Source: Deltaproteobacteria bacterium (GTDB taxonomy: Bacteria; Desulfobacterota; GWC2-55-46). From it: DNA of 64,000 nt. The notes beneath the pieces are model-generated. The model saw nothing but the letters and a program-made list of their open reading frames with translations, was not told the origin of the DNA and searched no databases. Each line of letters opens with the position of its first letter. The stretch's first letter is position 1. The position numbers were made by a program, and so were the translations under genes. The stretch is taken from the NCBI GenBank assembly GCA_016219015.1, contig JACRCL010000031.1, positions 22,159 through 86,158 of the forward strand, written 5' to 3'. This document shows, piece by piece, positions 1-64,000 of the stretch.

Positions 1-617
1 TTATGCCTACGGTCCCGAAAAGGATTATGAAGCCTATGACGAAGCTTATGAGCGGGTCAGCGGGATACCACCCGGTATAATAGATGACGGCCGCGCCCGC
101 TATCACGCCGATGGAGGCGGCCGCGTCCCCTATAACGTGGATAAAGGCGCTCTTGATGTTCAAGTCGCTCCCGGCGAACCTATGGAGCCAGAGCGCCACC
201 ACGATGTTCACCAGGAGCCCTATCACCGCCACGATTATCATGCCGATGCTCTCGACCGGCTCGGGCGAGAAGAACCTCTGGTAAGCCTTGTAGAATATGA
301 CGAAAGTTACGATGAACAGGACGAAGCTGTTGATGAACGAGACGAATACCTCGGCCCTGTGGAGGCCGTAGGTCCTTTTGTTCGTGGGAGGCATCTCCGA
401 GATGTATATGGCGAACCAGCTCAACGAGAGCGCGAGCACGTCCATGAAGACGTGCGCCGCGTCGCTCATGAGCGCGAGGCTGTTCGTCAGGTACCCGCCT
501 GCGAGCTCGGCGACAAAGATTATCGCCGTAAGGGTCACGGAAATCTTAAGCCGGCCCTTAAGCTCCCTGTCTATGTCAGCCGAATGGCTTTTCTCCTCCA
601 GCGCCCTATGGTCCATC
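1..617 (-). CDS. cation diffusion facilitator (CDF) family divalent-metal efflux transporter; the gene runs off the window start, so its C-terminus lies outside
   Basis: Absent from the ORF track. Minus-strand translation from the ATG (rc) at 615-617 gives MDHRALEEKSHSADIDRELKGRLKISVTLTAIIFVAELAGGYLTNSLALMSDAAHVFMDVLALSLSWFAIYISE..., with the CDF signature (LALxSDAxHxxxDxxA) and several TM helices. The listed plus-strand ORF 137..670 is antisense to it. Confidence 0.75.
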
Positions 618-683
618 AGCCTCTAACAAGAGTTGGCAGGCTGTCTTTCAACAGCCTGCTAAGAGTCTGAAAATGTTTATATT

Positions 684-1772
684 TCAGGGTATTACCCAGA
701 CATTCTCCCTTTTTAATGATACCCTGATACGCCTTCCGTTGGCAAGCCCTAACTTCCGGAGCACGAAGTTCGGCAGCTCTATCTTCAGGAGCGTATCTCC
801 CTTTCCAACCTTCAAAAAAAGTATCTGGGTCGAGCCCTTGCCGGTTGTATAGGCTATCTCGCCCTCGAGTATGTTGTCCTGCACCTTCGGGTCCACGGTC
901 CTGTCGGGCCGGATGACGAGTATCTCTTCGGGCCTGATACAGAAAGAGACCTCCTGCCCGGGCATGAGCCCTTCCGTCCTTATCGCCTTTACCGCGCCGA
1001 TATCCGGGCTCGATATCACGGTAGAGGGGCCGTCCGTTGAGACGACTGTCCCGTTAAAGATGTTCCTCGCGCCCATGAACCTCGCCACGTCCCTTGTCAC
1101 GGGCCTGTAGAAGACGTCCTCGCGCGTGCCGACCTGCTCGATCCTGCCGTTATTGACTACCGCGATCCTCCTGCCGAGCATGAAGGCCTCTTCGAGGTCG
1201 TGGGTTACGAGTATGGTGGTAATCGGGTACATGGCGTGGATATTGACGAGGTCGGCCCTCAACTTCTCCCTTACCTGGTAATCGAGGGCCGAGAAAGGCT
1301 CGTCGAGGAGAAGGAGCGACGGCTCCACCGCAAGGGTCCTGGCCAGGGCGCACCTCTGCTTCTGCCCGCCGGAGAGCTCATGCGGGTATCTGTTCTCAAG
1401 CCCCGCAAGCCGTGTCACGTTAATGAGCTCGCCGACCTTCTTCGTAACCGCCTCTTTTTCAAGCCCGCTTATCCCGTATGAGATGTTCCCGTACACGGTC
1501 ATGTGGGGGAAAAGGGCGTAGTCCTGGAAGAGGAAGCCGACCTTCCGCTCCCTTATCGGCACGTCTATCCCCCCGGCGGAATCAAAGACCTTCCTTGTGC
1601 CGATGGAGATGGACCCCTCGTCGGGCCTTATCATCCCGGATATCATCTTGAGTATCAGGGTCTTGCCCGCCCCGGACGGCCCGAAGAGCACGAGCATCTC
1701 GGAATCGAGCTGGAGTTTAACGTCTATCGAGAAACCGTCGAGGGCCTTTTTAAGGGACAGCTCCAGGTTCAT
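684..1772 (-). CDS. modC: molybdate/tungstate-type ABC transporter ATP-binding protein with C-terminal TOBE domain
   Basis: Walker A GPSGAGKT, signature LSGGQKQR, Walker B LLLDEP. The C-terminal ~120 aa form a TOBE-like transport-associated domain typical of ModC/CysA/WtpC. Confidence 0.8.
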   Translation of the reverse strand: MNLELSLKKALDGFSIDVKLQLDSEMLVLFGPSGAGKTLILKMISGMIRPDEGSISIGTRKVFDSAGGIDVPIRERKVGFLFQDYALFPHMTVYGNISYGISGLEKEAVTKKVGELINVTRLAGLENRYPHELSGGQKQRCALARTLAVEPSLLLLDEPFSALDYQVREKLRADLVNIHAMYPITTILVTHDLEEAFMLGRRIAVVNNGRIEQVGTREDVFYRPVTRDVARFMGARNIFNGTVVSTDGPSTVISSPDIGAVKAIRTEGLMPGQEVSFCIRPEEILVIRPDRTVDPKVQDNILEGEIAYTTGKGSTQILFLKVGKGDTLLKIELPNFVLRKLGLANGRRIRVSLKRENVWVIP

Positions 1773-2425
1773 AGCCTCCCCCTCGTGAACCTTGCGGCGG
1801 CGAAAAGGACAAGGAATGAAAAGAGCGTGATTATCCCGACGAGGATGTTCGCCGACAGGGTATCCCCGCTCTGCACCGCGTCGAATATGGCTATCGGGAG
1901 CGTCTGCGTCACGCCGGGGATATTACCCGCGACCATGAGGGTGGCGCCGAACTCGCCCGTGGCCCTCGCGAAGGCCATGACTATCCCGGCGGCTATGCCC
2001 CTCCAGGCCAGCGGCAGGGTTATGGTCTTGAATATCTGGAACTCGGTCTTGCCAAGGAGCCGCGCCGCGTCCTCGAGCTCGCGGCCGACCCCTTCAAGGG
2101 AAGCCCTCGCCGGCTTTACGAACAGCGGCAGGGACGACACCATCGACGCGATGACCGCCCCCTTCCAGGTAAAGACTATCTCTATGCCGAGCGAATCGAG
2201 GAAAGCCCCGAGCACGCTCGACCTGCCGAACAGGGAAAGCAGATAATACCCGAGCACCGTAGGCGGGATGACCAGCGGCTGCATTATGAGGACGTCGAGG
2301 ACGTTCTTTCCGAAGAAGTCCCTCTTGGCCATCGTCCACGCGAGGACGAGCCCGATCGAGGCCGTAAAGAATGTGGCGAAGAACGACACCTTTACCGTAA
2401 GGATGAGCGGGAATAGGTCGATCAC
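1769..2425 (-). CDS. modB: molybdate/tungstate ABC transporter permease
   Basis: Aligns to E. coli ModB (LKVS..., EAA-loop motif LEGVGRELEDAARLLGKTEFQIFKTITLPL). The ORF-track start at 2548 is an upstream extension. A GTG at 2423-2425 preceded by GGAGGG is the likely start. It overlaps modC by 4 nt. Confidence 0.75.
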   Translation of the reverse strand: MIDLFPLILTVKVSFFATFFTASIGLVLAWTMAKRDFFGKNVLDVLIMQPLVIPPTVLGYYLLSLFGRSSVLGAFLDSLGIEIVFTWKGAVIASMVSSLPLFVKPARASLEGVGRELEDAARLLGKTEFQIFKTITLPLAWRGIAAGIVMAFARATGEFGATLMVAGNIPGVTQTLPIAIFDAVQSGDTLSANILVGIITLFSFLVLFAAARFTRGRL

Positions 2426-2484
2426 CTGCCCTCCGGTATCCTGAAGCCGTTTTTTTTCATGATAGCCTTCGAACTTTGAAGCGC

Positions 2485-2512
2485 AAAAAAAAACCAACCC
2501 TGGAAAGGTTGG
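2485..2512 (-). terminator. intrinsic terminator-like hairpin between the histidine kinase gene and modB
   Basis: On the minus strand: CCAACCtttccagGGTTGG followed by a T9 run. Confidence 0.55.
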
Positions 2513-2638
2513 CTTGCGTGAGAATCTCCTTTCCAACAAGGGAGGCAAGGCCGTTTCCAGCGCGTGCCCTGACGGCCAAGCCCCTTAGGCGGTTCAAGCC
2601 CTTAGGGGTATTGGCTCGGAGATTGAATTAACAAGTCT

Positions 2639-4078
2639 TTAGATTAGCACGTTTCTGAGGCGCCCGTCAACCCCGGCCAGTGGAGCGTCTTTACTCGGTA
2701 TGATGAACTTGAAGGTGGCGCCCTTTTGCGCGGGCTCCACCCAGACCTTGCCGTGGTGCGCCTCCACGAAGGTCTTTACTATGCTGAGGCCCAGTCCGGC
2801 GCCGCCGGTCTTGATGCCTTCCTCGGTCTGATAGAACGCGTCGAATATCCGCTCCGCGTCAAGCGCGGAAATCCCCTTGCCGTCGTCCGCGACCGTCAGC
2901 TTGAGCCATTCGCCGCCTGACTCGACATCGACCCTCACCTCCGCCGAGGCGTACTTCATGGCGTTGCTCAAAAGGTTATAGATTATCCTCTTGAGCTTGT
3001 CCTCGTCCGCATGTATCTCCCTGTCCTCTATCGCGCCCTCGTGGTAAGGGGAGCCGTTAAGGATGAGCCTTTTGCCGGAGTGCTCGAAAGGCAGGAAGGC
3101 CTCCCTCAGCACCCTGGCGAGGCTCACCGTTGTCTTCTTGAGCGCCACCCTGCCCGACTGCGCCCGGCTGTAATCGAGTATGTCGGCGGCCATGCCGTCT
3201 ATCCTCTTCGAGGCGGAGAGAATGAGGTCGAACTTCCTCCTGTCCCTTTCCTGGAGCTCCGGGCCTATCCTGACGCGCAGGATATCGGCGTTGGCCATTA
3301 TCGTCGTAAGCGGGCCCCTTATATCATGGATAATGTGGTCGATGTAGAGCCTTCTTATCCTTTCGAGCTCCTTTTGCTTCGACATGTTGAAGGCGATCCC
3401 GAGGAAGTTCTTTATCTCGCCCCGGCCGTCCTTTATGGCGTTGATGGAAAGGAGCATGGGGACCTCGCGCCCGTCTTTGGCAAGGTTTATTATCTCGCCC
3501 TTCCAGAACCCCTTGTGCGGGTCGAGGATGTCCCTCCACATCTTCTCGTACAGCTCCTTAGTGGAGTGCTGGGACTTGAGCATCCGCGGGTTCTTTCCGA
3601 GGAGTTCCTCCCTCGTGTAGCCGTAGGTGTCGAGGAACGTCCTGTTGACGTCTATGATGTTGCCGTCCCTGTCGGTCACGGCCACGGCGTCGTTCGAGAA
3701 CCTGAATATCCTCTGGAACTCGTCCGAGAGTATCGCCGGTACTTCTTTATTGACCTCGGAGCTGAATGTGAGGATGAAGGAATAGACCTCTCCGCCGGGG
3801 CTCCTGAGCGGATAGATGGACAGGTATATATCGATGACCTCCCCGCCCTTTTTAAGCGCCTTTATCCTGCTGTTGTTTACGCCGTGGGAGGAGCGGGCGG
3901 AATCGATCAAGTACCTGTATTCATGAGCAAGACCGGGCGGGAAAAGGCGTGATACGTCCCTGCCTATGAGCTCTTCGGCCGAATAGCCGAGTATAAGCTC
4001 AAGGCCGAAGCCAAAGCGGATTATGGAGCCGCCCGTGCTGAGACTCAGGCTGCCCTCTTTTACTACGGGGTTCATCAA
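2639..4078 (-). CDS. PAS-domain sensor histidine kinase (two PAS domains, HisKA, HATPase_c)
   Basis: H-box HDIRGPLTTIMANADIL. N/G1/G2 boxes YNLLSNAMKY ... DDGKGI ... GGAGLGLSIV. Confidence 0.85.
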   Translation of the reverse strand: MMNPVVKEGSLSLSTGGSIIRFGFGLELILGYSAEELIGRDVSRLFPPGLAHEYRYLIDSARSSHGVNNSRIKALKKGGEVIDIYLSIYPLRSPGGEVYSFILTFSSEVNKEVPAILSDEFQRIFRFSNDAVAVTDRDGNIIDVNRTFLDTYGYTREELLGKNPRMLKSQHSTKELYEKMWRDILDPHKGFWKGEIINLAKDGREVPMLLSINAIKDGRGEIKNFLGIAFNMSKQKELERIRRLYIDHIIHDIRGPLTTIMANADILRVRIGPELQERDRRKFDLILSASKRIDGMAADILDYSRAQSGRVALKKTTVSLARVLREAFLPFEHSGKRLILNGSPYHEGAIEDREIHADEDKLKRIIYNLLSNAMKYASAEVRVDVESGGEWLKLTVADDGKGISALDAERIFDAFYQTEEGIKTGGAGLGLSIVKTFVEAHHGKVWVEPAQKGATFKFIIPSKDAPLAGVDGRLRNVLI

Positions 4079-4213
4079 TGCCTACTGCGAAAGATTAGTA
4101 ACTTATTTATTATTAGTCCTTCTCTATATTACCGTAAAGCTCCTTTTTAAGTCTATCCTTTTTTACTTCTTTTCAAAGGCCGGTACGGGCTTGCCTTCTT
4201 GACCTTACCTTCC

Positions 4214-5383
4214 TCACCCGGCGATCTCCTTCAGGAAAGACCTGCCGTTGCCTATCGGCCCCACCCCGAATATCCCGGCGAGCGTCTGTCCGAGGTCCGC
4301 GAAGGTCTCCCTCGTGCCGAGGCTGACCCTTTTAAGCCCCTTGCCGAAGGCCAGCAGAGGCACGTATTCGCGCGAGTGGTCTGTCGAGGGCGTCGTCGGG
4401 TCGCAGCCGTGGTCCGCGGTTATGAAGAGCACGTCATTTTCATTGAGCAGGGATACGGCCTCCGGCAACCTCCGGTCTATTACCTCAAGGGCCTTAGCGT
4501 AGCCCTTCGCGTCGTTCCTGTGCCCGTAAGAGGTGTCGAAGTCCACGAGGTTGGTGAATATCAGCCCCTCCTTGACCCTTTTAAGCGCATCGATGGTCTT
4601 GTCCATCCCGTCGCAGTCGCCCGTGGTGTGGACCTCCTCGGTGACCCCCTTGTGGACGAATATGTCGCCGATCTTGCCTATGCCGACCACTGGCAGGCCC
4701 TTAGCCTTTATCCTCTCTATGACGAGCTCTCCCGGAGGCTCCACGGGCCAGTCCTTCCGCCTGTCCGTGCGCTTGAACTCCCCCGGCCTTCCGATGAACG
4801 GGCGGGCTATGACCCTGCCGATATCGTACCCGTCGAGGAACCCCCTCGCTATCCTGCAGACCCTGTAAAGCTCCTCCACGGGCACGACCTCCTCGTGCGC
4901 CGCTATCTGGAAGACGCTGTCGGCCGAGGTGTAGACGATGAGCCTGCCGGTCTTCATGTGCTCGGCGCCGAACTCATCGAGGACCCCTATGCCCGAGGCG
5001 GGCATGCCCCCTAAGTACCCGTACCCGGTCTCCTTTTCAAACCTGTCCATCATCTTTTTCGGCAATCCGTTGGGAAAAGTGGCAAAGGGCTTTTTCAGAA
5101 TTATCCCGGCCATCTCCCAATGTCCCGTGGCCGTGTCTTTTCCGGGCGAGGCCTCTTTCATCCTGCCCCACGAGGCAAGGGGGGCCGCGGCCTTTTTTAC
5201 GGCGGTGACCCCTTCTATGAGCCCGAGGCCGAAGGACGAGAGGTTGGGCAGGTCTATCCCTCCTGCGGCGCGGATCATGTTATCGAGGGTGTCGCTCCCT
5301 TCGTCCTTATAGTCCCCCGCGTCGGGAAGCTCCCCGATACCCATGCCGTCGAAGACTATTATTACCGCCCTTTTCAATCCCAT
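4214..5383 (-). CDS. deoB: phosphopentomutase
   Basis: Full-length match to the DeoB / alkaline-phosphatase-like metalloenzyme family (VIIVFDGMGIGELPDAG..., ITADHGCDPT). Confidence 0.85.
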   Translation of the reverse strand: MGLKRAVIIVFDGMGIGELPDAGDYKDEGSDTLDNMIRAAGGIDLPNLSSFGLGLIEGVTAVKKAAAPLASWGRMKEASPGKDTATGHWEMAGIILKKPFATFPNGLPKKMMDRFEKETGYGYLGGMPASGIGVLDEFGAEHMKTGRLIVYTSADSVFQIAAHEEVVPVEELYRVCRIARGFLDGYDIGRVIARPFIGRPGEFKRTDRRKDWPVEPPGELVIERIKAKGLPVVGIGKIGDIFVHKGVTEEVHTTGDCDGMDKTIDALKRVKEGLIFTNLVDFDTSYGHRNDAKGYAKALEVIDRRLPEAVSLLNENDVLFITADHGCDPTTPSTDHSREYVPLLAFGKGLKRVSLGTRETFADLGQTLAGIFGVGPIGNGRSFLKEIAG

Positions 5384-5405
5384 CTGAAAGCGCCTCCGTG
5401 GGCGT

Positions 5406-6182
5406 CTATATGTTATAGCCCCTCGGCGTAATCATTTTGCCGTTGTCCGTGAACGTCGAGGAGTTGCCCACTATTATGATGCTGAGCATGTCGGTCTTAT
5501 GGGATAGCTCACCCAAATCCCCGAGGGTCGTAACAATCGCCTCCTCGCCTTCCCTTGTGGCGTTCCTGACAAACCCGGCGGGCGTCTTATCATTCCTGTG
5601 CCGCCTGATTATCTCTATCGCCTTTTTAAGCCCCTCTGCCCTCTTCGAGCTTTTGGGGTTATAGAGGACTATGACGAAGTCGGCCTTTGCGGCGGCCTCG
5701 ACCCGCTCTTCTATCTTCGCCCATTCCGTAAGGAGGTCCGATAAGGATATTGACGCGAAGTCGTGCATTAGCGGCGCTCCCAATAGCGCGGACGCGGCCA
5801 CGAACGCCGGGACTCCGGGTATCACGCTTACCTCAACCCGCCTGCCCTTTAACAGCTCAAGTATCAGCCCGGCCATGCCGTATATACCCGAGTCCCCGGA
5901 AGATACTACGGCTATGGTCCTGCCCGACAGGGCGGCCTCTATCGCCCATCTGCACCGCTCCGTCTCTTCGGTCATGCCGTTGGAGAAGATTTCCTTGCCC
6001 TCAAGCAAGGGCGCGACAAGGCCGATGTACCTCTTGTACCCCACGACGCAGTCGGCCTCCTGAAGCGCCTCTTTCGCCCTTGCTGTCAGGTGCTTTAACC
6101 CGCCGGGGCCTATGCCTACGACGTATATCCTGCCCTTGCCAGCGCTATCGTTATCTTCCCGAGCCTTTTTTTCCTTCTCCAT
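5406..6182 (-). CDS. cbiH: cobalt-precorrin-3 (cobalt-factor III) C17-methyltransferase
   Basis: Near-colinear with Salmonella CbiH (VVGYKRY, ISSGDSGIYGMAGLILEL, LLGAPLMHDFASISLSDLLT, VGNSSTF..GKMITPRGY). Its annotated start overlaps cbiG by 66 nt. Confidence 0.85.
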   Translation of the reverse strand: MEKEKKAREDNDSAGKGRIYVVGIGPGGLKHLTARAKEALQEADCVVGYKRYIGLVAPLLEGKEIFSNGMTEETERCRWAIEAALSGRTIAVVSSGDSGIYGMAGLILELLKGRRVEVSVIPGVPAFVAASALLGAPLMHDFASISLSDLLTEWAKIEERVEAAAKADFVIVLYNPKSSKRAEGLKKAIEIIRRHRNDKTPAGFVRNATREGEEAIVTTLGDLGELSHKTDMLSIIIVGNSSTFTDNGKMITPRGYNI

Positions 6183-7183
6183 AGCCTCTTTCCGCCTGAT
6201 GAAAGGAGCGCCGCGTTCTCACAGACCCCGGCCGCCCCGGTATTTTCCTTTACGAACCTTGATACGCCAGAGGGCGGCTTAATCTTATTCAGCTCGCCCG
6301 CCGAATAGAAGTCTATCGGAAGCCCCGCCTTCTTCGCGTAATCCAATAGCCCCTTCTCATGCCTCTTGATATCTATGGTGGCGAGGTTCCTTATCGAAAG
6401 CAACGACACCCCGGCCCCCTCCATCATTTTTCTTATCCCGGCCTCTATCTCCTTTTCGCCGACGCCTTTTTTGCACCCTATCCCGACGACGAACTCGCGG
6501 GGCCTCAATACAAGCGCCCTCCGCCTGTCCGCCGGCCTCAATAATTTGTCCGATATTATCGCAACCGCCTTGCGGGTGTCCTTGGGAAAGGAGGCCCTCA
6601 AGATGTAATGCCTTCCGTACGCGGCCTTTATGCGCCAGCGTCTTCCAAGGTACCTGTCAACGATAACGGCCTTATTGCCTTTAAGTATCTCCGAGTTTAT
6701 CCTTTTTATCGCTTCGGGGTTCTCTATCTTGAGCGCGAATTTCTCGCAGACATCCTCTATCGAAGGGAGATTCGAGATGTCGGTTGCCGTAGTGATAACT
6801 GGCGTGGCGTTAAAGAACGACGCAAGCTCTTTCGTGAGCCTGTTCGCCCCGCCCATATGGCCGGAGAGAAGGCTTACGGCAAACCTCCCCTTTTCATCCA
6901 TCAATACGATTGCCGGGTCAAGGTGCTTACCCTTGAGTAGCGGCGCTATCGCCCTTACGGCTATGCCCGAGGCGGATATGAAAAGCAGCGCCCTGGAGCC
7001 CTTGAACGCCGCCTTTACCTCGTGCTTAAGCCTTCCGTCCTTAAGGGCCGCTGGCCGGTGTATGACGACATCCCGGTACTTCTTTTCGAGCCTTCTGGCT
7101 AAAGCAAGACCCCTGTCCGTTATCGGGAATACGGTCAAAGGCGCGACGGGTGTGAACCTTTCAGCCATCTCAGGATTTTTCAA
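6116..7183 (-). CDS. cbiG: cobalt-precorrin-5A hydrolase
   Basis: CbiG N-, mid- and C-domain architecture. It sits between cbiF-side genes and cbiH, as in anaerobic cbi operons. Confidence 0.8.
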   Translation of the reverse strand: MKNPEMAERFTPVAPLTVFPITDRGLALARRLEKKYRDVVIHRPAALKDGRLKHEVKAAFKGSRALLFISASGIAVRAIAPLLKGKHLDPAIVLMDEKGRFAVSLLSGHMGGANRLTKELASFFNATPVITTATDISNLPSIEDVCEKFALKIENPEAIKRINSEILKGNKAVIVDRYLGRRWRIKAAYGRHYILRASFPKDTRKAVAIISDKLLRPADRRRALVLRPREFVVGIGCKKGVGEKEIEAGIRKMMEGAGVSLLSIRNLATIDIKRHEKGLLDYAKKAGLPIDFYSAGELNKIKPPSGVSRFVKENTGAAGVCENAALLSSGGKRLWRRKKRLGKITIALARAGYTS

Positions 7184-7886
7184 GCATGGTCACGACCCCT
7201 TCGAGCCTGCTGACCATCAGGTTAAAGAGGCGCTCGCCCTTCTCCACGCTCGCCTTGCCGGGGTCGCCCCAGACAGCGCCCTTCCAGTATTTCACCTTAT
7301 CCTTTACCACCATCGGCCTGGGGAATTCGGGGTATTCCTCCTTTGCCCTGCCATTGACTAACCTCGGGGCGAGGTACAATACCAAAGACGTCTCCATCTC
7401 CCCGGCGTGGGAGTCGTTCTTTGTCTCCGCTATCTCTTCGAGCTCCTTGCCGAGCACCTCGTATATCGAGAACGCCGCTATCTTAAGCCCCGGCAGCTCG
7501 CCGACCAGGTCCTCTGCCGCCTCCTTGAGCGCCGCCATGTGCAGGCCCCCGCCGTGGCCCGATACGAGGACGAAGTTCCTCAGGTCCTGCCTGAAGCCAT
7601 CCCTCACGATATCCTTAGCTATGTGCCTCAATGTCCCGGCCCTTATGCCTATGGTGCCGGGGTGCTGCGCGGTAGACGTGCATACGCCGTACTGCAGAGG
7701 CGGGGCCATGAATACCCTGTCGTTCCTTTCGGCCGTTTTTTTCACGACCTCCCTTATTATGAGGGTGTCGGTATTAAGAGGCAGGTGCGAGCCGTGCGCC
7801 TCTATTGTGCCGAAGGGGACAATCAGCGTCCGCGCCTTCCTTACGGACTTTTTGAACCCGTCCATCGTCTTCTCACCGAGTATCAT
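7170..7886 (-). CDS. creatininase (creatinine amidohydrolase) family protein
   Basis: Creatininase-fold metal-ligand pattern (FGTIEAHGSHLPLNTD, SGHGGG, HAGEMETS). Embedded in the cbi operon. Confidence 0.65.
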   Translation of the reverse strand: MILGEKTMDGFKKSVRKARTLIVPFGTIEAHGSHLPLNTDTLIIREVVKKTAERNDRVFMAPPLQYGVCTSTAQHPGTIGIRAGTLRHIAKDIVRDGFRQDLRNFVLVSGHGGGLHMAALKEAAEDLVGELPGLKIAAFSIYEVLGKELEEIAETKNDSHAGEMETSLVLYLAPRLVNGRAKEEYPEFPRPMVVKDKVKYWKGAVWGDPGKASVEKGERLFNLMVSRLEGVVTMLEKS

Positions 7887-8260
7887 CGAAGCGCCTCCTT
7901 TTTAATGAACCGGCTGAAAACAAACGCGCCGAAGAGCCCCCCGGCCCCGTTCGCTATCATGTCGAGGACCTCGGCGCTACGCTCAGGGATGAAGCTCTGC
8001 CAGACCTCCATCAAAAACCCGAAGATGAAGCTGAACGCAAAAGCGGAGATGACGATAACGCGCCTTTTGTCCGCGCCGCTGCCGAAGGCCGAGGCGATAG
8101 CCCTGCCCGAGAGCGCCCCCATCACCGCGTACGCGAGGAAATGGAAGACCTTATCGAGCCCGACGATATCCGCTTGCGGGGGCTCCGGGTCTATCGAGAG
8201 GTAGATTATTACGGCCGAATAGACGACGAGCGGCAGCCAGTATATGAACGCCTTTTTCAT
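7883..8260 (-). CDS. VanZ-like family membrane protein
   Basis: 125 aa, 4 TM, VanZ motifs (DKvfHFlaY, FiPeRsaevlDmiaNgaG). Confidence 0.55.
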   Translation of the reverse strand: MKKAFIYWLPLVVYSAVIIYLSIDPEPPQADIVGLDKVFHFLAYAVMGALSGRAIASAFGSGADKRRVIVISAFAFSFIFGFLMEVWQSFIPERSAEVLDMIANGAGGLFGAFVFSRFIKKEALR

Positions 8261-9024
8261 TTCCTGAACCCGTGTTTGAAGCCCTTGTCGTAAAGGAGCG
8301 ACGCCGCGTGTGTGTCCCCTATCGCCTCACCGGCCATTATGAGGGCGTGGTTAGTTATCCCGGCCTTCTTTGCCTTGGCCGCTATATCCTTGAGGGTGCC
8401 GGTTATCTTTTTCTCGTCTTCCCATGTCGCCCTGTAGACTATGGCCGCGGGGGTCTCGGGCGGGTAGCCCTTTAGAAGCTCTTCTATGACCTTGTCTATC
8501 ATCCCGGCGCTCAAGAAGACGCAGATGCTCGCCCTGTGGCTTGACAGCGAAGACAGGCCCTCGGAGGCGGGCACCGGGGTCCTGCCCTCGAGCCTCGTGA
8601 ATATGACCGTCTGGGTTACTCCCGGCTTGGTGAATTCCTTCTTTAGTGCCGCAATTGCCGCGAACGCGGAGGATACGCCGGGGACTATCTCGTAATCGAC
8701 GCCTTCCCTGTCGAGCGTGTCGGCCTGCTCGCGCATGGCGCTGTAGAGGGACGGGTCGCCGGTATGAAGCCGGGCGACGTGCTTCCCGGCTTTGGCCGCC
8801 TTTACCATCATATCGGTTATCTCCTCAAGGTGCATCGAGGCGCTGTTATGCGCCTCCACGCCTTTGCGGCAGTATTTGAGAATATTGTCCTTTACCAGCG
8901 ACCCCGTATAGATGACTATATCGGCCTTCTTAAGGAGCCGGGAGCCTTTTACCGTAATAAGCTCCGGGTCGCCGGGGCCCGCGCCGATGAAGTGTATTAG
9001 GGTTTTTTTTGGGGTTCTGGCCAT
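8257..9024 (-). CDS. cbiF: cobalt-precorrin-4 C11-methyltransferase
   Basis: Tetrapyrrole methylase family, GAGPGDPELIT. Strong CbiF/CobM-type similarity. Confidence 0.85.
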   Translation of the reverse strand: MARTPKKTLIHFIGAGPGDPELITVKGSRLLKKADIVIYTGSLVKDNILKYCRKGVEAHNSASMHLEEITDMMVKAAKAGKHVARLHTGDPSLYSAMREQADTLDREGVDYEIVPGVSSAFAAIAALKKEFTKPGVTQTVIFTRLEGRTPVPASEGLSSLSSHRASICVFLSAGMIDKVIEELLKGYPPETPAAIVYRATWEDEKKITGTLKDIAAKAKKAGITNHALIMAGEAIGDTHAASLLYDKGFKHGFRK

Positions 9025-9029
9025 CTTCC

Positions 9030-9764
9030 TTATACGGCGGAACGCGGGTTTCTGATAACGAGCGTTGAGAAGTAATCGAGCCTCTTGCCCTTGAGTTTTT
9101 TTATGTCAGTCACTATCTCTTCCCCCGGCCAGCCGACGCGGGAGGCGAGGAACGCGCTATTCTCAAGCCCGAGCTCGAAGAGCATATCGAGGACACTGTC
9201 GAAGGCCTTGTTCACCTTCATCAATACTATCGTATCGAACGACTTTATCGACTCCCTTATCTCGTCGAGCGAGTACGACGCAGGTATGATTATAACCTTC
9301 TCGTCCGATTCCGCAAGAGGCACAAGCGCGCGTGAAGCAGCGGCTGTAAAAGACACGACCCCCGGTATCACCCTTACCTCCACGCCGGGCAGCGCTTCCG
9401 TTACAAGGGGCAGAAGGTAGCTGAACGTCGAGTAGAGCATCGGGTCGCCGAGAGTTATGAAGGCCGCGTCCTTGCCCTCCTTCAGCCTCTCCGCTATCAT
9501 GAAGGCCGCCTCCTTCCTCGATGAATTCAAAACCGCCTTATCCTTTGTCATGGGGAAGAGCAGCTCAAGCAGCTCTTTGTCCTTGGTATCGACTATCTTT
9601 TTTACGACCGAAAGGGCCTGGCTCTGCCCGTCGGAGGAGGTGTCCTTCGACCTCGGCACCGCGATAACCGGGCAGGCCTCGAGGGTCTTCAACGCCTTTA
9701 TCGTAATAAGCTCCGGGTCGCCGGGGCCGACGCCTACGCCGTAGAATATGCCGGTCCTTTTCAT
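9030..9764 (-). CDS. cbiL: cobalt-precorrin-2 C20-methyltransferase
   Basis: Tetrapyrrole methylase, GVGPGDPELIT. CbiL/CobI-type length and order. Confidence 0.8.
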   Translation of the reverse strand: MKRTGIFYGVGVGPGDPELITIKALKTLEACPVIAVPRSKDTSSDGQSQALSVVKKIVDTKDKELLELLFPMTKDKAVLNSSRKEAAFMIAERLKEGKDAAFITLGDPMLYSTFSYLLPLVTEALPGVEVRVIPGVVSFTAAASRALVPLAESDEKVIIIPASYSLDEIRESIKSFDTIVLMKVNKAFDSVLDMLFELGLENSAFLASRVGWPGEEIVTDIKKLKGKRLDYFSTLVIRNPRSAV

Positions 9765-10981
9765 AGGGGCCTCGTCCCCGATATTATGAACACGGGGTTA
9801 TTCGCGGAAAGGAGGCTAAGCCTGCCGAGGTCTTTCGCCCTTGAAAGGCCCACCTGCAGAAGCTCCTTCTCCCATCCCTTTTTTTTGAAAAAATCGAACG
9901 CGGCATGCGCCGTTTCAATGGTGACGGCGTTCACCACGGCCCTTCCGCCGGGCCTTACCCTTCGCGCGCAGTACGAAAGTATGGCCCGAAGCCCGGCCCC
10001 GCCGCCGCCCACGAATATAGCGTCAGGGCGAGGGAGCTTTTTAAGGCATAGCGGCGCCAGACCCTCGACCACCTCGACCCCTTCCGCGTTGAAGCGGTTT
10101 CTATTCCTCTTTATCTGCGCCGCCCTTTTTTTGTCTTTTTCTATGGCGTAGACCGGGCCGAAGGTCATGAAAGAGGCCTCTATGGCCACGGAGCCGCACC
10201 CCGAGCCTATGTCCCAGACAACGCTGTTATTATTGATATTGAGCTTGGACAGTGCTATGACCCTCAGCTCCTCCTTTGTTATCATGCCTTTGGAGTGGCT
10301 GAAGAGCGCGTCCGGGATACCGAGCCTCTTTGCAGCGGCCGGTCTTGCTGGTCTTTTGCGGATGAGCACCATTATATTCAAAGGCCCGAAAGACCTCATT
10401 GCGGCTATTTCAGCGAGGCTGCCGCGTGTTATCTTTTCCTTTTTCGTCCCGAGCGATTCGCATACAAAGGCCCTGTAGCCCGTCATTCCTTTGTCTATGA
10501 GCGCGCGGGCTATCCTCGAAGGGGTGTTCGTAGAGTCCGTAAAGACGGCAGCCCTGTCATGCGGGGCCAATTCACCGCAGAGCTCTTCGGGGGTCTTATT
10601 CCTCCCGTGGGCGCTCAATACCTTGACCCCGTTCATGTCCTCCTTTATCTTAGCGAACGCCTCCTGTACGGTACTCACGTTAGGGATGACCTCGACGTTC
10701 CTCTTCCCGAACCTCTTTATGATGAAAGAGGCGGCCCCGAAAAGGAGCGGGTCTCCGGTTGCGAGCACGACGACGCTCCCTTTCCTTTTGACCTCTTGCC
10801 TTATCTCGGAGGCGAGCCAGTCGAGGTCCGGCCCAATGGCGAGCTTTTTTGCCCCGGAGTCCGGGAACTCGTCGAGGTGCCTCTTCCCCCCGGCTATGAG
10901 GGTAGCCCTCTTTATCAGCCCGAGGGGTCTTTTGCGGAGGCTTTCCCTGCCTTTAAGCCCTATCCCTATCACGTGTATCAT
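9761..10981 (-). CDS. cbiET: cobalt-precorrin-6B/7 C5,C15-methyltransferase (decarboxylating), CbiE-CbiT fusion
   Basis: The N-terminal half is CbiE-like tetrapyrrole methylase. The C-terminal half is a CbiT-like SAM-dependent methyltransferase (VWDIGSGCGSVAIE). Confidence 0.8.
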   Translation of the reverse strand: MIHVIGIGLKGRESLRKRPLGLIKRATLIAGGKRHLDEFPDSGAKKLAIGPDLDWLASEIRQEVKRKGSVVVLATGDPLLFGAASFIIKRFGKRNVEVIPNVSTVQEAFAKIKEDMNGVKVLSAHGRNKTPEELCGELAPHDRAAVFTDSTNTPSRIARALIDKGMTGYRAFVCESLGTKKEKITRGSLAEIAAMRSFGPLNIMVLIRKRPARPAAAKRLGIPDALFSHSKGMITKEELRVIALSKLNINNNSVVWDIGSGCGSVAIEASFMTFGPVYAIEKDKKRAAQIKRNRNRFNAEGVEVVEGLAPLCLKKLPRPDAIFVGGGGAGLRAILSYCARRVRPGGRAVVNAVTIETAHAAFDFFKKKGWEKELLQVGLSRAKDLGRLSLLSANNPVFIISGTRPL

Positions 10982-12072
10982 CAGCAGACGCAGACTATGT
11001 CGTTATCGTACCCGACGAGTATCGCCCTTACCTTGCAAGGGCCGTTTAAAAGCGAAAGGGCGTTCTTCTTGACCATGCCGCAGACCACTTTAAGGATACC
11101 GGGAAGCCCCCCGTCTTTCAACAGGTAAAATACCTCTCTCGCGGTATTCGCTGCCTCGACCCTTTTAATAAACCCTTCGCCCGCATTGAATTTCCCGCAA
11201 AGCTCCGCGAGAAAGCCGAACTCGACGCTTGAGTCCTCGCAGTGCGTCTCGAAATGGCCTGAGGCGAGCTTGGTGAACTTGCCGAACTGCCCGGCTATTG
11301 TTATTCTTTTGAGTCCCCTTTTGGCCGAGTCTTTTATGGCGAAGCCCATGTGGTCGCCGGTGAGTATGAAGGCCGCCTCCGGCAGCCTTAAATGCCTCTC
11401 CACGACCTTCTCGCTCGACCTGCCCGTGGAGAAGACGACCTCTTTGCAACCCTGCGCCGTCGCCACGTCCACCCCGCATGAGATGGAATGGGTATACGCC
11501 TTCAGCGACATCGGCTCCACTATGCCGCTTGTGCCGAGTATCGATATCCCGCCCGCTATCCCGAGGCGCGGGTTCATCGTCTTCCTGGCAAGGGCCCTGC
11601 CATCCGGCACGGAGATGGTCACCTCGACGGAGGGGACGACCCCCGCCTGCCTTGCGGCTTCGAGCACCGCCTTCCTTATCATCTTTAGGGGCACGGGGTT
11701 TATGGCGGGCCTGCCCGGTGGTATCTTAAGCCCCGGCTTTGTGACCAGCCCGACGCCCTCGCCGCCCCTGATAGTCACCCTCGGCCTTTTTTTATTCTCG
11801 CCCCTGTACTCCACCTCGGAGATTATCTCGGCCCCGTTAGTCACGTCCGGGTCGTCGCCCGCGTCCTTTATTATTACGGCACGCGCCATGTTGCCGGAAG
11901 TCTTTACCGATCCGACCTTGATCTTAATGGTTTTGCCCGAAGGGAGCGTAACGTCCACGGACTTTCTTCCGGCCGGACTGGCCCCAAAAAGCGACAGTGC
12001 CGCTGCCTTTGAACCGGCAGCGGCACATGTGCCCGTAGTAAAACCTCTTCTCAACTTCTTATTCCGCTTCAA
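10981..12072 (-). CDS. cbiD: cobalt-precorrin-5B C1-methyltransferase
   Basis: N-terminal RRGFTTGTCAAA motif and full CbiD length. Confidence 0.85.
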   Translation of the reverse strand: MKRNKKLRRGFTTGTCAAAGSKAAALSLFGASPAGRKSVDVTLPSGKTIKIKVGSVKTSGNMARAVIIKDAGDDPDVTNGAEIISEVEYRGENKKRPRVTIRGGEGVGLVTKPGLKIPPGRPAINPVPLKMIRKAVLEAARQAGVVPSVEVTISVPDGRALARKTMNPRLGIAGGISILGTSGIVEPMSLKAYTHSISCGVDVATAQGCKEVVFSTGRSSEKVVERHLRLPEAAFILTGDHMGFAIKDSAKRGLKRITIAGQFGKFTKLASGHFETHCEDSSVEFGFLAELCGKFNAGEGFIKRVEAANTAREVFYLLKDGGLPGILKVVCGMVKKNALSLLNGPCKVRAILVGYDNDIVCVC

Positions 12073-12478
12073 TAGTCCCCTTAAAACCGCTCTTCCAGAA
12101 AAGGCCCAGGACAGCCCCGAGGAGGACCGCCAACAAGAGCCCCTGCAACGCCTCGGGCGCGTTGAAATGGTACCTGCCCGGCTCCATCCCGGAAAGGACA
12201 GCCCCTCCCGCCCTCAGGACTATCCAGATGGAAGTCGATACGGCTATAGCCTTAAATACAACGCTCCTGAAAGGGATGAGGCGGGCAGCCGCGAACAGGA
12301 ACCCGGCGGACGCGACCCCGAAGACGGCCCCGCCTATCGTAAACGAGGCGAGCGCGCTCAAAAAACCCGCCTCCAGGGGGAAGACCCCCGTAAACGAGTT
12401 TACCGCAAGCGCCAGCCATCCCCAGATGATGCCGGATATGGCGCCTGCGGTAATTGAGTTGCTTAAAGACCTTTCCAT
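12059..12478 (-). CDS. small polytopic membrane protein, putative CbtA-like cobalt transporter subunit (short form)
   Basis: 139 aa, about 4 TM. Lies immediately downstream of cbtB inside the cbi operon. Assignment is by context only. Confidence 0.35.
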   Translation of the reverse strand: MERSLSNSITAGAISGIIWGWLALAVNSFTGVFPLEAGFLSALASFTIGGAVFGVASAGFLFAAARLIPFRSVVFKAIAVSTSIWIVLRAGGAVLSGMEPGRYHFNAPEALQGLLLAVLLGAVLGLFWKSGFKGTIEAE

Positions 12479-12490
12479 TTTCAGGTTGTT

Positions 12491-12664
12491 TTAATGGCAG
12501 CCCATGCCTATCGCGTGCCTGAAGTCATGGAACGCGTCGTGCACCCCGGGCGCCACCGAGTCCATCCCGTACGCGATAACGGCGAAAGTGAACGCAACTC
12601 CGACAAGGACGAGGGCCGTCACCACGGCCTTTTTCATCCCGGCGCTCTCGAGTATCCTTTCCAT
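12491..12664 (-). CDS. cbtB: CbtB, putative cobalt transporter small subunit
   Basis: Below the ORF-track size cutoff. Minus-strand ORF MERILESAGMKKAVVTALVLVGVAFTFAVIAYGMDSVAPGVHDAFHDFRHAIGMGCH, with the hallmark C-terminal HDxxHDxRHxxGxxCH metal-binding motif. AGGAGG RBS lies 5 nt upstream. Confidence 0.7.
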   Translation of the reverse strand: MERILESAGMKKAVVTALVLVGVAFTFAVIAYGMDSVAPGVHDAFHDFRHAIGMGCH

Positions 12665-12688
12665 TAAAGACCTCCTACAATTGTATTC

Positions 12689-13972
12689 TTAAAAGAAAGC
12701 CTGAAGCCTTATGCCGTATAAGAAAATCTTTGCGGCGTCCCTGTCCCCGCCGGCGTTTATGACGTACTGGAGGTCCGGGGAGATATGGAAGCCCCTGCCG
12801 GGGGTGCTGTCAGATACCGCGTAGCTGTAGTAAAGCTCCATGTAGTGCTCGGTGCCTGACTTGAAGCCGGGCGTGGACGATTCCTTAAAGTCCTTGTAGT
12901 CCTTGCCCATGAAGGTCGCGCCGTACGCGAACCCGACCGAGTCGTTCGGCCTGCCGTAGTTCTCACCCGTGTAACTGAACCCGCCGCTTACGTGCCTGTC
13001 GAACTGCGCCACCTTCTCCCTCTGGACGCCGGCCCTGAGCCATACGCCGAGGGTATCGGTTATGTACTGGTCGAAGCTAAGGCCGAAGCCGCTGTTCTCG
13101 GCCCTGGCGAGGTCCGGGTCGTTCGGGTTGGCTGTATTGGCCGCATCCGGCCTCCCCTGCCTGTTCCAGTAATAAAACCTGTAATTGCCGTCTTTGTCAA
13201 GTGGTTTGAGCTTAAAGTTCAATTCCGCCATTAAAAAAGGCTTGTCGAAGGTGTCCGTAAAGTCCCCGTCGCCCTCGAAGGCGCCGAGGCTTATATCGAC
13301 GTTCTCAACGGGCCACCAGGTAAGCCTCGCGCCGGGGCCGTAGAAATTCTCGCTCCCGCCGAACTCTATCGTCGGGTTGTTCACGAATGTCGTGGCCAGG
13401 AACTGGGTCCTTTCGCTGTTCGCGAATTCGTTCGCGTCGAAGTACCCGGTGATGTCGAGCTTGCCGACCGAGGCCACGAGGCCGGGGGTAATGTTATGCT
13501 CGTAATATACCTGGGTAAGGTGGACGCCGTCGTTATTGAACGACTCTATGTCCGCGTTATACCCCGTGGTGTTTGCGTTGGGTGCCGTAAAGAACGCGGG
13601 CAGGTTCTGTATCCCGGCCCCCTGGACGTAATCGAGGACGACCACGGCCCTGCCGTCCCTGCCTACCGGGGACTCTATCGCGATATCGGCCGACATGGCC
13701 GCCGCGCCCTTCTGCCTCAGGTCGCCCTTGATGCGGTTAACTCCGTGGGCCGAGACGGTGAGGTCCCCGCTCACCTTGAGCCCGTAGAGGCTGTGGATCG
13801 GGTGGAGCTTGTGGCCGAGCTCATCGACCACCTCGGAGTCCTTCACCCTCTTTTCCAGCTCGTCGAGCCTTGACCTGATCTCATCTATCTCTTTTTTATC
13901 ATCAGCCGCCGTAGCGCTTTGACACATGAACACGAACAACAAGGCAAAGACCGAACTCAACAGCTTCTTCAT
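12689..13972 (-). CDS. outer-membrane beta-barrel porin (OprB-like/carbohydrate-selective porin-like) with N-terminal coiled coil
   Basis: Signal peptide MKKLLSSVFALLFVFMCQSATA. Coiled-coil segment, alternating beta-strand pattern and C-terminal aromatic residue (…RLQAFF). The likely start at 13972 has an AAGGAGA RBS. The ORF-track start 14044 is an extension. Confidence 0.55.
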   Translation of the reverse strand: MKKLLSSVFALLFVFMCQSATAADDKKEIDEIRSRLDELEKRVKDSEVVDELGHKLHPIHSLYGLKVSGDLTVSAHGVNRIKGDLRQKGAAAMSADIAIESPVGRDGRAVVVLDYVQGAGIQNLPAFFTAPNANTTGYNADIESFNNDGVHLTQVYYEHNITPGLVASVGKLDITGYFDANEFANSERTQFLATTFVNNPTIEFGGSENFYGPGARLTWWPVENVDISLGAFEGDGDFTDTFDKPFLMAELNFKLKPLDKDGNYRFYYWNRQGRPDAANTANPNDPDLARAENSGFGLSFDQYITDTLGVWLRAGVQREKVAQFDRHVSGGFSYTGENYGRPNDSVGFAYGATFMGKDYKDFKESSTPGFKSGTEHYMELYYSYAVSDSTPGRGFHISPDLQYVINAGGDRDAAKIFLYGIRLQAFF

Positions 13973-14009
13973 CTCCTTTTCGCCCTCCGTGGTATGTTTT
14001 TCATTCCAT

Positions 14010-14822
14010 TTACTCGTGCTCGTCATGGGTCGAGTACGGCCCATGGCTGTGCCTGTGGGTCAAACCCCCGTGCCTGTGCGTATGCTCGTGTATTATGTTC
14101 GCCCTCAAAAGCAGGTCCTTGTCACTCAAGACCTTCGGCGTCGCAGCGTCAGCGGCTATCGCGTGGGACTCGTCGAGCAATATCACCCGCCCGGCGAAGT
14201 CCTCGACGAGGCTCAAGTCGTGGGTGGCAATTATGAAGGTCTTCTTAAGCTCCTTCAGCCCCTGCATTATCTCAAAGAGCCAGACCTGGGTCCTCGGGTC
14301 GAGCCCGTTCGTGGGCTCATCGAGCAAAAGCACGTCCGGGTTTATCGAGAGGACCGACGCTATCGCCACCTTCTTCTTCTCCCCGGAGCTTAGCGTGTAC
14401 GGCGGCCTGTCCCGTAGATTCGAAAGCCCGAGCATCTCTAAAAGACCCTCGACCCTCTCCTTAAGCCCGTCCTTCGATAGATTGAGCTGTAGCGGCCCGA
14501 AGGCGACCTCGTCGAACACGGTCGGGCAGAAGAGCTGGACGTCCGGCTCGGGGAAGACGAAGCCGACCCTCTCCCTGAAGCACTTGAGGAAGCCGCCCTT
14601 GAGGGTCTCCTCCTTAAGCTCGCTGCCCATGAACCGGACAACGCCCTCGCTCGGGAAGACAAGCCCGTCGAGCATCTTAAGGAGCGTGGACTTCCCGCTC
14701 CCGTTCGCCCCGAGTATGGCTACGCTCTCTCCGGCCTTGACCGTAAGGCTTATGCCTCTGAGGGCGAACGACCCGTTGTACGCGAAGCCCGCGCCCTCGA
14801 GCGTGAATATTTCTTTTTCCAT
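14010..14822 (-). CDS. cbiO: cobalt ECF/ABC transporter ATP-binding protein with His-rich C-terminal tail
   Basis: Walker A GANGSGKST, signature LSSGEKKKV, Walker B LLLDEP. C-terminal tail HEHTHRHGGLTHRHSHGPYSTHDEHE. Start taken at the internal MEKEIFTLEG. Confidence 0.75.
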   Translation of the reverse strand: MEKEIFTLEGAGFAYNGSFALRGISLTVKAGESVAILGANGSGKSTLLKMLDGLVFPSEGVVRFMGSELKEETLKGGFLKCFRERVGFVFPEPDVQLFCPTVFDEVAFGPLQLNLSKDGLKERVEGLLEMLGLSNLRDRPPYTLSSGEKKKVAIASVLSINPDVLLLDEPTNGLDPRTQVWLFEIMQGLKELKKTFIIATHDLSLVEDFAGRVILLDESHAIAADAATPKVLSDKDLLLRANIIHEHTHRHGGLTHRHSHGPYSTHDEHE

Positions 14823-14842
14823 GGCCTTGGCCAGCCCCTCAG

Positions 14843-15718
14843 TTAAAGTCCCAACGACAGGAAGAAGACGAACCACGCAAGCCCTACCCAGAGGAGGTCT
14901 TTCTTCCCCATCCGCGCCGGGCCTATCGCGTCGAGTTTCCCGTTAAAGCCCCGGGAGGCCATAGCCATACTGACCTCTTCGGCGGTAGATAATGATTTCT
15001 TTAATATTAACGCTATCCTGGAGGCGAACCAGTCCTGGGATTCCCTGAGGCTCCCTTTGGCAAAGGTCCTCGATTTGCGCGCCAGTGTGGAGTCCTCGGC
15101 CACCTTTAAAAGGACGAATATGTACCTGAACGTCATGAAGAGCGTTGTTACGAAGAACGCGGGCAGGAACTGCCTCAAGCCCCTGAAAAAATCCGTCTGC
15201 CTCGTGGTAAGCAGGAGTAGCATCACGAGCGAGGCCATGAGGCTCACCCTTGAGATGAAAAAAAACGCAGTCCCCGCGCCCTGCCGGGTAACGTAGATAC
15301 CCATAAAACCAGCTATTGGCTCGCCCGGCGTCACGAAGCTGAAAAATACCGGCAGCAAGAGCACGGAAGTGAAAAGGAAAGAGGGCAAGACCCTTTTTAT
15401 GAGCGCGCTTAAACCCACCTTTGATAGCAGGGCTATCGCTAATGTTACGAGGAATACCCCGCTGAGCGCGACAACCCCGGAGGCGGCCACGCAGGCGAGG
15501 ACGAGCGCGAGGACGCCGAGTATCCGGGCCCTCGGCTCGACGGCCTGCAGCAGGCCTTTTTTAGAAGCATAGCCCTCGAAGTAGACCATCTTGCCGAAGA
15601 AAGAGGCGATGCCTTCGAGGTTCTTCTCCAGGAACCCCGGCGCGGAGTCCTTGCCGTCCGCAAGGCAGGGCGCGTCCCTTGCCTCCTTGAGCCATGCGGG
15701 GAGTTTTACTTCGGCCAT
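14843..15718 (-). CDS. cbiQ: cobalt ECF transporter transmembrane (T) component
   Basis: CbiQ-like polytopic protein. Start taken at MAEVKL (15718). The ORF-track start 15994 overlaps cbiMN and is likely spurious. Confidence 0.7.
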   Translation of the reverse strand: MAEVKLPAWLKEARDAPCLADGKDSAPGFLEKNLEGIASFFGKMVYFEGYASKKGLLQAVEPRARILGVLALVLACVAASGVVALSGVFLVTLAIALLSKVGLSALIKRVLPSFLFTSVLLLPVFFSFVTPGEPIAGFMGIYVTRQGAGTAFFFISRVSLMASLVMLLLLTTRQTDFFRGLRQFLPAFFVTTLFMTFRYIFVLLKVAEDSTLARKSRTFAKGSLRESQDWFASRIALILKKSLSTAEEVSMAMASRGFNGKLDAIGPARMGKKDLLWVGLAWFVFFLSLGL

Positions 15719-16680
15719 AGCCTGCCCCAGAGATATACTATCAGCACTATCATTCCGCTCCCTATGGCCGCGGATAAGACATAGAATAAAGCGGAGGCGC
15801 CCCTCCCGGCCCCATAAAACGTAAACGTATAGCCGGGCAGCAACCCTTTCCACACCCCGCCAAGGACCTCCATGCCCGCGGGCACATAGCCGATGAGTTC
15901 CTTTATGCCGGAACTCCCCCACTCGCCCCACGGCGTCACGGCGGCGATAAGCCCGAGAGGGGTCAATACGATGAGGAATATCAAGACGGCCCACAGGGGC
16001 TTTAAGCCCTCCCGCCTTTTTATAAGCCCCTCGTCAGTCTTATATATGTAAGATATTATGAGCGCGGTCCCGAGCGCCTCTACCGGGCCGAAGAATAAGA
16101 GGTGCGGGAGCATCATGGCTGGTATCGCGATGGAAAGTGGATACGGCGCGTAAAGGGGCCTGCCGTCAGCCCCGTGGGCTATCGCAGGCTGGATGCCGAG
16201 CTCGACGGCCACAAACAGCGCCGCGAGGTTCAGGGCTATATAAGCGGCAAGGGCTGAAGCGAAGCCCCTCCTGGGCCTCCCCGGGCTTCTTCCGGCGAGC
16301 GCGCCGTAGATATAATAGCCGCTAAAGCTCATCACGAGCGCCATGTTGAAGGAGTTCGCCCCGAGGGTCGTTATCCCGCCGTCGGCGAAGATGAAGGCCT
16401 GCAGCGTAAGGGCTATCGTAAGAGCTATCACCCCGGCCCAGGGGCCGAGCGCGACAGATACTACAACGGCCCCCACCATGTGGCCCGATGAGCCGCCCGG
16501 TATGGGGATATTGAGCATCATCACCACGAAGGCGAAGGACGCGCCGAGGGCGAGCAGCGGTATCTCTTTGAGCTTTAGCTCTTTTTCTACTTTACGGGAC
16601 GAGACGTACCATGCGGGGAGCATCAATGCGTAGAAAAAGGCGCAGGTCCTGGGGCTCAGGTATCCGTCAGGTATGTGCAT
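15706..16680 (-). CDS. cbiMN: cobalt ECF transporter substrate-capture component, CbiM-CbiN fusion
   Basis: Begins MHIPDGYL, the essential CbiM N-terminus. 324 aa with a C-terminal CbiN-like 2-TM extension. Confidence 0.8.
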   Translation of the reverse strand: MHIPDGYLSPRTCAFFYALMLPAWYVSSRKVEKELKLKEIPLLALGASFAFVVMMLNIPIPGGSSGHMVGAVVVSVALGPWAGVIALTIALTLQAFIFADGGITTLGANSFNMALVMSFSGYYIYGALAGRSPGRPRRGFASALAAYIALNLAALFVAVELGIQPAIAHGADGRPLYAPYPLSIAIPAMMLPHLLFFGPVEALGTALIISYIYKTDEGLIKRREGLKPLWAVLIFLIVLTPLGLIAAVTPWGEWGSSGIKELIGYVPAGMEVLGGVWKGLLPGYTFTFYGAGRGASALFYVLSAAIGSGMIVLIVYLWGRLWPK

Positions 16681-16694
16681 AGGCCCTTAGCAGA

Positions 16695-16744
16695 CTTCAA
16701 ATACCTCCATCCGCTTCGTTGGCTTCAAACGTCATTGCAACGTA
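16695..16744 (+). repeat. short interspersed repeat, family E copy 1
   Basis: CTTCAAATAccTCCatCcGCTTCGTTGGCtTC...GTCATtgcAACGTA. About 85% identical to 20796-20843. Confidence 0.7.
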
Positions 16745-16758
16745 CTTTCACATTCACC

Positions 16759-16800
16759 GATAACCGATAACTGATAACCGATAACTGATAACTGATAACC
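16759..16800. repeat. heptanucleotide tandem array, 6 units of GATAAC(C/T) (rc (A/G)GTTATC)
   Basis: gataaccgataactgataaccgataactgataactgataacc. Lies between the cbiXC stop and the cbiMN start. Confidence 0.9.
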
Positions 16801-16803
16801 GTC

Positions 16804-17832
16804 CTATATCCGCGCGCCCGCCTTCTCGGCGGCATTCGCGGCCTCTATCGCCAGAGCGTTGACAATCGCCACGGCCACGGTGCTCCCGCCCTTCCTCCCG
16901 GAGGAGGCTATGAATTCGAGCCCGCTTTTCATAAGCTCTTCCTTTGCCTCGGCCGCGCCCACGAAGCCCACAGGCACGCCGATTATGAGCGCGGGGCGCG
17001 GCGCTCCGGCCCTTATGAGCCTCAGTAGCTCGAATAACGCCGTAGGGGCGTTGCCTATGGCCACGACCGAGCCGTTCAGGAGCCTTACGGCCTTCCTCAT
17101 CGAGGCCGCCGTCTTCGTGATATTCTCCATCCTTGCCGTAAGCTCCACATCCTTGTCCGATGAGAAGCAATATACCTTCGCGCCGAACGGGTCGAGCCTG
17201 TACTTCATTACCCCGGCCTCCACCATCCTTACATCGGTTATTACCGGGCGGCCGGCCCTTATGGCCTCTATGCCGGCCTCGACCGCGCCGGGGCTGAAGC
17301 GAAGCAACTCCCTGAACTCGAAGTCCGCTGTTGTATGTATGACCCTTTTAACTATCGGCAGCTCGATCGGGGATATACCTCTTTCATCGAGTTCGCCCCC
17401 TATTATCCTGAAGCTCTCCTCCTCTATCGGGTGCCGCCCGAGGGGCGCTTCCACTGCCTTGACCTGTGTTTCCGCGAGCCTCTCAAGGGTTATGTCTATG
17501 AGCTTATCGTGGAAGCCGAGCCATTTCGCGTAGGTGATCTTGAGCCCCTGGTGGGCTGAGAGCGCCTTTTCTATCTCGGCCGGAATGTCCTGCGTCACAT
17601 GGAGGCCGGGGTAGAGGAAGTAAGGCATGACGACAATATCGTTAAAGCCCTTTGCTACAAGGCTGTTTACGCCTTCCTGAAAATCTGGATCTGCCAGCTG
17701 GAGGAAGGCGGGCAATACCTCGCCGTAGCCCCCGGCCCTTTTTACGGCAACGGCGACCTTCTTCAAGGTCTCGTTCGCCTCTTTCGCCTTGCTGCCGTGG
17801 CCGAGGAGCAGTATCGCCTTATCAGTGTCCAT
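16804..17832 (-). CDS. cbiXC: sirohydrochlorin cobaltochelatase (small CbiX type) fused to cobalt-precorrin-8 methylmutase (CbiC)
   Basis: The N-terminal ~120 aa are CbiX-small (ILLLGHGSK..., VVMPYFLYPGLHV). The C-terminal ~210 aa are CbiC/CobH (VIHTTADFEF, GNAPTALFELL, GVPVGFVGAAEAKEEL). Start ATG at 17832 has a GGGAAAGGG RBS. Confidence 0.8.
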   Translation of the reverse strand: MDTDKAILLLGHGSKAKEANETLKKVAVAVKRAGGYGEVLPAFLQLADPDFQEGVNSLVAKGFNDIVVMPYFLYPGLHVTQDIPAEIEKALSAHQGLKITYAKWLGFHDKLIDITLERLAETQVKAVEAPLGRHPIEEESFRIIGGELDERGISPIELPIVKRVIHTTADFEFRELLRFSPGAVEAGIEAIRAGRPVITDVRMVEAGVMKYRLDPFGAKVYCFSSDKDVELTARMENITKTAASMRKAVRLLNGSVVAIGNAPTALFELLRLIRAGAPRPALIIGVPVGFVGAAEAKEELMKSGLEFIASSGRKGGSTVAVAIVNALAIEAANAAEKAGARI

Positions 17833-17897
17833 CGTGTACGCCCTTTCCCTTAAACCGGTTTCTACCCTTAACAAGCTGCTGAAAAACTATTTTAGTC

Positions 17898-17988
17898 TGT
17901 CATTCTGAGCGGAGCGAAGAATCTCGGGGCTGATTGAATCAACAAGTTACGGGATTCTTTCGTCGCCTTCGGCTCCTCAGAATGACAA
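17898..17988. repeat. MITE-like imperfect inverted-repeat element, family A copy (TGTCATTCTGAGCGGAGCGAAGAATC ... GATTCTTTCGTCGCCTTCGGCTCCTCAGAATGACA)
   Basis: Terminal inverted repeats of about 26-35 nt around a 20-nt core. Inserted between the riboswitch terminator and the cbiXC start. A second copy lies at 37212-37300. Confidence 0.8.
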
Positions 17989-18000
17989 CTTCGTGGATTT

Positions 18001-18250
18001 AAATAAAAAAACCCCGCCTTCGTATGAAGGTAGGGCTCCCCAAAAAATATACCAGCCCTCACCTTCTTTACCTTCGAAGAGCCTCGTGAGGATTATCCGG
18101 GCAGGTATCCTGACTTACGGCTTCGTCCTAATCTCCGCGCCTTCCCGGCTTGAGGCCAGTGGCGGTTTGCGGATTTCGTAGCCGATTACAGTGGCGGGTC
18201 CGTTCCCGAATCTCTGCTCAAGCAGACCACGGGATTCCCTTTTAGCCCCT
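18001..18250 (-). promoter_or_regulatory. cobalamin (AdoCbl) riboswitch with terminator-type expression platform, heading the cbi operon
   Basis: The minus strand reads AAAAGGGAATCCCGTGG...GACCCGCCACTGTAA...GCCACTGGCCTCAAGCCGGGAAGGCG. This matches the B12-box and conserved GGGAA/GCCACTG core. A hairpin plus T7 run follows at about 18001-18040. Confidence 0.8.
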
Positions 18251-18357
18251 TGGCGGGCCACCCGGACAAGCTGTTAAATGATTACATTTCAGTGCAGGCA
18301 AGTCAATACAAATCAAAATGGCGGGACCCCCGGTCCCGCCATCTAATAGCATATATG

Positions 18358-18465
18358 GGTATGCCGGCCTTGACCCGCCGCTTTAGCGGCGGGTCAAGGC
18401 CGGCAAATAAAAATGATTTTCCATACCATCAAATTCTCCGTCATTTATAGCGGAGAATTTTCATC
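18358..18465 (+). repeat. interspersed repeat family B copy 1 (contains an 18-bp perfect hairpin CCGGCCTTGACCCGCCGC/GCGGCGGGTCAAGGCCGG and a terminator-like stem-TTTTCAT)
   Basis: Shares about 110 nt with 23452-23563 (GGGTATGCC...CAAGGCCGGCAAATAAAAATGA..TTCC.TACCATCAAA.TTCTCCG.CATTTAT.GCGGAGAATTTTCAT). Confidence 0.8.
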
Positions 18466-18478
18466 AACCCCGTCTTTT

Positions 18479-19387
18479 CTACGCCCCCTTTGCCCCATTC
18501 TCCACGGCCATTCCGGGCCTTTCCATCTCAAGCAGGACCTTGCCCTGCCTGAATATCCTTATTATGCCGGTCGACCCGGAGATGGTCACGGCTATGGCGT
18601 CGGTCACGTCGGTTATCCCCGCCGCGGCCATGTGCCTGCACCCGAGCCCGGGCATGTGCCCCTCTTCCTCCAGCGCCGCGTCGAGGTGGACCCCGGCGGC
18701 CATCACTATGCCGTCCTCCCTTATCAGGAAGGCGCCGTCGAGGAGGGCGAACTCCTTAATCGTTTCGTGCACCGCCTCGTCGAGGATGTTACGCGTCTCT
18801 TCGGGGTACCCCTTGAAGGGGTTCATTATGAGGGGCCGGGAGAGCTTCGATACCTTTTCGTTGTCCCCTATGACGAAGGTCGTGCCCACGGCCCTGCCTT
18901 CCCTGCCCTCGCTCGACAGGCCCAGCGCTATGGAAAGTACCGCCTCTATCACCGCAGGCTTTACCTTCTTAAGGAGGTCCCTGGAGATGCCCATTGTGGT
19001 GAAGACCTCGGTCTCGCTCTTCAGGTCAAGGACCATGATGGTGTCGAGCGAGCCGCTCGACGGCACGCCCGTAAGGCAGACGACCTTATCCGAGCTGTCT
19101 ATGACCCCCTCGGTTATGCACATGATGGTGGCGAGCTTTATCTGGGCGAGCCTTGAGAGCCTCACCATCGGGAGCCTTACCACGGCCTTCACGTCTTTCC
19201 TGTAAGGCTCGAGCGCCTTTTCGGTCTCGGCCTTCTGGGTAACGAGGATGAGCCTTTTCCCGCTCCGCGAGCCTTTCCAGAACCTCCAGTCGTCCACCGC
19301 GTCGAGGAATACGACGAGCGCGGAGGCCTTGACGTCCCTCAAGACCCCGAGCGCGCTGCCCATCATCGACCTGCTAAGCTCCGGCAT
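18479..19387 (-). CDS. diadenylate cyclase (c-di-AMP synthase), DacZ-type with N-terminal pyruvate-kinase-C-like domain
   Basis: The C-terminal DAC domain carries the DGA and RHxAA motifs (LDGAFLIREDG, LGCRHMAAAGITDVTDAIAVTISGSTGIIRIF). Confidence 0.7.
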   Translation of the reverse strand: MPELSRSMMGSALGVLRDVKASALVVFLDAVDDWRFWKGSRSGKRLILVTQKAETEKALEPYRKDVKAVVRLPMVRLSRLAQIKLATIMCITEGVIDSSDKVVCLTGVPSSGSLDTIMVLDLKSETEVFTTMGISRDLLKKVKPAVIEAVLSIALGLSSEGREGRAVGTTFVIGDNEKVSKLSRPLIMNPFKGYPEETRNILDEAVHETIKEFALLDGAFLIREDGIVMAAGVHLDAALEEEGHMPGLGCRHMAAAGITDVTDAIAVTISGSTGIIRIFRQGKVLLEMERPGMAVENGAKGA

Positions 19388-20147
19388 CTTCCCCGCCTCC
19401 CCTATTCTCTATCTGGGTGAATATGCCGCGGAGCATGTTTATCTCCTTCTGCATCAACCCGGTCCTGCCGAAGAGCCTTTTAAAGCTCCTCAATATCGTC
19501 TCGATCAGGTGCTCTCCCCCCTGCTCCCCGTAGCCCAAAGAGCGGAGCGCGGCCTCCATGTGGACGTACATCCTTTCAAGCTCGTCCCTCGGCGCCGCCT
19601 TCACCACGTTTGCCGCGGGGTTCTCGGCCATGAAGAGCGCGTGGCAGACGATGAATACCGCGTGGGATAGGTTCAGGGAGGGGTACTCCGGCGAGGTCGG
19701 CACCTCCACGAGCATGTCGCAGACGGGGACCTCGTCGTTCTCGAGCCCCCTGTCCTCCCTGCCGAAAAGTATGAATACCTTGTTGGTGGACGCAAGCTCC
19801 AGTATCTTCGGGACCGATTCGGCGAGGGTGGCTACAGGGTACCTTATCCTGCCCTTTCTCCTCGTCGTGCCGACAACGGCCCCGGCATTTTTAACGCAGT
19901 CGCCGAGGGTCTCGTAGACCACGGCGTCCCTCAAGACCTTGTCCGCCTTGCAGGCCATCGAGTACGAATCATTATTCAGGTAATCGCAGGGGTTTACGAG
20001 GACAAGGCTGGAAAAGCCGGTATTCCTCATCGCGCGCGCCACGCTCCCGACGTTCCCGGGGCTCTGCGGCTCGACCAGCGCTATGGAGATGTTACGCGCC
20101 TTTTCATCGCGGGGCTTTGACGGCTTTTTGACTCTTACGCGGCCCAA
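19374..20147 (-). CDS. SpoU/TrmH-family RNA 2'-O-methyltransferase (TrmJ-like)
   Basis: SPOUT fold motifs (ALVEPQSPGNVGSVARAMRNTGF, LFGREDRGL, LNLSHAVFIVCHAL). Confidence 0.7.
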   Translation of the reverse strand: MGRVRVKKPSKPRDEKARNISIALVEPQSPGNVGSVARAMRNTGFSSLVLVNPCDYLNNDSYSMACKADKVLRDAVVYETLGDCVKNAGAVVGTTRRKGRIRYPVATLAESVPKILELASTNKVFILFGREDRGLENDEVPVCDMLVEVPTSPEYPSLNLSHAVFIVCHALFMAENPAANVVKAAPRDELERMYVHMEAALRSLGYGEQGGEHLIETILRSFKRLFGRTGLMQKEINMLRGIFTQIENRGGGEDAGA

Positions 20148-20192
20148 ATCGGACTCTCCTTATTTTTACAGTATAACAAAAGAGAGTTAGAC

Positions 20193-20220
20193 TTGGAACA
20201 GCTTAAATCGCTGATATAAT
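20193..20220 (+). promoter_or_regulatory. putative sigma70 promoter of cobO (TTGGAA-N16-TATAAT). The -10 ends 6 nt before the ATG, with no SD, so the mRNA may be leaderless.
   Basis: acTTGGAAcagcttaaatcgctgaTATAATttaagaATGG. Confidence 0.4.
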
Positions 20221-20226
20221 TTAAGA

Positions 20227-20790
20227 ATGGAGACTGAAGTAAAACACCTCGAACCCGTAAAAAAGACCGGGCTTACTGTCGTCATAACCGGCAACGGTAA
20301 AGGGAAGACCACGTCCGCGCTCGGCATCGCTCTAAGGGCCGTGGGCCACGGCATGAAGGTATGCTTCATACAGTTCATGAAGGGGGACATCCACTCCGGC
20401 GAGCTCGACTCGATAAAGAGGCTCGCCCCCGAGGCCGAGATGCACGTCATGGGCAAGGGCTTCTGCGGCATAATGGGCGACCCGTACAAATTCAGCGAGC
20501 ACAGGGAGGACGCGCAGAAGGCGATAGCCCTTGCGAAGGAGAAGATAACATCGGGCGCATACGGCGTGGTCATCCTCGACGAGATAAACAACTCCCTGAA
20601 GTTGAAGCTCGTTGACCTCCCGCAGGTCCTCGACCTCATCGACGGCAAGCCGCCACTCCTGCACCTCGTCCTCACGGGCAGGGACGCGCACCCCGAGGTA
20701 AAGAAAAGGGCCGATACGGTATCCGAGATAGTCGAGATCAAGCACGCCTTCCAGCAGGGCATTGAGCCGCAGAAGGGGATAGACTACTGA
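20227..20790 (+). CDS. cobO: cob(I)yrinic acid a,c-diamide adenosyltransferase
   Basis: P-loop GNGKGKTTSALG. Full CobA/CobO/BtuR family length. Confidence 0.85.
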   Translation: METEVKHLEPVKKTGLTVVITGNGKGKTTSALGIALRAVGHGMKVCFIQFMKGDIHSGELDSIKRLAPEAEMHVMGKGFCGIMGDPYKFSEHREDAQKAIALAKEKITSGAYGVVILDEINNSLKLKLVDLPQVLDLIDGKPPLLHLVLTGRDAHPEVKKRADTVSEIVEIKHAFQQGIEPQKGIDY

Positions 20791-20795
20791 GCAGG

Positions 20796-20843
20796 CTTCA
20801 AATAAGTCCGTCTGCTTCGTTGGCATCGTCTTGTCATAACGTA
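20796..20843 (+). repeat. short interspersed repeat, family E copy 2
   Basis: CTTCAAATAagTCCgtCtGCTTCGTTGGCaTC...GTCATAACGTA. Homologous to 16695-16744. Confidence 0.7.
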
Positions 20844-20941
20844 AGGTGAGTACGTCTCATTCCTAAGCTCCTTGCCGCCTCGCATCCGGGGCTTTTTGAG
20901 CAGCCTGAACACGCACAGCGCACTGAAGAGAACAAAATAAA

Positions 20942-20972
20942 AGGGGGGAGGCTTTTTAAGCCTCCCCCCTTT
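20942..20972. terminator. bidirectional intrinsic terminator between convergent cobO and the sigma factor gene
   Basis: GGGGGGAGGCtttttaaGCCTCCCCCC. It is flanked by an A-run upstream and a T-run downstream. Confidence 0.75.
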
Positions 20973-20998
20973 TATAGCGGGATATTTTTCATCAGCCC

Positions 20999-21973
20999 CT
21001 ACACTATGTCCGTGAACTCAAGCTCGCTCTCCTCGACCAGCCTTTTAAGCTTCGCGAGCGCCTTTGCCTCTATCTGCCTTACCCTCTCCCTCGTTATGCC
21101 GAACCTTTTCCCCACCGTCTCAAGGGTCTGGGGCTCGCCGTCGTCGAGCCCGAACCTGAGCCTTATTATCGTCCTCTCGTTCTCCTCAAGGTGCTCGATC
21201 CATGCGTTTATGAGCGCCCCCCTTATTTCGGAGTCCGCGTGGTCCATGGGCGAGGGGACCTTCTCGTCCTCGAGCACGTCCATGAGGGACTGCTCGCTAT
21301 CGTCCGAAATGGTCGCCTCCAGCGAGTAGCTCTTCTTGTTTATGGTATGGAGCTTTTTCACGTACCTGCCCGAAAGCCCGGATTTTTCCGCCAGTTCCCT
21401 CACGTCGGGCTCGCGGCTCAATTCCGCCGTAAGCTCCCTTTCGGCCCTGGAGAGCTTCGATAAGTCCGTGGTTATGTGTATCGGCAGCCGTATGGTATTC
21501 GCCTGGTTGGCTATCGCCCTGTCTATCGCCTGCTTTATCCAGTAAGTCGCGTATGTGGAGAACTTGCAGCCCTTCGCCGTTTTGAACCTCTCGACGGATT
21601 TTATGAGCCCGATGTTGCCCTCCTCGATGAGGTCCTGCAGCGGCAGGCCCCTGTTCACGTACCTCTTGGCGATATTGATGACGAGGCGGAGGTTGGACTC
21701 TATCATTTTTCTCCGGGCCTCGTTATCGCCTTTCGATATCCTCCTGGCCAAGACCCTTTCCTCCTTGTAGTCGAGGAGCGATATCTTCTTTATGCTGTTG
21801 AAGTAGATGTTTATCGAGTCGGCGGCGAAGGCTTCGCTCTTTTTTTCCTTATGGAGCGGCTTGTCCCCGTGGTCCCCGAAAGAGGCCCTCGCGGCCTCTT
21901 TTGCCGCCTCCGGGGCCCTCCATTGCGTCCCGGGCATCTTGCCCGCTTTATGATGAAGACCGCTGTGAAGCAT
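20999..21973 (-). CDS. RNA polymerase sigma factor, sigma-70 family (group 2, RpoS/RpoD-like; regions 2, 3 and 4 present)
   Basis: Region 2 LRLVINIAKRYVNRGLPLQDLIEEGNIGLIKSVERF...TYATYWIKQAI. Region 4 TLETVGKRFGITRERVRQIEAKALAKLK. The true start may be internal. Confidence 0.8.
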   Translation of the reverse strand: MLHSGLHHKAGKMPGTQWRAPEAAKEAARASFGDHGDKPLHKEKKSEAFAADSINIYFNSIKKISLLDYKEERVLARRISKGDNEARRKMIESNLRLVINIAKRYVNRGLPLQDLIEEGNIGLIKSVERFKTAKGCKFSTYATYWIKQAIDRAIANQANTIRLPIHITTDLSKLSRAERELTAELSREPDVRELAEKSGLSGRYVKKLHTINKKSYSLEATISDDSEQSLMDVLEDEKVPSPMDHADSEIRGALINAWIEHLEENERTIIRLRFGLDDGEPQTLETVGKRFGITRERVRQIEAKALAKLKRLVEESELEFTDIV

Positions 21974-21996
21974 CTTGGTTGCCTCCCTTCAGATCC

Positions 21997-22593
21997 TTAA
22001 AAGTGCGCCTGGGCGTACTCCTCCAAACCGGCCTTGTCAGGCTTCATGCCCTCTTCCCCCTTCTGCCAGTTGACCGGGCAGACCTCGCCGTACTTTTCGT
22101 TGAACTGTATCGCGTCGAGCACCCTCAAGACCTCGTCCACGTTCCTGCCAAGCGGGAGGTCGTTGATGGTGATGTGGCGGAGCTTGCCTTCCCTGTCGAT
22201 TATGAAAAGCCCGCGTAGCGCTATCCCCGGCTTTTCAACGAGCACGCCGTACTTCCTGCTTATGGATTTATCGAGGTCCGACACGAGCGGGTAGTTCACC
22301 TCCCCGATGCCGCCCTGCTTCCTCGGGGTGTTCCTCCATGCCATGTGGGAGAAGTGGCTGTCCACGGAGACGCCGATGACCTGCGCGTTCCTCACCTCGA
22401 ACTCCTCAACCCTGTCGCTCAAGGCTATTATCTCGGTCGGGCAGACGAACGTGAAATCGAGCGGATAGAAGAAGAGCACAACGTATTTTCCCCTGTAATC
22501 GGAGAGCTTTATTTCACTGACCGTCCCGTCCCCGGCAACCGCCTGCGCCCTGAAGTCCGGCGCCTCGTTCTGTACAGTAGCGATATCCTGCAT
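21997..22593 (-). CDS. ahpC: 2-Cys peroxiredoxin (AhpC/Tsa family)
   Basis: FTFVCPTEI peroxidatic Cys motif and resolving Cys near the C-terminus (EVCPVNW). Start MQDIATV at 22593 has an AAGGAGG RBS. The ORF-track start 22635 is likely an extension. Confidence 0.85.
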
Positions 22594-22609
22594 TGCATTT
22601 CCTCCTTTT

Positions 22610-23026
22610 TCATTCCCTGCAGTTCTTGCAGACACCGTAGAAGTCCACGTGGTTTCCTGTCACCGTGTATTCCTTCGTTATATTTTCAGGAAGCCCCAGC
22701 CTCAAGGCCTCCGAGTAGTCGACGAAGATGTCCCCCAGCTTCTTGCACTTCGAGCAGATTATGTGGTGGTGCGGCGTAGGGTTTGGGTCGAAGTGCTTCC
22801 TTTCGGGGTCTATGGTAATCTCGAGTATCTCTCCCCTTTCCCTCAGGGCCTCGACGGTGTTATATACCGTGGCAAAAGAGACGGTAGGGTACTTCTTCTT
22901 GATCTCCACATAGATATCCTCTGCCGTGGGGTGATTGGTGTTGCCCTCAAGGAATTTCAGTATCGCCAGCCTCTGGGGCGTGAGCTTGAAGCCTTTTCCT
23001 TTGTATTTCTTAATTATCTGTTCCAT
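22610..23026 (-). CDS. perR: Fur-family transcriptional regulator, PerR-like (peroxide sensor; adjacent to ahpC)
   Basis: Fur-family DNA-binding helix ([14 protein letters not shown]). Metal sites HHHIIC ... CKKLGD ... CKNC. Start MEQIIKK (23026) has an AAGGAGA RBS. Confidence 0.75.
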
Positions 23027-23029
23027 CCC

Positions 23030-23330
23030 GTCTCCTTTTGATGATATCCTTAGTTGTTTGTAAATAATATGTACAATTTGGAACAATTCTATCTTAATAC
23101 GTGCTTTCTAACTTTAGAATAATTCTATTATAGAACATATTCCTATTTTGTCAAGTGATATCCATCATACTTCGCAAAAAAATATCTAACGCATTTAACT
23201 ATTTGATTTTGTTGATTATTTTATAAAAGGGAGGGCTCTTTTGAGGTGAATAAACAAGAACGGTTGTAATATAGTGCTTTTAATGCACAATAGAAAAGAA
23301 GCACCTTGCCTGCAACCCGTAATTAACCCG
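23030..23330 (-). promoter_or_regulatory. AT-rich perR-ahpC control region with Fur/PerR-box-like 7-1-7 inverted repeats
   Basis: Locally about 30% GC. TTAGAATaATTCTAt and neighbouring TAGAACAtATTCCTA/GGAACAATTCT half-sites resemble the PerR box consensus TTATAATnATTATAA. Confidence 0.4.
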
Positions 23331-23336
23331 TATAAT

Positions 23337-23450
23337 TGAACACGCACAGCGAGCGCATTCCCCGCTGCTTGCGGCGGGGTTTAGCGAGCGAATCGAAATT
23401 TTTTCCTTTTGTGTCGAAGATTCCCCGCAGCTTGCTGCGGGGAGATTCAA
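23337..23450 (+). repeat. family C two-hairpin element copy 1 (sense orientation, 207 nt upstream of the CopD/HemJ-like gene)
   Basis: TGAACACGCACAGCGAGCGCATTCCCCGCTGCTTGCGGCGGGGTTTAGCGAGCGAATCGAAATTTTTTCCTTTTGTGTCGAAGATTCCCCGCAGCTTGCTGCGGGGAGATTCA. It is the exact reverse complement of 24698-24810. Confidence 0.9.
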
Positions 23451-23451
23451 T

Positions 23452-23563
23452 GGGTATGCCAGCCGCAATCCCGTCGCTTTAGCGCCCAAGTCAAGGCCGG
23501 CAAATAAAAATGACCTTCCGTACCATCAAAATTCTCCGCCATTTATGCGGAGAATTTTCATTA
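23452..23563 (+). repeat. interspersed repeat family B copy 2
   Basis: Homologous to 18358-18465. Ends in TTCTCCGCcatttatGCGGAGAATTTTCAT (stem plus T-run). Confidence 0.8.
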
Positions 23564-23656
23564 TTGATTTCCGTCATTTTAAAGGTAAGATTTTCATGTG
23601 ATATTCTATAAGTTCAAACGCCTGAAAAAGACTTCCGAAAATACAGGAGGGAACGG

Positions 23657-24151
23657 ATGTTATTCTATTTGATGCACATAGTGCATCTTCTGACGGTGAT
23701 ACTCTGGATAGGGGGGCTTGCCTTCGTCACGATGATAGTGCTCCCAATGGCGATAAAGACCCCGGACGCGTTGCAGAAGGTACTGCTCTTCCAGAGGGTC
23801 GAGCACAGGTTCGCGAAGGTCGCGAGGGGCTATAACCTCGTCACAGGCGCATCGGGCATTATAATGATGCTCCTGATGGGCTGGCATAAGCTCCTCTTTA
23901 CAAGGGCCGGGATACCCCTTACCGTCATGACGCTCGTCTGGGTCTTCTGGTTCGTCATGCTCTTCGGGCTGGAGCCCTTCATAATAAAGAAGATGCTCGA
24001 CAGGATGGCCAAAGGCGGGGCGCAGATGGACATAGACGCCGTCTTTACGCGGCTGAACAGGATGCATTACTTCATGGTAGCCATCTCCCTTGCGGCCGCG
24101 GCCGCCGGGGCGCTTACAGCCCACGGCCCGTTCTCGGCCTATCTCGGCTGA
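23657..24151 (+). CDS. polytopic membrane protein, CopD/HemJ-like (DUF-type) hypothetical
   Basis: 164 aa, 4-5 TM, conserved His in TM1 (MHIVHLLTVILWIGGLAF). AGGAGGG RBS. Confidence 0.5.
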   Translation: MLFYLMHIVHLLTVILWIGGLAFVTMIVLPMAIKTPDALQKVLLFQRVEHRFAKVARGYNLVTGASGIIMMLLMGWHKLLFTRAGIPLTVMTLVWVFWFVMLFGLEPFIIKKMLDRMAKGGAQMDIDAVFTRLNRMHYFMVAISLAAAAAGALTAHGPFSAYLG

Positions 24152-24693
24152 GTCCGGGGGGTGGAGGTTTGCCGGGTGGCTTTAAGAGAGCTATTGCCCT
24201 CTACCGCGAGGAGCGCCTTTTTTATCCCGACCCCGCCGGTATAGCCGCCGAGCCCGCCGTCGCCTTTGACGACCCTGTGGCACGGCACGATTACCGGCGC
24301 CGGGTTGGCGCCGCAGGCGTTGCCCACGGCCCTTGCGCCATGCGGTTTCCCAATTTGCCCGGCTATCCAGCCATAGCTCTTAACCGAGCCCCACGGTATG
24401 GACCTGATCGCCTCCCATACCTTTTTTTGAAAAGGGGACCCTGAAAGGGCCAGGGGCAGGTCGAACTCCACGGGCCTGCCCTTGAAATACTCATCGAGCG
24501 TCTTGAACGCCTTATTGAAGAAGGCTTTGTCCTCTTGCGGCAGGGCCCCGTACCTGGCCTTTGTCCTTCTTAAAAAGCCCTTTTCATCGCCTATCGAGAC
24601 TTCCGCTATCTTCCCGTCTATAGCCAAAATAAAGACCCTGCCTATGGGGGCGCGGTAGCAGGCGAACGATATCATGCAAGTTTTTTTCTTCAT
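24139..24693 (-). CDS. ogt: methylated-DNA--protein-cysteine S-methyltransferase
   Basis: Active-site motif VPCHRVV and HTH GKPHGARAVGNACGANP. The ORF-track start 24738 (MCRRFPAACCGEIQR) translates the family-C repeat. The likely start is MKKK at 24693. Confidence 0.8.
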   Translation of the reverse strand: MKKKTCMISFACYRAPIGRVFILAIDGKIAEVSIGDEKGFLRRTKARYGALPQEDKAFFNKAFKTLDEYFKGRPVEFDLPLALSGSPFQKKVWEAIRSIPWGSVKSYGWIAGQIGKPHGARAVGNACGANPAPVIVPCHRVVKGDGGLGGYTGGVGIKKALLAVEGNSSLKATRQTSTPRTQPR

Positions 24694-24697
24694 CCTT

Positions 24698-24810
24698 TGA
24701 ATCTCCCCGCAGCAAGCTGCGGGGAATCTTCGACACAAAAGGAAAAAATTTCGATTCGCTCGCTAAACCCCGCCGCAAGCAGCGGGGAATGCGCTCGCTG
24801 TGCGTGTTCA
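24698..24810 (-). repeat. family C two-hairpin element copy 2 (sense strand is minus; abuts the ogt start)
   Basis: Identical (as reverse complement) to 23337-23450. Its 3' end, ...GGGGAGATTCAAAGG, runs into the ogt ATG. Confidence 0.9.
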
Positions 24811-24905
24811 TGATAAACCGGGAGCGCCCCGGAAGGCAAACCCTTTGTCCTTTGACTTATCTTTTTGATTCTGATATTTTGGAAAAAGCAACCCTAACCA
24901 CTGCC

Positions 24906-25412
24906 ATGAAGAAAGTAATCTACATATTAAATGACCTTGTTAAAAAAGGTATTGTCGAGAGATACGCCATCGGCGGAGCTGTGGCGGTTATTTTCTATGC
25001 GGAAACCCTGAACACCAAGGATGTTGATGTTTTTGTAACCACTCACGTAACAAGGTCGAAAACAGGTATTGTCCATCTCGGTTCCATATACGAGCACCTA
25101 AAAAAAGCCGGCTACAAGATGGAAGGCCAGTATTTTATCATTGATGGTGTTCCCGTTGACTTCATAGCCGCTTATGACGAACTTACCCTTGAGGCAGTAG
25201 ATGACGCTGTAGGTAGATTATATGATAAAATTAAAGTGAAGGTTTTCCGGCCTGAATATCTCATAGCTATAGCCTTACAGACAGGAAGGCCGCAGGATTT
25301 AAGAAAGATTGATCTGTTGACGACCGAAACTAAGCTTGACGGAAAACTTTTGAAGGATATTTTGAAGCGTCACGGCTTAATTGAAAAATGGAGAAGTTAT
25401 AACAATGGATAA
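24906..25412 (+). CDS. minimal nucleotidyltransferase-fold protein (pol-beta superfamily, hG[GS]...DxD), hypothetical; within a low-GC island
   Basis: YAIGGAVAVIFYAETLNTKDVDVFV (GG...DVD) plus the downstream acidic FIIDGVPVDF. Putative TTGACT-N17-TATTTT promoter at 24853-24881. Locally about 38% GC. Confidence 0.5.
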   Translation: MKKVIYILNDLVKKGIVERYAIGGAVAVIFYAETLNTKDVDVFVTTHVTRSKTGIVHLGSIYEHLKKAGYKMEGQYFIIDGVPVDFIAAYDELTLEAVDDAVGRLYDKIKVKVFRPEYLIAIALQTGRPQDLRKIDLLTTETKLDGKLLKDILKRHGLIEKWRSYNNG

Positions 25413-25599
25413 GGAAAGATATTTCAAAGAAGCTAAAAAATTTAATGCGAAGGTTTTTGCGTCAAAAGAAAAGATGCGAAAGACCTGGGCAAAAAAGGCT
25501 GTAAAGGAAAAAATCAAGGAACTTGTGAAACTCCATGAGATGACTGCGGCTCTACATCCAGAATTGAGGAAAATTATCCCTTGGAGATTAAAAAAGTAA
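25405..25599 (+). CDS. small lysine-rich protein, translationally coupled to the nucleotidyltransferase-fold gene (ATGGATAA overlap)
   Basis: 64 aa, MDKERYFKEAKKFNAKVFASKEKMRKTWAKKAVKEKIKELVKLHEMTAALHPELRKIIPWRLKK. Its start codon overlaps the upstream stop. No HEPN Rx4-6H motif. Confidence 0.4.
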   Translation: MDKERYFKEAKKFNAKVFASKEKMRKTWAKKAVKEKIKELVKLHEMTAALHPELRKIIPWRLKK

Positions 25600-25815
25600 A
25601 TTTACATGAGTTATTCGTCGTAGAACTTGATGAACTTTATTGAGGGAATATTACAATCAGAAAACCAAGTTAGAATGTTTAGGTTTTGGTAAAAAGTTTA
25701 AACAAAATAAGGGGTGATGAAAATATGCCGTCTGAAATCTCAGGGTTGGCTGTAGAATTGTTAGAAGCAGAAGGTTTCACAATTCACGTGCGGCATAATC
25801 CTGCAAAATATCAAA

Positions 25816-25854
25816 AGAGATAGAAACCCTGTAAGGTTTATCTCTTTATTTTTT
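25816..25854 (+). terminator. intrinsic terminator at the end of the low-GC island
   Basis: AGAGATAGAAACCctgtaaGGTTTATCTCT followed by TTATTTTTT. Confidence 0.7.
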
Positions 25855-25928
25855 AGGGCAAAACGGGAAACCAAGCCATAAATCAAGGGGTTAAGTTTTT
25901 ATTATAAAACCACTTTCACGGAGGTAAC

Positions 25929-26318
25929 ATGAGAAAGATTTCAGCCGCTTCCTGTGCGCTTTTAGCGGCCCTGCTCCTCTTTGCCTTTTCTCCCGCCTTT
26001 GCCGGCGGCGGGCATACGGTGATAACAGGGCCCGAGCTTGAGACGATGATGAAGGACGGCAAGCCCGTCGTTGTAGTCGATGTGAGGGAGCCGGAGCTCT
26101 TCGCGAAAGGCCATGTACCCGGCGCCATAAACATCCCGTACGAGACCGCGCGCGGCAGGATATTGAAGGAGCTCTCGCCGAAAGACAGGATAGTATTTAT
26201 CTGCCACGGCGGGCCGATGGGCGACGAGCTCGGAGAGGTGCTCACGAACAACGGCTACGGGAGCGTCTATAACGTAAAGGGCGGGATGAGGAAGTGGTCC
26301 GGGCCTCTGGCCAAATAA
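25929..26318 (+). CDS. secreted single-domain rhodanese (sulfurtransferase)
   Basis: Signal peptide. Catalytic Cys loop ICHGGPMG. HVPGAINIP. Confidence 0.8.
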   Translation: MRKISAASCALLAALLLFAFSPAFAGGGHTVITGPELETMMKDGKPVVVVDVREPELFAKGHVPGAINIPYETARGRILKELSPKDRIVFICHGGPMGDELGEVLTNNGYGSVYNVKGGMRKWSGPLAK

Positions 26319-26713
26319 TGAACTTCAAGCTCATATTCATATTCTGGGCCGTGATGGTCGTGATAGCGATTGTAAACGGGTACTTCGGGCAGGCGGTCGT
26401 GTCAAAGGCCCTCGGCGATTACGGCTCACACCTCTACAGGACGTTCTTCATAATAGCCGTGATATTCGTATTCTCGAACGTCTACATCCGCAAGACCGGC
26501 CTTGGCGGGGAGCTTACGCCCGCCCTCCTTACCGGCCTTTCCTGGCTGGCGCTCAGCATTACCTTCGAGTTCGGGTTCGGCCATTTCGTCTTCGGCTTCC
26601 CGTGGGAGAAGATAACCGGCGAGTACCGCTTGAGCGAGGGGAGGCTCTGGGCGCTGGTGCTCGCCTCCGAGGTGATAGCCCCTGTCGTGAACTCCTTTAT
26701 CCTCAGGCCTTGA
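26318..26713 (+). CDS. hypothetical 4-TM membrane protein
   Basis: The ATG overlaps the rhodanese stop (TAATG). Hydrophobic profile only. Confidence 0.45.
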   Translation: MNFKLIFIFWAVMVVIAIVNGYFGQAVVSKALGDYGSHLYRTFFIIAVIFVFSNVYIRKTGLGGELTPALLTGLSWLALSITFEFGFGHFVFGFPWEKITGEYRLSEGRLWALVLASEVIAPVVNSFILRP

Positions 26714-26760
26714 GACCAAAGACCCATCCCAAAGTGACTCACGCCAAAGGGGTTGCCGTG

Positions 26761-27297
26761 TCAACGCTGGTAGACCCCTATTGTCTTCGCCTCCGCCAGT
26801 ATGTGCCCTTTCATCGCCCTCTCCACCTCGTTCTTACGCGCCCCGTTGGGTACGCCGAGCGTCGGGACATCGAGGGCCCGCAGGGTAAAGACATACCTGT
26901 GACGGCCATGCCCTTTGGGCGGGCACGGCCCTCCGTAGCGCGCCTGCCCGAAATCGGTAAGGCCCTGCTTTAGGCTGTCCTTTAGCCCCTCGGTCCCCGC
27001 GCCCCTCTCCAGCCCCTGCAGGTTTGAAGGGAGGTCATAGACGACCCAATGGACGAACGTCCCCATCGGGGCGTCCGGGTCCTCCACCGTGAGGACGAAA
27101 CTCTTTGTGCCTGACGGGGGGTTCTCCCATACAAGCTGAGGTGACAGCCCCTCGCCCTCGCAGCTGAACTTCTTTGGTATCACCTCTCCCTCCTTGAAGT
27201 CCTGACTTCCAAGCCTGAAGCCCATGCCCTCACCCCCTTTAGAATAGGTAGCCGCACAGAGCAATATACATAAAGCGGCAATTGATATTTTCAACAT
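26761..27297 (-). CDS. YbhB/YbcL-family (PEBP / Raf-kinase-inhibitor-like) protein, secreted
   Basis: PEBP motifs (LTVEDPDAPMGTFVHWVVYDLP, GGPCPPKGHGRHRYVFTLRALD). Start MLKISIAAL has a signal peptide. The ORF-track N-terminal extension translates the family-C repeat. Confidence 0.8.
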   Translation of the reverse strand: MLKISIAALCILLCAATYSKGGEGMGFRLGSQDFKEGEVIPKKFSCEGEGLSPQLVWENPPSGTKSFVLTVEDPDAPMGTFVHWVVYDLPSNLQGLERGAGTEGLKDSLKQGLTDFGQARYGGPCPPKGHGRHRYVFTLRALDVPTLGVPNGARKNEVERAMKGHILAEAKTIGVYQR

Positions 27298-27413
27298 GAA
27301 TCTCCCCGCGGCAAGCCGCGGGGAATCTTCGACACATAAGGAAAAATTCGATTTCGATTCGCTCGCTAAACCCCGCTGCTTGCAGCGGGAAATGCGCCCG
27401 CCATGCGTGTTCA
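27297..27413 (-). repeat. family C two-hairpin element copy 3 (about 90% identity), with its 3' end overlapping the PEBP start codon
   Basis: TGAATCTCCCCGCGGCAAGCCGCGGGGAATCTTCGACACATAAGGAAAAATTCGATTTCGATTCGCTCGCTAAACCCCGCTGCTTGCAGCGGGAAATGCGCCCGCCATGCGTGTTCA. Confidence 0.85.
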
Positions 27414-27597
27414 TGCCGGCCTCAAAAGAAAAGCAATTTTTATCATGCCTGTAATTGTAAGTTTATCCCATATCAAGGCTTTTGCAACCTGTACTTTAGT
27501 ACGTGTGTGTACGGAGCACTCACACGCTTCATAACGTTTGACTTGAAAAAGGGGCTGAAATCATATACCAATAACAGTGAAGCTAAGGAGGCCCTTT

Positions 27598-28482
27598 TTG
27601 AAAGTCCGTTTTATAATAAACCCGGCGGCAGGCGGCAGGAAGAAGGCGGCCGCCGTCTCGGAGGCCGCTTCCCGGCTGCTTAAATCCGAAGAAGGCGTCT
27701 TCGAGGTCAAGGTAACGAAAGCGCGGGGCGACGGCAGGGCCCTGTCGGCCGAGGCTGTAAGGAAAGGGTACGACATAGTCTTCGCCTGCGGGGGCGACGG
27801 CACGGTCAACGAGGTCGCCACCCCTCTCGTGGGCACGGAGACGGCCCTCGGCATAATACCGGCGGGCTCCGGCAACGCGCTCGCTCGCTCGCTCGGGATA
27901 CCTGAGGGTATCGATCAGGCAATCGGCCTTATCAAGGGATCGCGCTTCAGGAAGATAGACGCCGGGGTCATATGCGGCAGGCACTTCTTCTCTACGGCGG
28001 GGGCGGGCTTCGACGCCTTCCTCAGCAAAAAATACAACGAGGGGTACGTCTGCAGGAGGCTCCGCGGGCTGCTGCCCTATTTCCCCCTGGCGGCCTTCGA
28101 ATACCTGAGGTACAGGCCCGTGCCGATGACCGTAAAGTCCGGGGGCCTCGTCCGTGACGTCGCCCCTTTCATCCTTACAGCCGCCAATACGGAGCGGTAC
28201 GGCGGGGGCGCGGTCATCGCGCCGGGCGCAAGCCTTGACGACGGGCTCCTCGACCTCTGCATCATAACCGACATGAACATCCTCCGGGCCGCCGGCCTCG
28301 CTTTTAAGCTCTTCTCGGGGAAGGCCGACAGAAGCAGGGGCTTTACGAGGATAATGACCGACAGGGTCGGGATAGAGGCTTGCGGGCCGATAATAGCGCA
28401 CGCGGACGGCGAGCCGTTCGAGTGGAGGGGCGATATCTCGATAGAGGCCCTGCCCGGAGCGCTCAAGGTCCTCGTACCATGA
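27598..28482 (+). CDS. diacylglycerol kinase catalytic-domain family lipid kinase (YegS/DagK-like)
   Basis: FIINPAAGG ... ACGGDGTVNEV ... GIIPAGSGNALARSLG. TTG start at 27598, 8 nt after AAGGAGG. The ORF-track GTG 27577 contains the RBS. Confidence 0.8.
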   Translation: MKVRFIINPAAGGRKKAAAVSEAASRLLKSEEGVFEVKVTKARGDGRALSAEAVRKGYDIVFACGGDGTVNEVATPLVGTETALGIIPAGSGNALARSLGIPEGIDQAIGLIKGSRFRKIDAGVICGRHFFSTAGAGFDAFLSKKYNEGYVCRRLRGLLPYFPLAAFEYLRYRPVPMTVKSGGLVRDVAPFILTAANTERYGGGAVIAPGASLDDGLLDLCIITDMNILRAAGLAFKLFSGKADRSRGFTRIMTDRVGIEACGPIIAHADGEPFEWRGDISIEALPGALKVLVP

Positions 28483-28524
28483 CTTGGCTTGAACAAACGC
28501 CCGTTTTAAGGTATCATATGGCGC

Positions 28525-29793
28525 ATGGGCAGCACCTTGGATAACATAGGGGCGAACAGGTTATCCGGCCATACCGCTGGGATCAACGTCAAAGACCGGG
28601 CCTTCCAGGAACTCTCCTCAAAAGAAAAGCTCGAAACGGCCTATAAGCACCTCGAGGACCTCCGGCAGCTTAACGGCGGCTACATAGCCTCCGACTACTG
28701 CGGCGACAAGGGCGGGGACAATTACAACGTCTTCTGGCTCAGGGACATCATGCTCGCCACGAACGCGAACGAGTACGTCGGCGCGTACGACAAGATGATA
28801 GAGAGCTACAGGCTCATCATCCGGATATTCCAGAAATACCACCACAAGATAATACGCGGGGCGCGCAAGCGCCATTACCTCGGCAGCTGCGCCGGAGAGG
28901 TGATACACGCGAGGATACACCCCGTGACCCTCGAAGAGATAACGAACGAGTGGGGCCACCACCAGCTCGACATATTCGGGCTTTTCCTCTACAAGACCGG
29001 CGACCTCATGAAAAAGGGGCATAACGTCATATCCACGGACAAGGCCGAGACGCTTATCCTGCTCAGGGACATCGTCCTATACCTTACGACCGTCCGCTGG
29101 CACTCCGACCCCGATTTCGGGGTATGGGAGGAGGGGCCTGAGATCCATTCATCGAGCGTCGGCGCCGTGCTCGCCGGGCTTACGATGTGGCACGACGACG
29201 GCTACTACCACCACAAGTACAGGAACCAGACCCCGCTGCACAGCCACCTCCCGATACCGCAGGAGTTCATTGAGCGGGGGCGGGAGGCGCTGAACAGGCT
29301 CCTTCCGAACGAATCGGCCTCCCGGCCCTACGACCTCGCGCAGCTCAGCCTCATATGGCCTTATTCGATCATAACCGATTCACAGGCGGCCCAGATACTC
29401 GGCAACATAGAAAATAACCTCGTGAGGAAGTGGGGTGTCATAAGGTACCCCGGCGACCTTTATTACAACGGGGACAGGTCGAGGCCCCAAGGCAACGAGG
29501 CGCAGTGGCCGCTCGGCTTCGCGTGGCTGAGCATCATATATTCCCAGATGGCCGTGAGGGCGATAGAGTCCGGCGCGGTCTTCAGCCCCCTTACAGAGCT
29601 GATAGAGAAGTCCGGGATGTACCTCAAAAGGCTTGAGTCCGTGATGACCGCGGACGGCAAGGTCCCGGAGCTTTACACCGCGGGCAAGACGAACTCCAAC
29701 GTGCCCCTCGCGTGGGCGCAGGGCTTCTATATAGTGGCCCGCCAGAACCTTGACCGGGTCTGCGAGAAACTCAATATCCGCAAGATAGCCTGA
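28525..29793 (+). CDS. glycoside hydrolase family 15-like protein (glucoamylase / glucodextranase-related, (alpha/alpha)6 barrel)
   Basis: Conserved GH15-type segments (NVFWLRDIML..., DIFGLFLY, VWEEGPEIHSSSVGAV, WGVIRYPGDLYYNG ... NEAQWPLGFAWLS). Confidence 0.65.
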   Translation: MGSTLDNIGANRLSGHTAGINVKDRAFQELSSKEKLETAYKHLEDLRQLNGGYIASDYCGDKGGDNYNVFWLRDIMLATNANEYVGAYDKMIESYRLIIRIFQKYHHKIIRGARKRHYLGSCAGEVIHARIHPVTLEEITNEWGHHQLDIFGLFLYKTGDLMKKGHNVISTDKAETLILLRDIVLYLTTVRWHSDPDFGVWEEGPEIHSSSVGAVLAGLTMWHDDGYYHHKYRNQTPLHSHLPIPQEFIERGREALNRLLPNESASRPYDLAQLSLIWPYSIITDSQAAQILGNIENNLVRKWGVIRYPGDLYYNGDRSRPQGNEAQWPLGFAWLSIIYSQMAVRAIESGAVFSPLTELIEKSGMYLKRLESVMTADGKVPELYTAGKTNSNVPLAWAQGFYIVARQNLDRVCEKLNIRKIA

Positions 29794-29928
29794 AGCGCCT
29801 TTGTTCTCCATCCGAACCGGAAAAATTCCAGCCCTCTGATATATTTAAATAATGGACTGAAGCCCTGCCCCGCCCTGCCGGCGGCGGCACGCAAACATGC
29901 AAAGGCGCGGCGGCCTTACGGTCAGATT

Positions 29929-30780
29929 ATGAACCCTATAGCGTTCAGGGCCACCCTCATAAACATAATCGGGAACACATCCCTTTTCGCTCTTAAATTG
30001 ACGGCCGGGCTCCTCTCCGGCAGCATCGCGCTCATTTCCGACGCCCTCAACTCTTTCAACGACATAGCCGCGGCCATAGCCACCTTCATCTGCGTAAAGA
30101 TATCCGACAAGGCGGCGGACGAGGGACACCCCTTCGGCCATAACAGGGCCGAGCCTATCGCCGGGCTCATAATAGCGGTACTCGCCGGCATACTCGGGTT
30201 CGAGATGATAAGGGAGGCGATAGAGCGGATCCTCATGGGCACGAAGGCCGAGATCAGCTTATTTACCCTCCTCGTCCCCGTGGTCACCATGGTGACGAAA
30301 GGGCTCATGTCCTGGCACTTCCGCAGGGTCGGCAGGATGTTCAACAGCCCCGCCCTTACGGCGACGGCCCTCGACTCCCTGATGGACGTGCTCGTGGCCG
30401 TGGCGGTGCTCGTCGGCATCGCTGGGGTGAGGCTCGGGTGGGGCTTCCTGGACCCGATGGCGGCGTTCGTGATAAGCCTCTGGATAATCTATACGGGCTA
30501 CAGGATAGGGCTGGAGAACATAGCTTATCTGATGGGGCAGGCGCCTTCGCCCGAGATGCTCGAAGAGATACGGAGGGCGGCCCTGGACGTGAATGGAGTA
30601 AAGGCCCTTGATAAGGTCAAGGCCCATTATGTCGGGAACTTCATCCACGTGGAAATACATATAGAGGTGAATAAGGACCTCTCCACCCTCGAATCCCACG
30701 CCATAGGCGAGGAGGTCGAAAGGAGGGTTGAGAGCATCGGGCTCATAGATAAATCATTCGTCCATATAAACCCGGCCTGA
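29929..30780 (+). CDS. cation diffusion facilitator family transporter (FieF-like)
   Basis: LALISDALNSFND ... HPFGHNRAEPIAGL. 6 TM plus a cytoplasmic C-terminal domain. Confidence 0.85.
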   Translation: MNPIAFRATLINIIGNTSLFALKLTAGLLSGSIALISDALNSFNDIAAAIATFICVKISDKAADEGHPFGHNRAEPIAGLIIAVLAGILGFEMIREAIERILMGTKAEISLFTLLVPVVTMVTKGLMSWHFRRVGRMFNSPALTATALDSLMDVLVAVAVLVGIAGVRLGWGFLDPMAAFVISLWIIYTGYRIGLENIAYLMGQAPSPEMLEEIRRAALDVNGVKALDKVKAHYVGNFIHVEIHIEVNKDLSTLESHAIGEEVERRVESIGLIDKSFVHINPA

Positions 30781-30792
30781 TGGATTTACGAC

Positions 30793-32427
30793 ATGGAAAA
30801 TCTCCTTGAAGGGCTCGATAGAGAACAACGCGAGGCCGTATCCTCAAGCTCGAAGCGCCTCCTCGTAGCCGCCCCTCCGGGCAGCGGCAAGACAAGGGTG
30901 CTATCCCTGAGGTTCGCCCGGCTTATAAAAGACGGCGTTGACCCGTCCACGCTCCTTGCCGTCACTTTTACGAACAGGGCCTCTATCGAGATGAGGGAGC
31001 GGATCTCGGCGCTCCTTCCCATAGACCCGGCGCTCCTTAATATCGGCACATTCCACAGCTCCTGCCTGAAGCTCCTTAAAAAAAAGACGCCCCTGCCGGT
31101 ACTCTACGGGAGGGAGGAGCAGAGGAAGGTATTGGCCTCCCTCGGGGCAAAGAGGATCGACACCCTTCTGGAGAGGTTCTCCTCTTTCAAGAATTCCGGC
31201 GTCCCCCTCTCCGAAGAAGAGCAAGCGGCCTTTCACGCCTATCGTGAAGCCCTCGGCTCGCAAGGCGCCCTCGACCTCGACGACCTCGTCCCCGAAGCTA
31301 TAAGCCTCATTGAAAAAGAACCGGGTATATCCCCTTTCCTCCATCTCCTCGTTGACGAGTATCAGGACATAAACCCCGTGCAGGCAAGGCTCGTAAGGCT
31401 CCTGGCGAAAGAGTCCGTATTCGCCATAGGCGACCCCGACCAGGCGATATATTCATTCCGGGGCTCGAGCGTCAGGGCCTTTACGGGCTTTACGAACGAT
31501 TACCCCGGCTGCGAGGTGATAAACCTCAAGAGGAACTACCGCTCTTTTGCTTCGATTGTGAACGCCTCCTCGGCCCTGATAGCGCATAACACCGACAGGA
31601 TTGAAAATACAGCCCAGGCTTTGAAGGAAGGCGGGGAGATAACAGCCGTGGAGTGCGGCTGCGAAAGGGCGGAGGCCGGCTTCATCATAAAGGAGATAGA
31701 GGCCATGATGGGAGGGCTCAGCAGCCTCACCGTAAAAGACCACGGTGACCTAAAGTTCTCGGACTTCGCCGTGCTCTTCCGCACGAACAGGCAGGGGGAA
31801 GCCCTGGCAGAGGCGTTCGGCAGGTCGCCCCTGCCCTACCACTACGCGGGGCCTCCGGGGGGCGGTTTTTATGGGTTCATGGAGGCCCTCAGGGCCTCCG
31901 AGATAAAAGACGATATATCGCTTCCCGGCCTGATAGAGGCTACGGGCAAGGCCATCGCGGCGGATAGATACCTTTCAGGCCTTTTCCTCCACTCCGCGAA
32001 AGCCTTCGGCAGCCGCCCGGCGAAAGATGTCTTGCCGCAATTCCTCGACGAGATGCTCCTGAGCGGCCCTTCCGACAACCTCGATATAAAGGCCGACAAG
32101 GTAAACTTACTAACGCTCCATTCTGCAAAGGGGCTCGAGTTCAGGGTCGTATTCATAGCGGGGTTCGAGGACGGCCTGATCCCGTTCACCCCGAAATGGA
32201 ATGAGGCGGATATAGAGGAGGAAAGAAGGCTGCTCTACGTGGCCATCACCCGCTCAAAAGAAAGGCTTTACCTCGTCTCTTCGGACAAGAGGAAGGTCTT
32301 CGGAGAGGAGATACGCCCCGAGCGCTCGCGCTTTTTAAAAGAGCTGCCCCCGGCGCTTTTAAAGAAAAGGACCATCGAGCAAAAAAAGTTAGTAAGAAAG
32401 CCCGTGCAGAAGGGGCTGTTTGAATAA
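30793..32427 (+). CDS. UvrD/Rep/PcrA-family ATP-dependent DNA helicase (short, 544 aa)
   Basis: Motif I AAPPGSGKTRV, motif II VDEYQDINP, FRGSSVRAF. Motif VI-like TLHSAKGLEF ... LLYVAITRSK. Confidence 0.8.
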   Translation: MENLLEGLDREQREAVSSSSKRLLVAAPPGSGKTRVLSLRFARLIKDGVDPSTLLAVTFTNRASIEMRERISALLPIDPALLNIGTFHSSCLKLLKKKTPLPVLYGREEQRKVLASLGAKRIDTLLERFSSFKNSGVPLSEEEQAAFHAYREALGSQGALDLDDLVPEAISLIEKEPGISPFLHLLVDEYQDINPVQARLVRLLAKESVFAIGDPDQAIYSFRGSSVRAFTGFTNDYPGCEVINLKRNYRSFASIVNASSALIAHNTDRIENTAQALKEGGEITAVECGCERAEAGFIIKEIEAMMGGLSSLTVKDHGDLKFSDFAVLFRTNRQGEALAEAFGRSPLPYHYAGPPGGGFYGFMEALRASEIKDDISLPGLIEATGKAIAADRYLSGLFLHSAKAFGSRPAKDVLPQFLDEMLLSGPSDNLDIKADKVNLLTLHSAKGLEFRVVFIAGFEDGLIPFTPKWNEADIEEERRLLYVAITRSKERLYLVSSDKRKVFGEEIRPERSRFLKELPPALLKKRTIEQKKLVRKPVQKGLFE

Positions 32428-32630
32428 TAGCAGTTAATGTCTTAAACCAAACCCCCTATCCCTCCATCCCTTTTTCTCCCGAACCTGACAAATGTCATAT
32501 TTAACCCCTCTATTTTATTCACTTTTTTTGGGTTTACCTCTAACCTGCCCTTAATCTCTATGTAGTATAATGGAATCAAGATAAGAACGAAAAACGAACT
32601 CTAACGATTTAGCTTACAGGAGGTGGAAAG

Positions 32631-32735
32631 ATGGAAAGGGACAAGAAGATAGCGAACGCGATATATGTCGGTGTAGCGGTTCTCTTTACGACGATAATGC
32701 TCGCCGGGGCCTCGCTTCCCGGATACTGGGCGTAA
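32631..32735 (+). CDS. micropeptide 1 of a tandem paralogous trio (34 aa, single TM)
   Basis: MERDKKIANAIYVGVAVLFTTIMLAGASLPGYWA. GGAGGTGGAAAG-ATG RBS. TATAAT -10 at 32569-32574. Not in the ORF track (below the 60 aa cutoff). Confidence 0.5.
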   Translation: MERDKKIANAIYVGVAVLFTTIMLAGASLPGYWA

Positions 32736-32912
32736 CCTTAAAGCTACCTCTAAAAATTGTTCTTTTTCCTGATCTCTGTGTCAGGGCAAAAATAAAAATG
32801 CTCACATATTACCATATATGCTCCGCTTTTTATTTCCGCCCTTCCTTGACCTCAGAAAAAATTCCTAATTTTTAGAGGCACCCTTAAAAAAACTTTAACG
32901 GAGGATAAAAAA

Positions 32913-33017
32913 ATGGAAAAGGAAATAAAGATAGCCAACGGGTTCTACGTGGGAGTGACGGCGTTCCTTACCGCGGTCATGCTCTTCTCAGGCAATATCA
33001 CCGGGTACCTGGCGTAA
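32913..33017 (+). CDS. micropeptide 2 (34 aa, single TM)
   Basis: MEKEIKIANGFYVGVTAFLTAVMLFSGNITGYLA. RBS GGAGGATAAAAAA-ATG. Confidence 0.5.
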   Translation: MEKEIKIANGFYVGVTAFLTAVMLFSGNITGYLA

Positions 33018-33042
33018 GGTTTTTTTCAAGGAGGTGATTGGA

Positions 33043-33162
33043 ATGGACAGGGAAAAGAAGATAGCCAACGCGTTATACATCGGGATAGCGGCCCTTTTGA
33101 CCACGGCGATGCTCGCGGGAGCGCTCCTGCTGCCGCGCATGCCTCAGGGGTTCTTCGCGTAG
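33043..33162 (+). CDS. micropeptide 3 (39 aa, single TM)
   Basis: MDREKKIANALYIGIAALLTTAMLAGALLLPRMPQGFFA. RBS GGAGGTGATTGGA-ATG, 25 nt after peptide 2. Confidence 0.5.
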   Translation: MDREKKIANALYIGIAALLTTAMLAGALLLPRMPQGFFA

Positions 33163-33175
33163 GCTTTAAAAAGTA

Positions 33176-33213
33176 AAAAGGAGGGCGGCTTTTAGCCTCC
33201 CTCCTTTTTTTTT
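33176..33213. terminator. strong bidirectional intrinsic terminator closing the micropeptide locus and the convergent DJ-1 gene
   Basis: AAAAAGGAGGGCGGCttttaGCCTCCCTCCTTTTTTTTTT. Confidence 0.8.
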
Positions 33214-33223
33214 ATTTTAAAAT

Positions 33224-33772
33224 TTACACCTTCGCCAATACCCCCTTATTCACCTCTCTTGCCTTTTCCTGCCCGAAGAGCGCCTCCACAAGCCTGAACG
33301 CGAACTCCATCGCGGTACCCGGCCCCTGGCTCGTGATCATGTTACCGTCCACCACGACCCTTTCGTCAGAGACCCGTTCATTCCTCAACTCGTCCCTTAC
33401 GGACGGATGGCTCGTTATCCTCCGCCCCTCTATCGCCCCCATGGCCGAGAGTACCGTCGGGGCGGCGCATATCGCCGTCACAAGCCCCTTCTTCTTTATA
33501 AGGCCCTCAATCACTTTCCTTACGCTGGCGTCCTTCTTGAGGTTCTCCGCCCCCACCGCCCCGCCGGGCAGGACTATCATGTCGAAGTCCGTGCCCGCGA
33601 CCTCGTCCATCAGCCCGTCCGTCAGGACCTTTATCCTGCTCCGGCCCTCCACAGGGCCCTGGACGGTCCCTGCCACGACGACCTCGGCCCCCGCCCTCCT
33701 TAATATATCAACGACCGTCAGCGCCTCTATCTCCTCGAAACCGGGCGCAAGCGGCACCAGGACCTTCTTCAT
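33224..33772 (-). CDS. DJ-1/PfpI family protein (class I glutamine amidotransferase-like)
   Basis: Nucleophile elbow AICAAP. Start MKKVLVP has an AAGGAGG RBS. The ORF-track extension MCRRFPFKGGL translates the repeat. Confidence 0.85.
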   Translation of the reverse strand: MKKVLVPLAPGFEEIEALTVVDILRRAGAEVVVAGTVQGPVEGRSRIKVLTDGLMDEVAGTDFDMIVLPGGAVGAENLKKDASVRKVIEGLIKKKGLVTAICAAPTVLSAMGAIEGRRITSHPSVRDELRNERVSDERVVVDGNMITSQGPGTAMEFAFRLVEALFGQEKAREVNKGVLAKV

Positions 33773-33783
33773 AAGACCTCCTT

Positions 33784-33877
33784 TGAATGGGAATCTTCGA
33801 CACAAAAGGAAAAAATTTCGATTCGCTCGCTAAACCCCGCCGCAAGCAGCGGGGAATGCGCTCGCTGTGCGTGTTCA
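33784..33877 (-). repeat. family C element copy 4 (lacks the promoter-distal... actually gene-proximal hairpin; the 3' end supplies the AAGGAGG RBS context of the DJ-1 gene)
   Basis: TGAATGGGAATCTTCGACACAAAAGGAAAAAATTTCGATTCGCTCGCTAAACCCCGCCGCAAGCAGCGGGGAATGCGCTCGCTGTGCGTGTTCA. Identical to copy 2 except for a 20-nt hairpin deletion. Confidence 0.85.
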
Positions 33878-34056
33878 AGGCATAATCCCCCGAGATTAAT
33901 GGATTATACAGCCTTTTTACCCCTTGTCAAAGACCGCCGCCTGACTTGCGCACCCGTGATTTTAGGTCTAAGATTAAATAGCAGATAAGCGGTCCCGCGA
34001 ACGCTTAGGAATGGCTTTAGACAAGACTGCACAACTAATTAATAAGGAGCGCTGTC

Positions 34057-35853
34057 ATGCCAAGAGAATCCGCCAACCACCTCAAAGGGGAGAAGAGCCC
34101 ATACCTCCGGCAGCACGCGTTGAACCCGGTTGACTGGTACCCGTGGTCTGAGGAGGCGCTACGGAGGGCGAAGGAAGAGGACAGGCCCATTATCCTGAGC
34201 ATCGGGTACTCGACCTGCCACTGGTGCCACGTTATGGAAAGTGAGTCTTTTGAGGACGATGAGGTGGCCAGGATAATGAACGAGAATTTCATCAATATAA
34301 AGGTGGACAGGGAGGAAAGGCCCGACCTCGACAGCCTGTACATGAAGGCGGTCCAGGCGATGACAGGGCACGGGGGCTGGCCGCTTACGGTATTTACCAC
34401 CCCCGAAGGCGCGCCCTTCTACGGGGGGTCGTACTTCCCGCCGGAGGACAGCTTCGGCCTGCCTTCCTTCAAGAAGGTACTCCTTGCCGTGAGCCTCGCC
34501 TACAAGAAGAACAAGAAGCAGATAAGCGCGGTAACGGGCGACATAGAGCAGGTCCTCAAGCAGAGGACGGTTATCTCCCCCATAGAGCTGAAGGCCGGCA
34601 TTTCGGACGCGGCGTACGACGCGGCGCGGCTCTTCTTCGACCCGGTAAACGGCGGCTTCGGCCGCGGCACGAAGTTCCCGCACTCGATGTTCCTCATGTT
34701 CCTCCTCAAATACAGCAGGCGCACCGGGCAGGAAGAGGCGATGGCCATATTGAGGAAGACCCTTTCCAACATGGCGGCCGGGGGGATATACGACCATATC
34801 GGCGGCGGGTTCCACAGGTACTCGGTCGATGAGCGCTGGGAGATACCGCACTTCGAGAAGATGCTCTACGACAACGCCCTGCTGGCAGACCTGTATACCC
34901 GCGCGTACGAGAGGACGGGCGTAGAGTTCTACAGGGAGGTGGCCCTGGAGACCCTGGCCTATATGCTCACGGACCTGAGGGACGGGGACGGCGGGTTCTA
35001 CTCGGCGCAGGACGCCGACGTGCGGGGCGAGGAAGGCGTATATTACCTCTGGGGCTATGACGAGATAAAATCCGCCCTCGGCGCGGATGCCGGAGGGTTC
35101 CTGAAATACTTCTCGGTGACCGAGGACGGCAATTACGAAAACAGGAACATGCTGAGGATAAACCCCGCGCAGAAGGGCCCCGAGGCTTCAGTCTCGCCCG
35201 AGATGAAAAAACTGAAGGAAACGCTCCTGAAGATAAGGCGTGAAAGGACGCCCCCTGACACGGACCGTAAGATAATAACGGCATGGAACGGCCTCGCGGT
35301 CTCGGCCCTCTGCCGGGCGGGCAAGGCGTTCAAGAGGCCCGACCTTATCGAAGAGGCGAAAAGGTGCGCCGGGTTCCTGCTGAGCGAGAACAGGGACGGC
35401 TCGGGGAGGTGGCTCCGGTATTCGCTTGACGGCAGGGCCGACGTGAAGGCGACCCTCGAGGACTACGGCCTTCTCGGAGCCGCGCTCGTCTCTCTCCACG
35501 AGGCCGCTAAAGAGGGGACCTGGCTCGATGAGGCCAAAAACATAACCGACGGGATGATAGAGCTTTTCTACGACGACCCGGAGGGGCTCTTCTTCGACAC
35601 CGGCAAAGACCAGGAAAAACTCTTCGTAAGGGAGCGGGACCTATTCGATAACGACATACCTTCCGGCAATTCGGCGGCCGCCGGACTGCTCCTTGATGCT
35701 TCAAGGCTTGCCGATAACAGGCGCTACAGGGAACTCTCCGAAGGCATCATCCGCTCGGTTGAGGGGATAACCGACGAGCCTCTCTACTACGGGAACTTCC
35801 TGAGCGTGCTTGAGTCCTTCCTGAGGGAAGGAGAGGCGGCGGACAGGCACTGA
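34057..35853 (+). CDS. thioredoxin-domain protein YyaL/DUF255 family (N-terminal thioredoxin-like domain plus (alpha/alpha)6 N-acylglucosamine-2-epimerase-like domain)
   Basis: [15 protein letters not shown] (CxxC) and the C-terminal six-hairpin glycosidase-like fold. Confidence 0.8.
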
Positions 35854-35894
35854 AAAGACTGCCGGGCCGCCTGCCGCAGTCCGGCTTATCCATT

Positions 35895-37118
35895 CTACGC
35901 CTTCGCCGTCTCCATATTGTCCTCCTCCACGGCCGCCTTCAACCTTTCGAGCACGCCGGGTATGGCGGATATGACCCTGTTCCAGTTCGGTATTAGGGGC
36001 GCGCCCAGCGGGTTGTCCATGATGGCCTTTGCCGCGGCCGATATGGCGTTGGTGAAGGCGTCTACGGTCATCGCCTCCTCGTGCCTGTCAAACCTCAGCC
36101 CGTTTATGGCCGCGTCCCCCTCGTACCTCATTATCGTGTCCTCCGCGAACCTCAAGTAAGCCACCACGAGCGTTTTGAAGAACGCCTCGGAGAAGACCAG
36201 CCCTTCGGACGAAAGGGTCCTGAAAAGGGTCTTGGCTATGTCTATGCTCATCTTCATGAGCCCCGTGGAAGGGTCTTCAGCGGACAGCGCCTGGTGCTTG
36301 TGCTCATAGTTCTCCGAGATGTCTACCTGGCAGACCCGCTTGGCCGAGTAGTTCCTGTAGACCTCGCTCAGGACGCCCACCTCGAGCCCCCAGTCCCACG
36401 GAATGCGGTTGACCCTGGCGAGGTCTATGACCATGCTGAACTCGCCGGACAACGGGTACCTGAAGCTGTCGAGGAACTCAAGGAAAGCGTGGCCTCCGAC
36501 CATCTTCTGCAAGGCCCGCACTATAGGCGTGAGGAATAGCCTCGTGACCCTGCCGTGGAGCTTGTCCGTGACCCGAGCGTAGTAGCCCTTGCAGAAGACG
36601 TAATCGAGCGTGGGGTTCGCGACCGGGTAGCAGAGCCTGCCGAGGAGGTCGAGGTCGTAATTCATGATGTCGCAGTCGTGGAGGGCTATTATGCTGGACT
36701 TCCCGCTGGCGAGCACGTACCCGTAGGACGTCCAGGCCGACCTCCCTTTGCCGTCCTGCCCGGCGCTCACGCCGTTTTCCTCGAACGTCCTGTATATCTC
36801 CTGAAGCCTCCTGCCCTTCGTGTGTATTATCTTAACGTCCTGCGGGAGCGCGGACATTATCTCCTTCACGTGGCGGAACTCGTCATTCGTTGCGGGCCCA
36901 AGCGCGAGGACGACCTCGTTTATGAACCGGGCCCCTTTAAGCCTTTCGATTATCCCCTCCATGGCCTCGCTTACGACGTCCGGGTAGAGCGCCGGGAGTA
37001 TGAGCGCTATGGGCCGCACCCTGCCGTAGAGCTCCAGCTCGGCGATGAGCTTTTCCGTCTTTGGCCTGCCGAGCCTGTGGAGCGTGGCGACCATCGCCGG
37101 ATGATAGAAGTCAGCCAT
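35895..37118 (-). CDS. retaining GT-A glycosyltransferase of the mannosylglycerate / glucosyl-3-phosphoglycerate synthase type (GT78/GT81-like)
   Basis: Pattern GKGRSAWTSYGYVL...IIALHDCDIMNY (like GKGDGM...FYDADITSF of MgS/GpgS). GRVTRLFLTPIVRAL. PLSGEFSM (like PLGGELLM). Architecture-level match, recalled from memory. Confidence 0.55.
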   Translation of the reverse strand: MADFYHPAMVATLHRLGRPKTEKLIAELELYGRVRPIALILPALYPDVVSEAMEGIIERLKGARFINEVVLALGPATNDEFRHVKEIMSALPQDVKIIHTKGRRLQEIYRTFEENGVSAGQDGKGRSAWTSYGYVLASGKSSIIALHDCDIMNYDLDLLGRLCYPVANPTLDYVFCKGYYARVTDKLHGRVTRLFLTPIVRALQKMVGGHAFLEFLDSFRYPLSGEFSMVIDLARVNRIPWDWGLEVGVLSEVYRNYSAKRVCQVDISENYEHKHQALSAEDPSTGLMKMSIDIAKTLFRTLSSEGLVFSEAFFKTLVVAYLRFAEDTIMRYEGDAAINGLRFDRHEEAMTVDAFTNAISAAAKAIMDNPLGAPLIPNWNRVISAIPGVLERLKAAVEEDNMETAKA

Positions 37119-37211
37119 GGATAGCCTCTCTGCGCGGGCCTGTGAAATCGTCCAAAAGCCGCTGACGGGCTTTTACAAACTTTAGGGAAGCTCTGATTAA
37201 TTATGTTTCCT

Positions 37212-37300
37212 TGTCATTCTGAGGGAGCTTTAGCGACCGAAGAATCCCGTGACTTCTGATTTGTCTATATGCGAGATTCTTCGCTGCGCTCAGAATGACA
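37212..37300. repeat. MITE-like inverted-repeat element family A copy 2
   Basis: TGTCATTCTGAGGGAGCTTTAGCGACCGAAGAATC...GATTCTTCGCTGCGCTCAGAATGACA. Lies in the mscS-GT intergenic region. Confidence 0.8.
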
Positions 37301-37423
37301 CGCGGTTATGAATTAACCAGAGGTTACTTGGAGATACTTTTAGAGGATAATTGGGATATCGCGGGCTGTCAAGCCGGGGGGCTAAGCGGGAGGCTGATTT
37401 TGATCTATGCCGAAATTGCGAGC

Positions 37424-37462
37424 GACGAAGACAACGAAGCAGATGGACTTTTTGGGCAGCCT
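37424..37462 (+). repeat. repeat family D copy 1 (GACGAAGACAACgAAGCAGATGGACTTTTTgggCAGCCT)
   Basis: 92% identical to 50201-50239. Related 30-nt motif ACGCAGATGGGCGTTTTTCAGCATAAAA at 62768 and 62925. Confidence 0.75.
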
Positions 37463-38506
37463 CTAATCCCTTATCTGGACTGTCTTTATTGGGAAGGGTA
37501 TCTCCATCCCTTCCTGCCTGAACCTCTTGAAGATGCGTTTGATCAGCTCGTTCTGGACAGGGGCGCGGTCCGTGTACCCGGCAACATGGCATACCAGCGT
37601 GAACTCGAGCCACGCGTCGCCGATGCTGAAGATAACGCCCGGGGCCGGCTCGGAAAGGAGCCCCTTCACGGCGCCGGAGGCCCTTACGGCCTCGTCCTTC
37701 AATACGGACTCCACCCTGTCAGGGTCGGCGTCTATCCCGGCCCTCACCTTGACAACGGCCGTGGTGCGCCTCTCGGGCATGCAGTAGTTGGTTATTATGG
37801 ACTGCGAGAGCTTGTTGTTGGGGACTATTATCAGGTTGTTCGAAAGCTCCCGTATCTTCGTCGTCCTCCAGCCGATATCGGCCACGTGCCCCTCCTCGCC
37901 GGAGGCGAGTTTTATGTAGTCGCCGAGCCTTATCGATTTTTCCGCCAGTATATGCATGCCCGAAAATAAGTTTGAAAGTGTGTCCTGCAGCGCGAGGGCC
38001 ACGGCGAGGCCGCCCACGCCCAGGGCCGTCAATAGCGGGGTTATGGATATGCCGAGGCTGTTCAAGACTATGAGGAACCCTATCGCGAAGATGACGGCCT
38101 TCATCACTGTGCGCGACAGGCCCGTAAGAGGGGCGCTCATGGTGGACTTCTCCACCGCGCCCTGCACGGCCCTCGATCTTATGTTCGCGGCCGCCAGAGT
38201 TACCGAAAGGATTATGAGCACGTAGAGGACCGACAGGCCGTAATTGACGTACTTCGCCGGGAAGGGGGAGGTGTCGAGCGCGATATAAAGGCCTACGGCA
38301 AGCGCCCAGAATATGGACGGGTGCTTGAGGGACTCGATTATTATGTCGTCGAGCTGCGTTTCCGTCTTCTTCGCCCACCTGTGGAAATAGCCGAAGGCCG
38401 CCTTCCTCGCTATGAGGAGGACTATGGACGAGCCTATGAATACGGCTGAGAAGATCAGATAGGCCTTGATGGTATCGGCGTCCGCGTGGATCGATATGCC
38501 CTGCAT
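37463..38506 (-). CDS. mscS: small-conductance mechanosensitive channel (MscS family)
   Basis: MscS core (pore-lining TM3 GVGGLAVALALQDTLSNLFSG, beta-domain GDYIKL...GHVADIGWRTTKIREL...NNLIIVPNSKL-like). Confidence 0.85.
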   Translation of the reverse strand: MQGISIHADADTIKAYLIFSAVFIGSSIVLLIARKAAFGYFHRWAKKTETQLDDIIIESLKHPSIFWALAVGLYIALDTSPFPAKYVNYGLSVLYVLIILSVTLAAANIRSRAVQGAVEKSTMSAPLTGLSRTVMKAVIFAIGFLIVLNSLGISITPLLTALGVGGLAVALALQDTLSNLFSGMHILAEKSIRLGDYIKLASGEEGHVADIGWRTTKIRELSNNLIIVPNNKLSQSIITNYCMPERRTTAVVKVRAGIDADPDRVESVLKDEAVRASGAVKGLLSEPAPGVIFSIGDAWLEFTLVCHVAGYTDRAPVQNELIKRIFKRFRQEGMEIPFPIKTVQIRD

Positions 38507-38577
38507 TTCTCCGCCTTCGGGATAAGATTATACTGCCCCGGAATTATATACTTTACGGGCGCGCGAATCAACCCGCA

Positions 38578-39282
38578 TCAGAGCATGTCTATCGTATCCT
38601 TCGTATCCTTCTCGCGCTTCCTCTTTACGAGGTATTCTATCAGCTCCCTCGCGGAGTCCCTCGCACCGAGCCCGAACGCGAGCGCGAGGGCCAGGGCTAT
38701 CGCGCCGAAGGCTATGGAGAAGGCGGCGAAGACTATCCTCGGGGCTATGGAGAGCTGTTCGAGGGCCATCGCGGTAATGAGTATGAGGAGCATCAATCTT
38801 ACGGATGATGCTACGAGCCTCGATGACTGGACCCCGGCGTTTACCGCGGCCAGCAGGGCGGCCCTTGCGAGGAAGCCCGCGAAGAAGTACCCGAAGACGA
38901 GGAGCAGGAGCGCCGAGAAGAACCTCGGCAGGTACATGAAGAATATCTCTATCAGCCTGTTGGCGGTCTCGATCCCGAGCGAGCCGAGCCCGGCCATGAA
39001 AAACATCAATATCACCAGCCAGTAGGTGAAAAGGATTATGAACTCACCCGGAGGGGTCCATATCCCGCTTATGCGGAAGGCTGATGAAAGCCCCACCTCC
39101 TCGCTCCAGCTTTCAAATTTTATCGCCCTGAAGACCCTTCGGAGCAGGAACTTTACAATGGAGGCGAGTATGAAGCCCAGCCCCGCTATTATGAGCATCA
39201 CGAGCAGACCCGGTATGAAGCCCGTCGCCTTCCCGTAGAATACCTTAAGGTGCTCCATTATCTCGCCAGCAAGCCTGTCCAT
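38578..39282 (-). CDS. membrane protein with conserved-TM-helix repeats (MscS-associated TM_helix family), hypothetical
   Basis: 234 aa with repeated amphipathic/TM helices. Adjacent to mscS. Weak family assignment. Confidence 0.45.
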   Translation of the reverse strand: MDRLAGEIMEHLKVFYGKATGFIPGLLVMLIIAGLGFILASIVKFLLRRVFRAIKFESWSEEVGLSSAFRISGIWTPPGEFIILFTYWLVILMFFMAGLGSLGIETANRLIEIFFMYLPRFFSALLLLVFGYFFAGFLARAALLAAVNAGVQSSRLVASSVRLMLLILITAMALEQLSIAPRIVFAAFSIAFGAIALALALAFGLGARDSARELIEYLVKRKREKDTKDTIDML

Positions 39283-39298
39283 AAGCTCACCCCCTTTT

Positions 39299-40564
39299 TT
39301 ACCAGCGCTCCAGAAGATATCCCTTCTGCCTTTCGTATTCCTCGCACACCCTCTCGACCTCGTCCTCGGCCTCGTCGTCGCTCATCTCGGCGACCTCGAG
39401 GAAGAACGACGCCGTCCTGCCGAAATACAGCGGCAGGAGCGACTTAAGGAGGTGCTCTTCCGGCAATTTCCTGTGGCAAGAGGCGAGGATGAAGTCGTAC
39501 ACTATCCGTGCCCAGAGGGCCTTCGGGAACCTGAACCCGTGGGTATCCTTTTGGGATATCTCCTCAAGCGCGTCTATGATATCCCTTGCGATGAACCGCT
39601 CCCAGACCTCCTTCAGGTTGGACACCCCCACCCTGAAGTCCGCGAGCATCCTCCCCATGTCAGCCTTTACGGGCACGACCCCGACCGAGTATTTGAACCC
39701 GAAGGTCGGCACGTCGGAGGCGTCCCTTATCTCCTTCCACTCCCTGTAATGTTTCTCGGTTAGGGAGAAGAGCGACCCCACGACCTGGACGAACATCTCC
39801 CTCAGGTCCGCCCCCGGGTCCTTGGGGTCGTGTATCTTGGCGCCGAGGTAAGACTGGCAGACCTTGAACCTGTTAGCGAGCGCCTCGGTCGTCATCCAGA
39901 TGTCTATCCCGAACCGGGCCACGTCCGTCTGCCAGACGTCCTGGGCGAGGTAGAACCCGGCCATCCTGCCGGAGAACCCGAACTCTCCGCCTATGGGCTG
40001 GCGTATCTTCCTGCCGTACAGGGCCCTTGTCACGGGGTATATGATGGAGTTGGTTATGGTGCCGTCGTACCTGTGCCTCGAATAGAGCGGGGCGACGAAG
40101 TCGAACCCTTCGTTCAGCACCGGGGCTATCAAGAGCTCTATCCATTCCGGGGTTATGGACCGGAGGTCCGCGTCGACGACGCAGCAGGCCTTTGCCCCGA
40201 GCGAGAGGGCGGAGCTGAATATGGCCCGAAACGCGCTGCCTTTTCCGGGTATGCCGTGGTATGGGGTCGAGATGCGGTTTATGGCCGTGAGCCTGTGTGG
40301 CAGGAATATGGCCTTGTGGTCGAGCGTGGCCTTCAGTACCGCGTCCGGGGTGCTGTCCGTGGAGCCCCCGTCCGAGTTTATAATGACCGACCTCTCGCGC
40401 GGGAAGTATTTGCCGAGCCCTGCGTCGACCGCGTTCACCACGTGGCCTATGGTCTTTGAGTTGTTGTAGCTCGCTATCCCGACTATTATGTCCGCCTGGC
40501 CCTGGGGAGCCCTCTTCGCCCCCGCCTCGCCGGAAGCTGCCGGAGTCTGATGCATTTGGGTCAT
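39299..40564 (-). CDS. GT-A (GT2/GT81-like) glycosyltransferase, glucosyl-3-phosphoglycerate-synthase-related
   Basis: IVGIASYNNSKTIGHVV, SDGGSTDST, GKGSAF...CVVDADL, GGEFGFS. Start taken at MTQMHQT (40564) to avoid a 96-nt overlap with the HAD phosphatase gene. Confidence 0.6.
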   Translation of the reverse strand: MTQMHQTPAASGEAGAKRAPQGQADIIVGIASYNNSKTIGHVVNAVDAGLGKYFPRERSVIINSDGGSTDSTPDAVLKATLDHKAIFLPHRLTAINRISTPYHGIPGKGSAFRAIFSSALSLGAKACCVVDADLRSITPEWIELLIAPVLNEGFDFVAPLYSRHRYDGTITNSIIYPVTRALYGRKIRQPIGGEFGFSGRMAGFYLAQDVWQTDVARFGIDIWMTTEALANRFKVCQSYLGAKIHDPKDPGADLREMFVQVVGSLFSLTEKHYREWKEIRDASDVPTFGFKYSVGVVPVKADMGRMLADFRVGVSNLKEVWERFIARDIIDALEEISQKDTHGFRFPKALWARIVYDFILASCHRKLPEEHLLKSLLPLYFGRTASFFLEVAEMSDDEAEDEVERVCEEYERQKGYLLERW

Positions 40565-40590
40565 CCCCGCCTTTTTTGGACCGGCCCGGC

Positions 40591-41421
40591 TCAGCAGGCG
40601 CGCCTTATCGAGGCGTTTATCGAATCGAGTATGCCGTTTACGGCCTTGCCCCACCCTTCGGGGCCGACGCCGTCGGCCCTTATGCACTCGACTGACGTAA
40701 TCTCCTCGAAGCTCCCGTCCTCCTTCTTTACCAGCACCGGGTAGTCCGCCTCCCTGAAAAGGGGCTCGTCATTGAGGTCATTCCCGACGGCTATGAAGAC
40801 AACGTCCGCGTAAAGGGCCCTGTAGTACCTCTTCAGCACCCTTGCGGCCGCGCCCTTGTCGTGCCTGCCGAGGATGTGGTAGAACCTGCCCCTGGTCCAG
40901 TTAAACCCCTTCTCCTCGATAAGCCTCAGAAGCTCCTCCTTTACTCCCGCCTCTTCCTTTACGCCCTCGAACACGAAAGGCTCGTCGAAGTCCCTCTTCT
41001 TGGCAAACTCCGCCTCTTCGAGGCTCAGGCCCGTAAGCCCGGCTATCTCAAAGGCGTCCATGTCGCCGAAGCCTTTTACCCTTGCATTGAGGCTCGCGCG
41101 GATATCGATGAGCGCGGCCCTGACCTCTTCGTAGGGCCTGCCGAGGCTTATCACCTCGTAGCCTTCGGCCCTCATCCTCGTCCCCGCGTGGAAATAACCC
41201 GCTGGGATGAAGATGCCCCCGCCGTTCTCCGAGATGAAGGGGTGGTTGTTGCCGAGCTTCCGCCTTATGGGCTCTATCTCCGCCCGTGTCCTGCTCGAAG
41301 TTATCACGAGCGGGACGCCCTCTGCCCTGACCCTGTCAAGCGCCCCCCTCGCCGCCTCGAAGGAGTAGTCCCTCGGGTGCAGCAGCGTGCCGTCGAGGTC
41401 CGTGAATATAACGGCCTTCAT
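40591..41421 (-). CDS. HAD-IIB phosphatase, mannosyl-/glucosyl-3-phosphoglycerate phosphatase (MpgP/YedP) family
   Basis: MKAVIFTDLDGTLL at the N-terminus, GNDLNDEPLF motif IV and the Cof/YedP cap architecture. Confidence 0.7.
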   Translation of the reverse strand: MKAVIFTDLDGTLLHPRDYSFEAARGALDRVRAEGVPLVITSSRTRAEIEPIRRKLGNNHPFISENGGGIFIPAGYFHAGTRMRAEGYEVISLGRPYEEVRAALIDIRASLNARVKGFGDMDAFEIAGLTGLSLEEAEFAKKRDFDEPFVFEGVKEEAGVKEELLRLIEEKGFNWTRGRFYHILGRHDKGAAARVLKRYYRALYADVVFIAVGNDLNDEPLFREADYPVLVKKEDGSFEEITSVECIRADGVGPEGWGKAVNGILDSINASIRRAC

Positions 41422-42419
41422 GAGCGCTCCCTTGAAAGGAAATAGACGTTCAGCGCGCCGAGCGCGAGTATCGCGAGAGAACCCCACCCGAACCTCAGGA
41501 AGGCCCTTTTTCCGGGACGGCTTATGATGCCTATGAGCGCAACAGACGTCATGAGTATCGCCATGAGCCCCGTGACCGCGTGGGCCCCGGAGATATTTGA
41601 AAGGAGCGGGCCCTTCAGGAAGAATACGTCGTCTACTGCAAGGAGCGCCATGTTGAACATGTTGCTCCCGAGGAGGTTGCCGATAGCGAGGTCGTGGGCG
41701 CCTATGCGGATTGCCGAAAAGGACACCGCCATCTCCGGCAGTGTCGTGACTAACGCCACGAATACCGTACCCATGAAGGTCTTCCCCAGACCGGAGGCGT
41801 CCGACAGGCCAGAGGCCAGGAACGGCAATATCGAGGCCGCCCCGATGACGGCCAGGGCGTTCAGGGAGTACATGAAAACCGCCTTTTTCGCGGATACGTG
41901 CGGGTACAGGACTTTTTCAACATCCGCCGCAAATTTTTTAAGGACATTTTTCTCATACAGATAAACGAGCCTTACGCCAAATATATAGACATATATAATC
42001 AGGGGCGTATAAAGGCCGATATGATAAACCGACGGGATAACCGGCCCTGCCATTATGGAGACGGACGCCTTTCCCAATAGCGCTATCCCGAAAGCCGAGG
42101 AAAGGAGGTGCGATTGTCCGGCCTTCCGGAATACCGGGCTGCCTTTGTCCATGGGGTCGAGGAGCGCGAGCGTAATAAGGTTGAATACGCACGCGCCCAT
42201 GAGGTCCCCTGCCGCGATGTCCGGCGCGCCGGCGATAGTGACGGAGCTTATCCCGTTTACGAATTCCGGCAGGGAGGTCACCGTTGCCAGTAACACCATC
42301 CCTGTCCAGGCCCTGCCGAGGCCGGCCTTCTCCGCTATGACGTCGCCGTACCTCGAAAGGCCGATGCCGGCGGCTATTATCACCACGGCACACAATATGA
42401 ACCCGGACAGAAGTAGCAC
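41418..42419 (-). CDS. Ca2+/Na+ antiporter, CaCA family (YrbG-like)
   Basis: Two alpha-repeats with GSSLPEL-like motifs (ATVTSLPEFVNG ... LVTTLPEMAVS). Confidence 0.8.
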   Translation of the reverse strand: MLLLSGFILCAVVIIAAGIGLSRYGDVIAEKAGLGRAWTGMVLLATVTSLPEFVNGISSVTIAGAPDIAAGDLMGACVFNLITLALLDPMDKGSPVFRKAGQSHLLSSAFGIALLGKASVSIMAGPVIPSVYHIGLYTPLIIYVYIFGVRLVYLYEKNVLKKFAADVEKVLYPHVSAKKAVFMYSLNALAVIGAASILPFLASGLSDASGLGKTFMGTVFVALVTTLPEMAVSFSAIRIGAHDLAIGNLLGSNMFNMALLAVDDVFFLKGPLLSNISGAHAVTGLMAILMTSVALIGIISRPGKRAFLRFGWGSLAILALGALNVYFLSRERS

Positions 42420-42514
42420 TCTCGCCCTCGTTACACCCTATAACTATAAATATGGCATAAGATTACGGGGTGTCAATAACGCCGCGGTTGACTTACGGCC
42501 CGGTTGAAATTAAA

Positions 42515-43354
42515 ATGTGTGGGATGGCAAGTACCTTTAGATATATCCTGACGCTGTCTTTCATCGCCTGCCTTTCCGTATGCCTTCCCGGCCGCGCGGC
42601 GGCCTTCGCGGTCAACGGGCCGGAGGACGTGCCCGGCTATGTAGTGGTTATCGACGCGGGCCACGGGGGAGACGATAAGGGCGCCATAGGGCCTGACGGC
42701 ATGGAAGAGAAGGACGTCACACTGAGCCTCGCCATGAAGCTCGCGGAGGCTCTAAGGCCATCAGGCTTCCACGTCCTCCTTACAAGGACCGAAGACGTCT
42801 TTACCCCTCTTGAGGAGAGGACGGCCTTCGCCAACAGGAACGGGGCTGACCTGTTCGTGAGCATCCACGCCAACGCCGCGGTCTCAAGGGAGGCGAACGG
42901 CATAGAGACGTTCTTCCTGAACTTCGAGTCCACGGACGAGGACGCCCGGAGGGTGGCGGCCTTCGAGAACAACGCGCCCCTGATGGTAAGGAACGCCTCG
43001 GAGGGAGACGGCGACCTCAAGGACATACTGCTCGACCTGGAAAATACCGAGGCCCACCATGAAAGTTCGAGGCTCGCCGAGGCCGTGCACACAAACATGC
43101 TCAAGTTTTCCGCCGGCAGCGAGAACAGGGGCATAAAGCAGGCGCCGTTTACCGTACTCGTGGGAGCGACGATGCCCGCGATACTCGTGGAGGCGGGGTT
43201 CATCTCGAACCCGAAGGAGGAAAAGCGGCTTGCCTCGAGGAAGTGGCAGGAGAAGATGGCCGCCGCGATAGCCGAAGGGATACTCGGATATAAAAAATCT
43301 TTTGATGGAGGAGGCAGCTTTGTCGGCGTCAAGGAAAGCGTTCACAAGAACTGA
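42515..43354 (+). CDS. N-acetylmuramoyl-L-alanine amidase (Amidase_3, AmiC-like) with signal peptide
   Basis: [16 protein letters not shown] ... [10 protein letters not shown] ... ETFFLN. The start among the three in-frame ATGs 42470/42515/42524 is ambiguous. Confidence 0.8.
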
Positions 43355-44060
43355 CGGGAGGGCGCTCGATGACCTCCGCCCGGTGGCGATAAAGAGGGAC
43401 TTTTTGAAGTTCGCCGAAGGCTCGGTCCTCATAGCGATGGGGGACACGAAGGTAATATGCGCGGCCACGGTCGAGGAGAAGGTGCCGCCCTTCCTGCAGG
43501 GCACCGGCAGGGGCTGGCTCACGGCCGAATACTCGATGCTCCCGAGGTCCTCGAAGAAACGGGTGCAGAGGGAGGCGGCCTCCGGGAAGATAGGCGGAAG
43601 GACGCACGAGATACAGAGGCTCATAGGCAGGAGCCTCCGGGCGGTAGCGGACCTGTCGGCCCTCGGCGAAAGGACCGTCTATATCGACTGCGACGTGATA
43701 CAGGCCGACGGGGGCACGAGGACGGCCTCGATAACCGGCGCGTTCGTGGCCGTCTACGACACGCTCGACCTGTTGATCTCCGAGGGGGCCATAACCTCGA
43801 TGCCCCTTCTCGATTCCGTCGCCGCGGTAAGCGTGGGCGTCATAGACGGCAGGCCCATGCTGGACCTGTCCTACGAGGAGGACTCCAGGGCCGGCGTGGA
43901 CATGAACGTCATAATGACCGGGAGCGGGAAGTTCGTGGAGGTCCAGGGCACGGCCGAGCTTGCCGCCTTCTCAAGGGAGGAGATGTCGTCCATGCTCGAC
44001 CTCGCGGCAAAGGGCATAGGCGAGCTCATAAAGATACAGAAAGGCGCGCTCAAGCCCTGA
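43302..44060 (+). CDS. rph: ribonuclease PH
   Basis: Near-colinear with E. coli Rph ([71 protein letters not shown]). Alternative TTG start at 43320 after GGAGGAGG. Confidence 0.9.
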
Positions 44061-44650
44061 TGGCGCTTAAGGTCGTAATAGCCACCAGGAACAGGGGAAA
44101 GATATCCGAGATAAAGACCATCCTCAAAGACCTCTCTTTGGAGCTCCTTTCGCTCGACGACTTCCCGCAGATAAAGCTCCCTCCCGAGGAAGGTAATACC
44201 TTCGAGGAGAACGCTTTGGCCAAGGCCCGTTATGTCGCGTCCATCACGGACCTGCCCGCCCTTGCCGACGATTCGGGGCTCGAGGTAGACGCGTTGAACG
44301 GCAGGCCCGGCGTCTGCTCCGCGCGGTACGCCGGGGAGGGCTCGACCGACAGGGAAAACTATTTGAAACTATTATCAGAGCTCAAGGGGATAGGGGACAG
44401 GCGCGCGCGTTTCAGGTGCGTCATAGCCTTCGTTGACCCCCGGAAAGGGGACAGGACCTTCGAGGGCGTTTTCGAAGGCGTCGTAGCCGAAGCCCCGCGA
44501 GGCCACAGGGGCTTCGGCTACGACCCCGTCTTTTTAGTGCCGCACAAGAACAGGACCGTAGCCGAGCTGACCGACGGGGAGAAGAACTCGATAAGCCACC
44601 GCGCCGGGGCCCTTAAGAGGTTCAGGGAGTGGATGGAGGGCGCGGGATAG
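44060..44650 (+). CDS. rdgB: dITP/XTP pyrophosphatase (RdgB/Ham1)
   Basis: [19 protein letters not shown] ... ADDSGLEVDALNGRPGVCSARYAG ... FGYDPVF. The ATG overlaps the rph stop (TGATG). The ORF-track ORF 43457..44650 is an in-frame upstream run-on lacking a stop. Confidence 0.9.
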   Translation: MALKVVIATRNRGKISEIKTILKDLSLELLSLDDFPQIKLPPEEGNTFEENALAKARYVASITDLPALADDSGLEVDALNGRPGVCSARYAGEGSTDRENYLKLLSELKGIGDRRARFRCVIAFVDPRKGDRTFEGVFEGVVAEAPRGHRGFGYDPVFLVPHKNRTVAELTDGEKNSISHRAGALKRFREWMEGAG

Positions 44651-44809
44651 GTCCTCTTTGTTATTTCAATTTTGCAAACCGAACCCGCATGTCGCGTTTT
44701 TCTTTTACTTAGAATCAGTTTTAGGGCCTCTCAAAACAGACCCGTCCGCATGTCCCGCCTGACCGCCTCTTCCACTAAAATTTTTAGAAAATTTTTTCCC
44801 CAAAACGGC

Positions 44810-44838
44810 TTGACAACAATAAAATCGTCCATTAGACT
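44810..44838 (+). promoter_or_regulatory. putative sigma70 promoter of cspA (TTGACA-N17-TAGACT) with an ~105-nt 5' UTR
   Basis: ggcTTGACAacaataaaatcgtccatTAGACTtact. A long leader is typical for cold-shock genes. Confidence 0.45.
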
Positions 44839-44946
44839 TACTCAATAAATAAGTTAGTAGACGGGTTTGTACGCGAGGTAATATCGACCTGAAGTGCACA
44901 ACCCCTATGACTTATGAAAATTCTTAAGAAAGGAGGTTGTGCGCAC

Positions 44947-45147
44947 ATGCCTTCCGGAAAAGTCAAATGGTTCAACGAGTCAAAGGGTTTCGGCTTCATC
45001 GAGCAGGATTCTGGCGAGGACGTATTCGTCCACTACAGCTCGATTCAGGGCTCCGGCTTCAAGACCCTGAGAGAAGGACAGAGGGTAGACTTCGAGGTCA
45101 CAAAAGGCCCCAAGGGCTTAAAGGCCGAAAACGTAAACCCCGTCTAA
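44947..45147 (+). CDS. cspA: cold-shock protein (CspA family, S1-like cold-shock domain)
   Basis: [33 protein letters not shown] (RNP1/RNP2 motifs). AAAGGAGG RBS. The ORF-track start 44914 is upstream of the RBS. Confidence 0.85.
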
Positions 45148-45172
45148 CGGAAAAACTAAAAATCGATCTTAC

Positions 45173-45211
45173 AAAAGGCCCCTCATCGGAACCGATGGGG
45201 GGCCTTTTTTT
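45173..45211 (+). terminator. intrinsic terminator after cspA
   Basis: AAAAGGCCCCTCATCGGaaCCGATGGGGGGCC followed by TTTTTTT. Confidence 0.8.
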
Positions 45212-45315
45212 ATGACGGCCCATGTCGCTGAAAGACTCAATTAATCATGCAAAACGCCAAAAAAGATGGTATGCTGATTTAAATACGCATCTTAATGAAC
45301 CTATAGAGACAACCT

Positions 45316-46467
45316 ATGGAAGAAAGACTTATCATGGATGTCGTGCCGGGCCTCGAGGGCATACCCGCGGCCGAGTCCGCCATCAGCTTTATCGACGGCG
45401 AGGAGGGCGTGCTCGAATACCGGGGGATACCCGTTGAGATATTGGCGGAGAAGAGCACGTTCCTTGAGGTCGCCTACCTCCTCATTTTCGGTCATCTGCC
45501 CGCGAAGGCCGAGCTCGAAAAGTTCACCACCGACATAACCTACCATACAAGGCTCAAGCTGAAGATTTTGAGGATGATGGAGTACCTGCCCGAGGGCGGC
45601 CACCCCATGCACTACCTCCAGGCCGTCACGTCGGCCATGGGCATGTATTATCCGGCGCGCGACACGCTCGACGCGGAGGTCCGCTACTCCTCGATTATAA
45701 GGCTCATAGCGAAGCTCCCCACTATAGTGGCGGCCTGCCACAGGCTCAAGCACGGGGACTCCCCGATACAGCCGAGGAACGACCTTTCTTTCGCCGCCAA
45801 CTTCTATTACATGCTCTTCGAGTGCGAGCCGTCCCCGTTATTCGAGAAGATAATCGACGTGATGCTCATACTCCACGCCGACCATACGATGAACGCCTCG
45901 ACCTTCAGCGCGAGGGTAGTCGGCTCGACCCTTGCCGACCCGTACACGGTCGTCTCCAGCGCGATAGGGACGCTTTCGGGGCCGCTCCACGGCGGGGCTA
46001 ACGAGGAAGTGGTGCGCATGCTCCGGGAGATAGGCGGAAAAGAGAACGTGCGCGCTTACATAGAAGACAAGCTCGCGAAGAAGGAAAGGATAATGGGAGT
46101 CGGGCACAGGGTATACAGGACCCGCGACCCGAGGGGGGACGTATTGAAGGGCTACATAGGCCAGCTCCTGAGCCACAGGGACGTCGACTACGGGATGATA
46201 GAGGTCTCGCAGGAGGTCGAGAGGGTCGTCATGGAAAAACTCGGCCCCAAGCACCTCCACCCCAACATAGACTTCTATTCGGGCATAGTCTTCACGGGCA
46301 TAGGCATACCCCCGGAGCTTTTCACCCCCGTATTCGCGATGGGCAGGGTGGCCGGGTGGCTCGCGCACTGGTTCGAACAGCTGAAGACCAACCGCATCTA
46401 CCGCCCCACCCAGAAATACACGGGCTTGAGACGCCAGAGCTATGTCCCCATTGAAAAAAGGGGCTGA
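45316..46467 (+). CDS. gltA: citrate synthase (short, archaeal/Gram-positive type) or 2-methylcitrate synthase
   Basis: Catalytic His/Asp motifs (MILHADHTMNASTF, GPLHGGANEEV, VMGVGHRVYRTRDPR, LHPNIDFYSG). Confidence 0.85.
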   Translation: MEERLIMDVVPGLEGIPAAESAISFIDGEEGVLEYRGIPVEILAEKSTFLEVAYLLIFGHLPAKAELEKFTTDITYHTRLKLKILRMMEYLPEGGHPMHYLQAVTSAMGMYYPARDTLDAEVRYSSIIRLIAKLPTIVAACHRLKHGDSPIQPRNDLSFAANFYYMLFECEPSPLFEKIIDVMLILHADHTMNASTFSARVVGSTLADPYTVVSSAIGTLSGPLHGGANEEVVRMLREIGGKENVRAYIEDKLAKKERIMGVGHRVYRTRDPRGDVLKGYIGQLLSHRDVDYGMIEVSQEVERVVMEKLGPKHLHPNIDFYSGIVFTGIGIPPELFTPVFAMGRVAGWLAHWFEQLKTNRIYRPTQKYTGLRRQSYVPIEKRG

Positions 46468-46513
46468 AGACCCCGCACCCCGCCACTCAGGAAAAATCTG
46501 TTAGACTTGAATT

Positions 46514-47374
46514 ATGGGAGACACAATCGCTAAATACCTTTTCAAGCGGGCGGGGCTTTTCTTCGTTTGCGCCCTCCTGCTCGCCTCCGCGTACGGCTGC
46601 AGGGAGCCCCGTTTCATAAAGGCTTCCGATATGTCCGAGGCCGGGCTGCCCCAGGTGCTCGATGAGGCGAAGAAGGCGGACCTCGTCTTCGTCGGCGAGC
46701 TCCACAGCTCGCAGGCCCACCATGAGCTCCAGCTCGGCGTCATCAAGGCCCTCAGGCAGGCGGGCGGGCCGGTGGCCATAGGCCTTGAGATGTTCAAGGC
46801 CGAGGACCAGGATGAACTCGACAAATGGACCTCCGGCAGGATGGACGAGCGGGAGTTCAAGCAGGTCTATAACAGGAACTGGCAGATACCGTGGGAAAAA
46901 TACGAGGACATCTTCAGGTACGCGAGGGACAATCACGTCCCGCTCATAGGCCTTAACATCTCGCGCAAGATCATACACCAGGTATTCCAGAACGGGTTCG
47001 CCTCGCTGACGCCGGACGAGCTGAGGGAGGTGCCCGGGGTCATGTGCGACGTGGACGCCGAGTACGAGGAGTTCATAAGAAGGGCCATGAAAGAGCACGA
47101 CATCAAGGGGGCGTCGTTCCTCAACTTCTGCGAGGCCCAGATGGTCTGGGACACGGCGATGGCGCAAAACGCCGTTGATTTCCTTAAGAAGAACCCGGGC
47201 GTGAAGATGATAGTGCTGGCCGGGGGCGGGCACTCGTGGAAGCGCGGCATACCGGAGCAGGTAAAAAGAAGGTCGAACTACGCCTCCCTCGTGATACTCC
47301 CGGAGATGCCTGACGACAAGCTCGTGGCTGAGGAGATAAACGACAACGACGCGGACTACATCTGGGTGGAATGA
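46514..47374 (+). CDS. ChaN-family (haem-binding uptake / Tiki-TraB superfamily) lipoprotein
   Basis: Lipobox LLASAYGC. FVGELHSSQAHHEL ... GLEMF motif typical of ChaN/PF04187. Confidence 0.65.
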   Translation: MGDTIAKYLFKRAGLFFVCALLLASAYGCREPRFIKASDMSEAGLPQVLDEAKKADLVFVGELHSSQAHHELQLGVIKALRQAGGPVAIGLEMFKAEDQDELDKWTSGRMDEREFKQVYNRNWQIPWEKYEDIFRYARDNHVPLIGLNISRKIIHQVFQNGFASLTPDELREVPGVMCDVDAEYEEFIRRAMKEHDIKGASFLNFCEAQMVWDTAMAQNAVDFLKKNPGVKMIVLAGGGHSWKRGIPEQVKRRSNYASLVILPEMPDDKLVAEEINDNDADYIWVE

Positions 47375-47375
47375 C

Positions 47376-48503
47376 TCAGAACGGGGCCTTGCTGAGCTCC
47401 CTGAACTCCTCCTGGTTCTCGTCGAACAGCCTCCTGAACTCCTCGGCGCAGTCCTGGAAGGCCCTGAAAACGGCCGGGTCGAAATGATCCGTCTTGCCTT
47501 CGATTATCCCGCACGCCGTTGAATGTGGGAACGCCTCCTTGTAGGGCCGCTTGCTCCTTATCGCGTCGTAGATATCCACGATATTGACTATCCTGCCCGC
47601 AAGGGGTATCTCCTCGCCTTTGAGCGCCCTCGGGTACCCCTTCCCGTCCCAGGTCTCGTGGTGTGAAAGCGCTATCTCCTGCGCGGTCTTCAATATCTCG
47701 GAATCAGAGTCCTTGAGTATGTTCGCCCCGATGACCGTGTGGGTCTTCATTATCTCGAACTCAGCGGCGGTATGGCGCCCCTCCTTCAGGAGTATCGAGT
47801 CCGGGATGCCGATCTTGCCCACGTCGTGCATGGGGCTCGCGAAGAATATCGCCTCCACCTTCTGCTCATTGAGGCCCAGGTACCGGGCCATGAGCTGCGA
47901 ATACAGGCTTATCCTCCTTATGTGCCCGCCCGTTTCCTTGTCCCTGTACTCTGCGGCCAGCGTGAGGCGGTAGACCGTCTCTATGTAGCCGTGCCTTATC
48001 TTGTCGAAGGCCTTTTCAAGCTGGAAGCTCTTGTCCATGACCTCGCCCTCGAGCTTGCGGCCGTGCTCGACGAGGTAGTCCTCGTAGCCCTTTATCTTAA
48101 GGAGGTTTTTGAGCCGAAGCCTGAACTCGGCCTCGTCGATCGGCTTTGACAGAAGCTCGTCGGCCCCGAACTCGAGGCCCCTGACCTTCGACTCCCTGTC
48201 GGAAAGGGACGTGACGATAAGGACAGGCAGGTGCATCGTGACAGGGTCCTGCTTGAGCCTCCTTGTCACCTCGAACCCGCTCATCCCGGGCATCACCACG
48301 TCGATTATAAGGATATCAGGCTGGTAGGCCGCGGCCTTTTCAATGGCCTCGAGCCCGTTGTTCACGGTGATGCTTTCGTGGCCGAGCTCGGCTATAAGGT
48401 CGGAGAATATCTTCAGGTAGAGCCTGTCGTCGTCGGCTACAAGGATGCGGGCCTTTTTTTCCTTATAACAGGGTCCGGCCATGAACTTTTCGGCTGCCTC
48501 CAT
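47376..48503 (-). CDS. two-component response regulator with HD-GYP phosphodiesterase output domain (RpfG-like)
   Basis: Receiver domain (ILVADDD...phospho-Asp DILIIDVVMPGMSG...K). HD-GYP signature (HDVGKIGIP ... HHETWDGKGYP). Confidence 0.8.
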   Translation of the reverse strand: MEAAEKFMAGPCYKEKKARILVADDDRLYLKIFSDLIAELGHESITVNNGLEAIEKAAAYQPDILIIDVVMPGMSGFEVTRRLKQDPVTMHLPVLIVTSLSDRESKVRGLEFGADELLSKPIDEAEFRLRLKNLLKIKGYEDYLVEHGRKLEGEVMDKSFQLEKAFDKIRHGYIETVYRLTLAAEYRDKETGGHIRRISLYSQLMARYLGLNEQKVEAIFFASPMHDVGKIGIPDSILLKEGRHTAAEFEIMKTHTVIGANILKDSDSEILKTAQEIALSHHETWDGKGYPRALKGEEIPLAGRIVNIVDIYDAIRSKRPYKEAFPHSTACGIIEGKTDHFDPAVFRAFQDCAEEFRRLFDENQEEFRELSKAPF

Positions 48504-48603
48504 AAGCCTGCTTTTCCGCCTGTTTCGTAAGATTACTGCTAACAATCTATTACAAAAATGGCTCCGCAGTCAAGCGGAGAGACTTAAAAGATAAAACTAA
48601 TCC

Positions 48604-48632
48604 TTGACAACAAAAAAATATTCAAATAATAT
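48604..48632 (+). promoter_or_regulatory. putative sigma70 promoter of the M23 peptidase gene (TTGACA-N17-TAATAT)
   Basis: tccTTGACAacaaaaaaatattcaaaTAATATgtcc. Near-consensus. Confidence 0.5.
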
Positions 48633-48748
48633 GTCCGGGAACCTCTCCCGGAGGGGTCCCCGGAATGAAAGGCCTTTTTTCCATTCGGCGGTTTTCCCTG
48701 TTGTCACGGTTGCGAGTTTTCAAATTCTACCCGAGGTAATGAATAGAA

Positions 48749-50068
48749 TTGAGTGACCTTTCTGGCGGAACACCCTCCAGCCGCGTAAGGCCGGCGCTCA
48801 TAGCGGCGCTGACCGGCATCTCTTTTTTCCTGACATTATCGTTCATTTTCAGCCCGGAGGCCTCGTCTGACAAGCCCGGGCCCGGCGTTGCGCCGTCTTC
48901 CGCCCCCGTTGCCTCGCAAGAGCTCCCGGAGAACATACGCGCCTCAAGGTACGATTTCCGGCTCTCGGAGAGCGACACCTTCTACCACATAATGTCCGTA
49001 TTGAACGTGCCCGGCCCGGAGATAAAAGAGATAATAGACCTGTCGAGGCCCGTGTACGACTTGAAGCAGCTCAGGAAGGACAGCGTGCTGCGCGCTTTTA
49101 CGAAGGATGAAAGGCTGGAGCGGATAGAGTACAGGTTCAGCGACTACGAGACCCTGATAGCCGAAAGGGATGATAGCGGCTCTTTCAGGGCGTTCAAGTC
49201 CGAGCTGCCCCACGAAATAAAAGAAACGCTCGTCACGGGCACCATAGAGAACTCGCTCTTTTCCGACGGCCTAAAGGCCGGGGCCGACGCCCAGGCCATG
49301 ATGGAGCTTTCCGACATATTCGCGTGGGACATAGACTTCGCCTCCGACATAAGGAAGGGCGACACCTTCAAGATAGTCTCGCAGGTCCTCTACGTCGAAG
49401 GGGCCCCTGTAAGGACCGGGCGGGTGCTCGGCGCGGAGATGACGAACGGCGGCAGGAAATACTCGGCGGTCTACTTCGAGGGCAGGGACGGCGGGAGCTA
49501 CTACGACGCGGACGGGAGGTCGCTCAGGAGGACGCTTTTGAAATCCCCGCTGCGCTTCAGGAGGATAACGAGCTACTTCAGCAATGGGCGCTTCCACCCG
49601 ATATTGAGGCAGTACAGGCCACACCACGGCATAGACTACGGCGCCCCCTCAGGGACGCCTGTCGAGTCCGCGGGCAGCGGGCGCGTCGTCTTCGCGGGCT
49701 GGAAGAACGGGTACGGGAACTTCATAGAGATAAAGCATAACAACGACTACTCCACGGGCTACGGCCACCTGTCGCGCATAGCAAAAGGCATCAGGAAGGG
49801 CGCGAAGGTCGACCAGGGCGACGTCATCGGCAACGTCGGCTCCACCGGCCTGTCCACGGGCCCGCACCTCCATTACGAGGTAAAGCTCGCCAGCAGGCTC
49901 ATAAACCCCCTCAGCATAAAGGCCGTCCCGGACAGGGCCGTATCAAAGAGTGAAAGCCAGAGGTTCGCCGCCGTCAGGGAAGATATCGAAAGAAAGCTCT
50001 CCGGCGAGATGAGCGTAGCAGTGAACCCCGCCCCCTCCAATACCCCGCAAGGCGTCGCCCGCAGATAG
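48749..50068 (+). CDS. M23-family metallopeptidase (LytM/NlpD/EnvC-like) with N-terminal TM anchor
   Basis: HxxxD and HxH zinc motifs (HHGIDYGAPSGTPV ... GNVGSTGLSTGPHLHYEV). Confidence 0.8.
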   Translation: MSDLSGGTPSSRVRPALIAALTGISFFLTLSFIFSPEASSDKPGPGVAPSSAPVASQELPENIRASRYDFRLSESDTFYHIMSVLNVPGPEIKEIIDLSRPVYDLKQLRKDSVLRAFTKDERLERIEYRFSDYETLIAERDDSGSFRAFKSELPHEIKETLVTGTIENSLFSDGLKAGADAQAMMELSDIFAWDIDFASDIRKGDTFKIVSQVLYVEGAPVRTGRVLGAEMTNGGRKYSAVYFEGRDGGSYYDADGRSLRRTLLKSPLRFRRITSYFSNGRFHPILRQYRPHHGIDYGAPSGTPVESAGSGRVVFAGWKNGYGNFIEIKHNNDYSTGYGHLSRIAKGIRKGAKVDQGDVIGNVGSTGLSTGPHLHYEVKLASRLINPLSIKAVPDRAVSKSESQRFAAVREDIERKLSGEMSVAVNPAPSNTPQGVARR

Positions 50069-50200
50069 ACCTAAACAGGCCGCTCAAAAAATCCAAATTA
50101 AGCCCAAATTTGATTCAGGCTGCTCAAAATCGAGTGAGCGAGGCCCCTATTGAACTTAGGGGAGCTTAGGAATGGGCGTACTCGCCTTTCGTTATGACAA

Positions 50201-50239
50201 GACGAAGACAACAAAGCAGATGGACTTTTTCAGCAGCCT
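50201..50239 (+). repeat. repeat family D copy 2
   Basis: GACGAAGACAACaAAGCAGATGGACTTTTTcagCAGCCT. Upstream flank similarity (CAAAATCGAGTGAGCGA ~ GAAATTGCGAGCGACGA) extends the element to about 100 nt. Confidence 0.75.
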
Positions 50240-50240
50240 G

Positions 50241-51119
50241 CTACTTCAGGATATTCTCAGGAGAGATAAGGTGTCTGGACAGGCCCATCTCCTCGGGGCT
50301 TAAGTCCAGGGCCAGGCCCACGAGCTGGGCAAGATGGAATACAGGCATCGATATGTTCGCCCCGGACTTCTTCTCGGCGAGCCTCTGGTAGTTGTCGAGG
50401 TTTATGTGGCAGAACGGGCATGGCGTCACGAAGCAGTCCGCGCCCCTGCCCTTGCCGTCAAGCAGCCTCGCGGCGGTCATGAGCTCGGCGGTCTCTTCGG
50501 CCACAAGGTCCACCTGGAAGCCGCAGCATTTCGTCTTGCCCCTGTACTGTACGGCTTGAGCGCCGAGGGCCGTGATGGTCGCTTCCAATGACCACGGCTT
50601 TTCCGGGTCGTCGAAGCCGAGGGCCGAGGAGGGCCTCAGGCTGTGGCACCCGTAGAAGGGCGCCACCTTAAGCCAGTTAAGGGGCTTTACGACCTGCTTT
50701 TCAAGTCTGTCGAGGCCGTAATCGCCGGCCAGCACCCAGAGGAGCTGCTTTACCTCGATATTGCCGCTGTAATGGAGGCCCGCTCTTGCGAGCGTGGAGT
50801 TCGTTCTTTCGAGCAGCTTCGGGTCGTTCTTCAGGTCCCTGTTAGCCGTTGACATGACCATCAGGCAGGTCGAGCATATGGTCATGATGTCCATGCCCAT
50901 CTCCTCGGCCTCGGCGAATATGCGGGCGTTGAGCGTTATATAGAGGTCGTAGTCGTAATCGGTCAATAACCCGGCCCCGCAGCAGTTCGCCTTCGGCATG
51001 TCGTGGAGCTCTATGCCGAGCCTTTCGGAGATGATCCGAGTGGTCTCGTTCGCCTCTTTCGTGATGGCCTGGGAGGCGCAGCCCGGATAGTACGCGTATC
51101 TTAAGGTCTTGTCCATCAT
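50241..51119 (-). CDS. succinate dehydrogenase/fumarate reductase HdrB-like subunit with two CCG domains (SdhE/TfrB-type)
   Basis: Two Cx31-39CCGx35-39CxxC modules (PGCASQ...NCCGAG...CSTC; YGCHSL...KCCGFQ...CPFC). Lies downstream of sdhA-sdhB. Confidence 0.75.
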   Translation of the reverse strand: MMDKTLRYAYYPGCASQAITKEANETTRIISERLGIELHDMPKANCCGAGLLTDYDYDLYITLNARIFAEAEEMGMDIMTICSTCLMVMSTANRDLKNDPKLLERTNSTLARAGLHYSGNIEVKQLLWVLAGDYGLDRLEKQVVKPLNWLKVAPFYGCHSLRPSSALGFDDPEKPWSLEATITALGAQAVQYRGKTKCCGFQVDLVAEETAELMTAARLLDGKGRGADCFVTPCPFCHINLDNYQRLAEKKSGANISMPVFHLAQLVGLALDLSPEEMGLSRHLISPENILK

Positions 51120-51123
51120 CCCA

Positions 51124-52083
51124 TCAGCCCTTCTTTTTCTTCAGCGCCCGCTCGAACTCCTCGTATATCTTTTTCACCTCTTCGATCTTCTCTATCTGCG
51201 GGAAGATATGCGGCAGGGGCATCTTGCCGTGCCGTTCCATCTTGAGCCCGAACGGTATCATGCCGAGCGAACGCAGGAACCCGAGCGTCTTGAAGGTCAT
51301 CGCGGCCTCGTCGAGCCTGCCAATCTTCTTGACCGAATCGGCCATCGCCTCGACGTGCCTCGCCCCGGGGTTGTCGAGCACCCCGGCCTTCATTGCGCGC
51401 GAACGGAGCATCTCTATCTGCTTCAGCGGCATGACGTCCTTGGGGCAGTGCTGGGTGCAGTGGACGCACCGGACGCAGTCCCACATACCGTGTTCTTCAC
51501 TGAGTCTTTCGAGTCTTTTGGCACTGTGCCCCTCCCTCACGTCCCCGACGAACCTCCACGCCTTGGCCAGCGCCGCGGGGGCGATGAAGCGCTCGTCTAT
51601 TTCCAGGGAGTTGCACATGCCGTTGCAGCACCCGCACATGATGCACCTCTGGCTCCTGTCTATGGCGGCCTCGGCCTCGGCGGTAACGACGGCCTCGGAG
51701 GTCTTTTTCGTCGGGGTGAGGTACGGGGTCACCTTGTCGATCTTCCGCCAGAATGGAGTAAAGTCCACAATCAGGTCCTTTAACGGCCTGTGGTTCGAGA
51801 GCGGCTCTATGAGCATGTCGCCCATCTTTTTGTATTCAGGTATCACCTGGGTATTGCAGGCGAGCTTTGAGGTGCCGTTTATGTTCATCGCGCACGAGCC
51901 GCATATAGCCGACCTGCAGGACTTCCTGAAGGAAAGGGCCGGGTCCTGCTCGTCGGCAATTTTAAGGAGGGCCTCCAGCACGGTCATCCCCTCCTCGGCC
52001 TCCACGTTAAAGACCTGCGCGTAAGGTTCGCACGCCTCCTTGCCAGCCGGGTTGCACCTTCTTATCCTGAATTTTATCTTCAT
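51124..52083 (-). CDS. sdhB: succinate dehydrogenase/fumarate reductase iron-sulfur subunit
   Basis: 2Fe-2S CRSAICGSC. 4Fe-4S CIMCGCCNGMC. 3Fe/4Fe CVRCVHCTQHCP. Confidence 0.85.
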   Translation of the reverse strand: MKIKFRIRRCNPAGKEACEPYAQVFNVEAEEGMTVLEALLKIADEQDPALSFRKSCRSAICGSCAMNINGTSKLACNTQVIPEYKKMGDMLIEPLSNHRPLKDLIVDFTPFWRKIDKVTPYLTPTKKTSEAVVTAEAEAAIDRSQRCIMCGCCNGMCNSLEIDERFIAPAALAKAWRFVGDVREGHSAKRLERLSEEHGMWDCVRCVHCTQHCPKDVMPLKQIEMLRSRAMKAGVLDNPGARHVEAMADSVKKIGRLDEAAMTFKTLGFLRSLGMIPFGLKMERHGKMPLPHIFPQIEKIEEVKKIYEEFERALKKKKG

Positions 52084-52174
52084 GGGTTTTTAAAAATCAT
52101 GACTTAAGCGGTTTTTTAAAAAAACCTTTTGCGCACTGCCGTGCGCTTCCGGGCATAGGGCTCAAAAAACGATA

Positions 52175-53800
52175 TCAATACTTCCTCTCCTCCGGCTTGA
52201 ACTTCGTAATATTAACGTCCCTGTACCTTATCTTGAGCGCCCCGGCGTCTTTGTATACGAGCGTGTGCTTGAGCCAGTCGTTGTCGTTACGCGCCGGGAA
52301 ATCGGTCCTGAAATGCGACCCCCTCGATTCCTGCCTGTTAAGGGCCCCGAGCACTATCGCCTCCGAGACCGTGAGCATCTTGCCGAGCTCGAGGACATAG
52401 AGCAGCTCGTTGTTGAAAAACTCCCCTTTGTCGGAAAGGGCGACCCTTCCGTACCTCTGCTTCAGCTCCCTTACCTTATCGAGGCACTTCGTGAGCCGCT
52501 CCCTGTTCCTGAATATGCCGCAGTTCTCCTCCATCAGGGCGTTCAACTCGTTCCTTATAATGTGCTGGGCCTCCCCGTCGTCCCTTTTCATGATATCGGC
52601 GACCTCATGCGCCGCGTCCCTGAGCGCGCTGTCCGGGAAGTCCGGCAAAGGCGACCCCTTCGCGAACTCCGCGGCCTTCTTCCCGGCCCTCCTGCCGAAC
52701 ACGATAGTCTCAAGGAGCGAGTTGCCGCCGAGCCTGTTGGCGCCGTGTACGCTCACGCAGGCGGACTCACCCGCGGCAAACAGGCCCGCTATCCTCGTGG
52801 CCCCGTCCACGCCCGCGGCTATCCCGCCCATGGAGTAATGCGCGCCCGGCTTTACGGGCACCGGTTCCTTCACGGGGTCCACGCCCGCGAAGTTGACGGC
52901 GAGCTCCCTTATCTGGGAGAGCCTCTCGTTTATCTTCTCCTCCCCGAGGTGCCGGAGGTCAAGCAGCACGCAGCCGTCCACGCCCCTTCCCTCCTCTATC
53001 TCGGTCTGCTCGGCGCGGCTTACCACGTCCCGGCTGGCGAGCTCGAGCACCTTCGGGGCGTACTTCGACATGAACCGCTCGCCCTTCGAGTTAAGGAGGT
53101 AGCCGCCTTCGCCGCGCGCGCCCTCGGTCATGAGTATGCCGGTCCTTTTCAATACCGTAGGGTGGAACTGGACGAACTCCATGTCCATCAGCTCGGCCCC
53201 GGCATCGAGGGCAAGGGCCATCCCGTCGCCCGTGGAAGTAAGGGCGTTGGTGGTGGTCCCGTAGACCCTCCCGTAGCCGCCGGTGGCGATTATCGTAGCC
53301 TTTGAGTGGAGGCGGTGGAGCTTGCCAGTGTCGAACTCGACGGCTATTATCCCCCGCGCGACGTTGTCCTCCACCACGAGCTTCACGACGTGCCATTCGT
53401 CATATAGGTAGGCCCCGTACTTGAGCATCTGCTCGTACATGACGTGCAGCATGCCGTGGCCGGTCCTGTCCGCGAGGTAGCAGGTCCTCGGGTACCCCGC
53501 GCCCCCGAATGGCCTCTGGGCTATGCGGCCCGCCTTGTCGCGGGAAAATACCGCGCCCATCTTCTCAAGCTCGAGGATGTCCTGGGGCGCTTCCCTGCAC
53601 ATTATCTCTATGGCGTCCTGGTCGCCGAGGTAGTCCGACCCCTTTACCGTGTCGAACATGTGCGCCTCCCAGGAGTCGGTCTCCTTGAGCGCGGCGTTTA
53701 TCCCGCCCTGGGCGGCCACCGAGTGGCTCCTTACGGGATAGACCTTCGTGACGACGGCCACGTTGAGGCCTGCCTTCGCGGCCTCTATGGCCGCGCGCAT
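52175..53800 (-). CDS. sdhA: succinate dehydrogenase/fumarate reductase flavoprotein subunit
   Basis: FAD motifs ([12 protein letters not shown] ... covalent-FAD His; [11 protein letters not shown]; [20 protein letters not shown]; [10 protein letters not shown]). Confidence 0.9.
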
Positions 53801-53923
53801 GCCTGCAAGGCCCGCGCCGACGATTATGATATCGTGGGTTACCAGACGGACATCTCCTTTGATGGGATGACAGGTTTCAGCTTACCAGCAGTGCGGGGAT
53901 TAGTCAATCGCGGGAGATACGGA

Positions 53924-53965
53924 GGAAAAAAGGAAGGCCGGCCCCCCTCTGGAGGGGGGCCGGCC
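53924..53965 (-). terminator. intrinsic terminator after the 2-oxoacid:Fd oxidoreductase gamma gene
   Basis: 14-bp palindrome GGCCGGCCCCCCTC/GAGGGGGGCCGGCC, followed on the minus strand by TTCCTTTTTTCC. Confidence 0.75.
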
Positions 53966-53975
53966 AAGAGAAATC

Positions 53976-54521
53976 CTACTTGAGGGTCTTTGCCTTTTCA
54001 AAGCCTATCTGAAGGGCCTTTTTGTTGAGTTCGAGGAACGCGGGAGGGACCCTTGAAAGCACCGCCTTCTCTATGGCCTCGTGCGTCACTACACCCGTAA
54101 GCTCCGCTATCATGCCGAGCGAGATGATGTTGGCGACGATAGTCTTACCCAGCTCCTCCCGAGCGGTATTTATTATCGGGAACTTCAAGAGCCTGAACTT
54201 GCCCTGGGGGAACTCTTTCACCTCGTCCGAGTCCACGAGGAGTATGCCGCCTTCCTTGATGTCCTTATGGTACTTCGTGCACGCCTCCTGCGTCATGGCG
54301 AGCATGCAGTCTATGGCGGTTGCCTTGGGGTAGTCTATGGGCTGGCTGCTTATTATCACCTCGGCCTTGCTCGCCCCCCCGCGGGACTCGGGGCCGTACG
54401 ACTGGCTCTGGACGGCGTTCTTATCTCCGTAGATGGCCGCGGCCTCTGCCATGATTATGCCCGCCAGTATCATCCCCTGCCCGCCTGAGCCGCTGAAGCG
54501 GATCTCGTACCTGCTGCTCAT
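53976..54521 (-). CDS. korC: 2-oxoacid:ferredoxin oxidoreductase gamma subunit (likely 2-oxoglutarate, given the sucCD neighbours)
   Basis: IRFSGSGGQGMILAGIIMAEAAA ... GPESRGGASKAEVIIS. Substrate specificity inferred from context only. Confidence 0.65.
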   Translation of the reverse strand: MSSRYEIRFSGSGGQGMILAGIIMAEAAAIYGDKNAVQSQSYGPESRGGASKAEVIISSQPIDYPKATAIDCMLAMTQEACTKYHKDIKEGGILLVDSDEVKEFPQGKFRLLKFPIINTAREELGKTIVANIISLGMIAELTGVVTHEAIEKAVLSRVPPAFLELNKKALQIGFEKAKTLK

Positions 54522-54582
54522 ATTTCAATGCCTCCGGTTAAACCGTTATGAAGACCCCCCTGCGCTTGCCGCCGGGGGGATG

Positions 54583-55446
54583 CTACTTTGCCTTTGCCTT
54601 TTCCATTATGAGGCTCGCGTACTGCTCGCAGTACTCAGGCCTTTCGTCCTTGTGGAGGACGCCCCTCAGGAACTTGCCCTGCACCTTTTCGGGCGGGAGC
54701 TTATCGACCTGCTTAACGGAGACCGTCCCGTCCTTTTCGAGCACCTCCATCATGTGCGTGGCGCTCTTGTACTTGTTCATCCTGCCGAAGTACGTCGGGC
54801 AGGCGTCGATTATGTCCACGACCGAGGTCCCCTTGTGCATTATCGCCTCGTGGATGGTCTTTTCGAGCTCAAGCGTGTGGTAGGCCGTGCCCCTGGCCAC
54901 GAAGGACGCGCCCGAGGCCTTGGCCATCTCGCACGCGTCAAAGGGCTTCTCTATCGACCCGTAGCGGCTGGTCGTGGCCTGCGAACCCATTGGCGTGGTC
55001 GGGGAATACTGCCCGCCCGTCATGCCGTATATGGCGTTGGTGAATACGAGCACGGTCAGGTCTATGTTCCTTCTGCAGGTGTGGATGAAGTGGTTGCCGC
55101 CGATGGCCAGCGCGTCGCCGTCGCCCGTGACCACTATCACCTTCAACTCCGGCTTCGCCAGCTTTATCCCGGTCGCGAAGGAGAGCGCCCTCCCGTGGAG
55201 GGTATGGAGGGTATTGAAGTCCACGTAGCCCGGCGTGCGGCTCGAACAGCCTATGCCGGAGACCACGCATATCTGGTCCTTTGAAAACCCTGATTTGTCT
55301 ATGGCCCTCAGCATGGCCTTCAAGACTATGCCGTGCCCGCATCCAGGGCACCAGATGTGCGGGAGCTTATTGGGCCTCAGGTACTTGTTGTAGTCGAAAG
55401 GCACGCTTATCTTTTCTTTTTTCTCAGGAGCGGCAGGCGCCGACAT
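54583..55446 (-). CDS. korB: 2-oxoacid:ferredoxin oxidoreductase beta subunit (TPP-binding)
   Basis: WCPGCGHG ... GIGCSS ... TPP motif GDGDALAIGGNHFIH. Confidence 0.7.
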   Translation of the reverse strand: MSAPAAPEKKEKISVPFDYNKYLRPNKLPHIWCPGCGHGIVLKAMLRAIDKSGFSKDQICVVSGIGCSSRTPGYVDFNTLHTLHGRALSFATGIKLAKPELKVIVVTGDGDALAIGGNHFIHTCRRNIDLTVLVFTNAIYGMTGGQYSPTTPMGSQATTSRYGSIEKPFDACEMAKASGASFVARGTAYHTLELEKTIHEAIMHKGTSVVDIIDACPTYFGRMNKYKSATHMMEVLEKDGTVSVKQVDKLPPEKVQGKFLRGVLHKDERPEYCEQYASLIMEKAKAK

Positions 55447-55487
55447 GGAAACCTCCAGGACCAGGCCGCCATCGGGCGGCCGATCGC

Positions 55488-56621
55488 TTATTTGTATTTC
55501 CTTATTACCTCTAATATCTGAGCCGGGGTTATCGGCTCTCCGTCAACCCTGTGTATGCCCTCGACCTTCGTTGCGCCGCGGCTGCACCGCTCGACCTCCA
55601 GGACCATCTGTCCGAGGTTAAGCTCGGGGACTATTATCGCCTTCACTTTCTTCGCGAGCTCGGCTACCGCCCTGTCCGGGAACGGCCATATCGTAAGGGG
55701 CCGCAGCAACCCGGCCTTTATTCCGGCCTTACGCGCCTCGTTCACCGCGTAGCGGGCGCTACGGGCCGTGGAGCCGATGGTAAAGACGGCCACCTCGGCG
55801 TCGTCGAGGAAGGTCTCCTCGTTCTTCCAGATGTCTTCCTTGTGGTTCTCTATCTTCCTCATTATCCGCTCGTTGTTCTCGCGGATTATCTTCGGGTCGT
55901 TCGTCGGGAAGCCGTCCTGCTTGTGATTGAGCCCTGTCACGTGGAACCTGTAGCCCGTCCCGAAAGGCGCGAGCGGCGCCACCTCGTATTTATCGTCGTA
56001 GGGGAAGTATTCCTCGGGCTTGCAGGTGACCTTCGCCCTGTCCACGACCTCGATCTCCCCTGGCGCCGGCATGGTTATCGGCTCCCTCATATGGCCGACT
56101 ATCTCGTCGTAAAGCACGACCACCGGGGTCCTGTACTTCTCGGCGAGGTTAAAGGCCCTTACCGTCTCCGTGAGTATCTCCTGGACGTAGGCCGGGGTAA
56201 CCGATATGGCGGGGTGGTCGCCGTGGGTGCCCCACTTCGCCTGCATGATATCGGCCTGCGACGGGCCGGTAGGGTAGCCGGTCGAGGGGCCGCCCCTCAT
56301 CACGTTAATCACCACGCACGGTATCTCGGCGAGGCAGGCGTACCCGATCGCCTCCTGCTTTAGCGAAAACCCCGGGCCGGATGTGGCGGTAAGGGTCTTC
56401 AGCCCGGCAAGCGACGCGCCGATGATGGCGGCCATCGAGGCTATCTCGTCCTCCATCTGGATGAACTTGCCTCCGAGCTTCGGCAGCCTGACGGACATAC
56501 CCTCGGCTATCTCGGTGGAGGGCGTTATCGGATAGCCCGCGTAAAACCTGCACCCGGCGTATAGAGCCCCTTCGACGCAAGCCTCGTTGCCCTGAAGGAG
56601 CTTTTTCTTTTTTTCAGCCAT
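55488..56621 (-). CDS. korA: 2-oxoacid:ferredoxin oxidoreductase alpha subunit
   Basis: YAGYPITPSTEI ... TATSGPGFSLKQE ... domain I/II architecture. Confidence 0.7.
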   Translation of the reverse strand: MAEKKKKLLQGNEACVEGALYAGCRFYAGYPITPSTEIAEGMSVRLPKLGGKFIQMEDEIASMAAIIGASLAGLKTLTATSGPGFSLKQEAIGYACLAEIPCVVINVMRGGPSTGYPTGPSQADIMQAKWGTHGDHPAISVTPAYVQEILTETVRAFNLAEKYRTPVVVLYDEIVGHMREPITMPAPGEIEVVDRAKVTCKPEEYFPYDDKYEVAPLAPFGTGYRFHVTGLNHKQDGFPTNDPKIIRENNERIMRKIENHKEDIWKNEETFLDDAEVAVFTIGSTARSARYAVNEARKAGIKAGLLRPLTIWPFPDRAVAELAKKVKAIIVPELNLGQMVLEVERCSRGATKVEGIHRVDGEPITPAQILEVIRKYK

Positions 56622-56691
56622 TTTTTATTCCCCTTGAACCCGCCTCTCGGGGATTCGCCCGGCGGCGGGTTTAAAATCGTCTTTAGATTTT

Positions 56692-56898
56692 TTAATCAAA
56701 GACCTGTATGGCGAAGTCCGGGCACCGCAGATCGCATAGCTGGCACCTCGTGCACGCGGCGAGGTCCTTTACCGCCACCACGGAGCCCCTTATCTCAAGG
56801 ACGTTCGTCGGGCAGAAGTCCACGCATATGCTGCAGCCTTTGCAGAGCCTCTCGTTTATTACTATATTCGGCAGTTTCTTTGCCGCGGCCTCGGCCAT
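56692..56898 (-). CDS. korD: 2-oxoacid:ferredoxin oxidoreductase delta subunit (2x[4Fe-4S] ferredoxin)
   Basis: CKGCSICVDFCP and CTRCQLCDLRCP. Start taken at the internal MAEAAAKK. Confidence 0.7.
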   Translation of the reverse strand: MAEAAAKKLPNIVINERLCKGCSICVDFCPTNVLEIRGSVVAVKDLAACTRCQLCDLRCPDFAIQVFD

Positions 56899-57020
56899 AT
56901 AAACCTCCAGGCCGTCCTTCCGATAGACCAAACCGAAAGAGGGACGGCGTTCATATTTTACGGAAAAACCCTTTTACCACAGGGCCTTAAGTTCGTCAAT
57001 ATCTTATATTATCACAATTA

Positions 57021-57896
57021 TCACACTTTTTCGAGCACTTCCAATACGGTTTTACCTATCTCGGCGGTAGACCTCGTAACCCGTATCCCGGCCGCCTCCA
57101 TCGCCTTCATCTTCTCGTCCGCCGTCCCCTTGCCGCCTGAGATTATCGCCCCGGCGTGGCCCATCCTCTTGCCCTTGGGCGCGGTCACCCCGGCTATGTA
57201 GCCCACGACCGGCTTCGTGACCTTCTTTTTTATGAACTCCGCCGCGTCCTCCTCGGCCGAGCCGCCTATCTCGCCTATCATCACGATGGCAGAGGTGCCG
57301 GGGTCCTCCTGGAACATGCCGAGGACGTCGACGAAGTTCGTCCCGTTCACGGGGTCTCCCCCGATGCCGACGCAGGTAGACTGCCCGAGCCCGAGCCTCG
57401 TAAGCTGGTCAACCGCCTCGTAGGTGAGGGTCCCGCTCCTCGATACCACCCCTACTGAGCCGGGCTTGTGTATGTGGCCGGGCATGATGCCTATCTTGCA
57501 CTCGCCCGGGGTTATGACGCCGGGGCAGTTGGGCCCCACAAGCCTTGAGGGTTTGCCCTTCATGAAGGTCCTGACCTTCACCATGTCGAGTACCGGAATG
57601 CCCTCTGTTATGCAGATGACGAGGCGGATATCGGCGTCCACCGCCTCCATTATGGCGTCCGCCGCGAAAGGGGCCGGGACGTATATGACGGTCGCGTCCG
57701 CGCCGGTATTCTTTACCGCCTGCTCGACCGTGTCGAATACCGGGATGTTATCGACCTTTGTCCCGCCCTTGCCGGGGGTGACGCCTCCGACCATCCTTGT
57801 GCCGTAGGCGACCATCTGCCGGGTGTGGAAGGTGCCCTGCTCGCCGGTTATGCCCTGGCAGATGACTTTCGTGTTTTTATTTACGAGTATGCTCAT
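57021..57896 (-). CDS. sucD: succinyl-CoA synthetase alpha subunit
   Basis: Phospho-His loop [14 protein letters not shown]. CoA-binding [12 protein letters not shown]. Confidence 0.9.
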
Positions 57897-57927
57897 CTAT
57901 CGAAAACCTCCGGGGGGTTTTTCTCTG

Positions 57928-59106
57928 TCATTTCTTCTTCGCGGCGGCCACTACCTTTTGGGCGGCCTCGTCCATCCGCTCGGCCGTTATGATATTGAGG
58001 TTGGAATCGGCCAAAAGCTTCCTGCCCTGCTCCACGTTCGTTCCCTGGAGCCTCACCACGAGCGGGACCTTTATGCCCACGTCCTTTGCGGCGGCTATGA
58101 TGCCCTCGGCGATGATGTCGCACCTCATGATGCCGCCGAATATATTGACGAGCACCGCCTTTACGTTCGGGTCGGACATTATTATCTTGAACGCGGCAGT
58201 GACCTGCTCCTTGTTCGCGCCGCCTCCGACGTCGAGGAAGTTCGCCGGGGCCCCGCCTGAGAGCTTTATCATGTCCATCGTGGCCATGGCGAGCCCGGCT
58301 CCGTTGACCATGCAGCCTATCGAGCCGTCGAGAGAGACGTAGTTGAGGCTAAAGCGGGACGCCTCGACCTCTTTCGGGTCCTCCTCGTCAAGGTCCCTCA
58401 TGCCCTCTATCTCCTTGTGCCTGAAAAGGGCGTTGTCGTCGAAGGATATCTTGGCGTCGAGGGCGATAATGTCGCCGCCCTTCGTGATGACGAGCGGGTT
58501 TATCTCGGCCATCGAGCAGTCGCAGGAGGTAAAGGCGTTATAAAGGCCCGTCATGAACTTCACAACCTTGTTTACGAGGGATTTGTCTATGCCGAGGGCG
58601 AACGCGAGCTTTCTTGCCTGGAAGGGGATGAGGCCGGTAGCGGGGTCAACGAACTCTTTTAATATCTTTTCCGGGCTTCTGGCCGCCACCTCCTCTATCT
58701 CAACCCCGCCTTCGGAGGAGGCCATTATGGCGACCTTGTGGGTGGCCCTGTCAACGACCATCCCGAGGTAAAGCTCCCTGTCTATCTGGCAGCCTTCCTC
58801 TATCAATACCTTTTTTACTTCCTTGCCCGCGGGGCCCGTCTGGTGGGTGACGAGTATTTTTCCGAGGAGGTCCGTTGCGAACTTCCTGACGTCTTCCCTT
58901 GATTTCGCGAGCTTGACTCCCCCGGCCTTGCCCCTGCCGCCTGCGTGTATCTGGGCCTTTACGACGCAGACGCCGCCTTTGCCTTCGCCGAGGAACTCCT
59001 TTGATACCTCTTCAGCCTCGTCAGGCGTAAAGGCGATCTTGCCTTTGGGCACCGCGACGCCGAATTTGCCGAGTATCTGCTTTGCCTGATATTCGTGGAT
59101 GTTCAT
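57928..59106 (-). CDS. sucC: succinyl-CoA synthetase beta subunit (ATP-grasp)
   Basis: [13 protein letters not shown]-terminus. Full-length match. Confidence 0.9.
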
Positions 59107-59129
59107 CTGAAGCCGCCTCCAGGTTATTT

Positions 59130-59167
59130 AAAAAAAACCGCAAGGCGGGGCAAACGCCCCGCCTTGG
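59130..59167 (-). terminator. terminator-like hairpin plus T8 located 25 nt upstream of the sucC start (may end the upstream operon or act as an attenuator)
   Basis: Minus strand: AAGGCGGGGCgtttgCCCCGCCTTG CGGTTTTTTTT. Candidate promoter TTGCCT-N17-TAAAAT at about 59184-59216 (minus). Confidence 0.5.
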
Positions 59168-59227
59168 GCTTGATTTCCGGGAAACATATTTTTACAATAA
59201 AACGGCTTATCAGGCAACCGGTTTTTT

Positions 59228-60895
59228 TCAGCCTACCTGCCTTTCCCTCACATGGTCCGGCGCGTAGTCGGGCAGAAGGATCGGGCTTACCCCCGGGTCC
59301 TTTATCCCTGCATTGTCAATTTCCTTATTGAAATCATCTACATGACTGAGCGTGGCCTTGCCGCCCATCTTGTGGTTTTTCGCGTACTCGGACGCCTTCA
59401 GCCCGGCCCTCCTGCCGAACACGAGCACATCGAGGAGCGAGTTGCCCATGAGCCTGTTCCTGCCGTGGACGCCGCCAGCCACCTCTCCGGCGCTAAATAA
59501 CCCCTCGATGCTCGTCTCCGCCCATTCGTCTATCAGTATCCCTCCGTTCTGGTAATGGAGGGTCGGGTAGATGAGCATCGGCTCCCTGCTTATGTCGATT
59601 TCGTAGCGCTTGAACTGTATGTACTTCGCGGGCAGCTCCTTCCTTACTGTCCCCTCGCCGTGGAGGAGGTCTATCATGGGGGAGTCGAGCCATACCCCGA
59701 GCCTGCCGGTCGGCGTTACGACGCCTTTTCCGGCCTCAAGGCACTCCCTTATTACGCAGGCTGACTCAACGTCCCTCGGCTCGAGCGGGAAGCAGAACTG
59801 CTCGCCATCGGTATTAAGTATCTGCGCCCCAAGCCCCCTCACCTTCTCGGTTATAAGGAGGCCCACGTTCTGCTCCGGGTATATCGCGCCGGTCGGGTGG
59901 TACTGGGTGGAGTCGATGTCCTGCAATTTGACCCCCGCCCTGTAGGCCATCACGATGCCGTCGGCCGTCGCGCCGTAATGGTTCGTCGTGGGGAAGCCCT
60001 GTATGTGGAGCCTGCCGAAACCGCCCGTGGCTATGAGGACGGACTTCGCCCTCACGTTATAGTATTCCTTTGTCTCGAGGTTATAAAGGACCGCCCCGGC
60101 GGCATGGCCCTTCTCGTCGAGCAGTATCTCGACGGCCGGGGAGAACTCCAGCACTTTTATGTCGTTGTCACGGTTCCGTGCCTCGTCCCTCAGCACCCTC
60201 ATTATCTCCGCGCCGGTCATGTCGCCCGATGAGTGCATCCTCTTCCTGCAGGTGCCTCCCCCGTGCCTTACCTTCATCCTGCCGTCCGGGAGCTTGTCGA
60301 ACATCATCCCGAGCCCTTCGAGCCAGTGGATGATGAGCGGCGCGTCGTTCGTAAGCGCGGCCACGAGCCCGGGCTGGTTGGAGAAGTGCCCGCCGCCGAT
60401 GACGTCGAGGTAGTGGAAGTAGGGCGAGTCCCCTTCCTGGGTCGCGCCCTGTATGCCGCCCTCGGCCATGACGGTATTCGAGTCCCCGTGGCGGAGCTTT
60501 GTGGATACTATCACCTTGAGCCCGGCCTCCTGCGCGGCAAGGGCCGCGGCGGTGCCCGCGCCGCCCGCGCCTATCACAAGGAGGTCGGCCGTATAATCGG
60601 TCCTCGAAAGGTCGATGGATTTGGTATCGAGCCTGCTCTTCGACTCAAGGAGCCTTGCGACCTCTTCGGGCAGCTCGAGCCCCTTGTTCGGGCCGACCTT
60701 GAGTTTCCGCCTGCCGTCCTTTTTATAGTCAGGGTGGTATTTCCTGAGCCACTCCTGCCGCTCCTCCATTGTAAGCGCCGGGAAGTGCTCGCCTTTGCGC
60801 GCCTTCTCGACCCTCGCGGCCCTCGTGGCCTCGACCCTCTTTATCAGTTCCTTCAGTGCCGGGGTATATCCGCTCATCTCTTTTTCCCCTTTCAA
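59228..60895 (-). CDS. divergent SdhA/FrdA-family FAD flavoprotein (fumarate reductase / succinate dehydrogenase flavoprotein-like) with N-terminal extension
   Basis: Dinucleotide fold LLVIGAGGAGTAAALAA. FAD_binding_2 segments (RHGGGTCRKR, HYGATADG, HPTGAIYPE, LFSAGEVAGGVHGRNRLMGNSL). Confidence 0.65.
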   Translation of the reverse strand: MKGEKEMSGYTPALKELIKRVEATRAARVEKARKGEHFPALTMEERQEWLRKYHPDYKKDGRRKLKVGPNKGLELPEEVARLLESKSRLDTKSIDLSRTDYTADLLVIGAGGAGTAAALAAQEAGLKVIVSTKLRHGDSNTVMAEGGIQGATQEGDSPYFHYLDVIGGGHFSNQPGLVAALTNDAPLIIHWLEGLGMMFDKLPDGRMKVRHGGGTCRKRMHSSGDMTGAEIMRVLRDEARNRDNDIKVLEFSPAVEILLDEKGHAAGAVLYNLETKEYYNVRAKSVLIATGGFGRLHIQGFPTTNHYGATADGIVMAYRAGVKLQDIDSTQYHPTGAIYPEQNVGLLITEKVRGLGAQILNTDGEQFCFPLEPRDVESACVIRECLEAGKGVVTPTGRLGVWLDSPMIDLLHGEGTVRKELPAKYIQFKRYEIDISREPMLIYPTLHYQNGGILIDEWAETSIEGLFSAGEVAGGVHGRNRLMGNSLLDVLVFGRRAGLKASEYAKNHKMGGKATLSHVDDFNKEIDNAGIKDPGVSPILLPDYAPDHVRERQVG

Positions 60896-60929
60896 AAACC
60901 CTTCACGAATGAAAAGGCGTCAAACGCCC

Positions 60930-61715
60930 CTACAGGTTATTCGTCTCTTTCGGCATCCACTTGCCGGGCTCGGCCAGGTCCGGCTCCCTCTCGCGCTCGA
61001 CGTAGAGCTTCTTTACGTCCTCCTGCTTCATGGCCATAAGCCCGTCCAGCAGCTTTTCGTACTTGCCGCTCTTTACCTCTTCCACCCTCTTCTCTAAGTG
61101 TCCGGCCTTCGGGAGGATGTACTTGCCGTAGGCCCTCCTTACGAACTGGGCGGCCATGAACTGCGTTATCTGCGCCGGGCAGCGCGAGGCGCAAAGCCCG
61201 CACATCACGCAGTCGAAACTCTTCAATGCAGCGCCCTTCAGGTCGCCGCGCTTCATGAGGGCTATGTAGTCCATCACGTCTATGTCCATTGGGCAGGTCC
61301 TGGTGCAGGTGCCGCAGCCCACGCATTTGAAGACCTCGGGGTAGAGCCTGCGGAGCTCCTCGTGCGGGCTCCCGGTAAAGTCGTCGAGGTCGTACCCCGG
61401 CCTGTTGGCCGGGAAGAACGGGAGCTGCATTATGACCATGTTCGGCTCGGCCACGGTCTGGCAGGCGAGCCCCGACCGTAATCTATAGTCCCCGATGTAG
61501 CGGTAGAAGGTGCCGCAGGCGCCGCATATGCCGCCCCTGCACCCGCACCCGCGCACGTAGGAATATCCGGCGTACTCGACGGCCTTCATGATGGTCAGCG
61601 TCTCCGGGACCATGTACTCCCTGCCCATGATGTATATGGCTATCATCTTCGCGCCTTCGGGCGGGATGGTCCTGTCGCCTGTAGTCAGGGTCTTGTGCTT
61701 TTTATCGTCCGCCAT
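60930..61715 (-). CDS. SdhB/FrdB-like iron-sulfur protein (2Fe-2S plus 2 cubane clusters), partner of the divergent flavoprotein
   Basis: CGCRGGICGACG. CVGCGTCTRTCP. CVMCGLCASRCP. Confidence 0.65.
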   Translation of the reverse strand: MADDKKHKTLTTGDRTIPPEGAKMIAIYIMGREYMVPETLTIMKAVEYAGYSYVRGCGCRGGICGACGTFYRYIGDYRLRSGLACQTVAEPNMVIMQLPFFPANRPGYDLDDFTGSPHEELRRLYPEVFKCVGCGTCTRTCPMDIDVMDYIALMKRGDLKGAALKSFDCVMCGLCASRCPAQITQFMAAQFVRRAYGKYILPKAGHLEKRVEEVKSGKYEKLLDGLMAMKQEDVKKLYVEREREPDLAEPGKWMPKETNNL

Positions 61716-61749
61716 CGTCTCTTCTCCGCTTCATTCCATTATAACTTGA

Positions 61750-62589
61750 TTAGAAATCGCCGTACATCCTCTTTATTTCCGCGGCCGTGTAGACAGGGCC
61801 TTCCTTGCATACGTAAACGTCGCCGACGTTGCACCTGCCGCATTTGCCCACCCCGCACTTCATCTTGTTCTCAAGGGTGGTATAGACGCTGTTCTCGTCA
61901 AACCCGAGCTTAAGAAGCGCATTAAGGACGAACTTTATCATTATCGGCGGCCCGCATGTGACAGCTACCGAGTTGGCCGCCGAAGGCGCAGCCTCCTCTA
62001 ATATCGTAGGCACGAACCCGACCTTCCCCTTCCAGTCCGGGGTCTGGCCGCCGGGGTCCACGGTCTGGACGAGCTTCACGTCCCTTCTATCCTCCCAGTG
62101 GGCGAGCTCGTTCTTGTAGACGAGGTCGGCCACGGTCTTGGCGCCGTAGACGACGGTGATATCGCCGAAGTCCTCGCGCCTGTCGAGCACGTTCCAGATG
62201 ACCGAGCGCACCGGCGGCAGCCCTATGCCCCCGGCTATGAATACGATGTTCTTCCCTTTCCATTCGTCAATGGGGAAGAAATTCCCGTAAGGCCCCCTGA
62301 AGCCCATCGTGTCGCCTATGGACAGCCCCGCGAGCCCGCCCGTGACCCTGCCGGTCCTTCTGAAGGTGCACTGTATGTAGCCCTTCCGGGTCGGGGCCGA
62401 GGCTATGCAGAAGGTCGATTCGCCCAGGCCGAAGGCCGAGTAGAGCCCGAACTGGCCGGCCTTGAAGTCGAACGAATCGCGCACGGCCGGGTCCTTGAAT
62501 ACCAACCTGAAGCTCCTTACGTCCGGCGCCTCTTCGTATATGTCCTCTATGGTTACGAGGTGGGGGAGATAAATGTTGTTCATACTCAA
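61750..62589 (-). CDS. FAD/NAD(P)-binding oxidoreductase subunit with C-terminal [2Fe-2S] (PyrK / sulfhydrogenase-gamma HydG / AsrB family)
   Basis: Ferredoxin-reductase fold (RSFRL...GQFGLY, FIAGGIGLPP). C-terminal CGVGKCGRC. Confidence 0.75.
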   Translation of the reverse strand: MSMNNIYLPHLVTIEDIYEEAPDVRSFRLVFKDPAVRDSFDFKAGQFGLYSAFGLGESTFCIASAPTRKGYIQCTFRRTGRVTGGLAGLSIGDTMGFRGPYGNFFPIDEWKGKNIVFIAGGIGLPPVRSVIWNVLDRREDFGDITVVYGAKTVADLVYKNELAHWEDRRDVKLVQTVDPGGQTPDWKGKVGFVPTILEEAAPSAANSVAVTCGPPIMIKFVLNALLKLGFDENSVYTTLENKMKCGVGKCGRCNVGDVYVCKEGPVYTAAEIKRMYGDF

Positions 62590-62618
62590 TCCTTATTTTC
62601 CATGCTAAGGGAAGCACA

Positions 62619-62737
62619 AGTTATCAGTTATCAGTTATCGGTTAACAGTTATCGGTTATCGGTTATCAGTTAACAGTTATCGGTTATCGGTTATCAGTTA
62701 ACAGTTATCAGTTAACGGTTATCAGTTATCAGTTAAC
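62619..62737. repeat. heptanucleotide tandem array, 17 units of (A/G)GTTA(T/A)C, with a 28-nt higher-order repeat
   Basis: agttatc x3, ggttaac, then [agttatc ggttatc ggttatc agttaac] x2, and so on. It lies directly upstream of the PyrK-like gene start (62589) and is the reverse-orientation counterpart of the array at 16759-16800. Confidence 0.9.
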
Positions 62738-62745
62738 GGTGGCCC

Positions 62746-62759
62746 CTCAGAATGACAAC
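62746..62759. repeat. solo right-arm fragment of MITE family A (CTCAGAATGACAAC)
   Basis: Matches the right terminal repeat of 17898-17988 including the flanking ACTTCG. Confidence 0.6.
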
Positions 62760-62765
62760 TTCGCC

Positions 62766-62795
62766 CAACGCAGATGGGCGTTTTTCAGCATAAAA
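62766..62795 (+). repeat. 30-nt direct repeat copy 1 (CAACGCAGATGGGCGTTTTTCAGCATAAAA); includes the hairpin CGCCCAacgcagaTGGGCG followed by T5
   Basis: Repeated at 62923-62952, flanking a 127-nt AT-richer segment. Confidence 0.8.
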
Positions 62796-62922
62796 ATAAA
62801 CCACTTTTATTTATTCCAAAACCCTTTTTTTATGCTCAAAAATGTCCAGATGCGAGGAATGACAAGGGATTGAACCGGAGCATACTTTTTCAGTATGTGA
62901 GGATTCAAGCCCGCAGTCATGA

Positions 62923-62952
62923 CAACGCAGATGGGCGTTTTTCAGCATAAAA
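62923..62952 (+). repeat. 30-nt direct repeat copy 2
   Basis: Identical 30-mer to copy 1. Ends 4 nt before the stop of the HydB-like gene. Confidence 0.8.
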
Positions 62953-62956
62953 TAAT

Positions 62957-63967
62957 CTACTTCGACATCTCCTCCATCACTTCGGTAATATCCAGCCTCA
63001 CCGGGCAGACCCTTATGCACCTGCCGCACCCGACGCAGCCCTTTGACGAGAACTTGTCCGGGTAGATGTTGAACTTGCACATGAAGCGGTTCCTCCACCT
63101 CTTGTACTGGAACTCCCTCGGGTTATGCCCGCTGGCGTGGAGCGTGAAGGTGTCGTACTGGCACGAGTCCCAGTTCTTCCTCCTCTCGCCGCCGAAGGCC
63201 ATGCCCTCGTCCGTTATATCGAAGCAGTGGCAGGTGGGGCAGACGAACGTGCAGGCCCCGCACCCTATGCACTTCCTCGTAAGCCGTGCCCAGACAGGGT
63301 CGTCGTAGTGCTCCTTTTTCGAAAGCCTCTCGGCTATCCTGGCAAGGTCTATGCCCGCTATCTTCTCCGGCATGAAGAGCTTTTTCGTCTTCGTGTCCTT
63401 CGCGTCCTCGAAAGCGGCCGCGTGCTCTTCGATAAACGCCCTGCCCCTGTCCGTGATTGCTTTGGCGATGTAGTCCCCGCCCTCGGTCTCCTTCAGATAT
63501 ACGTCGCTCCCCGAGGTCGATTCAGGCGAAAGCCCGACAGTGGTGCAGAAGCAGGCCTCGTCGCCTTTTGTGCAGGCCACGGTCAATACTACCGTCTTAT
63601 CCTCCCGCTGCGTGTAGAACTCGTCTATGAAGTCCCACGTGAAGACCGCCCTCAGGGCCGAGAGGCTCTCGGCCTCGCAGGGGCGCGCCCCGAAGATGAC
63701 CGTGGTGGAGGGCTCGACGTCCCTCCCCTGCAGGTCTATCCCATCCTTATGGACGGTAAAGTCAGCTATGACCTCGGTCTGCGGGAAGAGGTACTCCTTG
63801 TACGAGTTCCGAGCGAGTATATGATCGAAAGATATCTCCTCCGCCTTTTTTACGGCCTTGAACACCACCTGGCGGGCATCAAGCGAAGGCGCTATGAACC
63901 TCCCGCCCCTGTTGACGACGGAGCCTATGAGCTTGTCGAAATTTACTTTTCTTAAAAGTTTATCCAT
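62957..63967 (-). CDS. HydB/AsrA-family iron-sulfur protein (sulfhydrogenase beta / anaerobic sulfite reductase subunit A-like, multiple [4Fe-4S])
   Basis: Cys clusters CEAESLSALR...CTKGDEACFCTT, CIGCGACTFVCPTCHCFD and CVGCGRCIRVCP. First gene of a 4-gene minus-strand operon. Confidence 0.7.
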   Translation of the reverse strand: MDKLLRKVNFDKLIGSVVNRGGRFIAPSLDARQVVFKAVKKAEEISFDHILARNSYKEYLFPQTEVIADFTVHKDGIDLQGRDVEPSTTVIFGARPCEAESLSALRAVFTWDFIDEFYTQREDKTVVLTVACTKGDEACFCTTVGLSPESTSGSDVYLKETEGGDYIAKAITDRGRAFIEEHAAAFEDAKDTKTKKLFMPEKIAGIDLARIAERLSKKEHYDDPVWARLTRKCIGCGACTFVCPTCHCFDITDEGMAFGGERRKNWDSCQYDTFTLHASGHNPREFQYKRWRNRFMCKFNIYPDKFSSKGCVGCGRCIRVCPVRLDITEVMEEMSK

Positions 63968-64000
63968 ATCGCAGTTTATTTGTCACTCGTATAACCGCAG

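What the first reader, a model, noticed from the sequence alone, without database searches (positions are those of the whole stretch)
5406..18250. A roughly 12.8-kb riboswitch-headed cbi mega-operon with two cobalt uptake systems (cbiMNQO and cbtBA) and an outer-membrane porin embedded among the biosynthetic genes
A single cobalamin riboswitch (18001-18250) precedes, on one strand and with only short gaps, cbiX-cbiC, cbiMN-cbiQ-cbiO, a porin with N-terminal coiled coil, cbtB-cbtA(-like), cbiD, cbiET, cbiL, cbiF, a VanZ-like gene, a creatininase-family gene, cbiG and cbiH. Redundant cobalt importers plus a dedicated porin in one operon are unusual. CbiO carries a C-terminal His-rich tail (HEHTHRHGGLTHRHSHGPYSTHDEHE) that could store or sense Co/Ni. 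cbtB (58 codons) is missing from the ORF track. The porin may be the outer-membrane gate for cobalt or corrinoids.
Basis: partly seen in the sequence, partly recalled or inferred. Interest (0 to 1): 0.5.

Follow-up and report, generated by a model that had tools for sequence, protein, structure and literature searches.

The report
Riboswitch-controlled cobalt porin in B12 operon
One vitamin-B12-sensing RNA switch heads a ~12.9-kb operon that makes the B12 ring and also carries cobalt uptake parts for both membranes, including an outer-membrane pore annotated as a sugar porin whose relatives all sit next to cobalt, nickel or zinc uptake genes.

Summary
A cobalamin riboswitch lies at 18083-18280 on the minus strand. 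It is followed by a conserved terminator hairpin and then 15 tightly packed genes: cbiX-cbiC, cbiM(N), cbiQ, cbiO, an OprB-family porin, cbtB, a 139-aa membrane protein, cbiD, cbiET, cbiL, cbiF, a VanZ-like gene, a creatininase-family gene, cbiG and cbiH.

Two corrections apply. The 139-aa protein is not CbtA but a small, previously unnamed 4-helix family that pairs with CbtB. The arrangement is not a one-off, because it recurs in about 30 related metagenome loci.

Rearranged loci are the informative ones:
- In one, HupE replaces CbiMNQO and a riboswitch abuts the porin gene.
- In a Nitrospinae genome, a riboswitch heads a compact cbtB-p158-porin operon.
- Other loci lack the porin or lack cbtB-p139.

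More distant porin relatives (30-45% identity) sit with NikR, ZnuA-type binding proteins, NikM/NikK systems or NiFe hydrogenase.

The best reading is a B12-repressed operon in which the porin admits Co2+ and two inner-membrane systems import it for CbiX. Transport is inferred, not shown. I rate it a new variant of a known kind, of moderate interest.

The parts
18316..18344 (-). Terminator-like hairpin that ends the upstream dacZ-like gene and marks the 5' border of the unit
   Evidence: 13-pair stem with a T-rich tail. Sequence read.
18278..18306 (-). Sigma-70-like promoter candidate (TTGACT, 17 nt spacer, AATCAT, with TG) immediately before the aptamer
   Evidence: This is a consensus match only and was not tested.
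18083..18280 (-). Cobalamin riboswitch aptamer (RF00174)
   Evidence: 106.3 bits against a gathering score of 31.5, full-length model match. The same element lies upstream of cbiXC in L003, L007, L009, L016, L021 and L027.
18000..18040 (-). Expression platform: GC-rich hairpin (CCCUACCUUC...GAAGGCGGGG) plus a U7 run, a likely intrinsic terminator. The upstream GAAGGUGAGGG is a possible anti-terminator strand.
   Evidence: A hairpin plus T5-T9 run (T7-T9 in five of six) sits 77-87 nt after the aptamer in six related loci, with different stem sequences.
16804..17832 (-). cbiX-cbiC fusion: sirohydrochlorin cobaltochelatase plus cobalt-precorrin-8 methylmutase
   Evidence: CbiX 93.6 bits, CbiC 261 bits. 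NF004449 bifunctional model aligned across residues 19-343.
15706..16680 (-). cbiM with a C-terminal CbiN-like extension (substrate-capture component of the ECF cobalt transporter)
   Evidence: CbiM 204.7 bits; PDGLE 20.4 bits, below its cutoff. NF005598 362 bits over residues 1-317.
14843..15718 (-). cbiQ (ECF T component); its start overlaps the end of cbiM by 13 nt
   Evidence: TIGR02454 132.8 bits against a cutoff of 111.8..
14010..14822 (-). cbiO (ECF ATPase) with a conserved C-terminal His-rich tail, NIIHEHxHRHGxxxHxHSHGPYSxHDEHE
   Evidence: Solved CbiO structures align only up to about residue 243 of 270.
12689..13972 (-). OprB-family outer-membrane porin: signal peptide, N-terminal helix (coiled-coil-like), GHKLHPIHS motif, 16-strand barrel. 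Candidate Co2+ channel.
   Evidence: PF04966 102.4 bits; 16 strands and helix 24-46; best match is P. putida OprB 4gey (E 7e-22). Context evidence.
12491..12664 (-). cbtB: 57 aa, one membrane helix, C-terminal HDAFHDFRHAIGMGCH motif
   Evidence: PF09489 36.2 bits against a cutoff of 27; the motif is invariant and shared with a canonical CbtB from Labrenzia.
12059..12478 (-). p139: 4-helix membrane protein of a small unnamed family, the constant partner of this CbtB and not CbtA
   Evidence: (48 representatives among 1.84 billion proteins).
10981..12072 (-). cbiD
   Evidence: TIGR00312 393.9 bits.
9761..10981 (-). cbiE-cbiT fusion
   Evidence: TIGR02467 180 bits, TIGR02469 121 bits.
9030..9764 (-). 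cbiL
   Evidence: TIGR01467 252 bits.
8257..9024 (-). cbiF
   Evidence: TIGR01465 330 bits.
7883..8260 (-). VanZ-like membrane protein (role unknown; absent from some related operons)
7170..7886 (-). Creatininase-family metal-dependent amidohydrolase (role unknown; absent from L007 and L092)
   Evidence: PF02633 186 bits..
6116..7183 (-). cbiG
5406..6182 (-). cbiH
   Evidence: TIGR01466 314 bits.
4214..5383 (-). deoB (phosphopentomutase), 22 nt after cbiH. Possibly co-transcribed, but not a constant neighbour.
   Evidence: Present after cbiH in many relatives, absent in L007 and L008.

Best explanation
This is one B12-repressed transcription unit. It joins the cobalt-dependent part of the anaerobic corrin pathway to a cobalt supply route that crosses both membranes.

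**Regulation.** When adenosylcobalamin is scarce, the riboswitch leader does not form its terminator and RNA polymerase reads through the roughly 12.9 kb. When B12 is plentiful, the terminator hairpin plus U-run forms just after the aptamer and the whole set is shut off, which also limits cobalt intake.

**Cobalt route.** The OprB-type porin lets Co2+ cross the outer membrane. This is inferred. Co2+ is then imported by the ATP-driven ECF transporter CbiM(N)QO and, separately, by a second small membrane module. That module is CbtB (one helix with a histidine-rich end) plus a new 4-helix partner, p139. It works like the predicted CbtAB system but is not a member of it.

**Use of the cobalt.** CbiX inserts the cobalt. 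CbiL, H, F, G, D, E, T and C build the ring.

**CbiO tail.** The conserved histidine-rich tail sits on the cytoplasmic side. It most likely binds incoming Co2+, either to pass it on or to slow the pump when cobalt is high. This too is inferred.
For: **Shown**
- Riboswitch identity.
- A conserved terminator platform whose stem sequences vary between relatives.
- Gene identities.
- Tight spacing and uniform composition.
- No strong same-strand terminator in any intergenic gap.

**Porin linked to cobalt**
- All close homologues lie between an inner-membrane cobalt transporter and cbtB.
- In L008, CbiMNQO is replaced by HupE/UreJ and a cobalamin riboswitch ends 25 nt before the porin start codon.
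- In the Nitrospinae locus L089, a riboswitch heads cbtB-p158-porin-cobO in a different gene order, with no cbiMNQO.

**Porin linked to metal cations in general**
- Relatives at 30-45% identity sit in NikR-porin-ZnuA loci (8 loci).
- Others sit beside DUF4198/NikM/Q/O systems or beside NiFe hydrogenase plus NikMN. None of these has a cobalamin riboswitch.
- A GH(K/R)LHPIH motif before the first barrel strand is shared by the cobalt-linked and the nickel/zinc-linked members.
- Invariant residues are mostly acidic: 12 D/E against 5 K/R.
- OprB-domain porins of cyanobacteria carry inorganic ions and iron (PMC8707739).
- A FUR-controlled OprB porin before feoAB was predicted in Geobacter (PMC545781).

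**CbtB-p139 as a module in its own right**
- L092 has cbtB-p132 as the only transporter candidate in its cbi operon.
- L027 has the porin and CbiMNQO without cbtB-p139.
Against: - No experiment of any kind. Transport, selectivity, metal binding and the transcript are all inferred.
- Nearly all close relatives share flanking genes as well (dacZ, spoU, deoB). Much of the conserved order is therefore shared ancestry. The independent evidence rests on a handful of rearranged loci (L008, L027, L089, L092) and on the more distant porin groups.
- The porin model has only moderate confidence (pLDDT 72), and I could not inspect its pore.
- A 123-nt gap (cbiXC/cbiM) and several consensus promoter matches inside genes leave room for internal starts.
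- CbtAB itself has never been shown to carry cobalt (PMC2667541), so 'works like CbtAB' leans on a prediction.
Confidence: 0.6

Rival explanations
1. The porin is a general small-solute or cation pore. It is merely co-expressed with the operon, raising outer-membrane permeability when B12 synthesis is on, and has no cobalt preference.
For: - It is a plain 16-strand OprB-type barrel with no plug or TonB box.
- Reviews treat porin passage of cobalt as unselective diffusion (PMC7689651).
- Relatives occur with nickel and zinc systems too, so the clade as a whole is not cobalt-specific.
Against: - Each porin subgroup keeps to one kind of metal locus and one regulator: a B12 riboswitch or NikR.
- A conserved histidine motif and acidic invariant residues suggest a metal site.
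- Dedicated regulation would add little if the housekeeping porins were already sufficient.
Confidence: 0.2
2. CbtB-p139 is not a second importer. It is an accessory that captures Co2+ in the periplasm below the porin and passes it to CbiM(N)QO or HupE, or it senses cobalt.
For: - The module stays next to the porin when the main transporter is swapped (L008).
- By the positive-inside rule, the CbtB histidine motif and the conserved E36 and MEPxRYH loops of p139 face the periplasm.
- Five helices in total is small for a transporter.
Against: - L092 and L089 carry cbtB-p13x with no other transporter gene in the operon.
- Canonical CbtB pairs with CbtA in genomes that lack other cobalt transporters (PMC2667541).
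- L027 manages without it.
Confidence: 0.25
3. The porin admits corrinoids or B12 precursors (salvage), not the metal ion.
For: - B12 riboswitches often control corrinoid uptake.
- In L089 the porin is followed by the corrinoid adenosyltransferase gene cobO/btuR.
Against: - Known corrinoid uptake uses 22-strand TonB-dependent BtuB (PMC7689651). This is a 16-strand OprB-like barrel, a type known for sugars and ions.
- Its neighbours are metal transporters, and no btuCDF genes are present.
- Its relatives are in nickel and zinc loci.
Confidence: 0.07

Closest known systems
B12-riboswitch-controlled cbi operons with embedded cbiMNQO (for example Geobacter; Rodionov 2004, PMC545781)
   Same: A cobalamin riboswitch, cbiX close to cbiMNQO, and anaerobic-route cbi genes on one strand.
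   Different: This operon also carries a porin, cbtB plus a new partner, and VanZ-like and creatininase-family genes. It lacks cbiJ and cbiA. CbiO has a conserved His-rich tail.
OprB of Pseudomonas (PF04966; PDB 4gey), carbohydrate-selective porin
   Same: Passes the family HMM (102 bits). The predicted 16-strand barrel has OprB as its best structural match (E 7e-22, TM 0.67).
   Different: Only 16% identity. It has an N-terminal helix and a His motif. It is never next to sugar genes in the loci seen, always next to metal uptake genes, so the database name 'carbohydrate porin' is probably wrong for function.
Metal-linked OprB-domain porins: cyanobacterial Slr1908/Slr1841 (PMC8707739) and the FUR-regulated OprB porin before feoAB in G. 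sulfurreducens (PMC545781)
   Same: An OprB-type barrel used, or predicted to be used, for inorganic cation entry and co-regulated with an inner-membrane metal transporter.
   Different: Those are linked to iron and controlled by FUR or expressed constitutively. The cyanobacterial ones carry an SLH domain. Here the link is to cobalt, the control is a riboswitch, and the gene sits inside a biosynthetic operon.
Predicted TonB-dependent cobalt receptors behind B12 riboswitches (reviewed in PMC7689651)
   Same: An outer-membrane protein placed under a B12 riboswitch beside cobalt transporters.
   Different: Those are energised 22-strand receptors. This is a passive 16-strand porin. The review states that no cobalt-specific outer-membrane protein has been confirmed.
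CbtAB predicted cobalt transporter (PF09490 and PF09489)
   Same: CbtB is present with its invariant HDAxHDxRHxxGxxCH end. It is adjacent to a small multi-helix membrane protein, in a B12 context.
   Different: The partner has 4 helices and about 139 aa, against about 230 aa for CbtA. It shows no detectable similarity to CbtA (hhalign 8%).

Membership tests
Cobalamin riboswitch (RF00174) | Covariance-model score above the curated threshold over the full aptamer | tested here: met
   106.3 bits against 31.5, model positions 1-189.
Cobalamin riboswitch (RF00174) | An expression platform that can switch downstream genes off | tested here: met
   hairpin plus U-run, conserved in six relatives with different stem sequences. 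Ligand response was not tested.
OprB porin family (PF04966) | Family HMM above the gathering score | tested here: met
   102.4 bits against 22.9.
OprB porin family (PF04966) | 16-strand barrel resembling OprB | tested here: met
   16 strands, pLDDT 72; 4gey is the top match, TM 0.67.
OprB porin family (PF04966) | Carbohydrate role, that is, linkage to sugar uptake genes | tested here: not met
   neighbours are cobalt, nickel, zinc or heavy-metal genes in every locus examined.
CbtB (PF09489) | Family HMM above the gathering score, one membrane helix, and a histidine-rich C-terminus | tested here: met
   36.2 bits against 27; invariant HDAxHDxRHxxGxxCH shared with Labrenzia CbtB. The stricter TIGR02459 model is not reached (28.4 against 64.4).
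CbtB (PF09489) | Obligate adjacency to CbtA | tested here: not met
   The neighbour is p139, not CbtA. Seven canonical plasmid CbtB genes all have CbtA next to them.
CbtA (PF09490), tested for the 139-aa protein | Sequence match to the family model | tested here: not met
   One search gave no hit. In one search, none of the 25 families shown for the 35 scanned members was PF09490 at E<=10. In one search the best family member scored 10.6 bits, while control CbtA proteins scored 146-186 bits.
CbtA (PF09490), tested for the 139-aa protein | Profile-to-profile similarity to canonical CbtA | tested here: not met
   hhalign probability 7-8% over the last helix only.
CbtA (PF09490), tested for the 139-aa protein | Five membrane helices and about 230 aa | tested here: not met
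   four helices in 139 aa; family members are almost all 110-160 aa.
CbtA (PF09490), tested for the 139-aa protein | Adjacency to CbtB in a B12 context | tested here: met
ECF cobalt transporter CbiMNQO | M, N, Q and O components present together | tested here: met
   The N part is a weak PDGLE match (20.4 against 27) fused to CbiM, and NF005598 aligns over the full length.
ECF cobalt transporter CbiMNQO | Cobalt rather than nickel assignment, by B12 riboswitch or cbi linkage | tested here: met
ECF cobalt transporter CbiMNQO | Cobalt transport activity | not testable with these tools
   Needs uptake assays.
Anaerobic corrin-ring pathway (cbi) | A complete enzyme set from cobalt insertion to cobyrinate | tested here: not met
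   CbiX, L, H, F, G, D, E, T and C are present. No CbiJ or CbiA is in the operon. The rest of the window was judged only from ORF N-termini.

The most novel reading that the evidence does not exclude
The porin, CbtB and p139 form a portable, riboswitch-controlled cobalt uptake module that spans both membranes. That would make the porin the first dedicated, non-TonB outer-membrane cobalt channel, and p139 a new CbtB partner family. The porin would be one branch of a wider clade of 'carbohydrate porins' that are really transition-metal (Co/Ni/Zn) channels, each wired to its own metal regulator.
Probability: 0.4. Interest if true: 0.7.

Novelty: new variant of a known kind. Interest (0 to 1): 0.55.

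Why it matters
How cobalt crosses the outer membrane is an open point. A 2021 review states that no cobalt-specific outer-membrane protein has been confirmed (PMC7689651).

- **Testable candidate.** This finding gives a concrete porin with a clear regulatory link and natural 'swap' variants.
- **Annotation.** A whole group of proteins named 'carbohydrate porin' probably serves metal uptake instead.
- **CbtB.** It has a second, unrecognised partner family, which bears on how the still-unproven CbtAB system works.
- **CbiO tail.** The conserved tail points to a cytoplasmic metal site on an ECF ATPase.

The cbi genes and the riboswitch themselves are ordinary.

Tried and rejected
1. **p139 as CbtA: rejected.** Pfam and NCBIfam gave no hit. 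A relaxed Pfam scan of 35 family members listed no CbtA match. hhalign against one and then seven canonical CbtA sequences gave 7-8%.
3. **Wider CbtB search.** It returned only this lineage. Canonical CbtB/CbtA had to be fetched from plasmids instead.
4. **Genome-collection scan with the porin.** It gave only 4 loci. The metagenome scan with an alignment was far more useful.
5. **Internal terminator inside cbiD (12026-11997).** A strong stem but a poor U-tail, lying in the codons of the conserved CbiD N-terminus. I judged it coincidental.
6. **Leader between the terminator and cbiX.** It holds an 11-bp inverted repeat, but the fold is no better than shuffles.
7. **Creatininase-family gene.** No paper links it to cbi genes, and the PDB relatives are uninformative.
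8. **Rodionov 2006 Ni/Co transporter paper.** It is not held in the library.


Full report
**1. The observation**

A cobalamin riboswitch aptamer (RF00174, 106.3 bits against a gathering score of 31.5) lies at 18083-18280 on the minus strand. It is preceded by a terminator-like hairpin that closes the upstream dacZ-like gene (18344-18316) and by a promoter-like site (18306-18278).

Fifteen minus-strand genes follow, identified with Pfam and NCBIfam:

| Gene | Coordinates |
|---|---|
| cbiX-cbiC fusion | 16804-17832 |
| cbiM with a CbiN-like end | 15706-16680 |
| cbiQ | 14843-15718 |
| cbiO | 14010-14822 |
| OprB-family porin | 12689-13972 |
| cbtB (57 aa) | 12491-12664 |
| 139-aa membrane protein with no family match | 12059-12478 |
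| cbiD | 10981-12072 |
| cbiET | 9761-10981 |
| cbiL | 9030-9764 |
| cbiF | 8257-9024 |
| VanZ-like | 7883-8260 |
| creatininase-family | 7170-7886 |
| cbiG | 6116-7183 |
| cbiH | 5406-6182 |

Gaps run from -67 to +37 nt, except for 123 nt between cbiXC and cbiM. GC content is even at 0.54-0.61. deoB follows cbiH after 22 nt. The quoted CbiO tail is present exactly. The operon has no cbiJ or cbiA. The window matches a Deltaproteobacteria metagenome-assembled genome.

**2. Regulation**

About 50-80 nt after the aptamer there is a GC-rich hairpin followed by U7 (near 18040-18000). An upstream GAAGGUGAGGG could pair with the left arm of that hairpin instead. Six related loci have a hairpin plus a T5-T9 run (T7-T9 in five of them) 77-87 nt after the aptamer, with different stem sequences. 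This is what a conserved intrinsic terminator looks like.

I therefore infer transcriptional attenuation of the whole unit. No intergenic same-strand terminator was found. The strongest internal hairpin lies inside the cbiD coding sequence and has a poor U-tail. Ligand response and transcript length remain untested.

**3. The porin**

The porin passes the OprB model at 102 bits. An AlphaFold model built from 14 sequences (pLDDT 72) shows a signal peptide, a helix at residues 24-46 and 16 strands. Its best solved match is P. putida OprB (4gey, E 7e-22, TM 0.67). Next come OmpM1 and DcaP, porins that also have an N-terminal helical stalk. Public databases call its homologues 'carbohydrate porin'.

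**4. Where porin relatives sit**

I collected 4 genome loci, 80 metagenome loci and several looked-up contigs, and mapped the window's proteins onto them.

*Close relatives (49% identity or more).* Among these, 24 of 25 evaluable loci have CbiO or HupE just upstream, and 25 of 27 have cbtB and the p139 homologue just downstream. Most also share flanking genes (dacZ, spoU, deoB), so this is largely one inherited operon. The rearranged cases carry the independent weight:

- **L008:** cbiC, HupE/UreJ, then a cobalamin riboswitch ending 25 nt before the porin start, then porin-cbtB-p144-cbiD.
- **L027:** porin followed directly by cbiD, with no cbtB or p139.
- **L089 (Nitrospinae):** a riboswitch, then cbtB-p158-porin-cobO, with no cbiMNQO and a different gene order.
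- **L092 (Nitrospinae):** cbiXC-cbtB-p132-cbiD, with neither porin nor cbiMNQO.

The main transporter, the porin and the CbtB pair are therefore three separable modules, and all three are kept under B12 control.

*More distant relatives.* Porins at 30-45% identity fall into other metal contexts:

- NikR-porin-ZnuA-type binding protein, in eight loci.
- Porin with DUF4198 (the periplasmic Ni/Co component)-NikM-NikQ-NikO.
- cbiM-cbiN-porin.
- NiFe-hydrogenase large subunit, maturation protease, porin, NikM-PDGLE.

None of these loci has a cobalamin riboswitch.

The weakest hits (24-32% identity) are essentially one soil operon. There an OprB-like barrel fused to a CarboxypepD_reg domain lies between a heavy-metal-binding-domain protein, a YncE-type propeller and an RND pump. 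Two other loci have a cation-diffusion-facilitator gene next door.

*Sequence features.* A GH(K/R)LHPIH(S/A) motif just before the first strand is conserved in 12 of 14 aligned cobalt-linked porins, and in the NikR-linked and NikM-linked ones. Invariant charged residues are mostly acidic.

*Assessment.* Taken together, these point to metal cations, not sugars or corrinoids, as the substrate. This is association, not proof.

**5. CbtB and its partner**

CbtB passes PF09489 (36 bits against 27). It shares an invariant HDAxHDxRHxxGxxCH end with a canonical Labrenzia CbtB.

The 139-aa protein belongs to a small family:
- An exhaustive HMMER search of 1.84 billion representatives found 48 members, nearly all 110-160 aa.
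- The model has four membrane helices, pLDDT 79.
- A relaxed Pfam scan of 35 members listed no CbtA match.
- Seven canonical CbtA proteins, each next to a CbtB on plasmids, score 146-186 bits on PF09490 where tested. p139 relatives reach 10.6 bits at best.
- Profile-to-profile comparison gives 7-8% probability.

So it is not CbtA, though it occupies CbtA's place. By the positive-inside rule, its conserved E36 and MEPxRYH loops and the CbtB histidine end should face the periplasm. This is an inference.

**6. CbiO tail**

The motif NIIHEHxHRHGxxxHxHSHGPYSxHDEHE is conserved in 18 distinct loci. It lies beyond the region that aligns with solved CbiO structures. CbiO is the cytoplasmic ATPase, so the tail is a candidate cytoplasmic cobalt site, used for hand-off or for feedback. 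This is untested.

**7. Literature**

- Rodionov 2004 described Geobacter cbi clusters with cbiMNQO under B12 control. Separately, the paper predicted a FUR-controlled OprB-family porin before feoAB as an iron porin (PMC545781).
- Cyanobacterial SLH-OprB porins carry inorganic ions and affect iron content (PMC8707739).
- A 2021 review lists only TonB-dependent candidates for cobalt and says none is confirmed (PMC7689651).
- CbtAB remains a prediction (PMC2667541).
- Four searches for porin plus B12 riboswitch, cobalt or NikR found no description of this arrangement. The library is incomplete.

**8. Verdict**

The cbi genes, the fusions and the riboswitch are ordinary. Four things are new:
- a riboswitch-controlled OprB-type porin tied to cobalt uptake;
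- evidence that its wider clade is metal-linked and probably misnamed;
- a new CbtB partner family;
- a conserved His-rich CbiO tail.

I rate this a new variant of a known kind, with interest 0.55. Confidence by part:

| Claim | Confidence |
|---|---|
| Single B12-repressed operon | about 0.85 |
| Porin as a cobalt entry route | about 0.6 |
| CbtB-p139 as an independent importer | about 0.5 |

Noticed in passing
window 2510-2633 (-), with ORFs 1769-2548 (-) and 684-1772 (-): A Moco (molybdenum/tungsten cofactor) riboswitch (66 bits) lies just upstream of a likely permease and an ABC ATPase, presumably molybdate/tungstate uptake. The same riboswitch appears downstream of the operon in L027 (20061-20180).
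   Followed up: partly
window 7170-8260 (-): A VanZ-like gene and a creatininase-family amidohydrolase gene sit between cbiF and cbiG, with 4-nt overlaps. The pair recurs in most related operons. VanZ is missing in L008 and L009, and both genes are missing in L007 and L092. Neither has a known role in B12 synthesis.
   Followed up: partly
window 5406-17832 (-): The operon has every anaerobic ring-synthesis enzyme from CbiX to CbiC except the reductase CbiJ, and it also lacks CbiA. Nothing resembling them was evident elsewhere in the window from ORF N-termini, but this was not tested with models.
   Followed up: partly
window 4214-5383 (-): deoB (phosphopentomutase) starts 22 nt after cbiH, with no terminator between them, and follows cbiH in many relatives. 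It may ride on the same B12-controlled transcript.
   Followed up: partly
window 17899-17986 (-): An 11-bp perfect inverted repeat (GTCATTCTGAG ... CTCAGAATGAC) lies in the 170-nt leader between the terminator and the cbiX start. It overlaps a probably spurious 56-codon ORF (17892-18062). The overall fold is no better than shuffles.
   Followed up: partly
window 11997-12026 (-): A strong 11-pair hairpin (9 GC pairs) lies inside the 5' end of cbiD, in the codons for the conserved TGTCAAAG motif. Its U-tail is poor, so it is probably not a terminator.
   Followed up: no
L050-L088 (for example L062 7356-15784): Soil metagenome loci share an operon in which a ~550-aa protein (CarboxypepD_reg domain plus an OprB-like barrel, with a Met/His-rich N-terminus) lies between a heavy-metal-binding-domain protein, a YncE-type beta-propeller and an RND pump. 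This may be another metal-linked use of the OprB barrel.
   Followed up: partly
L004 4609-6501: One relative has a 2.2-kb insertion between the p139 homologue and cbiD. It carries a 410-aa secreted protein and a 215-aa protein with a CxxC (DsbA-like) motif.
   Followed up: no
L096 and L098 (plasmids of Aminobacter and Rhizobium johnstonii): Canonical cbtB-cbtA pairs lie directly after nitrile hydratase genes (in L096 and L098, directly after the nitrile hydratase accessory-protein gene), not after B12 genes. This fits cobalt supply to a cobalt enzyme.
   Followed up: no
window 18479-23086 (-): The upstream neighbours are conserved in the same order in distant relatives (L005, L007): a DacZ-type diadenylate cyclase, a SpoU methylase, a sigma-70 factor, a peroxiredoxin and Fur. 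Most of the operon conservation therefore reflects long-range shared synteny.
   Followed up: partly

Follow-up and report, generated by a model that had tools for sequence, protein, structure and literature searches.

What are two tandem arrays of one 7-nt unit, RGTTAWC, that lie between genes of an uncultured Desulfobacterota bacterium, how did they come to lie there, and do they act on the genes downstream? The window, meaning the whole stretch of 64,000 nt that was analysed, carries array 1 (16759..16800, + strand) with 6 units and array 2 (62619..62737, - strand) with 17 units over 119 nt. The unit can be assigned to the TAACTGA repeats, a class described in 2015.

Two heptamer arrays inside operons

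The presence of two arrays of a single 7-mer, 6 and 17 units long, had been reported in a preliminary description of the window and was confirmed using Tandem Repeats Finder. For array 1, positions 16756-16801 were returned at period 7 (6.6 copies), and a period of 21 was found too; for array 2, positions 62619-62735 were returned at period 7 (16.7 copies), together with a period of 28 (4.2 copies, 93% matches). On the + strand, the units of array 1 read GATAACC, GATAACT, GATAACC, GATAACT, GATAACT and GATAACC, a permutation of TAACYGA. Array 2, read on the - strand, which is the gene strand, consists of 7 GATAACT, 5 GATAACC, 4 GTTAACT and 1 GTTAACC. The 28-nt higher-order repeat described for the longer array was recovered as two copies of the block AGTTATC-GGTTATC-GGTTATC-AGTTAAC at 62647-62702, and the palindromic GTTAAC was present in five units, all of them in array 2. 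The arrays are mutual reverse complements and all flanking genes lie on the - strand, which bears out their opposite orientations relative to the genes.

Both arrays are far above chance expectation. RGTTAWC was observed 41 times in the window versus 20.9 ± 5.2 times in shuffled sequence, with 23 of the 41 occurrences falling within the two arrays, and a two-unit pattern allowing up to 2 mismatches gave 28 matches where 1.7 were expected (none of 100 shuffles reached 28). An assembly artefact was rejected because both arrays were recovered in independent assemblies (L001, L122/L123 and L131/L132). Exact-sequence look-up of CbiM returned one match, a 2.5-kb Logan contig broken within array 1; the same look-ups for SucC and the HydG-like protein returned no match. 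A CRISPR array was rejected, as the units are 7 nt long, contiguous and spacerless, versus repeats of 23-50 nt with unique spacers. Coding potential was rejected as well: read from the sequence, each of the three forward frames contains stop codons, and in the reverse orientation of array 2 further TAA stops come from the GTTAAC units. Both dismissals agree with the preliminary description.

Array 1 lies in the gap between a cbiX-cbiC fusion gene (16804..17874, - strand) and cbiM (15706..16680, - strand; CbiM and PDGLE domains), 3 nt past the cbiX-cbiC stop codon and 78 nt ahead of the cbiM ATG at 16680; cbiQ and cbiO come after cbiM. The true start of cbiX-cbiC is probably about 15 codons inside the ORF, and an ortholog is called at 341 aa. 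A cobalamin riboswitch (18083..18280, - strand, 106 bits), flanked by a promoter-like site directly upstream and a terminator-like stem (18017-18030) directly downstream, heads the cbiX-cbiC/cbiMQO operon. Because this riboswitch sits upstream of cbiX-cbiC, array 1 is placed within the operon, about 1.3 kb downstream of the riboswitch. It runs antisense to the cbi genes, and the operon mRNA would carry RGUUAUC.

Similarly, array 2 separates a HydB/AsrA-like Fer4_22 iron-sulfur subunit gene (62957..63967, - strand; synteny kept in relatives), upstream, from a gene for a HydG/AsrB/FlxA-like FAD/NAD(P)-binding subunit (61750..62583, - strand), whose ATG at 62583 is two codons into the listed ORF. 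The HydB-like and HydG-like genes encode two subunits of one redox complex and lie in a long, conserved cluster. In relatives, the cluster is co-directional and comprises hdr-like genes, flpD, the HydB-like and HydG-like genes, a ferredoxin-like gene, a flavoprotein gene, sucCD and oorDABC. Array 2 points in the TAACTGA sense toward the HydG-like gene and is followed by 35 nt (62584..62618, - strand; TGTGCTTCCCTTAGCATGGAAAATAAGGATTGAGT) that contain an AAGGA Shine-Dalgarno sequence and are kept in the two relatives L122 and L123.

Both arrays are thus fully intergenic, between annotated genes, and the earlier statement that each array directly precedes the leading gene of its operon was wrong, since one occupies the cbiX-cbiC/cbiM gap and the other the HydB-like/HydG-like gap. 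Nor was a promoter-proximal position borne out. A sigma-70 promoter scan of the gene strand found none in either gap, and a scan of the same strand for terminators found no consensus; the promoter scan uses a crude E. coli-like consensus, so that this counts as weak evidence. Searching both gaps against Rfam gave no family, and permissive thresholds added chance microRNA-like matches only. As the arrays are intercistronic and no promoter is predicted in the gaps, action through -35/-10 spacing or through the reading frame is not expected.

Gain and length change in orthologous gaps

Orthologous gaps were compared across about 190 kb of sequence from the clade. In L122 and L123 (HydG-like protein 97% identical), the hyd gap has the flanks found here and an array, and a 125-nt hairpin element present in the window is absent. 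Their array reads GTAACC, GATAACT, GATAACT, GATAACT, GATAACC and GATAACT, five full units (35 nt) and a partial one of 6 nt, versus 119 nt here, an exact length that is somewhat uncertain in a short-read MAG. At 90% identity (L124), the hyd gap is a plain 60 nt with neither array nor element, and at 87% identity (L125) it measures 171 nt and contains a related hairpin MITE-like element, again without an array. The cbi gap of L131 and L132 (CbiM 93% identical) holds the array with six units as well, one of which differs by a C/T change. A relative whose CbiM is 88% identical has the canonical element terminus CAGATGGACTTTTTCAGCAGCCTG beside cbiM, where the contig stops, and at 78% identity (L133) the gap is a plain 60 nt with no array or element.

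Judged by these gaps, both arrays were gained recently and the operons can do without them, because the arrays are present in the closest relatives (93-97% protein identity) and absent at 78-90%. The locus therefore gives a dated gain for this type of repeat, and for the own biology of both operons the arrays look dispensable. It also gives a clear unit-number change at one orthologous site, a roughly threefold length difference in array 2 between close relatives, array 1 being unchanged at 6.

Slipped-strand variation had been suggested for these arrays, and comparison of homologous loci had been proposed as a check. The comparison upheld one part of the suggestion: array 2 changed length in steps of 7 nt, from 5 full units plus 1 truncated unit to 17 or the reverse. 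The other part was not sustained, as both lineages have exactly 6 units in array 1, which is unlike a very unstable tract, and unit numbers were identical within each of two independent MAG pairs (L122/L123 and L131/L132), where consensus sequences cannot reveal heterogeneity within a population.

These data bear on the idea of a contingency locus, in which slipped-strand changes in unit number would switch or tune the downstream genes within a population. The difference between 17 and about 6 units in close relatives fits it, as do the 7-nt indels at TAACTGA repeats in Cyanothece strains (PMC4679880) and the precedent of Moraxella uspA2 with AGAT repeats in its 5' UTR, as cited in PMC4679880. 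The likeness to Moraxella catarrhalis, with its uspA1 poly-G and uspA2 AGAT tracts as far as they are covered by that citation, extends to a short tandem repeat 5' of a start codon with a strain-variable number; here, in contrast, the repeats are intercistronic in housekeeping operons and no promoter is involved. Phase-variable placement, in an ORF or at promoter elements, was found for neither array by a crude sigma-70-like scan: the arrays lie outside ORFs and not between promoter hexamers. Their neighbours have housekeeping roles (cobalt uptake and a redox enzyme) and include no surface or host-interaction genes. Together with the constancy of array 1 and of the MAG pairs, this makes a contingency function highly improbable.

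The TAACTGA class and its strand polarity

RGTTAWC has the reverse complement GATAACY, which is TAACTGA circularly permuted. By unit sequence, the arrays are degenerate members of the TAACTGA direct repeat class published by MacGregor 2015, Front Microbiol 6:1397 (PMC4679880), which is defined by head-to-tail copies of TAACTGA and allows 'split' sets with related 7-mers. The preliminary description had not made this assignment. An exact permutation of TAACTGA is found in 10 of the 23 units; another 8 are of the TAACCGA type and 5 contain GTTAAC, the inexact units (GATAACC, GTTAACT and GTTAACC) being one or two bases off.

Several properties are shared with the repeats of the 2015 paper. Both are heptamers arranged in tandem with one-base variants, are intergenic, form long arrays in some species (up to 43 units; PMC4679880) and show 7-nt indels between close strains. 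RNA structure is not predicted for the published repeats and their forward frames carry stops (PMC4679880). The same holds here: folding of the forward strand is predicted at 0.0 kcal/mol in array 1; in array 2 it reaches -9.8 kcal/mol over 119 nt, solely through self-pairing of GUUAAC. The reverse strand is somewhat more structured (-4.6 kcal/mol for array 1 and -19.1 kcal/mol for array 2). A Rho-utilisation site was considered for the arrays and dropped, YC dinucleotides being few. In the BOGUAY genome, most sets are forward and just 5' of start codons, a preference seen in 132 of 170 sets, although this majority is not universal in Microcystis and a reverse, 'toward stop codon' class is also listed (PMC4679880). 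Array 2, forward and 5' of a start codon, resembles the majority, and array 1 falls in the minority reverse class.

Differences were also found. TAACCGA makes up 8 of the 23 units here and is rare as a repeat in BOGUAY, and GTTAAC units are present here. Array 2 stands 35 nt from the ATG and is followed by its own Shine-Dalgarno sequence, whereas in the published arrangement the repeat stands 1 nt away and replaces the Shine-Dalgarno sequence. The host of the present arrays is a MAG of an uncultured member of the Desulfobacterota ('Deltaproteobacteria'), whose protein matches carry the labels 'Deltaproteobacteria bacterium', 'Thermodesulfobacteriota bacterium' and Desulfobacterota_UBA5799; the 2015 host range (Beggiatoaceae, Thiocystis, many Cyanobacteria and a few Bacteroidetes; PMC4679880) does not cover this lineage, so that the locus adds a phylum-level host.

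The class was placed more widely by a scan of one genome per species in which three consecutive units were required. Heptamer arrays were returned from at least 120 loci and, among the matches listed, from Cyanobacteria, Beggiatoaceae (Thiomargarita/Parabeggiatoa), Bacteroidota, Poribacteria, Planctomycetota, Chloroflexota, Acidobacteriota, Synergistota, Verrucomicrobiota and Desulfobacterota. Because these loci span about ten phylum-level groups among the matches listed, with unrelated neighbour genes, the TAACTGA class is much wider than the 2015 range, and since that range proved too narrow, host range is descriptive of the class and not defining. The breadth of the scan suggests a class much more widespread than described, which deserves a census. 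No flank motif common to the phyla was found. Many cyanobacterial arrays are followed by AATGAC, which stands on the other side of the array from the GTCATT of this lineage and reads in the opposite sense to it.

Other simple repeats were compared as well. Long simple sequence repeats of 5-11 nt, as far as the work of Mrazek et al. 2007 is summarised in PMC4679880, are alike in that heptanucleotides are the commonest class, slippage is the proposed origin and the phylogenetic spread is sporadic; in that summary they form a general category, whereas one specific heptamer common to several phyla is at issue here. In the cyanobacterial loci examined in this analysis, heptamer families were mixed at one site. 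Cyanobacterial STRR (short tandemly repeated repetitive) heptanucleotide sequences (STRR1 = CCCCAGT), reportedly described by Mazel et al. 1990 and for heterocystous cyanobacteria only, are likewise dispersed intergenic tandem heptamers with several families mixed per site; their unit sequences differ.

The spread of the heptamer and its absence from orthologous gaps bear on an operator array, in which stacked sites for a factor recognising GTTA or GATAA would control cbiMQO and the redox operon. A GTTA-recognising regulator had been put forward in the preliminary description. Direct heptamer repeats bind some regulators (SARP-LAL, as cited in a preprint), the 21-nt periodicity of array 1 equals three units and two helical turns, and the GTTAAC units are palindromic, all of which would suit such sites. 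Against these points stand the lack of a promoter matching an E. coli-like consensus on the gene strand near the arrays, a cbi operon that is already headed by a riboswitch, and two arrays that are opposite in orientation and very different in length. The genes that neighbour the heptamer are moreover unrelated across about ten phylum-level groups among the matches listed, and arrays are missing from the orthologous gaps of relatives at 78-90% identity. A local regulator of this kind is very unlikely. A Fur box built of GATAAT hexamers was considered separately and dropped, the period being 7 and not 6.

The strand polarity seen in BOGUAY was then evaluated for 149 arrays of at least three units among the genome-scan matches listed, with ORFs of at least 100 codons called mechanically. 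Of these arrays, 61 sense and 15 antisense ones lay no more than 100 nt before an ORF start; for a distance of 30 nt, the numbers were 41 and 2. After arrays with similar flanks were collapsed, the counts became 50 versus 15 within 100 nt (p = 1.6e-5) and 37 versus 2 within 30 nt, again among the matches listed, arrays of related species being not fully independent. MacGregor's observation is hereby widened to a broad sample. Array 2 and its ortholog belong to the sense-before-start majority and array 1 lies outside it. As the bias is strand-specific, the constraint is probably at the RNA level; the sense bias before ORF starts suggests selection for an RNA-level role and would be left unexplained by a purely neutral view.

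In the literature, the function of TAACTGA repeats is a hypothesis only, that of a site for a translational regulator, and for their transfer 'no mechanism is evident' (PMC4679880). Later functional work on these heptamers was not found in the searchable literature, and a Nostoc preprint on other heptamers offers speculation on function only. Following MacGregor, (UAACUGA)n in the mRNA could bind an S1-, Csp- or CsrA-like protein or the ribosome and so set translation initiation downstream. This cis-regulatory platform is the main rival to the reading preferred below. It draws on the redundancy-reduced sense bias, on the BOGUAY preference, on the unstructured sense RNA predicted for the arrays and on the position of array 2 and its ortholog, sense and 35 nt ahead of the ATG. 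Yet array 1 is antisense and starts 3 nt past a stop codon, array 2 has its own Shine-Dalgarno sequence after it, and relatives presumably express these operons from plain, array-free 60-nt gaps. That close relatives differ threefold in unit number is unlike a tuned site, and no repeat-binding protein was found in the searchable literature. Viral contigs with at least four units numbered 54, and a polarity bias was not seen in viral contigs. Taking both sides together, a regulatory platform is considered possible but not probable at the present locus.

An adjoining hairpin element and the origin of the arrays

Each array directly adjoins a single arm of a hairpin MITE-like element, a junction unreported in the 2015 paper. 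The arm at array 1 (16686..16758, + strand) contains CCATCCGCTTCGTTGGC, GTCATTGC and CATTCACC, in this order, followed by the array, and was aligned with other copies (alignment A1). The arm at array 2 (62738..62806, - strand) contains TTTATGCTGAAAAACGCCCATCTGCGTTGGGCGAAGTTGTCATTCTGAGGGGCCACC followed by the array; read in the TAACTGA sense, CCATCTGCGTTGGGCG and then GTCATTCTGAGGGGCCACC come directly before the array. This arm is kept together with the array in L122 and L123. The two arms belong to the same family and to different subfamilies, have the same CACC junction and hold the same polarity to the array, the arrays abutting the inner end of the arm. A second arm is missing at array 1 and at most vestigial at array 2, where the 35 nt between array and ATG resemble the other terminus of the element (..GAGCATAAAAAAAGG), a likeness judged by eye only.

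A complete copy (62828..62952) that folds as one long hairpin lies between the HydB-like stop codon and the arm plus array; it is the 125-nt element that L122 and L123 lack. Further copies of this family of roughly 120 nt with inverted termini were located at 20793-20912, 50117-50242 and 37392-37464, and a related type of element is dispersed in the window as well (17877-17995 and 37193-37300). Like MITEs and REP/BIME hairpins, the adjoining element is about 120 nt long, non-coding and multicopy, with terminal inverted repeats and a long hairpin; its terminal inverted repeats, its dispersed copies and its insertion polymorphism among relatives are MITE features. Unlike in MITEs, only one arm stands beside each array, and the heptamer array itself is no MITE. 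Neither a target-site duplication nor a partner transposase was obvious at the element junctions that were read. Because the polarity of the array is fixed to the arm, the opposite orientations of the two arrays relative to the genes are best explained by insertion of the elements in opposite orientations.

The link between array and element is drawn from two events, at two loci of this lineage. In a metagenome scan for GTCATT plus an array, the matches listed were unrelated cyanobacterial and Beggiatoaceae loci, none of them with the element of this lineage, and a literature search on the motif of the element returned nothing relevant. The array may be cargo of the element, may have grown at its inner end or may have been the target of insertion, and two loci cannot separate these.

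The explanation we somewhat favour, with a confidence a little above even, is that the arrays are slippage-prone, degenerate TAACTGA-type simple repeats that arose from or with a MITE-like insertion and are tolerated in intercistronic gaps, the sense copy serving as a leader. Young non-coding tracts would have entered the two gaps with one hairpin MITE-like arm, or would have grown from it. They would then gain and lose length through slippage during replication or through unequal recombination, by 7 nt at a time and by multi-unit blocks such as that of 28 nt, and their orientation would be set by the element and not by the genes. In the mRNA, array 2 would precede the Shine-Dalgarno sequence of the HydG-like gene as a leader of 119 nt that is nearly unstructured and has stops in three frames. 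This leader may mildly favour ribosome loading or uncouple translation of the HydG-like gene from that of the upstream gene. Array 1, being antisense, is probably an inert spacer.

Compared with the literature, the host lineage, the wider spread, the polarity statistic with redundancy reduced, the dated gain with 17 versus 6 units at one orthologous site and the junction with a hairpin element are new.

A small antisense RNA with its end at a terminator-like stem on the + strand (62762-62780) was considered as a separate candidate and rejected, as the stem is the terminus of the element and array 1 has no equivalent.

A more specific version of the favoured explanation, in which arm and (TAACTGA)n together form a portable module and the array is carried as cargo or generated at the inner end of the element, is unlikely. 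If true, such a module would place before genes either a leader that is free of structure and has stops in every frame or a platform for protein binding, and would supply the dispersal mechanism missing from the 2015 description (PMC4679880). Weak hints of support for a portable module elsewhere come from the flanks of arrays in other taxa. On folding of the 60-nt flanks, z was below -2 in 14.5% of upstream versus 5.5% of downstream flanks, the upstream mean z being -0.39, and Okeania-type loci have a conserved context in which a hairpin is followed by ACT, by (GATAACT)n and by GAAATGAC.

Hairpin and array combinations in other genomes

A recurring order was seen in cyanobacterial loci, many of them from Okeania, in which, among the matches listed, a hairpin (e.g. 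CCTCCGGCTTTAGTCGGAGG) is followed by TACT, (GATAACT)n and GAAATGAC. This context was found at loci L011, L022, L024, L041, L045, L047, L057, L059, L085, L087, L088, L094, L098, L099, L105, L113 and others. Among the matches listed in the genome scan, AATGAC followed 27 of 149 arrays, which is too common for a Met-Thr start alone and suggests that the cyanobacterial genomes likewise carry a dispersed composite element. Similarly, in four listed JGI metagenome contigs (L147, L203, L232 and L252; Ga0190315 and others), a conserved hairpin block, GCCACGGAAAAACACGGAAAAACACGGAAATATTCCGTG..GTCATTCCGTGGCT, lies directly 5′ of the arrays, and this is a further lineage-specific arrangement of hairpin then heptamer array.

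At least four GATAACY units were present in 54 IMG/VR viral contigs (L256-L309). Following collapse of arrays with similar flanks, orientation relative to ORF starts was 11 versus 18; the bias of cellular genomes was thus absent from the viral contigs.

The hyd gap and a MITE-like hairpin family

In the 90% relative L124, the hyd gap between the HydB-like and HydG-like genes is 60 nt long, carries no array and ends in ..GGACTGATAGACTGATTATG (L124, 9975-10000). The latter comprises two imperfect ACTGATA-like units directly before the ATG, and the pair may represent a proto-repeat or chance.

A non-coding, MITE-like hairpin element of approximately 120 nt occurs in the window at 62828-62952, 20793-20912, 50117-50242 and, as a partial copy, 37392-37464, with termini resembling CAGGCTGCTGAAAAAG..CCATCTGC..TTCGTTG..GTCAT. 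No match for this family was obtained in Rfam, and a literature search on its motif yielded no paper. The closest relative lacks the 62828-62952 copy at the equivalent site; the hyd gap of the 87% relative L125 holds a related copy.

Elements around the cbi operon

Palindromic elements of the type TGTCATTCTGAG..GAAGAATC..CTCAGAATGACA were located at 17877-17995 and 37193-37300. The former is flanked by the terminator of the cobalamin riboswitch (18017-18030) on one side and the cbiX-cbiC start on the other, and is therefore part of the riboswitch-controlled leader. A 72-nt direct repeat (18393-18464 and 23490-23561; 81% identity between copies) contains a short hairpin (AATTCTCCG..CGGAGAATT), and one copy lies a short way 5′ of the cobalamin riboswitch operon's promoter-like site. 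The adjoining minus-strand gene (18479-19387) encodes a DacZ-type diadenylate cyclase with a Pfam DacZ_P sensor domain and a DAC domain, and its place next to the cbi operon is kept in relatives L131 and L133. The host is a bacterial MAG; this sensor and DAC architecture has been described chiefly from archaea.

Other features of the window

A 117-nt repeat, carrying two GC-rich stem-loops (CCCCGCAGCAAGCTGCGGGG ... CCCCGCCGCAAGCAGCGGGG), is present in four copies in both orientations (23337-23453, 24694-24810, 27297-27413 and 33789-33878), with identities of up to 99-100%. The stretches that they bracket, at 22-26 kb and 32-34 kb, have a lower G+C content (0.47-0.51) than the approximately 0.58 found elsewhere, and may represent an island or a mobile region. 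Finally, a molybdenum cofactor (Moco) riboswitch was detected on the minus strand at 2510-2633 (66 bits versus a gathering score of 36).

What the first reader, a model, noticed from the sequence alone, without database searches (positions are those of the whole stretch)
23337..33877. About 115-nt two-hairpin element (family C) placed on the start codon/RBS of four unrelated genes, always in the same orientation relative to the gene
The element TGAACACGCACAGCGAGCGCATTCCCCGCTGCTTGCGGCGGGGTTTAGCGAGCGAATCGAAATTTTTTCCTTTTGTGTCGAAGATTCCCCGCAGCTTGCTGCGGGGAGATTCA occurs four times: 23337-23450, 24698-24810, 27297-27413 and 33784-33877. In each case it lies 5' of a gene in sense orientation. The downstream genes are a CopD/HemJ-like membrane protein, ogt, a PEBP/YbhB protein and DJ-1/PfpI. 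In three copies its 3' end runs directly into the RBS/ATG (ogt ...GATTCAAAGGATG; DJ-1 ...CATTCAAAGGAGGTCTTATG; PEBP ...GAGATTCATG). Copies 1 and 2 are 100% identical and inverted, bracketing the convergent gene pair 23657-24693. Copy 4 carries a clean 20-nt deletion of hairpin 2. Strict orientation bias and the fusion to translation starts suggest a mobile promoter/5'-UTR module or cis-regulatory RNA with two stem-loops, rather than a neutral MITE. The downstream products are stress or detoxification proteins. A truncated 5' piece (TGAACACGCACAGCG) also occurs at 20900-20914.
Basis: seen in the sequence. Interest (0 to 1): 0.75.

Follow-up and report, generated by a model that had tools for sequence, protein, structure and literature searches.

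The report
Miniature IS608-like mobile element at gene starts
The repeat is real, but it is a small gene-less "jumping" DNA element of the IS200/IS605 (IS608-like) type that always inserts just after the four bases TGAA, which explains why it sits on gene starts; it is not a dedicated regulatory module.

Summary
The four copies exist as described. Three share one sequence, although copy 4 lacks 19 nt; copy 3 is about 87% identical. A syntenic relative (~91% nt identity) has the same genes with empty sites at ogt, PEBP and DJ-1. The inserted block is always CACGC...TCAA, placed directly 3' of a TGAA, with no target duplication. At DJ-1 and PEBP the relative's empty site already carries that TGAA. 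The anatomy matches the published IS608 rules: the left cleavage site lies 19 nt from the first hairpin foot, and the 4-nt guides before each hairpin (CATT, GATT) pair with TGAA and TCAA. The G/C difference between the two sites is mirrored in the guides. I therefore read it as a non-autonomous IS200/IS605-type element (PATE-like). Ten more copies or derivatives in four related groundwater MAGs all follow TGAA. Three of these are antisense or in 3'-3' spacers, so orientation is biased, not strict. TGAA is twice as common on the sense strand near starts, and 17% of genes begin NTG-AA. No promoter lies inside the element; pre-existing promoters lie upstream, so it becomes a leader. At PEBP it landed inside ATG|AAG, in frame, and a TCAA>TCAT change made a new ATG. 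No cognate transposase was found.

The parts
23337..23450 (+). Copy 1. Target motif TGAA 23337-23340; element proper 23341-23450 (110 nt, CACGC...TCAA). It lies 206 nt upstream of the membrane-protein gene, directly after a TATAAT hexamer, and is followed in tandem by a second element family.
23356..23359 (+). Left guide tetranucleotide CATT of copy 1, directly 5' of the hairpin-1 foot. It pairs with TGAA by the IS608 scheme (c1:g2, c2:g1, c4:g4).
   Evidence: rule from PMC3201880 and PMC5934647
23360..23379 (+). Hairpin 1 of copy 1 (left subterminal palindrome): CCCCGCTG-CTTG-CGGCGGGG. The foot lies 19 nt from the left boundary.
23419..23422 (+). Right guide tetranucleotide GATT of copy 1. 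It pairs with the terminal TCAA.
23423..23442 (+). Hairpin 2 of copy 1 (right subterminal palindrome): CCCCGCAG-CTTG-CTGCGGGG. Its 3' arm plus tail reads GGGGAG, which is Shine-Dalgarno-like.
23447..23450 (+). Terminal TCAA of copy 1 (right cleavage motif), 8 nt 3' of the hairpin-2 foot. This is the same tetranucleotide as the IS608 right end.
24697..24810 (-). Copy 2, identical to copy 1. TGAA 24807-24810; element 24697-24806. It is inserted 3 nt after the -10 hexamer of the ogt promoter and ends 3 nt before the ogt ATG (24693-24691).
24810..24839 (-). Pre-existing ogt promoter-like site, TTGCCT-18-TATCAT. It is also present at the empty site in the relative.
27296..27413 (-). Copy 3 (87% identical, older). 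TGAA 27410-27413 belongs to the original PEBP start ATG-AA (ATG = 27414-27412). The element, 27296-27409, is 114 nt, in frame and open. Its terminal TCAA is mutated to TCAT.
27295..27297 (-). New PEBP start codon ATG, made by an A>T change in the last base of the element (TCAA|G to TCAT|G). It replaces the ancestral codon 2, AAG.
   Evidence: L008 and L016 both read GGCATGAAGC
33783..33877 (-). Copy 4. TGAA 33874-33877; element 33783-33873, with a 19-nt deletion that removes hairpin 2. It is inserted immediately 5' of the DJ-1 Shine-Dalgarno sequence (AAGGAGG) and ends 10 nt before the ATG at 33772.
33903..33930 (-). Pre-existing consensus promoter of DJ-1, TTGACA-16-TATAAT, about 26 nt upstream of copy 4. 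It is conserved at the empty site in the relative.
20906..20920 (+). 15-nt remnant: TGAA plus the first 11 nt of the left end. It lies in a 134-nt stretch of repeat debris that replaces a DUF488 gene present in the relative.

Best explanation
The element is a non-autonomous miniature transposable element of the IS200/IS605 kind (PATE-like).

Proposed mechanism:
- A Y1 HUH transposase (TnpA), encoded elsewhere in the genome, moves it as single-stranded DNA.
- The enzyme would bind the two subterminal hairpins on the top strand.
- The 4 nt before each hairpin (CATT at the left, GATT at the right) would base-pair with the left flank TGAA and the terminal TCAA. This positions cleavage.
- The excised circle would then re-insert 3' of another TGAA, without duplicating the target.

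Why it sits on gene starts:
- TGAA is part of ATG-AAx starts and of purine-rich RBS regions on the sense strand.
- Insertions inside genes are lost.
- Surviving copies are therefore enriched just upstream of or on start codons, in sense orientation, where they become part of the mRNA leader.
- The host genes keep their own upstream promoters.
- The GGGGAG in the right hairpin arm and later point mutations or deletions let the genes stay expressed. Examples are the new ATG at PEBP and the loss of hairpin 2 at DJ-1.

Shown: presence/absence polymorphism, exact boundaries, no target duplication, the TGAA rule, hairpin geometry, guide/cleavage complementarity.

Inferred: the transposase, the single-strand mechanism, transcription through the element, and any effect on expression.
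For: Empty sites:
- A syntenic locus from a ~91% identical relative (L008) lacks the element at ogt, PEBP and DJ-1.
- The alignment breaks exactly at the element ends, and there is no target duplication.
- At DJ-1 and PEBP the TGAA is already present in the empty site.

The TGAA rule:
- All 9 full copies and 5 derivatives, from four MAGs, are immediately preceded by TGAA.
- The intact copies end in TCAA.

Geometry and guides:
- The hairpin-1 foot is exactly 19 nt from the left boundary in every copy, as in IS608.
- The right tail is AG-AT-TCAA. IS608 also has AG after the right foot and TCAA as its terminus (PMC3201880 and PMC5934647).
- Under the IS608 canonical pairs (c1:g2, c2:g1, c4:g4), CATT matches TGAA and GATT matches TCAA at all three positions.
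- The single G/C difference between the two cleavage motifs is mirrored by C/G in the guides.

Other support:
- A second, unrelated-sequence family in the same genomes also follows TGAA. It has the guide CAAT ending 19 nt from its boundary.
- The element is 110 nt with no gene. Identical copies occur in two MAGs.
- Degenerate derivatives exist: one-hairpin minis, and deletions of hairpin 1 or hairpin 2.
- No internal promoter is predicted. Pre-existing promoters lie upstream.
- In 64 genes of the relative, TGAA versus TTCA in -40..+6 is 32:16, and 11 genes start NTGAA.
- PATE-like gene-less IS605 derivatives are documented (PMC10055086).
Against: - No Y1 transposase, RAYT or TnpB was found in the window or in about 190 kb of related loci. 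That search used remembered query sequences and covers only a small part of the genomes.
- The third guide base is T here, whereas IS608 has an A that inserts into the protein.
- The right tail is 8 nt, against 10 nt in IS608.
- At the ogt site the relative reads ATTAAATC where the window's flanks read ATGAA|AGG. That site therefore needs three nearby substitutions.
- One subfamily ends ...GATGAAA or ...GATTAAA instead of TCAA.
- Only one independent relative supplies the empty sites. L009 and L012 are identical to L008 over the stretches compared.
- Copy number looks low in public data: the 20-mer found 2 exact hits in one representative MAG and none in metagenome or viral collections.
Confidence: 0.75

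Rival explanations
1. It is a dedicated mobile promoter or 5'-UTR regulatory RNA. On this view the two stem-loops act in the mRNA to control a set of stress and detoxification genes, and orientation and fusion to the start codon are selected features.
For: - In the window all four copies are in sense orientation, and three abut the RBS or ATG.
- Across 14 copies or derivatives, 11 are sense-upstream of a gene.
- Hairpin 2 sequesters a GGGGAG 4-9 nt from the ATG. The RNA folds stably (z = -3.0).
- Each stem has one compensatory pair.
Against: - It is absent from the same genes in a close relative, and those genes keep their own promoter, RBS and ATG.
- There is no internal promoter.
- Three copies are antisense or lie in 3'-3' spacers.
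- Neighbours in other genomes are unrelated in function.
- Copies 1 and 2 (and two copies in another MAG) are 100% identical, which is typical of recent transposition, not of old regulatory elements.
- The 11:3 orientation split is compatible with the 2:1 sense bias of TGAA near starts.
- The junction mutations at PEBP and the hairpin loss at DJ-1 look like repair of damage, not design.
- No Rfam family matches.
- Secondary effects on translation are not excluded.
Confidence: 0.08
2. It is a REP/BIME-type repeat handled by a domesticated RAYT (TnpA-REP) enzyme, rather than by an IS200/IS605 transposase.
For: - It is small, GC-rich, palindromic and intergenic.
- About 50-nt one-hairpin versions exist in three or four genomes.
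- RAYTs are also Y1 HUH enzymes that recognise hairpins with a 5' tetranucleotide (PMC3333891 and PMC8266576, listed).
Against: - There is no GTAG/GTGG-type tetranucleotide 5' of the palindromes.
- The two hairpins are in direct orientation with distinct left and right termini, not an inverted REP pair.
- The insertion behaviour is the IS608 pattern: 3' of a fixed tetranucleotide, a 19-nt left spacing and a TCAA end.
- No RAYT-like ORF was found in the DNA at hand (a weak negative).
Confidence: 0.12
3. It is a classical cut-and-paste MITE with short terminal inverted repeats (TTGAA...TTCAA), moved by a DDE transposase.
For: - The ends read TGAA...TTCA and can pair.
- Size and intergenic location fit MITEs.
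- A true TIR-type MITE family is present in the same genomes.
Against: - The left TGAA already exists in the empty sites at DJ-1 and PEBP, so there it is flank, not element.
- There is no target duplication at three sites.
- The inverted match is only 4-5 nt. The G/C asymmetry is explained by the guide rule.
Confidence: 0.03

Closest known systems
IS608 (Helicobacter pylori) and IS200/IS605-family ends; gene-less derivatives called PATEs (palindrome-associated transposable elements)
   Same: - Insertion 3' of a fixed tetranucleotide without duplication.
- Subterminal hairpins at both ends on the same strand.
- Left cleavage site 19 nt from the left hairpin foot.
- Right end terminating in TCAA, with AG just after the right hairpin foot.
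- 4-nt guides before each hairpin that pair with the cleavage motifs (c1:g2, c2:g1, c4:g4).
- No coding capacity, as in PATEs.
   Different: - The target is TGAA, not TTAC.
- The guides are CATT/GATT, not AAAG/GAAT, and the third guide base is T, not A.
- The right tail is 8 nt, not 10.
- The hairpins are near-perfect, with no obvious extrahelical base.
- No partner tnpA or tnpB has been identified.
- The host is an uncultured groundwater 'Deltaproteobacteria bacterium' lineage.
REP/BIME sequences with RAYT (TnpA-REP)
   Same: - Short GC-rich intergenic palindromes.
- Handled by Y1 HUH enzymes.
- One-hairpin versions occur here too.
   Different: - No GTAG-type motif.
- The hairpins are direct, not inverted.
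- There are clear left and right termini and a fixed adjacent target.
Correia elements (Neisseria) and similar MITEs that alter expression of adjacent genes
   Same: - Small repeats found next to gene starts.
- Co-transcribed with the neighbouring gene.
- Able to change its expression.
   Different: - Correia elements have 26-bp terminal inverted repeats and a TA duplication, and some carry promoters (from my own knowledge).
- Here there are no inverted repeats, no duplication and no internal promoter.
Rickettsia palindromic elements (RPE)
   Same: One copy (PEBP) is inserted inside a coding sequence, in frame and without stop codons.
   Different: - Here the in-frame insertion is a single case, directly after the start codon.
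- The gene appears to have escaped it by evolving a new ATG at the 3' junction.
- The comparison with RPE rests on my own knowledge.

Membership tests
IS200/IS605-type non-autonomous element (PATE) | Inserts 3' of a conserved tetra- or pentanucleotide, with no target-site duplication | tested here: met
   Three empty sites in L008 show no duplication. TGAA precedes all 14 copies or derivatives.
IS200/IS605-type non-autonomous element (PATE) | Subterminal (imperfect) palindromes at both ends on the same strand; no terminal inverted repeats | tested here: met
   There are two 8-bp-stem hairpins in direct orientation. The terminal match is only TGAA/TTCA, and the left TGAA already exists in the empty sites at DJ-1 and PEBP.
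IS200/IS605-type non-autonomous element (PATE) | Cleavage motifs recognised by 4-nt guides 5' of each hairpin foot (IS608 canonical pairs c1:g2, c2:g1, c4:g4) | tested here: met
   CATT with TGAA and GATT with TCAA each give three of three canonical pairs, with a G/C to C/G covariation between the two ends. This is a sequence test only, not a biochemical one.
IS200/IS605-type non-autonomous element (PATE) | Asymmetric geometry: left site about 19 nt 5' of the left hairpin, right site about 10 nt 3' of the right hairpin and inside the element | tested here: met
   19 nt at the left in every copy; 8 nt at the right, against 19 and 10 in IS608.
IS200/IS605-type non-autonomous element (PATE) | A Y1 HUH TnpA in the same genome, within an autonomous element that has the same ends | tested here: inconclusive
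   tblastn with remembered IS200, IS608 and RAYT sequences found nothing in the window plus loci. The whole genomes could not be searched.
IS200/IS605-type non-autonomous element (PATE) | Orientation bias relative to replication (lagging-strand template) | not testable with these tools
   GC skew in 64 kb follows gene orientation and does not give the replication direction.
REP/BIME with RAYT | Conserved GTAG-like tetranucleotide 5' of the palindrome, and REPs paired in inverted orientation | tested here: not met
   The 5' tetranucleotides are CATT and GATT, and the hairpins are direct.
Cis-regulatory leader RNA / riboswitch-like element | Conserved upstream of orthologous genes in relatives | tested here: not met
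   It is absent upstream of ogt, PEBP and DJ-1 in L008, of PEBP in L016, and of PEBP and DJ-1 in L015.
Cis-regulatory leader RNA / riboswitch-like element | Match to a curated RNA family, or covariation beyond what DNA hairpins would give | tested here: inconclusive
   There is no Rfam match. Two compensatory pairs were found, and 39 of 500 shuffles did as well. A DNA hairpin explains them equally.
TIR-type MITE (DDE transposase) | Terminal inverted repeats of about 10 bp or more, and a direct target duplication | tested here: not met
   The inverted match is 4-5 nt, and there is no duplication at three sites.

The most novel reading that the evidence does not exclude
The family may be more than a passive MITE.

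- Its target is TGAA, and its right end carries GGGGAG 4-9 nt from the junction. It could therefore be pre-adapted to land on translation starts (ATG-AA, or just 5' of the Shine-Dalgarno sequence) in the exposed non-template strand of promoter-proximal transcription bubbles.
- Two window copies sit 3-4 nt after a -10 hexamer.
- It might then act as a portable structured leader that sequesters the ribosome-binding site.
- Alternatively, like some PATEs, it might supply a guide RNA in trans for a TnpB nuclease, with the first bases of the downstream gene as the guide.
Probability: 0.1. Interest if true: 0.6.

Novelty: new member of a known kind. Interest (0 to 1): 0.35.

Why it matters
- It gives a clean natural example of the IS608 guide/cleavage-site rule in a distant, uncultured lineage, read from sequence alone. 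The rule is retargeted here to TGAA.
- It shows how a fixed 4-nt target can by itself produce a striking apparent association with start codons and a sense-orientation bias that looks regulatory.
- The PEBP case shows a gene recovering from an insertion into its start codon. The insertion is in frame, and a new ATG arose by one base change in the element's last base.
- For annotation it warns that gene callers extend ORFs through these elements. Examples are the 217-aa ORF at PEBP and the database proteins P0011 and P0012.
- It does not open a new kind of biology.

Tried and rejected
**Searches that found nothing**
- Rfam, at gathering and at E-value thresholds: nothing on the element.
- Exact-pattern scans: the genome collection gave only two true extra copies, both in one MAG, plus two coding-sequence chance hits. 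The metagenome collection gave only chance hits. Viral contigs gave none.
- tblastn with remembered IS200, IS608 and RAYT proteins: no hit in the window or loci.

**Other attempts**
- Searching the protein database with the element's six-frame peptides found only two ORFs that run through copies. Both are in the relative's genome. This was useful for new loci, but it shows the element is rare in public data.
- Looking up the window's own contig in the gene-position index failed, because that assembly is not indexed there. The source was instead identified from cluster names.
- GC skew cannot give the replication direction over 64 kb.

**Ideas considered and dropped**
- Composite transposon formed by inverted copies 1 and 2. 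The enclosed gene pair is in the same place in the relative without copy 2.
- CRISPR-like orphan repeats. The stem resembles type I-E repeats from memory, but there is no array and the insertion behaviour is clear.
- Intrinsic terminators. No U-tract follows the hairpins, and only copy 3's hairpin 2 passed the loose scan.

Full report
**Observation**

The repeat is present as described. A 43-nt probe from its 5' half hits three times against 0 expected. The central 20-mer and the 16-mer before hairpin 2 each hit four times. The hairpin motif occurs seven times against 0.15 expected.

Limits, counting the leading TGAA:
- Copy 1: 23337-23450 (+)
- Copy 2: 24697-24810 (-)
- Copy 3: 27296-27413 (-)
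- Copy 4: 33783-33877 (-)

Copies 1 and 2 are identical over 114 nt. Copy 4 is identical apart from a 19-nt deletion that removes hairpin 2. Copy 3 is 87% identical. The 15-nt fragment is at 20906-20920.

All four copies lie in divergent spacers and are sense to one neighbour. Pfam confirms ogt, PBP/PEBP and DJ-1/PfpI. The membrane protein gives only a sub-threshold DUF4149 hit.

**Origin and relatives**

The window's proteins are MBI5493129-142, from a 'Deltaproteobacteria bacterium' MAG on a 187-kb contig. A relative (GCA_040960095.1, locus L008) has the same gene order at about 91% nucleotide identity.

At ogt, PEBP and DJ-1 the alignment stops exactly at the element ends, and the relative has nothing there.
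- DJ-1: the empty site reads GCCTTGAA|AGGAGG. The filled site reads GCCTTGAA[CACGC...ATTCAA]AGGAGG.
- PEBP: the empty site reads GGCATGAA|GCTGAAAAC. The filled site reads GGCATGAA[CACGC...GATTCAT]GTTGAAAAT.
- ogt: the lengths agree (TATCATGAA[...TCAA]AGGATG against TATCATTAAATCATG), but three nearby bases differ.

At all three sites there is no duplicated target. At DJ-1 and PEBP the left TGAA already exists in the empty site, so it is flank.

At the copy-1 site the relative carries a 45-nt one-hairpin version with the same ends.

**More copies**

- A 20-mer scan of one genome per species found two further identical copies in MAG JACRCJ01.
- A profile search of the fetched loci found more there: a diverged full copy, a hairpin-1-deleted copy and a one-hairpin mini.
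- Searching the protein database with the element's translated frames found two ORFs that run through copies in the relative's genome. Those gave loci L013 and L014, with two full copies and a mini.
- A fourth MAG (JACRET01, L015) has a mini.
- A covariance model recovers all of these.

Every copy is preceded by TGAA. In every full copy the first hairpin foot is 19 nt from that boundary. Intact copies end AGATTCAA or AGACTCAA.

**What it is**

The published IS608 rules are as follows.
- Cleavage at the left end is 3' of TTAC, 19 nt 5' of the left hairpin foot.
- The right site TCAA lies 10 nt 3' of the right hairpin foot, inside the element.
- Both sites are recognised by 4-nt guides immediately 5' of each hairpin (AAAG, GAAT).
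- The element inserts 3' of the target without duplication (PMC3201880 and PMC5934647).
- The stated pairs T-4:A+17 and T-3:A+16 (left) and T-4:A-34 and C-3:G-35 (right) fix the first two pairs of the scheme, c1:g2 and c2:g1. A-2 is stated to be unpaired.
- The third pair, c4:g4, I inferred from the IS608 motifs (C:G for TTAC/AAAG, A:T for TCAA/GAAT) together with my recollection of the crystal structure. It is not quoted in the passages I read.

Applied here, the guides are CATT (left) and GATT (right), and the motifs are TGAA and TCAA.
- All three canonical pairs hold at both ends.
- c1 = T and c3 = A at both ends, as in IS608.
- The only difference between the two motifs (G versus C) is matched by the only difference between the two guides (C versus G).
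- The two bases after the right foot are AG, as in IS608.

A second family of different sequence in the same genomes (window 18356-18463 and 23451-23560) also follows TGAA. It has CAAT ending 19 nt from its boundary, before an inner hairpin.

With only 110 nt and no gene, the element fits the gene-less IS605 derivatives called PATEs (PMC10055086).

I could not find the transposase. tblastn with remembered IS200, IS608 and RAYT sequences was negative in the window and loci, but this covers only a few percent of the genomes.

**Why gene starts and why sense**

- No sigma-70-like promoter is predicted inside the element.
- DJ-1 has a consensus TTGACA-16-TATAAT upstream of copy 4. ogt has TTGCCT-18-TATCAT ending 3 nt before copy 2. 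Both promoters are also present at the relative's empty sites.
- The element was therefore dropped between existing promoters and start codons, and it is presumably transcribed as a leader (inference).
- In 64 called genes of the relative, 11 begin NTG-AA. TGAA occurs 32 times on the sense strand of -40..+6, against 16 for its complement. A TGAA-specific, strand-specific inserter is expected to give sense-oriented copies at starts.
- Across 14 copies or derivatives, 11 are sense-upstream of a gene. Three are not: L001 7220-7333 lies in a 3'-3' spacer after a terminator, and L001 5460-5577 and L013 10013-10127 are antisense between co-directional genes.
- By my own binomial arithmetic, about 27% of samples of 14 drawn at a 2:1 expectation would show 11 or more sense copies, so 11 of 14 is not unusual.
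- Known preferences of this family for the lagging-strand template and for highly transcribed DNA may add to the bias (PMC5027513).
- Neighbours elsewhere are cytochrome c, a multicopper oxidase, a 2-hydroxyacid dehydrogenase, DegT and response regulators. The stress-gene association is local: all four window copies fall within 10.5 kb of one Fur-peroxiredoxin-ogt-DJ-1-thioredoxin neighbourhood, and that neighbourhood exists without them in the relative.

**Consequences at each site**

- **PEBP.** The element entered inside ATG|AAG. It is 114 nt long, in frame and without stops, which gives a 217-aa ORF. The orthologues L008 and L016 both read GGCATGAAGC. In the window the last base changed (TCAA to TCAT), making a new ATG exactly where codon 2 was, 4 nt after the GGGGAG of hairpin 2. 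The same change destroys the right cleavage motif.
- **DJ-1.** The element sits just 5' of the gene's own AAGGAGG and has lost hairpin 2.
- **ogt.** The relative's gene looks leaderless (TATCAT-6 nt-ATG). In the window it has acquired a 113-nt structured leader.

These look like tolerated or repaired insertions, not a designed module. An effect on translation is plausible but untested.

**Verdict**

The regulatory-module reading is not supported. The best explanation is a new PATE-like family of the IS200/IS605 type with target TGAA (confidence about 0.75). It is a new member of a known kind and of moderate interest.

Noticed in passing
window 18356-18463 and 23451-23560 (+); L013 9908-10017; L008 17790-17899; L013 8191-8290: There is a second ~110-nt two-hairpin element family (TGGGTATGCC...GGAGAATTTTCA). 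It is preceded by TGAA in two copies and by TCAA, TATA or TGTA in the others. It has CAAT ending 19 nt from the boundary, before an inner hairpin. One copy sits in tandem directly after the TCAA of copy 1, and another abuts a family-C copy tail-to-tail in L013. It is probably mobilised by the same or a related enzyme.
   Followed up: partly
window 32747-32885; L008 9842-9979 (inverted): This is a ~140-nt repeat, 95% identical between the two genomes, with terminal inverted repeats (CCTCTAAAAATT...AATTTTTAGAGG). It looks like a classical TIR-type MITE. It occupies the Fur/membrane-protein spacer in the relative but lies in the spacer between the first two small peptide genes (32631.. and 32913..) in the window.
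   Followed up: partly
window 24886-25916: About 1 kb is present in the window but absent from the relative, right next to copy 2. It encodes a DUF2204 nucleotidyltransferase (Pfam E = 3.6e-07) and an overlapping 64-aa basic ORF, possibly a toxin-antitoxin-like pair.
   Followed up: partly
window 20792-20925 versus L008 6605-7150: A DUF488 gene present in the relative is missing in the window. It is replaced by 134 nt of repeat debris. This includes a 54-nt repeat with an inverted copy at 50177-50230, the motif CTTTTTGAGCAGCCTG that recurs next to other elements in L013, L001 and L015, and the 15-nt left-end fragment.
   Followed up: partly
window 17879-17988 and 37193-37300: Another short repeat family is built on TGTCATTCTGAG...GAAGAATC, in inverted copies.
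   Followed up: no
window 62592-62761 and 16753-16802: There are arrays of a 7-nt unit (GTTATCR / GTTAACR), about 24 and 7 units long, on opposite strands.
   Followed up: no
window 32631-33170: There are three tandem paralogous small ORFs (34-39 aa in the relative's gene calls) that begin M-E/D-R/K-x-K-K-I-A-N and carry one hydrophobic helix. They lie between the UvrD-like helicase and DJ-1.
   Followed up: no
window 18083-18280 (-) and 2510-2633 (-): Rfam finds a cobalamin riboswitch (106 bits) and a Moco/tungsten riboswitch (66 bits).
   Followed up: no
L008 11023-11060 (ogt upstream in the relative): ogt in the relative has TTGCCT-17-TATCAT followed by 6 nt and the ATG, with no Shine-Dalgarno sequence, so it looks like a leaderless mRNA. 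The window's copy-2 insertion converts it to a long-leader gene.
   Followed up: partly
L013 10001-10426 (P0011); L014 10001-10588 (P0012); window 26761-27414: Database gene calls run through element copies. One is a 141-aa ORF with no Pfam domain that overlaps an antisense copy. Another is a response regulator whose called ORF starts upstream of a sense copy and reads through it. In the window, a 217-aa ORF extends PEBP through copy 3. I read all three as annotation artefacts of this repeat.
   Followed up: partly
window 23337-33877; L001 1740-7333: Copies are clustered: four within 10.5 kb of the window and four within 6 kb of an 8.4-kb contig of another MAG. This hints at local hopping or a permissive region. 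Both regions were, however, found because they contain the element.
   Followed up: no
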